Shown here: piece after piece, positions 1-32,000 of the stretch
Layout of the letters: every line of letters begins with the position of its first letter
Position numbering within the stretch: position 1 is the first letter of the stretch
Made by a program: the position numbers and the translations under genes
Notes under the pieces: model-generated
What the model was told of the DNA's origin: nothing
Database searches by the model: none
What the model saw: the letters and a program-made list of their open reading frames with translations, nothing else
Assembly: GCF_000829315.1 (NCBI RefSeq)
Contig: NZ_AP013028.1
Span: forward strand, 960,001-992,000
DNA: 32,000 nt
Origin: Wolbachia endosymbiont of Cimex lectularius
Lineage (GTDB): Bacteria > Pseudomonadota > Alphaproteobacteria > Rickettsiales > Anaplasmataceae
Reading direction: 5' to 3'

Positions 1-828
1 TCCCTGGACCAAGCAGGGGTCATTACTCGTTCCGTTTTTGACTCAGCATTAATGCTGGAAACGATTTGTGGCTATGACAGCAAAGATTCAACATCGAGTA
101 AAAGGCCAGTGCCTAAATTTTCTAATTCTATAAACGGTAATGTCAAGGGTAAGCGCATTGGTATACCGAAAGAATATAGAATGGATGGAATTTCAGAAGA
201 AATCGTCCATCATTGGGAAAAAGTTTCTTCCAATTTGAAAGAAAACGGTGCTGAAGTTATTGATATTACCTTGCCACACACTAAATATGCAATACCAGTC
301 TATTATTTAATTTGTTCTGCTGAAGTTTCATCTAATCTTGCTCGTTATGATGGTGTGCGTTATGGATTCAGAGCTGATGCTGATACCCTCGAAGAAATGT
401 ATTCACTAACAAGAGCAGAAGGTTTTGGAAAAGAGGTAAAAAGAAGAATCTTAATCGGTGCTTATGCACTTTTTTCAGGTCACTACAATGAATATTACGA
501 AAAAGCACAATGTATTAGAGCATTAATCAGAAATGATTTTATAAAAGCATTTGAAAAAATAGATTACATACTCGTTCCATCTGCTCCAACAGAAGCTTTT
601 GGCTTGAATGAAAAGCCAGATCCGCTAATTATGTGTATCAATGATGTCTTCACCGTACCAGCAAGTTTAGCTGGACTACCTGCTATTTCTGTTCCTGTTG
701 GACTTTCCAATGAAGGTTTACCACTTGCTTTACAAGTAATTGGAAACTATTACGATGAAGCTGGAATATTGAATGTAGCAAATGTGATAGAGCAAAATTG
801 TGGCAGAGTGATTGAACTGCATAGCTAG
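1..828 (+). CDS. gatA: Glutamyl-tRNA(Gln) amidotransferase subunit A, C-terminal part (5' end lies upstream of window)
   Basis: Frame 1 is open from base 1 (SLDQAGVITRSVFDSALMLE...). C-terminal amidase/GatA pattern DPLIMCINDVFTVPASLAGLPAISVPVG. Confidence 0.9.
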   Translation, partial: SLDQAGVITRSVFDSALMLETICGYDSKDSTSSKRPVPKFSNSINGNVKGKRIGIPKEYRMDGISEEIVHHWEKVSSNLKENGAEVIDITLPHTKYAIPVYYLICSAEVSSNLARYDGVRYGFRADADTLEEMYSLTRAEGFGKEVKRRILIGAYALFSGHYNEYYEKAQCIRALIRNDFIKAFEKIDYILVPSAPTEAFGLNEKPDPLIMCINDVFTVPASLAGLPAISVPVGLSNEGLPLALQVIGNYYDEAGILNVANVIEQNCGRVIELHS

Positions 829-844
829 TCGTTAGTATGTCTGC

Positions 845-1774
845 TCAAAGAGGAACAAGTTTGGCAAAAAATAATGATATTATTAGTGGAACGTAAAATA
901 GTCCCACTGCAGTACTGATGAGAAGCAGCAAAGTAGCTCTATCTGGTTGATAATTTAAAATATTAGCAAGTACTACACTGGATCCAGAAACTGGAATAAT
1001 AGCTAACAACATCAGCGCTTTATATATACTCTCATCGTATATACCTGTGATATGTTTGTCTATCAGGACAATTCCCAAAACAAATAATGGCCAGAATACG
1101 TACTTTGCTGTAATAGTGGTTAAAGCGAGTTTCCAATCTATTTTAAAATTTGTAATTTGTGCAATACTCACTCCAAGTAGCACCATTCCTAATGTAATAA
1201 ATGTACTTCTAATATTCATCATAACATCTGTTAGAAAAGCAGGTATTTGTATATCGCATACACTCAAAAAGAAGCCCAGAATCATCGCATAGGACGAAGG
1301 AAGTCTGAACAACCTGAACATGCATTCTTTTGCGGTGTATATACCATTTGCAGCTATATAAAATCCTAAGCTATTTTCAAACAGTGCCATTCCTATATAA
1401 CAGACAACATATACAGACACCGAATCTTCATCAAACAAAGTCATAGCAATTGGCAAGCCAAAATAACCCATACTTGTACTGCCTGAGCTAAATGCCAATA
1501 TGTTTTTCGTGTTGTCCTTAAATAAAAAAGAAGAAAGATAATACACCGATAAGGACATAGTACTACCTATAAACCATATCAAAATCGGCAAAGAAATTAC
1601 TTTTAAATTGACCTCTGTATGAGATACTCCATACAGAATCACTATTGGATTAGCTATATAAAAGAGTATTTGAGATATAGTATTTCTATCAATCTTAAGG
1701 CATTTTCCTGCTAAATAACCAATAAGTATTGTAATATAAATAGGTAATATTTTGAGAAAAAGGGTAAAGAACAT
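845..1774 (-). CDS. AEC (auxin efflux carrier) family membrane transporter
   Basis: 309-aa polytopic membrane ORF. N-terminus MFFTLFLKILPIYITILIGYLAGK and overall hydrophobic layout are typical of AEC-family permeases. Confidence 0.7.
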   Translation of the reverse strand: MFFTLFLKILPIYITILIGYLAGKCLKIDRNTISQILFYIANPIVILYGVSHTEVNLKVISLPILIWFIGSTMSLSVYYLSSFLFKDNTKNILAFSSGSTSMGYFGLPIAMTLFDEDSVSVYVVCYIGMALFENSLGFYIAANGIYTAKECMFRLFRLPSSYAMILGFFLSVCDIQIPAFLTDVMMNIRSTFITLGMVLLGVSIAQITNFKIDWKLALTTITAKYVFWPLFVLGIVLIDKHITGIYDESIYKALMLLAIIPVSGSSVVLANILNYQPDRATLLLLISTAVGLFYVPLIISLFFAKLVPL

Positions 1775-2133
1775 ACTGCCTAATTATAATCCTTCTTGAT
1801 ACTTCCAACTGATAAATTGACATTAGATCTTAAGACATTATAAAAGTAAATAAAATTTATTTTCCAATTTACCCAACTCATAGTTATTTAAAAAGACCCA
1901 TTTAGTGCTAAGACCTGCTTTTACAAAGCATAAGAATGATATTTTTATGATAAAATTATGTTAAGTTTTTATAAAGCTTCTTGCATATCTTTCAATAGTG
2001 GTAACTTTGCTAAAAAGCAAAGTTTAGTTTCGCTTGGCTTTATTGTATGCTTTCAGGCGATATAGAATACAAACCCCAACTACTTTCGTTGAAAAATAAG
2101 CGCCTTGTAGGCAAGCATAAACGATAAAACTAA

Positions 2134-3399
2134 TTATACTTTTCCAAAGATAAGTGATGCGTTAGTGCCACCAAAACCAAACGAATTAGAAAGCGCATAT
2201 TGGATTTTATGCTCTTGAGCTTTAAACGGTACAAAATTTAAATCACATCCTTCTGAAGGTTTGTGCAAGTTTAAAGTTGGGGGAGTAATTCCTTCATTTA
2301 ATGCAAGAATACTGAATATCGCTTCAACGCTACCTGCAGCACCAAGTAAATGTCCTATGGAAGATTTGGTTGAAGAAACTGGTATCTTATAAGCGTAGTC
2401 ACCAAATAACTGTTTTATTGCTATTACTTCGATTTTATCTCCAAGTGGCGTTGAAGTTCCATGTGCATTGATATACCCGATTTGATTTGGACCAATTTGT
2501 GCACTCTGTAAGGCAAGCTGTATTGCTTTCAACGCACCTCTTCCGCTTTCATGCGGAGCGGTAATATGATAAGCATCCCCCGTTAGTCCATACCCAGTAA
2601 GTTCTGCATATATTTTTGCTCCTCTTCTCTTTGCATGTTCATACTCTTCCAATACTAGTATACCTGCTCCTTCACCCATAACAAATCCATCGCGTTCTTT
2701 ATCCCACGGTCTTGAAGCTTCTTCAGGCTTGTCATTAAACTTAGTTGATAATGCCTTCATAGATGCAAAGCCTGCAATTCCAACCCTACAAAGAGCACTT
2801 TCTGCCCCACCTGCAATCATTACATCTGTTTCACCAAGTTTTATAGCTCTTGCTGAGTTTATGATTGCATGCGCACCTGTTGCACATGCGGTTACCGCTG
2901 AATCGTTTGGGCCTGTAAATTCGTATTTAATAGAAATATGGCCAGATATCAAATTTATCAAACTTGCAGGAACAAAAAATGGGCTGACACGCCTAGGCCC
3001 TTTTTCCTGCATAATAATTACGTTCTCCTGAATTGATGGAAGACCACCTATACCAGAGCCAACAACCACACCAACGCGTTCTCGATCGATATTTTGACTT
3101 TCTAAGATTAGTGAATCGTTCACTGCCTGAATAGCGGCTGCAATGCCGTAATGGATAAAACGATCTGTCCTTTTTAGGTCTTTTTCAGAGATATAATCTA
3201 GCGGGTTAAAACAGTGTCCAATGTTATCACCTTGTAGGGGAACTTGTCCTGCGATCTTGCAAGCAAGATCGGAAGCATCAAATCTGCTGATTTCCCTTAT
3301 ACCAGACTCACCATCTACTAACTTAAGCCAAGTGTTTTCAACATCTGCCGCCAGTGGAGTAATTGAGCCAATACCGGTCACTACTACTCTTCTGCTCAT
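2134..3399 (-). CDS. fabF: 3-oxoacyl-ACP synthase II
   Basis: 421 aa. Has RRVVVTGIG, active-site context AVTACATG, HGTSTPLGD and NSFGFGGTNASL. Lies immediately downstream of acpP. Confidence 0.95.
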   Translation of the reverse strand: MSRRVVVTGIGSITPLAADVENTWLKLVDGESGIREISRFDASDLACKIAGQVPLQGDNIGHCFNPLDYISEKDLKRTDRFIHYGIAAAIQAVNDSLILESQNIDRERVGVVVGSGIGGLPSIQENVIIMQEKGPRRVSPFFVPASLINLISGHISIKYEFTGPNDSAVTACATGAHAIINSARAIKLGETDVMIAGGAESALCRVGIAGFASMKALSTKFNDKPEEASRPWDKERDGFVMGEGAGILVLEEYEHAKRRGAKIYAELTGYGLTGDAYHITAPHESGRGALKAIQLALQSAQIGPNQIGYINAHGTSTPLGDKIEVIAIKQLFGDYAYKIPVSSTKSSIGHLLGAAGSVEAIFSILALNEGITPPTLNLHKPSEGCDLNFVPFKAQEHKIQYALSNSFGFGGTNASLIFGKV

Positions 3400-3405
3400 T
3401 TAATA

Positions 3406-3672
3406 CTAATTATTGTTTTTTTTATTACTGATGTACTCAGCTATCTGCTCTACAGTTTCCATTTTTTGTGCATCTTCATCAGGAATTTCTATGCCAAACT
3501 CTTCTTCTGCCGCCATGATTATCTCAACTGCATCTAAACTGTCTGCGCCATGCTCTGAAAGCTTTGAGGAGCTGCTAAACTTCTCTACATCCTTACTAAT
3601 GTGCTCTAACACAATCTTTTTTACTTTTTCTTCTATGTCTTCTCTAGTGCTTTTTGCTAGTTCGCTACTCAT
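3406..3672 (-). CDS. acpP: Acyl carrier protein
   Basis: 88 aa with the phosphopantetheine-attachment motif GADSLD followed by EEEFGIEIPDEDA. Confidence 0.93.
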   Translation of the reverse strand: MSSELAKSTREDIEEKVKKIVLEHISKDVEKFSSSSKLSEHGADSLDAVEIIMAAEEEFGIEIPDEDAQKMETVEQIAEYISNKKNNN

Positions 3673-3823
3673 TTTTTACCAAAAAATAACCTATTCTTTG
3701 ATGTTATAAAAAATTTTCATGTTTGCAATACCTTTTATGATTGATAGACTATTACAAAATTTTCTATCGCCCTAGCTGAAATATGCTTCAACATTATGTG
3801 CTGGGAAATTAACAAACTCGCAA

Positions 3824-4624
3824 ATGCTAGACGAAATAACAAAAAATTTACTTATCGCAGAAATAAACAAATTTCTGCCTGAAGATAGCCAAAGCAAGCT
3901 TATATCAGCTATGCGTTATATGCTTCTTGCCCCTGCAAAATATATACGTCCATTTTTAGTCACAGCTTCATCACGAGTATTTAATGTGAAAGCTGAGAAA
4001 GTAATACCAATTGCTGTGGCAGTTGAGTGTGTTCACACCTACTCTCTAATTCACGATGATTTGCCATGTATGGACAATAGCGATATCCGCAGAGGTCAGC
4101 TAAGTTGCCATAAAAGATTTGACGAAGCAACAGCAGTGCTTGCTGGAGATGCGCTACTTACCCTCGCTTTTGAAATACTGTCTTCGCTAAATGAGGATAG
4201 CAACAAATGCTGTGAAATTATAAAAGTACTCTCTCAAGCGATAGGAACTAGGGGAATGGTAGGAGGGCAGATTTTGGATATTGATGCAGATTCCTCTAAA
4301 ATAAAAGAAATTCATTTATTAAAAACCGCAAAACTATTTGCAGCTTCATGTGAAATAGGCGCTATAATGGGAAATGCTACAGATGAGCAACGAAGAGCGT
4401 TACATGACTATGGAATAAACCTAGGGCTTATCTTTCAAGCCAAAGATGATATTGAAGACCACAAACAAGATGAGGTAAGTAATTTAATGTCTATACTCGA
4501 TAAAAGTGAAACAAAGAACTATATAGAAAGTCTCTTTAAACAAGCTTTGGATAATTTGAGTGAACTTTCAGGCGAAACTAATTATTTATACAATTTATTG
4601 AATCGGGTAAAAAACGATGGTTAG
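3824..4624 (+). CDS. ispA: Polyprenyl (farnesyl/geranyl) diphosphate synthase
   Basis: First and second Asp-rich motifs are present (LIHDDLPCMDNSDIRRG and FQAKDDIED). Confidence 0.88.
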   Translation: MLDEITKNLLIAEINKFLPEDSQSKLISAMRYMLLAPAKYIRPFLVTASSRVFNVKAEKVIPIAVAVECVHTYSLIHDDLPCMDNSDIRRGQLSCHKRFDEATAVLAGDALLTLAFEILSSLNEDSNKCCEIIKVLSQAIGTRGMVGGQILDIDADSSKIKEIHLLKTAKLFAASCEIGAIMGNATDEQRRALHDYGINLGLIFQAKDDIEDHKQDEVSNLMSILDKSETKNYIESLFKQALDNLSELSGETNYLYNLLNRVKNDG

Positions 4625-5516
4625 GGAAATTATATTACAATTGCTCATTTCCATAGTAATAATTTTCACTTTAACTTCCGCTTTTGTGTTCACCATCGTT
4701 CAAATAAACAAAAGCAGGCCAGAAAAGAGAGACAAGCTTTATGAGTTAAATACTACGAATGATGGTTTGGTACAGACAATAGCATATTACCTAGTGAAGC
4801 CAATACTTGAATCAGCACTTGATCACTATATCGAAAAGCATGGGTTGAAGGAGTATTTAAAAGAAATAACACAGCAGGAGAGAGAGGAAAATTCAATAAA
4901 CTTCTATGAAATTACAGAAGGCAGTGGCAGCAGAGCTCTATGTGGTCAAGAAGTCCTGCTGCAAATGTATAAAATATCTAATAACCTAGCGGCACCACTT
5001 CCGAGTCAAGTCCCTAATGTTACCTTGAAAATAGGTCAAGATGATTGGAAAGAGGTGGGTCTAGGAATAATGGGTATGAAAGAAGGAGGAGAGCATGTAG
5101 TTACTGTAAACATTGCCAATGACAACAAAATGGACTTTAACTCTTACTACGTCAAACTAATCGAAGTAAAAGATAAATACCCCGACTCAGTAAATAATAT
5201 GATGATTTTCAATGACTTAATTAACAGGGCTGGAAAACAAGTGAGATGTGGTGACGAAGTGTCAATTAAGTACAGCGTAATGGGTCATAATGGTGAATAT
5301 ATAATCAAAGATCAAACAGCGCAATTCAAAGTTGGTGATAAAAAAGTACCGCTTGCCATAGAGCTTGGAGTGGTTGGAATGAGAGCTGGTAATAACAGAA
5401 CTATCATTTCTCCACCAGAACTTTTGAATGTTACTGATGGTATGTTAATCGGAGATATAGATTTTGACGAAGAAAATGTTTCTATAATTAATCTCAGCTT
5501 AGATGCCAAAGTTTAA
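4617..5516 (+). CDS. Membrane-anchored protein with two degenerate FKBP-type PPIase-like domains
   Basis: N-terminal TM helix (LLISIVIIFTLTSAFVFTIV). Two segments resemble the FKBP core (...KIGQDDWKEVGLGIMGMKEGGEHVVTV and FKVGDKKVPLAIELGVVGMRAGNNRTIISPPELL). Start overlaps the ispA stop by 8 nt (ATGGTTAG). Confidence 0.55.
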   Translation: MVREIILQLLISIVIIFTLTSAFVFTIVQINKSRPEKRDKLYELNTTNDGLVQTIAYYLVKPILESALDHYIEKHGLKEYLKEITQQEREENSINFYEITEGSGSRALCGQEVLLQMYKISNNLAAPLPSQVPNVTLKIGQDDWKEVGLGIMGMKEGGEHVVTVNIANDNKMDFNSYYVKLIEVKDKYPDSVNNMMIFNDLINRAGKQVRCGDEVSIKYSVMGHNGEYIIKDQTAQFKVGDKKVPLAIELGVVGMRAGNNRTIISPPELLNVTDGMLIGDIDFDEENVSIINLSLDAKV

Positions 5517-5528
5517 AGGCAAGGTACT

Positions 5529-7037
5529 TTAAAATATTACTTGGTAACTGAAGAAAATGACAAAAGTACATATCGCAGTGACAACTGGTGGTAAAACCAG
5601 AAAAATAGGTGTCTTTTTAACGAAAAAGTTCTTAGAAGGCTTTGAGAAAAAAGCATTGTAAACTATTAGCAAAAAGTACATAGCATTTAGTATAGTGCTT
5701 ACTATTAACACAAGAGTAACAAATACAGAAAGTGCTACATTGCCGGAGCTAAAAACAGCCTGAAAAATGAGAAACTTACCCCAGAAGGTTGGAGCAGGTG
5801 GCACTCCGATCATAGATAACGCACCTATAGTAAATGCTGCCATAGTAATTGGCATATTTCGTCCTATGCCGTGAATTCTATCTACATATTTCTCACCTGT
5901 TTTCGTTATTATGCTGCCTGCAACAAAGAATAGAGTGATTTTTGCAAATGCATGACAAACTAACTGAAAAACTGCAACTCTTGCGCTAAGGTTGCTAAAA
6001 ATTGAAGCGAATAGTATAACATATGATAATTGGGAAACGGTAGAGTAGGCAAGCAATTTTTTCAATTCCTTCTGCTTGAGTGCAGTCAGTGAAGCAACAA
6101 TGATGGTGAATCCTGCAGCATAAGGCAGCCATCCTCCAGCAAACCAACTTTGTTGCGCAAAGCGTTGCAAATTATCGGTGCCAAAAGTGTATAATATAAC
6201 TTTTATAATGATGAAAACCCCGGATTTCACAACAGCGACAGCATGTAGCAGCGCGCTCACAGGAGTTGGTGCAACCATTGCTTTTGGTAACCAAAAGTGC
6301 ATTGGCATTAATGCAGCTTTGCCTATTCCGTAAATCAGCATAGCAAAACACACTGCAATGAAAGTGACGAGCGAAGTGTCAAATTTAAATATTCCACCAC
6401 TTACAAAGTCTAAAGTATGAAATTTACTGTATAAGAAACCGAGAACTGGAAAAAATAGTACTAAGGAAGAAAAAAACAGCACACCAAAATAATAACGCCC
6501 AGCTATCATTGATTCATTTGTTGTGTTATAGGTGACAAGAGGATAAGTACTCATAGTCAAGAGCTCATAAAAGACAAATGTAGTAAGCAAATCGCCAGAA
6601 AAAGCAATAAACATTGCACAACTGATCGATATTGAAAGAAAACACAGGAAATTTGAATAATTATTACCAGGATAGTTATTCTGCATATAACATATTGCGT
6701 ATACGCTAGTTAATATCCATAAAAATGATATTAATAAACTAAATACCACTCCAGTGGACTCTAGCTTTAAACTAATGTGCAAGTTATTGCCAAAATCCAT
6801 AAGGATAAATTGAGAATAATCACCATATGCCCAATATAAAGTGCACAGACACGCATATGTAAATAGAAGTATAGAAGAGGCAACAGTAACGCCGTTGCTT
6901 ACTCTAGGCCATTTGCCGGTAAAAAAGATAACCACTGCGCCAAGCAGCGGAATCAGCGCAGTAATTAACAAATAATTTTCAGTGATTGCAAATGGTAAGG
7001 AAAGAGGTGTTAAAACATATTCCACTAAATAATTCAT
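5529..7037 (-). CDS. Proton-conducting membrane transporter subunit (Mrp antiporter subunit D / complex I NuoL/M/N family)
   Basis: 502-aa polytopic ORF with the family signature GKAALMPMHFWLPKAMVAPTPVSALLHAVAVVKSGVF. Not adjacent to other nuo genes, which favours an MrpD/MnhD-like assignment. Confidence 0.75.
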   Translation of the reverse strand: MNYLVEYVLTPLSLPFAITENYLLITALIPLLGAVVIFFTGKWPRVSNGVTVASSILLFTYACLCTLYWAYGDYSQFILMDFGNNLHISLKLESTGVVFSLLISFLWILTSVYAICYMQNNYPGNNYSNFLCFLSISISCAMFIAFSGDLLTTFVFYELLTMSTYPLVTYNTTNESMIAGRYYFGVLFFSSLVLFFPVLGFLYSKFHTLDFVSGGIFKFDTSLVTFIAVCFAMLIYGIGKAALMPMHFWLPKAMVAPTPVSALLHAVAVVKSGVFIIIKVILYTFGTDNLQRFAQQSWFAGGWLPYAAGFTIIVASLTALKQKELKKLLAYSTVSQLSYVILFASIFSNLSARVAVFQLVCHAFAKITLFFVAGSIITKTGEKYVDRIHGIGRNMPITMAAFTIGALSMIGVPPAPTFWGKFLIFQAVFSSGNVALSVFVTLVLIVSTILNAMYFLLIVYNAFFSKPSKNFFVKKTPIFLVLPPVVTAICTFVIFFSYQVIF

Positions 7038-7214
7038 TCTTTTGCTTGGGTAAAGCTAGAATTATACTCAAATCATAAGAAACTACCACTTTTTTGGTAA
7101 ACAAAAGGACATCCAAGATCTGAGATGCTATTCTAAGGCCATGTGTGGAGGCTGTTTTTTTGTTTAACATATTTAAGCTTAAAAAATAAGATTTAATAGG
7201 GCAAGTATAAAAAG

Positions 7215-7243
7215 TTGAATATTTCTTCAGAATTGTGTATAAT
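7215..7243 (+). promoter_or_regulatory. Sigma70-like promoter upstream of the Rpn-family gene
   Basis: TTGAAT (7215-7220), 17-bp spacer, TATAAT (7238-7243), 28 bp before the ATG at 7271. AT-rich background makes chance matches common. Confidence 0.35.
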
Positions 7244-7270
7244 TATTAATACTTTTCAAATTTTTTTCTT

Positions 7271-8179
7271 ATGGCTCTTTCAAAGTTTCTGGATCCAAAA
7301 AATGATCTAAGTTTTAAAAAAATCTTTGGCTCTGAAAAGAATAAAAATATCCTTATTCACTTCCTGAACGATATCCTAGGCTTTTCTGGTTCTGATCAAA
7401 TAAAAGAAATTGAATTTCTTAGTACTATTATGGATCCTGAAATTGCCTCTGATAAACAAAGCATTGTTGATGTTCTCTGCAAAGACTCTATTGGTAATAG
7501 ATTTATTATCGAAATGCAGCTCGCTCGTGATAAAGGCTTTGAAAAACGTGCCCAACTTTATGCCGCTAAAGCTTACTCTAGGCAATTAGATAAATCTGGT
7601 AATTACATTGATCTTCAGAAAGTTTTCTTTATTGCTATTTCCAATTGTAACTTACTGCCTCAAGAAGTTGACTATATCTCTATTCATAATATACGAGATA
7701 TAAAAACCAATGGAAATTACTTAAAAGATTTTCAGTTTGTCTTTATTGAGCTGCCTAAATTCCAAAAGAATAAAGTAGAGCAGCTAGAAAGCACAGTAGA
7801 AAGGTGGTGTTTCTTTTTCAAGTACGCAGAGGATACTACAGATGAAGACCTAAGAGATATTGCAGAAAAAGCTCCGATAATAAAGCTAGCATATGATGAG
7901 TTGGACAAGTTTCGTTGGAATGAGAAAGATCTAATAGCGTACGAAGAAAGATTAATGGACCTACGCAAAGAAGAGGCTATCCTTGCATACAGACTTGATC
8001 TTGCTGAAGAGAAAGGCATTCAAATCGGACAAGAAAGAGGCAGAGCAGAAGGCGAACAACATGCTAAAATAGCTGTGGCAAAAAACCTGCTTAAAGCTGG
8101 TGTATCTGTTGACTTGATAGCTGAATCTACTGGTCTTCCTAAAGCTGAAATTGCACAACTTCAGGAAGAAATGGCCTAA
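7271..8179 (+). CDS. Rpn-family recombination-promoting nuclease / PD-(D/E)XK putative transposase
   Basis: 302 aa. N-terminus LDPKNDLSFKKIFGSEKNKNILIHFLNDIL and the IVDVLCKD...FIIEMQ core are characteristic of the Rpn/YhgA-like family. Confidence 0.85.
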   Translation: MALSKFLDPKNDLSFKKIFGSEKNKNILIHFLNDILGFSGSDQIKEIEFLSTIMDPEIASDKQSIVDVLCKDSIGNRFIIEMQLARDKGFEKRAQLYAAKAYSRQLDKSGNYIDLQKVFFIAISNCNLLPQEVDYISIHNIRDIKTNGNYLKDFQFVFIELPKFQKNKVEQLESTVERWCFFFKYAEDTTDEDLRDIAEKAPIIKLAYDELDKFRWNEKDLIAYEERLMDLRKEEAILAYRLDLAEEKGIQIGQERGRAEGEQHAKIAVAKNLLKAGVSVDLIAESTGLPKAEIAQLQEEMA

Positions 8180-8247
8180 CAACCAGGCGCCTTTGTTCTC
8201 GGGAACGTTCCCCGTAAATTAGTTTTATGCATATATGACACAAACTT

Positions 8248-8277
8248 GATAGAGGAACAACTGTCCCTCTATCTTTT
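8248..8277 (+). terminator. Possible intrinsic terminator after the Rpn-family gene
   Basis: Perfect 8-bp stem GATAGAGG/CCTCTATC (8248-8255 / 8266-8273), 10-nt loop, then TTTT. The stem is GC-poor. Confidence 0.35.
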
Positions 8278-8383
8278 CCATCTTCTTATATTTGACCTAA
8301 ACAAACTTTTGCACTTGCTCATATGTACATTCAACATGTTTTATAATTGAAACAATGTAAAAACATATAAGCAATTATACGAA

Positions 8384-8856
8384 TCATCGGCTTTTTCCAG
8401 TAGCGTTATCTGCATTTCTACCTTCCATAACTCTTTCTTTATGGCTTTTAAATAGTTCTTTGCTTACAGAGTTTATATTTTCCTTTTGCCGACTAGCGTT
8501 CAATAATTTCGATATCTCTTGTTCTAGCTGGCCACCTTTATAATTGTTTCCAAGATCTTTGATCTCCTCCTTCTTTTTTATAATTTGATCTAGGGCGTCA
8601 ATAGTATAGGTTTTTATTTTTTGAGCATCTATTGCTTACTTCCTTTGATAGTAATTTCACTACTTCCTTGCTTACTACTTACATTGTAGCCCTGCTCTCC
8701 AACTTTTGTTGCCACTTCTCTTTTAAACAAATTGCAAATAGCATCTATTATTTTTTGAGCACAATCTTTAAAAAAAGCTTTAATTGCTTTAAATTCTTGC
8801 GATAAGGAGATAGTCTCAGTGTATGCTGGTTTTTTATTCTCGCCATCAATAGCCAT
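8384..8856 (-). pseudogene. Frameshifted tandem paralog of the C-terminal module of the upstream gene
   Basis: The 75-aa ORF ends ...EQGYNVSSKQGSSEITIKGSKQ*. In the adjacent frame the sequence continues IDAQKIKTYTIDALDQIIKKKEEIKD... to a stop at 8384-8386. The neighbouring gene has the contiguous ...EQGYGVSSKDRKEIVVKGSKQIDIQKVQEII. The difference is AAGCAAATAGAT versus AAGCAATAGAT, i.e. one A missing near 8629-8637. Confidence 0.7.
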
Positions 8857-9630
8857 ATCACTATCTGACTCTCTTTTGTGAGGAGGCAGTGGTGATGCAC
8901 TCTGATTTATAGGCTTTGCTTGCGCTTTTAATGCATTCTGAATATCTTGAAGATTTTGGTATATACTTTTCCTCCGGCACTATTTTTGATACCTTAAATC
9001 CCTCTATTACTCGATCCGAAGCATTTTTTATTATCTCCTGAACCTTTTGAATATCTATTTGCTTACTCCCTTTGACAACAATTTCTTTTCTGTCCTTACT
9101 GCTCACACCATAGCCTTGCTCTTTAAGTGCCCTTATTGCCTCCTCTTTAAACGAGTCTTGAAAATTATGTACTTCTTTCTTCAATTTATGACCATTTTTA
9201 ATAAGAACAGACTTAATTGTTTCCATTTCTTCCTGTAAAGAAAAAGTGTTTTTATTAATTGTAGCATATAGTGATTCGTCTTTCCTTAAATTTTCACAGA
9301 TTGGTTCTTGTATCAAACTGGTATTGATAAACTTTTGTACCTTTCCTAGATAATCAGCATCTCCTACCACTTTACCATTTTTGTTTATAGGCGCCTGTAT
9401 ACCTTCAAATTTGATTTTTTTTATATCTTCAATGTTCAGCCCATTTTCTTCAAGCCATCCCTCTCTTTTGCTCATTGATTCAACAAACCCATTAATTTTT
9501 TTTATATTACCTGCACTATCATCAACCAACATAACAGTTTTTGGTAACTGACCATTGTGATTGTTCTTATAGTTCACAATTGCTCTGCAGATATGCAGAT
9601 TTTTTCCAACTTGACTTTGTTGCTCTCTAA

Positions 9631-10491
9631 GAACCTGTTTAAAATCTTCGTAACAGGAGAGAAATGAAGGAGAGGACTATCATCTGTAAGCTAGTGTTGA
9701 GCTTCCGCTCGCAATTTTTCCACAATCGCCTGCACTTTTCTAACCAGGCAAAAGAGCGTTCAACAACCCATCTTTTTGGCAATACGACGAAAGTGTGTAA
9801 CTCACTTCGCTTTATTACTTCAACAGTTGCACCAATGATAGCTTTTATTTGTGTTGCAAAATTTTCTCCTGTGTAGCCAGCATCAACCAGTATGTTTTTA
9901 ACTTCAGAGAGGTTTGCTTTAGCATTTTCGACCATTTTCACAGCACTGCTACGGTCAGTTGCTTCTGCCGTTGTTACATAAATTGCATGTGGCAAACCTT
10001 GTGTATCAACTGCAATATGGCGCTTTATCCCTGAAATCTTTTTACCTGCATCATAGCCTTTTTTTTTCAGCAGTATCTGCGTTTTTAACGCTTTGAGAAT
10101 CAATTATATAAAAGCTAGTTTTCTCTTTCCGACCATTGCTGATACGGACCTCTCCAACTAATTTTTTTTAAGACTAATTCCAACAAGTTTGGCTCTTCTC
10201 CATTCTTTTTACTCCACACTCGAAAATAGTAATATACGCTTTCCCATCTTGGAAAACCCTTTGGTAACATCCTCCACTGACAACCACTTTTTAAGACGTA
10301 CAACACCCCACAAAATACGTCATACAAATCAAGTTTTCTTGGTTTTATTTTCTGCTTGCTACTCTCCAAAATTAGCCTGATTTTTTCAAACTGCTCTTGA
10401 CTTATATTACTTGGATAACTTTTCTGCATAGACACCTCATTATTAATCTATGCTTACTTTACCTCACATTTCCAAGATTTTAAACAGGTTC
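9631..10491 (-). mobile_element. IS5-family insertion sequence, copy 1 (861 bp)
   Basis: 18-bp perfect terminal IRs GAACCTGTTTAAAATCTT. Flanked by the direct repeat TAA (9628-9630 / 10492-10494). Near-identical to copies 2 and 3. Confidence 0.93.
9639..10435 (-). CDS. IS5-family DDE transposase (OrfA 10115-10435, OrfB 9639-10103, with a bridging segment in a third frame)
   Basis: OrfA is an HTH-like part (YVLKSGCQWRMLP). The middle frame encodes ...CIIDSQSVKNADTAEKK. OrfB encodes GYDAGKKISGIKRHIAVDTQG... The frames meet at T8 (10162-10169) and T9 (10059-10067) on the + strand. Confidence 0.85.
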
Positions 10492-10571
10492 TAACATCTT
10501 GCCTTGGCAACTTGGTATCATAATCTGCTGGAAATCCGCCAAACACAGAAACACTGTCTGTCTGCTTCTTA

Positions 10572-11432
10572 GAACCTGTTTAAAATCTTCGTAACAGGAG
10601 AGAAATGAAGGAGAGGACTATCATCTGTAAGCTAGTGTTGAGCTTCCGCTCGCAATTTTTCCACAATCGCCTGCACTTTTCTAACCAGGCAAAAGAGCGT
10701 TCAACAACCCATCTTTTTGGCAATACGACGAAAGTGTGTAACTCACTTCGCTTTATTACTTCAACAGTCGCACCAATGATAGCTTTTATTTGTGTTGCAA
10801 AATTTTCTCCTGTGTAGCCAGCATCAACCAGTATGTTTTTAACTTCAGAGAGGTTTGCTTTAGCATTTTCGACCATTTTCACAGCACTGCTACGGTCAGT
10901 TGCTTCTGCCGTTGTTACATAAATTGCATGTGGCAAACCTTGTGTATCAACTGCAATATGGCGCTTTATCCCTGAAATCTTTTTACCTGCATCATAGCCT
11001 TTTTTTTTCAGCAGTATCTGCGTTTTTAACGCTTTGAGAATCAATTATACAAAAGCTAGTTTTCTCTTTCCGACCATTGCTGATACGGACCTCTCCAACT
11101 AATTTTTTTTAAGACTAATTCCAACAAGCTTGGCTCTTCTCCATTCTTTTTACTCCACACTCGAAAATAGTAATATACGCTTTCCCATCTTGGAAAACCC
11201 TTTGGTAACATCCTCCACTGACAACCACTTTTTAAGACGTACAACACCCCACAAAATACGTCATACAAATCAAGTTTTCTTGGTTTTGTTTTCTGCTTGC
11301 TACTCTCCAAAATTGGCCTGATTTTTTCAAACTGCTCTTGACTTATATTACTTGGATAACTTTTCTGCATAGACACCTCATTATTAATCTATGCTTACTT
11401 TACCTCACATTTCCAAGATTTTAAACAGGTTC
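10572..11432 (-). mobile_element. IS5-family insertion sequence, copy 2 (861 bp)
   Basis: Same IRs as copy 1. Flanked by the direct repeat TTA (10569-10571 / 11433-11435). Same orientation as copy 1, 80 bp away. Confidence 0.93.
10580..11376 (-). CDS. IS5-family DDE transposase (three-frame organisation as in copy 1)
   Basis: OrfB is identical in amino-acid sequence to copy 1. OrfA differs at 3 residues. Homopolymers lie at 11103-11110 and 11000-11008. Confidence 0.85.
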
Positions 11433-11878
11433 TTAGATAAGCCCAAATAATCTTCTGCTACTTCTTTCACAGCATTTGGATATCCTGTGTATGATGCAAT
11501 GTTAACTTCCACTCCATTTGAAAGTGCAGATTGCAACACAGATTTTAATGTTTCCTCGTTTCTTATTCCGTCTGTATTCTTTAGAAATTTTCTTATATCA
11601 GCATCTGTTACTGCATTATTTTGAGTAGAATCAAGGTCACTTTTTCCTAACCTAGAAAAAGCATTATGCATATGCCCATTAGTGAGAGTGTTATCAAAAT
11701 CGAATATTAACAGGGCATTATTTCCTTTAGCCATATCTTCACCTCATAATTTTTACCAATCAAGGATAAAGGCTAACACTAATAGATTAATTATTTACTA
11801 TAGTGCTTTCAAGTTAATAAAAAGATAATAAGAAAGAAAAGCTAATAGTGTCGGGAGAAGACTTAAAAAGAGACAAGG

Positions 11879-13071
11879 TTACAGCATTTCACTAATCCAG
11901 TTATTCTTCTCTTGATCTAACCTATCATCTAGTATTGACTGCCTTATTGATTCCATAAGCTTATTCATGAAGAAAACATTATGAATAGTGATGAGAGTGT
12001 AGGCTAGCAGCTCTTTAGCTTTCAATAAATGGTGTATATAAGCTCTCGAATGTTTTCTGCAGGTAAAACACAAACAGTCACTTTCAATTGGATTACCGTC
12101 CAGCTCAAATTGTTGATTTCGCAAATTAACATGCTCCTTGCATTTTGAAGCAATAGAATTCCTATTTTTCACTTTAACAAGCGCGCCACCATGTCTTGCC
12201 AGGCGAGTTGGATGCACACAATCAAACGTGTCAATTCCAAATTCCACTGCACGAAAGATATCCACAATTCCACCAATACCGAGCAAATGAGTAGGTCTAT
12301 CTTTTTTTAAGTGCTCCATAGTAAAAGAAACTACATCATACATCTGCTCCTTACTCTGACCAAGTGATCCGCCTATTGCTTGACCGAAAAATGGTAAATC
12401 GTTGATAAAATCACAGCTTTCTCTGCGCAGATCTTGATATACTCCACCTTGGCTGATTCCATACAGTGCTTGTTTGCCATCATTACTTTTTTCAAGTTTA
12501 TTTAAAGAACGCTCAGCCCACCTGTGGCTCATGAGCATTGATCTTTGTGTGTATTCTTTGCTGACATGAAACGGGGTACATTCATCTAAAACTAGGATTA
12601 AATCCGCACTAATTTTTGTTGAATTTGTATAGATTTTTCAGGAGTTAAACAATAAGTTTTACCATTGATGTAAGAACGAAAAATTGCCCTATCCTCATTA
12701 ATTTTGATCAGAGTTTTTTGTTTCTTTCTTATTCCCTTTATTTCTTCTGAAACTGATCCGTGCCCCAGGCTAAATATCTGGTATCCACCAGAATAAGTTA
12801 GCATCGGTCCATTCCATCTCATCATCTTGTGCAAACCACCAAGTTTTGCTACGGTATCCTCTCTCGGTTGGAGCATGAGGTGATAGGTATTGGAAAGTAT
12901 TATTTGAGTACCAGCTTCACTGATTCTCTCAATATCCGCAGCTTTAATTGCAGCTTTGGTTGCACAAAATATAAATGCTGGCGTTTCTATGCTTCCATTT
13001 GGAGTTTTAATTGTACCAACTCTTGCAGAACCTGATTGCTTGGTTATTTCAAATGAGAACTTTTCTTCCAT
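11879..13071 (-). pseudogene. tgt: tRNA-guanine transglycosylase (queuine tRNA-ribosyltransferase), frameshifted
   Basis: N-terminal ORF (12598-13071) ends ...PEKSIQIQQKLVRI*. Shifting one base near 12603-12609 reads LGADLILVLDECTPFHVSKEYTQRSMLMSHRWAERSL and joins ORF 11879-12538. The Zn motif CLCFTCRKHSRAYIHHL is present. The conserved LTDSGGFQ reads LTYSGGYQ. Confidence 0.85.
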
Positions 13072-13596
13072 CTATTTGCTTGAAAGCTCTGCTATGATGT
13101 TTTCTACTTTTTCGGGAGTAAGATTTTCATAAAAATTGTCATTGATCTGCACAACAGGAGCATTAACGCACGCACCAAGGCATTCAACTTCTTTTAAAGT
13201 AAACAGATTATCTTTGGTAGTCTCACCTATATTGATCCCAAGCTTCTTTTTAAAGGTATTTAACACTTCTTCGCTACTGCATAACCAGCAAGGGGTTGTC
13301 CTACAAATTTGTATCAGATATTTACCCACTGGTTTTAAATTATACATGGTGTAAAAATTTGCCACTTCATACACGCGAATATGTGGAATATGCAGCATAT
13401 CAGCAACGTAGCGCATGGCAGACTCAGGAACCCATCCACATTGTTCTTGAACCAAATATAGTAAAGGCATAACAGCACTACCTTCTTTACCTTTTGGGTA
13501 CATCTCTATAAACTTCTTTGCTTTCTTGAGGTTTTCTGATGTAAAACTAAACTGCTCTTCTTTTTCTTTCATCTGTAAGGTCCATGTAAATCTCAA
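13072..13596 (-). CDS. nuoE: NADH-quinone oxidoreductase subunit E (24 kDa, 2Fe-2S)
   Basis: Contains [26 protein letters not shown] and [16 protein letters not shown]. The true start may be the internal ATG at 13573 ([10 protein letters not shown]). The stop abuts the tgt start with a 0-nt gap. Confidence 0.9.
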
Positions 13597-13689
13597 CAGA
13601 TTATACTTAAAGGGTCAATAATTGCAATTAGACTTCTCGCATGAAAAGGCAATTATTTTTGGCGTTTTTTGTGTGCTCTTAAATTGCCT

Positions 13690-14030
13690 TAGCTATAAAT
13701 ATTAAGAAATTTACCAAACGAAAAAAAGGCAAAAGAACCCTGTGGTAGAAGTTGCTCACTTTCTAATCCTGCAAATTGGCGTACTATACTGTCTTAAACG
13801 ACTTATAAGCGCATTTCAGCTTGTATAGGGAAAAACCTAGAAGTCTAGGTAAAATTAATAAAGACATAAGGTGCACATAGTGTAAAAAATTAAACATAAG
13901 ACGCCAACCATAATACTCTTGTCGTTTAATCTGCACAGATGAAGATAACTAAATACCTCCAATTTTATAATAATGGGACTGGCGGAGGTTGTCAAGTAGT
14001 TTTTTTGTTTCAATTGTTGGTCTTTTAGAA
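13690..14030 (-). repeat. Promoter-bearing dispersed repeat, copy R1 (diverged)
   Basis: Shares conserved blocks with 18041-18427, 25890-26270 and 29274-29631. Starts TAGCTATAAATATTAAGAAATTTACCAAA. On the minus strand it carries TTGACA (13990-13995), 17 bp, TATTAT (13967-13972), pointing toward nuoE. The right boundary is approximate. Confidence 0.75.
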
Positions 14031-14819
14031 ATGGCGTTTTACAGTATCATACTATCTGCAGAGTGATATTGTTTATTCAACCAGTCTGCAAATTCCTTAC
14101 TGCTGCTTATTTCCCATATCTCGCTTTGTAGATCATGGTGACACTTATAATCTCCTTGCCCAATACAGTGGAATTGTTTGACAATCGTCTTAGGATGCCG
14201 ATCGCTTAAGAACTTTGATACTACAATTCCCGTTTTATAAGGATTATCGCTTGTTTGATCGTAATAACTATAATATATATTATATAAACTCAAGTTCTCA
14301 GACTTCACTTTATCGATTCCCTGCTTAAAACGAGCCTCACAGAAGGAGTTTTTCTCGAGTCCATCGCATGTTTTTTCGCATGCTATAAAGTCTGCACTTC
14401 CCTCAAAAACTGGCAATTGAAGCTTTGGCGACAAACCTTTAATGACTGGCTGATAAAACTTGAGAAACTGAATGCAATGGGCAAATTCATGGGAAATATG
14501 ATACTCAATAGCATCGTCAGAAAAGGGCGTGTTAAAAAGCAATCCATCCTTTTATTAAAAAAAAGAAATACATCTGAAGCTGAGAACTTTGAAAGCTCTC
14601 TATACTGGGGGTGGTTATTATTGACTGTGAGTCCAGTCCAAGTTTTCGGTGGATCGAAGTTGTGTACTTTTTTCAAAACTTCAGCAAGTTGATCCCTATT
14701 TTCCAGCATAAAAATGCGAAAATTTGCGTAATCATCAATCTGAACATCAAAAAACCTACAGCACCTCTTTAAAGTGTCATTGGTGGTTTCTTCGATGTTT
14801 TTTAATCTTTCACCGCTAA

Positions 14820-15679
14820 GAACCTGTTTAAAATCTTGGAAATGTGAGGTAAAGTAAGCATAGATTAATAATGAGGTGTCTATGCAGAAAAGTTATCCAA
14901 GTAATATAAGTCAAGAGCAGTTTGAAAAAATCGGGCCAATTTTGGAGAGTAGCAAGCAGAAAACAAAACCAAGAAAACTTGATTTGTATGACGTATTTTG
15001 TGGGGTGTTGTACGTCTTAAAAAGTGGTTGTCAGTGGAGGATGTTACCAAAGGGTTTTCCAAGATGGGAAAGCGTATATTACTATTTTCGAGTGTGGAGT
15101 AAAAAGAATGGAGAAGAGCCAAGCTTGTTGGAATTAGTCTTAAAAAAAATTAGTTGGAGAGGTCCGTATCAGCAATGGTCGGAAAGAGAAAACTAGCTTT
15201 TGTATAATTGATTCTCAAAGCGTTAAAAACGCAGATACTGCTGAAAAAAAAAGGCTATGATGCAGGTAAAAAGATTTCAGGGATAAAGCGCCATATTGCA
15301 GTTGATACACAAGGTTTGCCACATGCAATTTATGTAACAACGGCAGAAGCAACTGACCGTAGCAGTGCTGTGAAAATGGTCGAAAATGCTAAAGCAAACC
15401 TCTCTGAAGTTAAAAACATACTGGTTGATGCTGGCTACACAGGAGAAAATTTTGTAACACAAATAAAAGCTATCATTGGTGCGACTGTTGAAGTAATAAA
15501 GCGAAGTGAGTTACACACTTTCGTCGTATTGCCAAAAAGATGGGTTGTTGAACGCTCTTTTGTCTGGTAGAAAAGTGCAGGCGATTGTGGAAAAATTGCG
15601 AGCGGAAGCTCAACACTAGCTTACAGATGATAGTCCTCTCCTTCATTTCTCTCCTGTTACGAAGATTTTAAACAGGTTC
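14820..15679 (+). mobile_element. IS5-family insertion sequence, copy 3 (860 bp, opposite orientation)
   Basis: Same IRs as copies 1 and 2. Flanked by TAA (14817-14819 / 15680-15682). One base shorter than copies 1 and 2. Confidence 0.93.
14876..15570 (+). pseudogene. IS5-family transposase of copy 3 with an extra inactivating 1-bp deletion
   Basis: Copies 1 and 2 read TTTGCCTGGTTAGAAAAG (SFAWLEK...). Copy 3 reads TTTGTCTGGTAGAAAAG (SFVW*), truncating OrfB by 34 codons. A8 lies at 15142-15149 and A9 at 15244-15252. Confidence 0.8.
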
Positions 15680-16008
15680 TAAGATTCTTATGAAATACTT
15701 CCACTGTCAAATTACTTCCTTCAACACTATAAACATGCTTATCAGGAAGGATTCCACCCACCTCAACTTCAAGTTCATCTCTAGGCTCGTAGTTTGGCTT
15801 ACTAGGACCAAAGAATTCTTTAATGCTGCTAAAAAGGCTCATACAATTTTATGGTGTTGATATATCTATTATAGCATAATAAATGATTTCCGTCAAGGAG
15901 TACAGCTAGCTCAAGCTATATAACCGCTTACAGAAGCTTTAAGCAGTTTTGGTTTTATTGATATATTACCTCAGAATATAAAAAAAAATTAATTTATTAA
16001 TATTTTTG

Positions 16009-16038
16009 TTGACATTAGTATGTTAAAATAGCTATAAT
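16009..16038 (+). promoter_or_regulatory. Sigma70-like promoter for the 657-aa gene
   Basis: TTGACA (16009-16014), 18-bp spacer, TATAAT (16033-16038), 30 bp upstream of the ATG at 16068. Confidence 0.4.
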
Positions 16039-16067
16039 AACTTTTTATTAAAATTTTAAATAGAATT

Positions 16068-18041
16068 ATGTTTATATTAAATAAATTGCTCGAAGTTAAC
16101 TTAAATACGCTAAAAATTAAAGAAGCGACAGGTTTCAACCCAGCAAACATAGCGCTCATTGAGAGCAATGGAGTTGCTTATGGACTTAGCTATCAAGATA
16201 ACGGCAATGGAACCAGTAAAGTAAAATTACTCATTAGTCCACTATATCAATCAAAAGCATACGAGTGTGATACAGGTGTCAACGTAGCGAATGAATTCAA
16301 GAGCCAATTATCTCTCACACCAATAGAAAATTCAGCTGAAATGGATAAAGTTGGAATAATCTTTCCTGAAAAAGGGATTAACAGAGAAGGAAAAAACCAT
16401 ATTAAAGGCCTAACATTCAGCACTTACAAAATCAAGCATTCAACTAATGCTCCTTCAGTTGAGCATTCAGGTGAAACTAAATTGCAAAAAAACGCTAATA
16501 ATAGCAATCCTGCAAATAAAGATAACAGTTACTTTCAACCAAAAGCAGTGAAAGTTGACAATGGTAATGTTATTGTAATCGCCCATAATTTAAAGGATCA
16601 AACCCTAGTTTCTTGGTACTTAGAGTCAAAAGAAGGTGGAAAGTTCAAAGCTTTGCGTGTAGCAAACGGTGTCATAGAAAGAAAATTGTTCAAATTTGAT
16701 AATCCAGGACAATTGGCATTAAATGAAAACACGATGCTTTATGCGCAACCGAGCAAAAAGATTACCGAGGAAAATCAGGTGAGAAAAACACAAATTTTTA
16801 AATTTGATGTAGCAAAAGTAGTCCAGAGTTTGAAAGACAGAAAGGGAGCTAACGAATATCTGCTTAGTAAAAAAGAGTGTCAGATAGATGATAAAGCACT
16901 ATCCCTTTCTAGTAAACATAAGATAAGCTTTTTGCAGCATGTAAAGCAAACAAAGGGAAATGATCTAGTTGCTTTTCTTGCAAAAGGCCAATCTTCTAAC
17001 ACGCAAGAATTGCATTTAGCAAGCCTTGTTAAGAATGGACCAAAATCGGACTTTGTTATTCATAAATTTGAAGATCCTATAGATCAATTATATGTTAAAG
17101 ACAGTGGTCAAGGTTGCTTTATCACAACTGCAATAAGCGGAGAAAATATCATAATTTTTAATCACAGAAGATTCGAAAAACCTTCTGAGGTAACAACAAT
17201 ACCAGCAAATAGCATTAAAGCTCTCAACGATTTTGTAAATATCATTAACGGTCGATTGACGCCTAGTATTATTTCTAGCAGTACTGTAGCTCCTATAACT
17301 ACCACAGAGAAAGTTGAGACTTCTACGAAAACGTCAACCACTGCAATTACTGATACAACAAAAACTGACGCCGTGGAGACCACTTATCCTTCAACAGCGG
17401 AGTTAACAACTCAAACAAGTACAGTGTCTACAACAGCAACTGCTACTTCAAAAGCGACCACGGTCACTACAGAAGCTGGAACAAATACTGCAAAATCTAC
17501 AACAGCAAAGCCAACAACGCCTGTCACTTCACAAGCGACAACAGTTGAACGAGTCACAATGCCAACTCATGAGCCAATTACAAGCTCAGAAGAAACTACA
17601 CACACAGCATTTACTATACCAAGCACCAGAACAAGAGAGTTGACAACTTCTGCGTCTATCACAACTTTGCCTACTCAACAAACTTCTTCTCCGCATACAG
17701 TTCAACATGCTATAACGGGTCCTGAGGCAGGAATAATAGCAGGATCTGTACTTGGAGCAATGGGCATCGTTATTGGAATTATAGGATTCATAGTGTATAA
17801 ATATGTTCAGAAACATCGTCGTTATAATGCTGCCCCTGTGTTAGAGCTATCTGATTTAGAGTCACAGAATAGCAGTAGTGGAGAACTTTTTATCAGTAAC
17901 AGCAGAACAAGCAGTAACAGCAGCAGAAGCAGTCCTGAAATAGTGTTAGACAGCGTATCAGTGGAAAGTGGTAGCGGATCGAGCAGTCCATCACCCGAAG
18001 GCAGTATAAATTCAGGATCCAGAAGATCATCTTTGAGGTAA
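16068..18041 (+). CDS. Orphan single-pass membrane protein with Thr-rich (mucin-like) stalk and Ser-rich tail
   Basis: 657 aa. Has an approximately 400-aa beta-rich N-terminal region with no recognisable motif and no obvious signal peptide. A Thr/Ser/Ala/Pro-rich segment lies at about nt 17280-17700. A TM helix IIAGSVLGAMGIVIGIIGFIVY (about 17727-17795) is followed by KYVQKHRRY and a Ser-rich C-terminal tail. Confidence 0.7.
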   Translation: MFILNKLLEVNLNTLKIKEATGFNPANIALIESNGVAYGLSYQDNGNGTSKVKLLISPLYQSKAYECDTGVNVANEFKSQLSLTPIENSAEMDKVGIIFPEKGINREGKNHIKGLTFSTYKIKHSTNAPSVEHSGETKLQKNANNSNPANKDNSYFQPKAVKVDNGNVIVIAHNLKDQTLVSWYLESKEGGKFKALRVANGVIERKLFKFDNPGQLALNENTMLYAQPSKKITEENQVRKTQIFKFDVAKVVQSLKDRKGANEYLLSKKECQIDDKALSLSSKHKISFLQHVKQTKGNDLVAFLAKGQSSNTQELHLASLVKNGPKSDFVIHKFEDPIDQLYVKDSGQGCFITTAISGENIIIFNHRRFEKPSEVTTIPANSIKALNDFVNIINGRLTPSIISSSTVAPITTTEKVETSTKTSTTAITDTTKTDAVETTYPSTAELTTQTSTVSTTATATSKATTVTTEAGTNTAKSTTAKPTTPVTSQATTVERVTMPTHEPITSSEETTHTAFTIPSTRTRELTTSASITTLPTQQTSSPHTVQHAITGPEAGIIAGSVLGAMGIVIGIIGFIVYKYVQKHRRYNAAPVLELSDLESQNSSSGELFISNSRTSSNSSRSSPEIVLDSVSVESGSGSSSPSPEGSINSGSRRSSLR

Positions 18042-18427
18042 TACCAATTCCCACTATACAGAAAGCGATAGATAACAGTGGAAAAAAGCTATAACGTCAT
18101 CCGATAGAGACGAAAAACACTACTTGACAAATTCTTCCAATCCTTTTATCATAGTATTGAAGCTATTTGTTTAACTTCCCAATCTGTGCAAGTTAAAATG
18201 ACAAGAAAACTTGTATTTGGCGTATTATTGTTTAATTTTTCGCACTATGTGCACTGCATGTCTTTTTAAAACTTCGGGTTTTTACCCATACAAGCTGAAA
18301 CGCGCTTATAAGTCGTTTAAGACATCACCCAATGCCGGATTTTAAAATAGAGAGTGGAATAACTAGCTACCTCGGGGTTTTATTGTCCTTTTCTTCTGTC
18401 TGGTAAATTTCTTAATATTTATAGCTA
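18041..18427 (+). repeat. Promoter-bearing dispersed repeat, copy R2
   Basis: Near-identical over about 330 bp to 29274-29631. Carries TTGACA (18124-18129), 17 bp, TATCAT (18147-18152). Ends ...GGTAAATTTCTTAATATTTATAGCTA. Confidence 0.85.
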
Positions 18428-18534
18428 CCATCATTCCGCTACGTGTTAGCGGAATATACGTCAGATACCGCGAATGAATTGCGGTATGACAAGAACCGCA
18501 CTAGCTGTGCAACTTATGTTGCAGCTGCCGATAT

Positions 18535-19344
18535 TCAATACAAGTTTGCAGTTTCTCTACTATTACATGGATAATATCCACTAGTTCTGCAATCTTCCAC
18601 CGCTGTTTTAGCCTTTTCAATATTCTCTGATTCTTCCTGATGCTTCATATAAAAAGCTACGCCACCGGCAAGACATACAAGAGAGTTAACGCCAAGAATG
18701 ACTAAACTCCACGCTGGCAAGACTGGACAAAACGCGCAAGCTATCAAAGCTGCCAGAGAAATAGCGCTAACCGCAAATTCTATATTTCTGAACGTTTTAA
18801 GTTTATCATCCAGGTAATCTATTTTGTCTGATTTTCTAGCCTCTTTTTTGCTACTATAATAGAAATAGCACATAAGACCATGGAAAGCAACACACACAAC
18901 CGCAACTGCTATACCTAAAGCCAGTAACTTTCTATCTTCGCTCTTATTTTCTCTGCTTTGGTTAGTGGTATTACCATAGTTAATATTTGTTACATTAGTA
19001 GTGTGACCACCGAATAGAGAATTGAAACAACATTGTAATAGTAAAAAATCCCAAAAATCTAAACCTCTATTGTGCATGTGTACATGTATGTTCTGAGTGC
19101 CTGCAGGTTGACGACCGATATTCCTCTCGTTGTATCCATTTCTTTCGTCTTCTCTATTTTGCCTATTGTTTAGATTTTGGTTCCCGATAAACTCTTTATA
19201 TACCTTGTCAAAATTCTCCTCACTCCAATTTGTGGTGTTGTGTGTGTTGCAAAATTGTAAAAACTCTTGAATACCGCTGTTACCACCAGATTTTTTTATA
19301 TAGGCTAATGCATACCTTTTTAAAACACTACTACTTGCTAACAT
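18535..19344 (-). CDS. Orphan membrane protein with N-rich N-terminal region and a bilobed hydrophobic domain
   Basis: 269 aa. One TM segment (LLALGIAVAVVCVAFHGLMCYFYY) plus an approximately 44-aa double hydrophobic lobe (FAVSAISLAALIACAFCPVLPAWSLVILGVNSLVCLAGGVAFYM). No recognisable enzymatic motif. Confidence 0.6.
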   Translation of the reverse strand: MLASSSVLKRYALAYIKKSGGNSGIQEFLQFCNTHNTTNWSEENFDKVYKEFIGNQNLNNRQNREDERNGYNERNIGRQPAGTQNIHVHMHNRGLDFWDFLLLQCCFNSLFGGHTTNVTNINYGNTTNQSRENKSEDRKLLALGIAVAVVCVAFHGLMCYFYYSSKKEARKSDKIDYLDDKLKTFRNIEFAVSAISLAALIACAFCPVLPAWSLVILGVNSLVCLAGGVAFYMKHQEESENIEKAKTAVEDCRTSGYYPCNSRETANLY

Positions 19345-19467
19345 AAATACCCCATTGAATTAATAAATACTTATTATAATAAAGTTACGCTTTCTTGTCA
19401 ACTCGGGTATAAACATACCCACAAGCAACCAAAAATTTTTTTAACCTCCGATTCATAACCTTCACTC

Positions 19468-20347
19468 ACAACTGTACGAACATTGTGATTTGAGCCTACC
19501 ACTAGGGTGTCATGCCAGTGCTTGACACTGGCATCCAGGAATTTTATTAAGTGTGCGCCAAGCAAAGTGCGTAGAGTTCAGTTGGTGAAAATCCAACCCA
19601 GGCAAAGTCTAGCCAACAGCCTGGAACAGACTATTATGCTGCGTAAGGTAACGAGCGTAGTAAAGCTAATGGAATGGATAACATAGGGTACAACGAAAGT
19701 GAAGGTATTGAGTCACGAAATAAAGAACATCGTAGAGGTCGACACTGTACTTAAAGTGGAAGACAGAATGAAGAATAACGCTAAGGCAAGATATTACTCA
19801 CTCTACCGGGATCATAGGCCGTATCATGTGTTAAGATGGAATTTACGTAAACTTGGGAGATCCATTGTATTCCTGACAGGTATGCTGGAACAAGTCAACA
19901 AAGGCAAGGACTAGCAGAAGATGCAGTGGAAGTCGGACTGATTGATAGTACTCAGAGTGTGGAAAAGCCACATACGAGGGGAAGCGATCAGCAGTGTAGA
20001 GACAGGTTTATGGATTGTTACACCAACACAACAGAGGTTGGAATATGAAACAAGGAAAAGTAAACCAGATAGCAGAAGTTAAAAAAAACGCTGTGAATGC
20101 TACACTGAAGAGCCGTATGCGGGAAAGTCGCAAGTACGGTTCTGTTGGGGGGATCATAGCAGTGAAATCGAATAAGAGGATTTAAAAGTTATGATCTCTA
20201 CCAGACTGGTGAGTATAAAAGTAGCTGTTTTATGTTAAAATACGACGTTTTGATGATTATGGAAAGGCTGGATCCCAGTGTCGGAGCACTGGGATGACAC
20301 CGTCTGTTACGCAAATTACCTGCTAATTGCAATGTTCGTACAGTTGT
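19468..20347. mobile_element. Double-hairpin MITE copy carrying a group II intron insertion
   Basis: TIRs ACAACTGTACGAACATTG / CAATGTTCGTACAGTTGT. Perfect 11-bp direct repeat AACCTTCACTC on both flanks (19457-19467 / 20348-20358). The arms are collinear with the 217-bp element at 29825-30041. Confidence 0.85.
19553..20206 (+). mobile_element. ORF-less group II intron (ribozyme only, IEP deleted)
   Basis: The 5' end is GTGCGCC. Domain V GAGCCGTATGCGGGAAAGTCGCAAGTACGGTTC lies at 20110-20142 (AGC triad, GAAA loop, 2-nt bulge). A domain VI-like helix follows and the 3' end is ...AC. Comparison with the empty site at 29900-29912 defines the insertion. Only a short ORF stub (ATGAAACAAGGAAAAGTAAACCAG..., from about 20045) remains where an RT/maturase would be expected. 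The 3' boundary is +/- 8 nt. Confidence 0.8.
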
Positions 20348-20480
20348 AACCTTCACTCAATAATTAACAGAATAACTCATTATGGCATGCATATAGAAAA
20401 ATGCAAGCTTTTATAAAGATCGATTGAAATTTCTGAGCTTCGGCTATACTATTATTCAAGTAAAAAAATAAAAAGCCATT

Positions 20481-21764
20481 GTGTCAAATAAAATAGGTTT
20501 TTTGGCTGTTCTTGCCTTAGTGATTAGTAGTCAAATTGGCTCTGGAATTTTTATGCTTCCAATCAGCCTTGCACCATACGGCGCTTATAGCCTTATAAGC
20601 TGGGTGATATCAGGATTTGGTGCTATATCTCTCGCTTTGGTTTTTGCCTTACTCTGTGCAAAATTTCCAGAAACGGGTGGTCCTCATATTTATGTAAAAC
20701 ATGCCTTTGGCTCTACAGCAGCTTTTTTTGTTGGTTGGACATATTGGGCAAGCTCATGGGTTGGTTCAACAGCTGTAACAGTTGCAAGTATTGGTTATTT
20801 AGCTCCACTTTTTCACAATGATATGCAAAATATACGTTTACTTTTAGAGATAACACTAATTTTAGCTATCATGCTAATAAACTTAAGAGGGATAACTACC
20901 GTTGGACACGTTGAGCTCCTATTGATGATTGTTAAAATCACCATATTGTTTGCAATACCAATAGCAGCACTATTTTTTTTCGATAGAAATAACTTTATTG
21001 TAAGCGAGAAAGTTTCGAATCTCACAATATCTCAAATTTTTGCTCGCTCTTCATTGCTCACTTTATGGTGCTTTATCGGGCTTGAAACAGTAACAGCATC
21101 TGCAGGATCAGTCGAGAATCCGAGCAAAACAATACCAAGAGCAATAGTACTTGGCACGTTCTCTGTTGCTATCATATATTTTATTAATAACCTTGCAATT
21201 ATGGGATTGATAAATGGCAATCATCTAGCTAATTCAAAAGCACCATATGTTGATGCGATAAAAATAGTTTTACCTGGTAGTTGGTATTTAATAGTTTCCA
21301 TTATTGCTTTTATCGTTTCCACAAGTAGTCTAAACGCTTGGTTCTTGGCTGATGGACAAGTTGCTTTAGGTCTTGCAAAAGATAAGTTAATGCCACAACT
21401 TTTTGCTAAAAGAAACAAACATGATGCCCCTTTTTGTGGAATGATAATCAATATGTTAGGGATATTAGTTTTACTTGTTCTAACGTCAAACAAAAATTTT
21501 GCTGAGCAAGTAACTTCAATAATTGATGTTTCTGTAGTTTCATTTTTATTTCTCTATTTAGCATGTAGTTTTGCTTTTCTCAAGGTTAATGTGCAAGAGA
21601 AAAACTACTGCAAATTCTTGATCGGAAGTGTGGCTGTGCTTTTTTGCTGCTGGATAATATATGAAACTCCTATAAACACACTGCTCATGTCAAGTCTGTT
21701 CCCCCTAAGCGGCACACTTATTTATTTACTTTGGTACCACAAAGCGACCTTCCTAAAAGCTTAA
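20481..21764 (+). CDS. APC-superfamily amino acid/polyamine antiporter (APA family, PotE/AdiC/CadB-like), paralog 1
   Basis: 427 aa, GTG start, 12-TM pattern. The N-terminal signature ISSQIGSGIFMLPISLAPYGAYSLISWVISG...FPETGGPHIYVKHAFG resembles basic amino acid/polyamine antiporters. Confidence 0.8.
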   Translation: MSNKIGFLAVLALVISSQIGSGIFMLPISLAPYGAYSLISWVISGFGAISLALVFALLCAKFPETGGPHIYVKHAFGSTAAFFVGWTYWASSWVGSTAVTVASIGYLAPLFHNDMQNIRLLLEITLILAIMLINLRGITTVGHVELLLMIVKITILFAIPIAALFFFDRNNFIVSEKVSNLTISQIFARSSLLTLWCFIGLETVTASAGSVENPSKTIPRAIVLGTFSVAIIYFINNLAIMGLINGNHLANSKAPYVDAIKIVLPGSWYLIVSIIAFIVSTSSLNAWFLADGQVALGLAKDKLMPQLFAKRNKHDAPFCGMIINMLGILVLLVLTSNKNFAEQVTSIIDVSVVSFLFLYLACSFAFLKVNVQEKNYCKFLIGSVAVLFCCWIIYETPINTLLMSSLFPLSGTLIYLLWYHKATFLKA

Positions 21765-21845
21765 CTTAAAGACATAATTTTTTATTTATTAAAACTCTTG
21801 GGGTTAAGTTATACTACTGCCTGTGTTGATAGAATCAGAGGTATT

Positions 21846-23117
21846 GTGTCAAATAAAATAGGTTTTTTAACTGTTTTTGCTTTAGTAATCAGTAGTCAAA
21901 TTGGTTCTGGGGTTTTTATGCTTCCAATCAGCCTTGCGCCATATGGAGCTTATAGCCTCATAAGTTGGGTAATATCAGGAGCTGGTGCTGTGTCTCTTGC
22001 ACTAGTGTTTGCTACGCTATGTGCAAAGTTTCCAGAGACTGGAGGTCCCCACGTTTATGCAAAACATGCCTTTGGTCCTACAGCAGCTTTTTTTGTTGGT
22101 TGGACATATTGGATAATCTCCTGGGTGAGTACAACAGCTCTAATAGTTGTGGGTGTTGGTTATCTTACACCATTTTTCCATGAAGATATCCAAAGCATGC
22201 GTTTGCTTTTAGAGTTGCTACTATTTACAGTCATTACGTTAGTGAATTTAAGAAGAATAGCTACTGCTGGGCGCATTGAGTTTCTACTCACGGTTATAAA
22301 AATTTCTGTATTGCTTGCAATACCTGTAGCAGCGTTGTTTTTTTTCGATAGAAACAACTTTATCATAAGTGAAGAAATCTCAAGTCTTACAGCATCGCAG
22401 ATTCTTGCCCGTTCTACACTTTTGACTTTATGGTGTTTCGTTGGAGTTGAACTGGCAACAGCACCTGCAGGATCGGTTGATAACCCGACCAAAACTATAC
22501 CAAGAGCTGTGGTGCTTGGCACAATCTGCGTTGCTGTTATATATTTTATCAATAATTTCGCGATTATGGGGTTAATAAATGGGAATGATTTAGCAAATTC
22601 AAGAGCACCATATGTTGATGCAATAAAAATTATGCTTTCTGGTAATTGGCATTTGATTATTTCTGTAATTGCATTCATTTTTTGTGTTGGTAGTTTAAAT
22701 GCTTGGGTATTATCTAGTGGACAAGTTGCTTTTGGTCTTGCTGAAGATAAACTTATGCCACAATTCTTTGCTAAAAGGAACAAGCATGGTTCTCCTTTTT
22801 GGGGAATAATAACCAGCTCAGTTGGAACTGCAGTTTTGCTAATCCTTACTTCAAGCAACAATTTTGCTCAGCAAATCACATCGATCATCGACTTTTCTGT
22901 AGTTTCATTTTTATTTGTCTACCTTGCATGCAGCCTTGCTTTTCTAAAGGTTGTTGTAAAGGAGAGAAATTATTACAAGCTTTTAATTGGTAGTATAGCA
23001 ACAATCTTTTGCTGTTGGGTGATACTTGAAACTCCTGTAAACACCTTGCTAATTTCGAGCTTATTCACTGCAAGTGGCATACCTCTTTATTTATTTTGGT
23101 ATCGCAGGGCTTTTTAA
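21846..23117 (+). CDS. APC-superfamily amino acid/polyamine antiporter, paralog 2 (tandem duplicate)
   Basis: Collinear with paralog 1 over its full length. The GTG at 21846 (VSNKIGFL) matches the start context of paralog 1 (ATTGTGTCAAATAAAATAGGTTTTTT). The ORF-track start at 21798 is probably an over-extension. Confidence 0.8.
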   Translation: MSNKIGFLTVFALVISSQIGSGVFMLPISLAPYGAYSLISWVISGAGAVSLALVFATLCAKFPETGGPHVYAKHAFGPTAAFFVGWTYWIISWVSTTALIVVGVGYLTPFFHEDIQSMRLLLELLLFTVITLVNLRRIATAGRIEFLLTVIKISVLLAIPVAALFFFDRNNFIISEEISSLTASQILARSTLLTLWCFVGVELATAPAGSVDNPTKTIPRAVVLGTICVAVIYFINNFAIMGLINGNDLANSRAPYVDAIKIMLSGNWHLIISVIAFIFCVGSLNAWVLSSGQVAFGLAEDKLMPQFFAKRNKHGSPFWGIITSSVGTAVLLILTSSNNFAQQITSIIDFSVVSFLFVYLACSLAFLKVVVKERNYYKLLIGSIATIFCCWVILETPVNTLLISSLFTASGIPLYLFWYRRAF

Positions 23118-23284
23118 GAGCATCTCTTGAGATCTGGGATCTGGTATAATCTCTACTTGCTATCAAAGCTTCCATATGGTTGGATAAAATTACAAATAAA
23201 AAATTTTTAAAAAACATATGATATTACAACTATAGTCAAACTTCCTTTTCTTATGTATAATCTTAAAAAACTTTCTATATAAAA

Positions 23285-24799
23285 GTGAAGAGAGCTTTAA
23301 TATCGGTTTATGATAAAACAAATATAATTGACCTTGCATCGTTTTTAACAAAGCAACAAGTAGAGATTCTCTCAACAGGGAATACATACAAAATCCTATC
23401 CGATGCAGGAATAAAAACGCAAGAAGTCTCAGATTACACACAATTTCCAGAGATACTAAGCGGTAGGGTGAAAACTTTACACCCTAAAATTCATGGAGGA
23501 ATACTATGTGATCGAGAAAAGCACAAAAAAGAAATGCAAGATCTAGGAATTAAGCCCATAGACCTGCTTATAATTAATCTATACCCATTTTGGGAAACAG
23601 TAAGCAGCGGCTCAAGTGAGGAACAGATCATAGAACAAATTGATATCGGCGGAGTAGCGCTAATTAGGGCTGCAGCAAAAAATTTTCATTTTACTTCAGT
23701 TATTTCTAGCACTCAAGACTATGAAACACTGAAAGCTGAGATGGTCAAAAATAACAATGAAACAACATTGGAATACAAAAAACATCTAGCAACTAAAGCA
23801 TTTGCTCTCACTGCATGCTACGATTCTAATATTTACAGTTGGTTTCTATCCCAGAGTAAAAGCAATGAATTACCAGAGTTTTTTGCCCTATACGGGCGTA
23901 AAGCACAAGAACTCAGGTATGGCGAAAATCCCCATCAAAAAGCTGCTTTTTACAGTAATCAATTCACCAGATATCCGCTGGAAAAACTACATGGAAAAGA
24001 GTTGAGTTATAATAATATAGTGGATATAGAATCTGCGCTTAACATAGTTTCTGAGTTTCAGGAACCTGCAGCAGTGATAATCAAGCACAATAACCCATGT
24101 GGAGCCGCCATTGGTGATAGCGCTCTGGAAGCATACGAAAAAGCTCTATCGTGTGATGAAATAAGCAGTTTTGGTGGCATAGTTGCTTTAAATCGGAAGA
24201 TAGATTTAAGGTTAGCGGAAAAATTAAGCGAGATATTTTTGGAAGTAATGATAGCACCATCAATAAATGATGAAGCACTGAAAATTTTGCAGAGAAAGAA
24301 AAATTTAAGAGTGATCATTCATAGCTCTCTTCAGCAAAATGCAAAGTGTCAGATCAAAAACGTTGCCGGTGGGTTTTTAGTGCAAGAAAATAATAACCAT
24401 ACAACAAAAGCAGAAGAAATAAGCCAAGTAACAAAGTGCGCTGCAACGGAAAAAGAAAAAGAAGATCTTATTTTTGCTTGGAAAATATGTAAGCATGTGA
24501 AATCCAACGCAATAGTTATAGCAAAAGACGGTTGCACCATCGGTATCGGTGCAGGACAAACAAGCAGAATAGATAGTGTGAACATTGCAGTTAAAAAGGC
24601 GGGTGAAAGGTGCAAAAGTGCTGTACTTGCTTCAGATGCATTTTTCCCGTTTCCAGATAGCATAGTAGAAAGTGCAAAACATGGAATTACAGCCATAATT
24701 CAGCCTGGCGGCTCGTTGAAAGATCAAGATGTGATAGCAACCGCAAATGAAAATAAAATTGCTATGTTTTTCACCGGCGTTCGTAGCTTTTTTCATTAG
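23285..24799 (+). CDS. purH: Bifunctional AICAR transformylase / IMP cyclohydrolase
   Basis: 504 aa. Contains MKRALISVYDKT, GRVKTLHPKIHGGIL, LRYGENPHQKAAFY and NNPCGAA. Confidence 0.93.
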   Translation: MKRALISVYDKTNIIDLASFLTKQQVEILSTGNTYKILSDAGIKTQEVSDYTQFPEILSGRVKTLHPKIHGGILCDREKHKKEMQDLGIKPIDLLIINLYPFWETVSSGSSEEQIIEQIDIGGVALIRAAAKNFHFTSVISSTQDYETLKAEMVKNNNETTLEYKKHLATKAFALTACYDSNIYSWFLSQSKSNELPEFFALYGRKAQELRYGENPHQKAAFYSNQFTRYPLEKLHGKELSYNNIVDIESALNIVSEFQEPAAVIIKHNNPCGAAIGDSALEAYEKALSCDEISSFGGIVALNRKIDLRLAEKLSEIFLEVMIAPSINDEALKILQRKKNLRVIIHSSLQQNAKCQIKNVAGGFLVQENNNHTTKAEEISQVTKCAATEKEKEDLIFAWKICKHVKSNAIVIAKDGCTIGIGAGQTSRIDSVNIAVKKAGERCKSAVLASDAFFPFPDSIVESAKHGITAIIQPGGSLKDQDVIATANENKIAMFFTGVRSFFH

Positions 24800-24911
24800 G
24801 CTTGTATCTTATGTCAGTGTACACTTTTTCGCGCATTTAACATTGCTTCGATCATAATTGCATACAAAAACCGTTTACAATCAGCGCTCAATATGATAAA
24901 TTGAAGTTCAT

Positions 24912-24983
24912 TCCTCGGTAGCTCAGTGGTAGAGCAGTTGGCTGTTAACCAATTGGTCGCTGGTTCGAATCCGGCCCGGGGAG
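24912..24983 (+). tRNA. tRNA-Asn (anticodon GTT)
   Basis: Manual cloverleaf. Acceptor TCCTCGG/CCGGGGA, D-arm GCTC-AGTGGTA-GAGC, anticodon arm GTTGG-CTGTTAA-CCAAT, T-arm GCTGG-TTCGAAT-CCGGC, discriminator G. No encoded CCA. Confidence 0.9.
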
Positions 24984-25009
24984 CTTTTATACTCACTAGC
25001 CTGATAAAG

Positions 25010-25091
25010 TTCCTAGATGCCAGTGTCAGCTACTTGCATGACATCCTTCCTGGTTGAGATTAATCTTAAATCACAATGTTCGTATAGCTGC
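25010..25091 (-). repeat. Half copy (one arm) of the double-hairpin MITE
   Basis: TTCCTAGATGCCAGTGTCAGCTACTTGCATGACATCC...AAATCACAATGTTCGTATAGCTGC aligns with the reverse complement of the MITE left arm, including 15/18 of the TIR. It supplies the last 6 codons and the stop of the terminase fragment ORF. Confidence 0.6.
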
Positions 25092-25502
25092 GACTCTGGA
25101 GGTACTTTCTCTCATCCACTGCAGATATTGCACGGTGCTGTCGACTTGGTCATTGTGATGTGCTTCCGGAAACATTAAAATTTCATACTCAAAGTCATTG
25201 AGCCATATCGCTTGGTGCGGCAGAAAAACTTTTCCAGACTCTATAATGGGAACAATCTGGTGGAATCGAGCGAGTTTGTCATCATGCGGTACTATTTCAA
25301 TAACGGGTAAATCACTGCTTGCCTTCAGCTCTTGCACCAATTGCTGACCACTTGTTTTTGCTTCAATTAAAACTGCGTGTGGTGTCCATCTTGCTGCTAA
25401 GAACAAAACTTGTTCTTTAAGTTTTGGGTACTCGAGTTTTGCACGATATACATCGAGTAAATAAAACTTATTGCCCGCTTTTGCCCAAGTGGTGCAGACC
25501 AC
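25071..25502 (-). pseudogene. Phage terminase large subunit, C-terminal (nuclease) domain fragment
   Basis: 143 aa. YLLDVYRAKLEYPKLKEQV...VLIEAKTSGQQLVQEL...DDKLARFHQIVPIIESGKVFLP...NDFEYEILMFPEAHHNDQVDSTVQYLQW matches the conserved terminase C-terminal domain pattern. The ATPase N-terminal two-thirds is absent and the ORF is bounded on both sides by hairpin repeats. Confidence 0.8.
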
Positions 25503-25685
25503 CGGAAGGGTGTCATTCTAGTGCTCGACACTGGAATCCAGGAAAATTTGCTTGTTCACAAGCAAACTGGTTCGGTAATCATGGAAAGTAGCTAATCTTG
25601 TGCTAAAAACGTTCTTGGTGAGGTTGCATGGGAAGCTGGATTCCAGCGTCACGCGCTGGAATGACACCACTTGCTGTAAAAATAA
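25503..25685. repeat. Double-hairpin palindromic element (MITE-related, no TIRs)
   Basis: GGTGTCATTCTAGTGCTCGACACTGGAATCCAGG ... GCTGGATTCCAGCGTCACGCGCTGGAATGACACC. It has the same hairpin family and head-to-head arrangement as the interior of 29825-30041. Confidence 0.7.
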
Positions 25686-25705
25686 ATGTTTGTTTATGAA
25701 TTGCT

Positions 25706-25800
25706 TTAATATTTACCAAATAGGAAAAAAAGGCAAAAGAAGCCTAGTCAATATCTATTTTAATAACTTGGCGTTAATGCTCTATACGCTTGACAAGTAG
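25706..25800 (+). repeat. Miniature (internally deleted) derivative of the promoter-bearing repeat
   Basis: Retains TTAATATTTACCAAATAGGAAAAAAAGGCAAAAGAAGCC...CTTGGCGT and then jumps to ...CTTGACAAGTAG. The central approximately 250 bp of the long copies is missing. Confidence 0.6.
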
Positions 25801-25889
25801 CTGACCTTGGGGTTGTAAATATCCATAACCTTATGATAAGGAGAATGTCAAAACTTGCAAGCAATTTTTTTGTGAAAAAAATGAGGTTG

Positions 25890-26270
25890 GTTAAATTTTT
25901 AACTAGTTTAAAAAAAAGACAAAAGAAACCCCGTGATGTGAGTTGTTTACTGTTCTCTCAAAAACTTGGCGTACGATTCTCTCTTACACCGCTTAATAAG
26001 CGAGGCTCAGCTAATGTAGACAAAAAATTATAAAGACATGCAGTGCCCATGCTGCAAAAATTAAACATAACACGCCTTGTTTTATACTGTGCTTTTGTCA
26101 CTTAATACAAGATTAAAGATAAATTTTAGGCCTAAAACACCCACAATTCTATTGTAAGGGGACTGGCACAGGTTATCAAGTAGTTTTTTTTGTTTCTATT
26201 GGATGACGCTATGGCTTTTTTCCACTTTCATCTGTCCGCTTTCTGTGTAGTGGAAATTGATATCAATAAT
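25890..26270 (-). repeat. Promoter-bearing dispersed repeat, copy R3 (diverged)
   Basis: Shares conserved blocks with R1/R2/R4 (GGCGTGTTATGTTTAATTTTTGCAGCATGGGCACTGCATGTCTTT on the minus strand). Minus-strand TTGATA (26174-26179), 17 bp, TACAAT (26151-26156). The distal part (26185-26270) matches 18041-18120. Boundaries are approximate. Confidence 0.7.
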
Positions 26271-26302
26271 ACCAAAATAAAGGCTAGTGGACTAGTTTTG
26301 TT

Positions 26303-27232
26303 TTAAACCAAATTCGGTACTTTAAACTGAACGTTTTCAGCAACACTACCTGGCATAACTGAAACTTTTATGTTCATGTGTGTTTTCAGGTAGTCTATTA
26401 ACTCATCAACCAATATATCAGGAGCAGAAGCACCTGCGGTGATTCCTACCTTTTCTACGCCCTGTAGCCAGCTTTTGTTCACACAGTTGTAATTATCAAT
26501 CAAATAGGCTCTTTTCCCTCTAGCGATGCATAGATCCAATAAGCGATTTGAATTCGAACTATTTTTACTTCCTACAATTAACACTATGTCTACGATTTCA
26601 ACTAGTTTTTTAACAGCATTCTGCCTGTTTTGTGTTGCGTAGCATATATCTTTTAAATTAGGACCTGTGATGCTTGGAAACCTAAGCTTTAGAGCAGCGA
26701 TAATTTCGCTGGTATCGTCGACGCTTAGCGTAGTTTGCGTGACGTAAGATAAATTATCTGGATCTTTAACTTTTAAATTGTGTACATCTTCTACGGTTTG
26801 CACTAAAGTGATAGGATCATCTACTCTTCCTCTAATTCCCTTAACTTCTGGGTGATTTTCGTGCCCAATCAGAATTAATTCTCTACCGCTGTCCTCATAC
26901 CTTTTTGCTTCTTTATGTACTTTACTGACCAGAGGACATGTTGCATCAATCACTTGAATACCCTTTCTTTTTGCCTCCTCTTCTATGCTTTTTGACACTC
27001 CATGTGCACTAAAAATCAGTATTTCCCCATTATCTTCAATGTCCTCAATACTGTTTACAAAAACCACGCCTTGTTTCTTAAAGTCCTCTACTATATATTT
27101 GTTGTGAACAATTTCGTGCAGCACATAAACTTGGCGCTTGTTCTTGTATTTTTCTAAAGTGATAGCCAATATGTCTACAGCTCTTTTGACTCCAGCGCAA
27201 AAACCGCGTGGTTCGGCTAAGATAACTTCCAT
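26303..27232 (-). CDS. ispH: 4-hydroxy-3-methylbut-2-enyl diphosphate reductase
   Basis: Contains [34 protein letters not shown] and TTLS. Start is placed at ATG 27232. The longer ORF to 27262 would overlap the divergent PBP gene start. Confidence 0.9.
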
Positions 27233-27252
27233 TTTTTTCAAGTCAAATAAAT

Positions 27253-28806
27253 ATGCAAGCATTACTGAGAAATAAGCTCCGCTTACTATGTTTTATAATA
27301 CCATTGTTTATGTTTTATATAATAATTATTTTTCGTATGTTCTCTTTAACATTTAATCAGCTTGCTGCTTCAGAAGACTTAAAAAAAAGTAATATAGCAC
27401 ATAGACAACCTGATATCTTGGATAGAAATGGAGTGGTGATAGCAACAAATGTGCCAACAACATCACTGTATATAGATTCAACCAGAGTAAAGAATCCAGA
27501 AAATATAGCATCACAGTTGTGCTCTATTTTGGATGACCTTGAATACGAAGATTTATATAAAATACTTACCTCGAAAAAGAAATTTGCTTGGATAAAGCGG
27601 CATTTAACTCCGCGAGAGTTATTAGCAATAAAAAACGCCGGCGTGCCAGGAGTAAACTTTTATGATGACGTAAAGCGCATATACCCTCACAATAATTTGT
27701 TTGCACATGTGCTTGGCTACACCGACATAGATGGCAAAGGCATTGCCGGAATTGAGGCATACATAAGTAACCAGCGTTACGACACTACCAGTAGATATGT
27801 TCAACTATCCTTAGATACGCGAGCACAAAGCATAGTACATCAGGAACTCACTAAAGCCGTAAGCAGATACCAGGCGCTTGGTGGAGTAGGAATTGTTTTA
27901 AGTGTGAAAGATAGTGAAGTCATTTCGATGGTCAGTCTACCCGACTTTAATTCCAATTTGCAGAGTAAGGCAAAAAATATACAAAAGTTTAATCGCGCCA
28001 GTCTTGGAGTGTATGAGATGGGATCAGTGATAAAATTCTTTACAATAGCAGCAGCGCTCGATGCGAATGTTGTGAAAACTGATGATTTATACGACGTATC
28101 AAAGCAAATCACCATTGGGAAATATGAAATTCAGGATTTTCATGAGTTTAAAATTCCAAAAGTTACTGTGCGAGATATATTTGTAAAATCGTCCAACGTT
28201 GGTGCAGCAAAAATTGCAGCCAAACTAGGTATTGGGAAACAGGTAGGGTATTTTAAGGCCATGAAGCTATTTTCTCCCTTAAGAATAGAAGTGCCAGAAA
28301 AATCCATACCGATAATTCCGGATAAGTGGAGTGAGAGCACTTTAATAACGGCGTCTTATGGTTATGGAATAGCTGTAACTCCGATGCATATCGCACAAAC
28401 TGCAGCCGCATTAGTCAACGATGGGATATTTCACAACGCAACTTTGATATTGAACAAAAAAGGTATAGGGGAGCAGATTGTTGCAGAAAGTACTTCCAGA
28501 GAGATAAGAAAATTGTTACGTGCAGCAGTAACAGATGGAACGGGAAGGAGAGCGAACATAAAAGCATATACGATAGGGGGTAAAACTGGATCAGCAGAAA
28601 AAGTTGTAAATGGTAAATATGACAAAGATGTAAACATAGCGTCGTTTATAGGAGTGCTAACTACACTTGATCCAAGGTATATAGTACTAATTGTTATTGA
28701 TGAACCTCGGGGCCGGTATCATACCGGAGGGATAATCGCTGCACCTGTGGCCAAGAGCATTATAAGTAAAATAGCACCTATACTAAACGTTACACCCGAG
28801 ATGTAG
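27253..28806 (+). CDS. Class B penicillin-binding protein (peptidoglycan D,D-transpeptidase, FtsI/PBP2-type)
   Basis: N-terminal TM anchor. Contains [10 protein letters not shown] and the three transpeptidase motifs SVIK (SxxK), SSN and KTGS. Confidence 0.85.
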
Positions 28807-28809
28807 AAA

Positions 28810-29157
28810 CTAATATTTCTTTATCAAGAGTTTAAGCTTATGATCTTGATTGTTTCCATCAATGCAAAGAAGCCCATCTTTTGTTATGTTACAATTTTTA
28901 GGAGAGATATCAAAATCGATTTTTTTGCCACTGCTATCTACACTAAGGCAAATTCTCGGCTCCAAATAGCTAATTATATTAGCCTCAAACTCTTTCGCTA
29001 CCTTACCGTCCGGAGAAACCAAGTTAAACTTCCAGATAGCGCTTGGATCGATATTTCCTGTGTAACTACTGCACTCATCACCTGCGCAGTATGAACTCTC
29101 AATTATGTAACCTCCACTGGGAATATCTATAAGAAAACCCCACAAATCATCTGACAT
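28810..29157 (-). CDS. Hypothetical protein (115 aa)
   Basis: Uninterrupted ORF convergent with the PBP gene (3-nt gap), with ordinary codon composition. No recognisable motif. Confidence 0.45.
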   Translation of the reverse strand: MSDDLWGFLIDIPSGGYIIESSYCAGDECSSYTGNIDPSAIWKFNLVSPDGKVAKEFEANIISYLEPRICLSVDSSGKKIDFDISPKNCNITKDGLLCIDGNNQDHKLKLLIKKY

Positions 29158-29273
29158 ACGAAATACCTTAATATTTACTGTTTATAAAGAACTGTAATAC
29201 TTTTTAAGTATACTAATTATGATACACTTAAAGATATAAAGTTTCAACAGTTAATTGTGTAAGAAGTCTGCTT

Positions 29274-29631
29274 ATACCAATTTCCACTGCATAAGGAAAG
29301 GATAGACAACAGAAACGAAAAAACTACTTGACAAATTCTTCCAATCCTTTTATCATGGTATTGAAGCTGTTTGTTTAACTTCCCAATCTATACAGGTTAA
29401 AATGACAAGAAAACTTGTATTTGGCGTACTATTGTTTAATTTTTCGCACTATGTGCACTGCATGTCTTTTTAAAACTTCGGGTTTTTACCCATACAAGCT
29501 GAAACGCGCTTATAAGTCGTTTAAGGCATCACCCAACGCCGGATTTTAAAATAGAGAGTGGAATAACTAGCTACCTCGGGGTTTTATTGTCTTTTTTTCC
29601 TATCTGGTAAATTTCTTAAATATTATAGCTT
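29274..29631 (+). repeat. Promoter-bearing dispersed repeat, copy R4
   Basis: Near-identical to R2. TTGACA (29328-29333), 17 bp, TATCAT (29351-29356). Lacks an approximately 34-bp segment present in R2 and R3 (GTGGAAAAAAGC...GATAGAGAC). Confidence 0.85.
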
Positions 29632-29659
29632 AGACTAGTTGCGTTTAAAAGCAGCTAAA

Positions 29660-29763
29660 TTGCAGCGTTTAAGGCATAAAAACGCCAATACTGAAAATAA
29701 ATATTGACCGGAGTTTCTTTTGCCTTTTCCTCTATTTGGTAAATTTCTTAATATCTATAGCTA
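29660..29763 (-). repeat. Miniature derivative of the promoter-bearing repeat, abutting R4
   Basis: ...CGTTTAAGGCATAAAAACGCCAATACTGAAAATAAATATTGACCGGAGTTTCTTTTGCCTTTTCCTCTATTTGGTAAATTTCTTAATATCTATAGCTA aligns with the reverse complement of 25706-25800. The left boundary is approximate. Confidence 0.55.
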
Positions 29764-29824
29764 TTGCAATTTATGAACGAACATTTGTTTTTACAACAAA
29801 TGTTGTCATTCCAGCGCGTGACGC

Positions 29825-30041
29825 ACAACTGTACGAACATTGTGATTTGAGCCTACCACTAGGGTGTCATGCCAGTGCTTGACACTGGCATCCAGGAATT
29901 TTATTAAGTTAGTGAGTATAAAAGTTATGTTAAAATACAACGTTTGATGATTATGGAAAGGCTGGATCCCAGTGTCGGAGCACTGGGATGACACCGTCTG
30001 TTACACAAATTACCTGCTAATTGCAATGTTTGTACAGTTGT
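29825..30041. mobile_element. Double-hairpin MITE, intact 217-bp copy (empty intron site)
   Basis: 18-bp TIRs with 1 mismatch. Perfect 11-bp direct repeat GCGCGTGACGC on both flanks (29814-29824 / 30042-30052). Joining the flanks rebuilds a hairpin repeat TCATTCCAGCGCGTGACGCTGGAAT, so the MITE is nested inside another palindromic repeat. Confidence 0.85.
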
Positions 30042-30087
30042 GCGCGTGACGCTGGAATCTAGGAATTTTATCAAGTAGGTGAACATA

Positions 30088-30248
30088 CAATGGCGTCAAC
30101 TTAAGAGCTTCCTTGTAAACTTCTTTGTTGAAATAAAATAGAAACAAAAGTGCTGCTTATTGCAGCTTTTGGATAATTTTATGGTAAAAATTTTAGAGAG
30201 AAATTTTATACACGATCACTGACATTTTTCCTTAAGTTGACGCCATTG
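30088..30248. repeat. Perfect 18-bp inverted repeat pair bracketing 125 bp upstream of bfr
   Basis: CAATGGCGTCAACTTAAG (30088-30105) and CTTAAGTTGACGCCATTG (30231-30248). No convincing flanking direct repeat. Confidence 0.6.
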
Positions 30249-30315
30249 AGAGATCTATTGCTATAATCTTCATTATTATATAGATTATACTAATAGATTA
30301 AACTAAAGGAAGGTT

Positions 30316-30795
30316 ATGAATAAAGAGATAATAATAAAGCATTTGAATAAATCACTCACTGGTGAGTTGACTTCTATACGTCAGTATTTTTTGCATTCTA
30401 CAATTCTCAAAGATAGTGGGATCAATAAACTTGCAGAGAAAATGAAAGAAGAGCTTGACGAGGAACTTGAACATGCAAATAAGCTAGCAGAAAGAATTTT
30501 ATTGCTTAAAGGTATACCAAACTTTCAAGACACAAATGAAATCTCAAAGTATGACGGGAAGTTCACAAAAGATACAATACGAAAAATCTTGGAAGATAAT
30601 TTAAAATTAGAAGAAGAAGGTTTAAAAGACTATAGAGAAGCAATTTCTGTTGCTGAAAAAGAGAGAGATTTTGTTAGTGTAATCTTATTAGAGGAATTAT
30701 TGAAAAATGAGGAAGAGCACTACCATTGGATCGAAGAGCAAATTGCTCTTATTGAACTTATAGGTGTTGAAAATTACCTAAAAACACAAATGTAA
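30316..30795 (+). CDS. bfr: Bacterioferritin
   Basis: 159 aa. Has a ferritin-like di-iron pattern (ELTSIRQYFLHS, EELEHANKLAERILLL, EEEHYHWIEEQ). Confidence 0.88.
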   Translation: MNKEIIIKHLNKSLTGELTSIRQYFLHSTILKDSGINKLAEKMKEELDEELEHANKLAERILLLKGIPNFQDTNEISKYDGKFTKDTIRKILEDNLKLEEEGLKDYREAISVAEKERDFVSVILLEELLKNEEEHYHWIEEQIALIELIGVENYLKTQM

Positions 30796-30796
30796 G

Positions 30797-31411
30797 GTGT
30801 TAAAAAAAACAATATTTATCTTAATTATACCTTGCTTACTTCTTTTCTTGTTAGGGTTGTGGCAATTATTTAGATTAAACTGGAAGAACAATATCATCAA
30901 AAATATGAGTCTTCCAGTTGTCTATCTGTTGCCCAATGATGATCTTGCAAAATTTAACTACAGACACGTCAAGATTGACGGGATTTTAAGTGACATAGAG
31001 CTATACGTTTTTGCAGGGCAACGCGGCTATCATGTGCTGTCTCCTATGCTACTCACTACTGGACATTATATGCTAGTGAATAAAGGAATAGTCAGAGAAA
31101 AAAAAGAGGAAAAAGCAAAAATTGAGAAAATAGCTGCGAGTGGAGTTTTATACTGCGATAGCAGTAAAAGCAAAAGTTGGTTAATCAAAAATGATACTGC
31201 TTTGAACACGTGGTTTACCCTAAGTACAGAAGAAATTTCCAATGAATTTGGTATTAAGCTAGAGCAGTGTATGTTATGGCAGAAAGGTTTCAGCAATAAG
31301 TTAACTATACAGCCGATGAAACACTTGGAATATGCGATAACTTGGTTTGCACTTTCCTTGATTTGGTGTGCAGTTTATTATAGACAAAATAAACGCCACT
31401 CAAGTGGCTGA
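30797..31411 (+). CDS. SURF1-family cytochrome oxidase assembly protein
   Basis: 204 aa, GTG start 1 nt after the bfr stop. N-terminal TM followed by LGLWQLFRLNWKNNII, and a C-terminal TM with HLEYAITWFALS. Confidence 0.8.
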   Translation: MLKKTIFILIIPCLLLFLLGLWQLFRLNWKNNIIKNMSLPVVYLLPNDDLAKFNYRHVKIDGILSDIELYVFAGQRGYHVLSPMLLTTGHYMLVNKGIVREKKEEKAKIEKIAASGVLYCDSSKSKSWLIKNDTALNTWFTLSTEEISNEFGIKLEQCMLWQKGFSNKLTIQPMKHLEYAITWFALSLIWCAVYYRQNKRHSSG

Positions 31412-31459
31412 CATCAACGGTTACGAGTTGGGATAACAAGAGAAGAACTGAAGAAATAA

Positions 31460-32000
31460 TCATTTATCTATATCGCTACTAATATCCTTTATCATGCTAT
31501 AATTGCCTTTCCTAAATCTACTTTTTAAGGACTCAACTCCACTTTCGCTAATTCCACTTAGGCTCAGTGCTGCTCCACCAAGCTGCAACCCAATCTCAGA
31601 TGTCTCCGGAATAATTTTACTAGCCCCTAGATCTTTGTAAGCTTCTATATTACTCAGATCTGGTAGGCGTATTATAATATTTACATGTGGAAAATTTGTT
31701 GCAACTAAAGAAACAATCTTCTTTATAGTAACTTCGTTCTTTATTGAAATTACGAGGGCTTGGGCCCTTTCTATTCCTACTGATTTTAAAATTTCATATC
31801 TCGTGGCATCTCCAAGATATATAGGAAAGCTGTCACTTTTCCCTTCTTTGACTATCTTTGATTGAATATCTACAACAACGTAACTTAGATGCTCTGCGGT
31901 AAGCATTTTTGTTACCATATATCCTACCCTGCCGAATCCAGCAACTACTACATGGTTATAGAGATCTTGTGTGTCTGTCTCAATTGCCTCATCATCTAAT
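31460..32000 (-). CDS. CPA2/Kef-type K+ transport protein, C-terminal RCK (TrkA-N) domain (5' part beyond window)
   Basis: The frame stays open upstream of the tracked ATG to the window edge (...DLYNHVVVAGFGRVGYMVTKML), giving a Rossmann GxGxxG followed by an RCK-like fold. Confidence 0.75.
   Translation of the reverse strand, partial: LDDEAIETDTQDLYNHVVVAGFGRVGYMVTKMLTAEHLSYVVVDIQSKIVKEGKSDSFPIYLGDATRYEILKSVGIERAQALVISIKNEVTIKKIVSLVATNFPHVNIIIRLPDLSNIEAYKDLGASKIIPETSEIGLQLGGAALSLSGISESGVESLKSRFRKGNYSMIKDISSDIDK

Follow-up and report, generated by a model that had tools for sequence, protein, structure and literature searches.

Group II introns can be made non-autonomous by design. In the engineered introns Ll.LtrB-deltaORF and RmInt1-deltaORF, domain IV has been stripped of its ORF but retains the maturase-binding D4a; these introns move only when the protein is supplied in trans. 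The natural ORF-less introns of Thermosynechococcus elongatus are reportedly present in multiple copies with diversified target sites (Mohr and colleagues, 2010). The mechanism, an ORF-less intron served by a maturase in trans, is already known. In bacteria, ORF-less introns are regarded as rare and short-lived (PMC4424553). Those of T. elongatus and other bacteria are, like the intron described here, deletion derivatives that keep the ribozyme; according to the account of Simon et al. (2008) given in PMC4424553, they co-reside with related IEP-encoding introns, whose maturase is believed to act in trans on both their splicing and their mobility. ORF-less and nested introns of Methanosarcina acetivorans home into group II introns and thereby form twintrons (Dai and Zimmerly 2003, as summarized in PMC4424553). 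C.te.I1 of Clostridium tetani is the sole reported ORF-less bacterial intron in a genome without any IEP (PMC4424553).

The window, which is the whole stretch of 32,000 nucleotides analysed here, contains a complete group II intron ribozyme of 654 nt at 19553-20206 on the plus strand, where all intron and exon features given below also lie. It was identified by Rfam matches, by its fold and by the junctions of a filled and an empty target copy, which confirms the preliminary description of a double-hairpin MITE with an ORF-less group II intron in its centre. The insert begins with GTGCGCC at 19553 and ends with CCAGAC at 20206, in agreement with the ends first read, and the RNA ends are GUGCG...AC. 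The Rfam model RF02005 (group-II-D1D4-6) matched over its full length at 19588-19821 with 129.2 bits (gathering score, GA, 49; E 1e-36), and RF00029 (domains V-VI) matched at 20108-20206 with 56.4 bits against a GA of 40. The minimum free energy (MFE) of the 654-nt intron is -187.9 kcal/mol, compared to -147.3 +/- 7.1 for shuffled sequences (z = -5.7), and the fold has a six-domain layout. A chance resemblance to a group II intron was ruled out by the covariance-model E-values, the z value of the fold and five further homologous copies.

The group II hallmarks, namely six domains, the AGC triad in domain V and the bulged A in domain VI, are all present in the copy from the Wolbachia endosymbiont of Cimex lectularius (wCle). 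Domain I (19558-19856) was delimited by an RNAalifold consensus of six copies and includes a tetraloop-receptor-like hairpin. Domain II (19857-19934) and domain III (19938-19991) were placed by the consensus structure, with compensatory pairs in both. Domain V (20109-20143), which had been recognized as canonical, carries the AGC triad and a GAAAG pentaloop, and its 14 pairs are kept in all six copies, one of them by a double change from A-U to G-C. The domain VI-like helix that follows it is domain VI (20145-20204), where both the consensus and single-sequence folds place the bulged branch-point A at 20200, the seventh nucleotide from the 3' end. The intron is IIB-like. Most probably it belongs to bacterial class E, to judge from the Rfam domain I model, the 99-nt D5-D6 region, the En-less 433-aa IEP of its relatives and the class E typing of Wolbachia introns in the supplement to Miura et al. 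2022 (PMC8919778). The best explanation overall, which we consider probable, is that the wCle element is a non-autonomous group II intron that has kept an intact structure and is predicted to splice.

Where an RT/maturase would be expected, just a short stub running into domain V had been noted. Domain IV is indeed only 116 nt long (19992-20107), and tblastn with a related 433-aa maturase as query found no RT/maturase in the 32 kb window. Alignment to full-length introns, taken from other Wolbachia, mapped the deletion. In a full-length relative with an ORF at 498-1799, only 1-523 and 1810-1876 align, on both sides of a gap, and the junction in wCle lies near 20073/20093. Compared to the 1,923-nt Wolbachia relatives, about 1,286 nt are missing, which is essentially the entire maturase ORF. 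The stub keeps D4a-like stem-loops, a Shine-Dalgarno sequence, the maturase ATG (20045) and about nine codons; since its ATGAAACAAGGAAAAGTAAACCAGATAGC aligns with ATGCAAAGAAAACTAAACCAGATAGC of the full-length relatives, the start of the maturase is retained. Judged by sequence, the wCle intron is a derivative of a ~1.9-kb Wolbachia intron by near-exact loss of the ORF for a 433-aa En-less RT/maturase. A spurious 46-codon ORF (20045-20185) that starts at the relic ATG and continues through domain V and domain VI is annotated as the hypothetical protein WCLE_010050. Its equivalent in the relatives lies downstream of, or separate from, the real RT gene, and exact-protein look-ups of two spurious intron ORFs returned the same wCle locus only.

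The full-length Wolbachia introns (L017, L018-L021 and the outer intron of L012) have the RF02005 domain I, the 5' sequence GUGCGCCAAG, the EBS1 and EBS3 positions and the long D5-D6 region in common with the wCle intron. The D4a and start-codon regions are homologous, and domains I-III are 79-84% identical to wCle. However, they carry the ORF that is absent from wCle, their D5-D6 regions are only 75-79% identical, and none of those sampled is a direct parent. No autonomous parent closer than 84% in D1-D3 or 75-79% in D5-D6 was found among L017, L018-L021 and L022.

The filled MITE, 226 bp plus the intron, forms a composite of 880 bp at 19468-20347. Its 18-bp TIRs (ACAACTGTACGAACATTG) lie at 19468-19485 and 20330-20347, its hairpins at 19512-19534 and 20272-20295, and its 11-bp TSD (AACCTTCACTC) at 19457-19467, repeated at 20348-20358. 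An empty copy of 217 bp lies at 29825-30041 with the 11-bp TSD GCGCGTGACGC at 29814-29824 and 30042-30052. It reads ...TTATTAAGT directly followed by TAGTGAGTATAAAAG, with nothing in between, which gives the exact intron junctions, and the filled flanks at 19464-19552 and 20249-20347 are 99% and 98% identical to 29821-29909 and 29943-30041, respectively. The proposed pair of filled and empty MITEs in one window is real. A third copy is a truncated left half at 24984-25091 on the minus strand with a diverged centre (TCAGGC/T, the slash marking the insertion point), and it adjoins the 3' end of a tRNA gene (24912-24983). Further copies were found at L001, L003, L013 and L023.

The element is short and non-coding, and with its length of 217 bp, 18-bp TIRs and 11-bp TSDs that differ between copies it has the properties of a MITE. 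In a local search, the core of the empty copy (29852-30011) matched WsnRNA46 (RF02625) with 63.4 bits (E 1.7e-13), just under the GA of 65.3, and this WsnRNA46-type palindrome is best called WsnRNA46-like; a full WsnRNA46 member is present in the window at 25492-25684 (75.3 bits). An exact MITE 32-mer occurred in one truncated metagenome contig (L023) and had no match in viral contigs. In L019, TIR-like sequences stand 5.1 kb apart, a possible lead to a parent IS. The three-layer nest that had been proposed, an intron in a MITE in a hairpin repeat, was partly upheld. Within the window the layers do not coincide at one place, since the filled copy lies in plain intergenic DNA and the empty copy inside a hairpin repeat. 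Nevertheless, the MITE family favours hairpin repeats as sites (L003, L001, L023), and L003, from a related MAG, has all three layers together.

At the insertion site, EBS1 (ACUUAA, 19749-19754, in a hairpin loop of domain I) forms six of six Watson-Crick pairs with IBS1 (UUAAGU, 19547-19552) in the 5' exon at the MITE centre. EBS3 (A at 19814, domain I) forms an A-U pair with IBS3, which is T20207 at the very start of the 3' exon. EBS/IBS pairing, suggested as a check, is present in wCle for EBS1 and EBS3, and the empty MITE offers a perfect homing site, TTAAGT/T, at 29904-29910. Across 11 introns, both EBS1 and EBS3 change in step with the flanking sequence. The mean EBS1-IBS1 pairing is 5.7/6 for cognate and 3.0/6 for non-cognate combinations; EBS3 and IBS3 pair in nine of ten cases, and no alignment column other than EBS3 agrees with the +1 nucleotides. 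For EBS2-IBS2, a 5-bp candidate in wCle (UAAAG at 19721-19725 with UUUUA at -11 to -7) had no consistent register in relatives.

These pairings indicate that targeting in this lineage is guided by sequence (EBS1-IBS1 and EBS3-IBS3), not by a hairpin. Insertion beside a strong stem-loop had been taken as reminiscent of structure-guided targeting, in which a class C-like intron recognizes a strong upstream stem-loop, and the MITE-borne copies do follow a 9-bp hairpin at a distance of 13 nt. This idea was not borne out and is considered very improbable, as the twintron site, L011 and the sites of the full-length relatives show no hairpin above the shuffled expectation, and the choice of target follows the changes in EBS1 and EBS3. 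Membership in class C (IIC) was likewise rejected: a hairpin accompanies only the MITE sites, and the best domain I model is RF02005 and no IIC model.

Five further complete ORF-less copies were found at other sites in other Wolbachia. They are 85-99% identical to the wCle intron (L013 98.6%, L014 96.5%, L012 88.7%, L015 from wCon 87% and L011 85.5%), and the invariant stub junction also occurs in three contig ends of one Rickettsiales MAG. At least seven distinct flanks have the common deletion junction together with an EBS1 and EBS3 matched to each flank. Over the six complete copies, 98.1% of helix cells are paired, and 17 pairs show double changes compared to 6.6 +/- 1.9 in shuffles (0/500) and 0-3 with partners slid, counts that are to be read with the structure having been predicted from the same six sequences. 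The hosts of these Wolbachia include bedbugs, lice, isopods and others, and several supergroups are represented. The further copies, the compensatory pairs and the co-variation of EBS1 and EBS3 with the flanks show a conserved non-autonomous lineage that has moved repeatedly among Wolbachia and, as we conclude, is mobilised in trans.

In the L012 twintron, the inner ORF-less intron (3509-4162) lies within an outer autonomous intron (1696-4272), in domain IV and 12 nt past the ORF stop. L017 is the empty counterpart of L012, to which it is 96.5% identical and contiguous after removal of the inner intron. The exact domain V 33-mer occurred in one Rickettsiales MAG only among genome contigs and had no match in viral contigs, the lineage-invariant 27-mer (3' side of D4 into D5) had none in viral and metagenome contigs, and blastn of the intron against a phage collection gave no match. 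A maturase co-occurring with the multi-copy population of MITE-borne introns was not found, the JGI maturase contig looked up being from another sample. In the full texts that were searched, no description of an 'ORF-less' intron or twintron of Wolbachia was found.

In wCle itself, the intron is most likely an orphan, intact yet stranded, because no maturase gene has been reported there. The literature lists neither a gene nor a pseudogene of a group II intron for this genome (PMC10195089), and its 1.25-Mb contig is absent from the top 120 maturase homologues, the absence of a maturase having its basis in annotation-based literature and indirect look-ups. The exact stub ORF was found at one locus only in five wCle assemblies. 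The preliminary description had offered a choice between a trans-acting maturase and a dead copy. The first part applies to the ORF-less lineage, which has been mobile repeatedly, whereas the copy in wCle looks intact but is orphaned and, with no maturase reported, would not currently be mobilised in trans. Active mobilisation by a resident maturase in trans is accordingly a highly doubtful reading of wCle. In its favour, almost all bacterial ORF-less introns share their genome with related introns that encode an IEP (PMC4424553), and the D4a region is conserved; however, besides the missing gene reports and homologues, there is one copy only, and a perfect target 10 kb off is unoccupied.

It is also conceivable, although rather unlikely, that the wCle copy is a dead, decaying relic of an extinct intron population that neither moves nor splices. 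The lack of a reported maturase, the apparently single copy, the intergenic position with no convincing plus-strand promoter upstream and the empty perfect homing site nearby would all fit such a relic. Nevertheless, the divergence from L013 is only about 1.4% and includes no helix-breaking change, and all catalytic landmarks and EBS/IBS matches are intact. Immobility is already part of the orphan explanation, and an inability to splice is the sole addition that the relic makes.

For the orphan, the following history is proposed. A ~1.9-kb Wolbachia intron dropped its maturase ORF and kept the ribozyme and D4a around the old start codon. Reverse splicing and retrohoming may then have brought it into the apical loop of a palindromic MITE of the WsnRNA46 type. 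Its EBS1 (ACUUAA) and EBS3 (A) would have recognized the target TTAAGT/T by pairing, with a maturase provided in trans by a related intron, either in an ancestor of wCle or in a donor genome. The twintron, in which one copy of the lineage lies inside an autonomous intron, is a possible vehicle on WO prophage. At present, the perfect site 10 kb away would remain empty because an orphan intron cannot retrohome, removal from RNA would occur by self-splicing only, and the intron would be neutral MITE cargo because it lies in intergenic DNA.

An alternative to this history is that the intron entered one MITE a single time and that the 880 bp composite was subsequently moved by a DNA transposase or gene conversion, with no RT needed in wCle. 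The composite has both 18-bp TIRs intact and is flanked by an 11-bp TSD of its own, although a MITE that was in place before the intron would show just as intact a TSD. At a different locus, L013 1321-2130 is 98.0% identical to wCle 19467-20278, the filled copies in wCle and in the MAG and metagenome have a common 8-bp insertion (TAGCTGTT), and the right halves of filled copies are 95-97% alike but only 87-91% identical to the empty copy; the reported lack of a maturase in wCle would also fit. However, the left half of the filled wCle copy matches the empty copy in the window at 99% identity and L013 at only 92%, so the composite was not inherited as a single block. Furthermore, the intron in L002 lies in a variant of the repeat that lacks TIRs and has a different +1 base, L014 has the same sub-lineage at a non-MITE site, and no second composite with both TSDs was recovered. 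Single entry followed by passive transport is therefore regarded as possible but less than probable. A wider version, in which the intron, seated at the apex of a palindromic MITE, has been freed from reverse transcription and is copied as cargo by DNA transposase or gene conversion among WsnRNA46-type repeats, is held to be speculative. If true, the intron could persist and spread in maturase-free genomes such as wCle, and the MITE family would act as its vehicle as well as its multi-copy homing site.

The Wolbachia lineage is a SINE-like non-autonomous parasite of autonomous Wolbachia introns, its helices held by compensatory changes and its EBS re-tuned per site. The twintron on the WO prophage suggests a route between strains for such a hitch-hiker. 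Surveys based on RT genes overlook these elements, as wCle is cited as intron-free and its intron bears a hypothetical-protein annotation. With one MITE filled and another empty, the genome provides a natural target pair for assays of splicing or trans-mobilisation.

Compared to the T. elongatus introns as described in PMC4424553, the wCle intron resides in a genome reported to lack a maturase, and its lineage spans several Wolbachia supergroups instead of one genome. The introns of M. acetivorans, as far as that account covers them, form twintrons as L012 does, but they are archaeal, insert into intron ORFs and build multi-level nests, whereas the L012 insertion follows the ORF stop. Class C introns insert just downstream of a stem-loop and use EBS1 and EBS3, as do the MITE-borne copies; however, the hairpin is not common to the sites of the wCle lineage, and the wCle ribozyme is larger and has a different domain I model. 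The engineered delta-ORF introns have the same deletion design, although the wCle intron is natural and of another class. C.te.I1 likewise is ORF-less in a maturase-free genome, but it lies in a gene and shows robust self-splicing and alternative splicing, whereas the wCle intron is intergenic, sits within a MITE and is predicted to splice.

The element at 19553-20206 on the forward strand is, on every testable count, an ORF-less group II intron, and its placement at the centre of a MITE in the preliminary description was exact to the base. The sequence reads ...GGAATTTTATTAAGT up to the 5' junction and GTGCGCCAAGC from 19553, and the intron ends in ...TCTCTACCAGAC at 20206, with TGGTGAGTATAAAAG next to it. 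Scanned against Rfam with gathering thresholds, the whole window gave two group II matches, both on the forward strand, namely RF02005 (group-II-D1D4-6) over the full model at 19588-19821 (129.2 bits, E 1e-36) and RF00029 (domains V-VI) at 20108-20206 (56.4 bits). The 654 nt fold into six domains at -187.9 kcal/mol, compared to -147.3 ± 7.1 kcal/mol for shuffled sequences (z = -5.7). The proposed pair of filled and empty MITE copies was likewise recovered, as the flanks at 19464-19552 and 20249-20347 are repeated at 29821-29909 and 29943-30041 with 99% and 98% identity, and in this second copy TTATTAAGT directly abuts TAGTGAGTAT with no insert.

Domain borders, given in window coordinates, come from the consensus structure predicted for six homologous copies. 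All on the forward strand, D1 covers 19558-19856, D2 19857-19934, D3 19938-19991, D4 19992-20107, D5 20109-20143, with an AGC triad and the GAAAG pentaloop common to the whole family, and D6 20145-20204, in which A20200, 7 nt from the 3' end, is bulged. The exon pairing to which the preliminary description had pointed could be located: EBS1 (ACUUAA, 19749-19754) lies in a hairpin loop and pairs at six of six positions with the 5' exon TTAAGT (19547-19552), and EBS3 (A19814) faces T20207, the first base of the 3' exon. For EBS2, only a 5-bp candidate was found in wCle, a Wolbachia strain of supergroup F that lives in the bedbug Cimex lectularius, and its register is inconsistent across relatives.

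No RT-encoding sequence was found within the 32-kb window. Full-length relatives, reached via homologues of the stub ORF, come from other Wolbachia, and the one in L012 (Wolbachia of the louse Penenirmus auritus) is a 1,923-nt intron encoding a 433-aa RT/maturase (intron positions 498-1799) with a YADD motif and without an endonuclease domain. Since this relative aligns only at positions 1-523 (window 19553-20073, 83%) and 1810-1876 (window 20093-20158, 78%), the wCle intron lacks about 1,286 nt, from ORF codon 10 to just beyond the stop. The previously described domain IV stub retains the Shine-Dalgarno sequence, the ATG and about nine codons of the maturase start (ATGAAACAAGGAAAAGTAAACCAGATAGC in wCle, ATGCAAAGAAAACTAAACCAGATAGC in the full-length intron), together with the stem-loops around them. 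A 46-codon ORF (20045-20185) starts at the relic ATG and reads on across D5 and D6; it is identical to 'hypothetical protein WCLE_010050', which is a spurious ORF. This identity assigns the window to wCle. A second spurious ORF in public annotation (68 aa, 19708-19914, GCA_051710345.1) also lies wholly within the ribozyme.

The same deletion junction was found in complete ORF-less copies on five other contigs: at the same MITE centre in a different locus of a JGI metagenome (L013, 98.6% identical), at a non-MITE site in a Logan assembly (L014, 96.5%), in L012 (3509-4162, 88.7%), in wCon of Cylisticus convexus (L015, 87.0%) and in OZ034722 (L011, 3508-4158, 85.5%). Partial 3' copies occur in L016 and, in a Rickettsiales MAG, at the ends of three contigs (L001-L003). 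Identity to the closest autonomous introns recovered (L017, L018-L021, L022) reaches only 81-84% in D1-D3 and 75-79% in D5-D6, which indicates that the ORF-less lineage is old and distinct. Among the individual copies, excision of the intron from L011 (3200-5060) leaves a reading frame that stays open for more than 350 codons. This copy hence lies within a protein-coding gene, whose 5' end has been replaced by a 3'-truncated full-length intron. In L003 (100-140), the distal domain VI is deleted internally (GATCATAGCT/ATGATCTC) and the MITE centre is shortened too; this is a decaying copy beside intact ones.

Across the six complete copies, standard pairs fill 98.1% of the base-pair cells. Counted on a structure predicted from the same six-copy alignment, 17 pairs show changes on both sides, compared to 6.6 ± 1.9 in shuffles (0/500) and 0-3 with partners slid. 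EBS1 varies among copies at the same loop positions and fits its own 5' exon, with averages of 5.7/6 for cognate and 3.0/6 for non-cognate combinations. For EBS3, pairing to the +1 nucleotide is seen in 9 of 10 cases, and it is the sole alignment column fitting the six +1 bases. These patterns are the mark of repeated bona fide reverse splicing after loss of the ORF, for which a maturase is needed in trans.

In L012 (1696-4272), domain IV of the full-length intron houses the ORF-less intron, 12 nt past the maturase stop, and the outer intron has its own D5-D6 at 4175-4272, 3' of the inner copy. The same phage-tail locus and outer intron occur without the insert in L017 (Wolbachia of Atemnus politus, 2504-4426). 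L012 without its inner copy is contiguous with L017 across 1,923 nt (96.5% identity), and L017 therefore represents the empty site of the twintron. The twintron lies in a WO prophage tail module, and an autonomous intron on the WO prophage is a plausible vehicle of the ORF-less intron between strains.

Insertion beside a strong stem-loop had suggested structure-guided targeting. A strong upstream hairpin is present at the MITE sites only, and the sites of the twintron, L011 and the full-length relatives are within shuffled controls. A class-C-like guidance by structure is disfavoured by these hairpin-free sites and by the co-variation of EBS and IBS; a stem-loop is not a shared target feature of this lineage. 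Both observations argue for ordinary, sequence-guided IIB-type targeting. For the MITE centre, a harmless homing site present in multiple copies is the better description. The intron itself probably belongs to class E.

The empty MITE copy (29825-30041) comprises 217 bp with 18-bp TIRs (ACAACTGTACGAACATTG) and an 11-bp TSD (GCGCGTGACGC), and in the filled copy the TIRs are intact but the 11-bp TSD is a different one (AACCTTCACTC). The MITE core (29852-30011) scores 63.4 bits against Rfam WsnRNA46, slightly below the 65.3-bit threshold, and a full match (75.3 bits) lies at 25492-25684, adjoining a terminase fragment ORF (25071-25502) of a prophage remnant. To all appearances, the MITE is a palindrome of the WsnRNA46 type that gained TIRs, which places the intron near the apex of a long, imperfect palindrome. 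In the empty copy, L003, L001 and L023, the MITE has landed in a hairpin arm that belongs to another WsnRNA46-type repeat, which is not the case for the filled wCle copy. The suggested three-layer nest thus holds for the MITE family and for L003, but for neither locus in the window. The repeat arm broken by the empty MITE (29766-29824 and 30042-30090) carries a near-perfect, unoccupied second intron target (AATTTTATCAAGT/AGGTGAAC) just 3' of the MITE. A truncated MITE left half (24984-25091, reverse strand) directly adjoins a tRNA gene (24912-24983) at its 3' end, and no match to the intron EBS1 is expected for its diverged central site TCAGGC/T. In L019, TIR-like sequences akin to the MITE ends (AACTGTACGAACATT; 467-484 forward, 5563-5580 reverse), 5.1 kb apart, flank transposase fragments and a full-length intron; they may be a trace of the parent IS of the MITE.

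Other repeats were observed in the window. A 96% identical repeat of about 300 nt lies upstream of each MITE copy (18114-18413 and 29318-29617), with inverted pieces at 13670-14026, and represents a further dispersed family. Directly 3' of the filled MITE, two paralogous amino-acid permease genes stand in tandem (20481-21764 and 21798-23117, 73-84% nucleotide identity). An IS of about 870 bp, each copy of which carries two short ORFs of 106 and 154 aa, is present in three 99-100% identical copies, two in tandem (9626-10497 and 10567-11438, reverse strand) and one inverted (14816-15685, forward strand), which bracket about 3.4 kb in the manner of a composite transposon.

The flanks of the intron form a mosaic. 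In the filled MITE (19468-20347), the left half has 99% similarity to the local empty copy and 92% to L013, and the right half is closer to other filled copies (95-97%) than to the empty one (about 90%); filled copies share the 8-bp TAGCTGTT. Possible explanations are repeated homing accompanied by some conversion of the flanks, gene conversion among MITE copies, or transposition of a composite of MITE and intron followed by recombination. Travel of the intron as cargo is rather unlikely in our assessment; if true, it would mean that a group II intron spread without reverse transcription.

The 1,136-bp intergenic region with MITE and intron is 100% identical in the three wCle assemblies compared, and the locus is present in five. 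A protein look-up found the exact stub ORF at one locus only, and no maturase homologue on the wCle chromosome was among the best 120. A perfect target, TTAAGT/T at 29904-29910, is empty 10 kb from the filled copy. Helix-breaking changes are absent relative to the 98.6% identical copy. No convincing forward-strand promoter was found upstream of the intron, and the site is intergenic, with nothing dependent on intron removal. Of the alternatives initially proposed, dependence on a trans-acting maturase suits the lineage, and a dead copy is the less likely reading for the wCle intron, which is most likely an intact but stranded orphan, immobile for want of a maturase and perhaps still able to splice. 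Sinha et al. (PMC10195089) list wCle without a group II intron gene or pseudogene, with which the above look-ups agree indirectly; such surveys parse RT annotation and would miss an ORF-less intron.

The preliminary interpretation was essentially right, and the analysis adds the persistence of an ORF-less intron at the lineage level, its likely orphan status in a genome that counts as intron-free, and a homing site in the MITE/WsnRNA46 repeat. The element works like the ORF-less introns of Thermosynechococcus, which are co-resident with related autonomous introns, and like the intron nests of Methanosarcina. In wCle, it resembles the C. tetani intron, the sole reported ORF-less intron in a maturase-free genome (PMC4424553).
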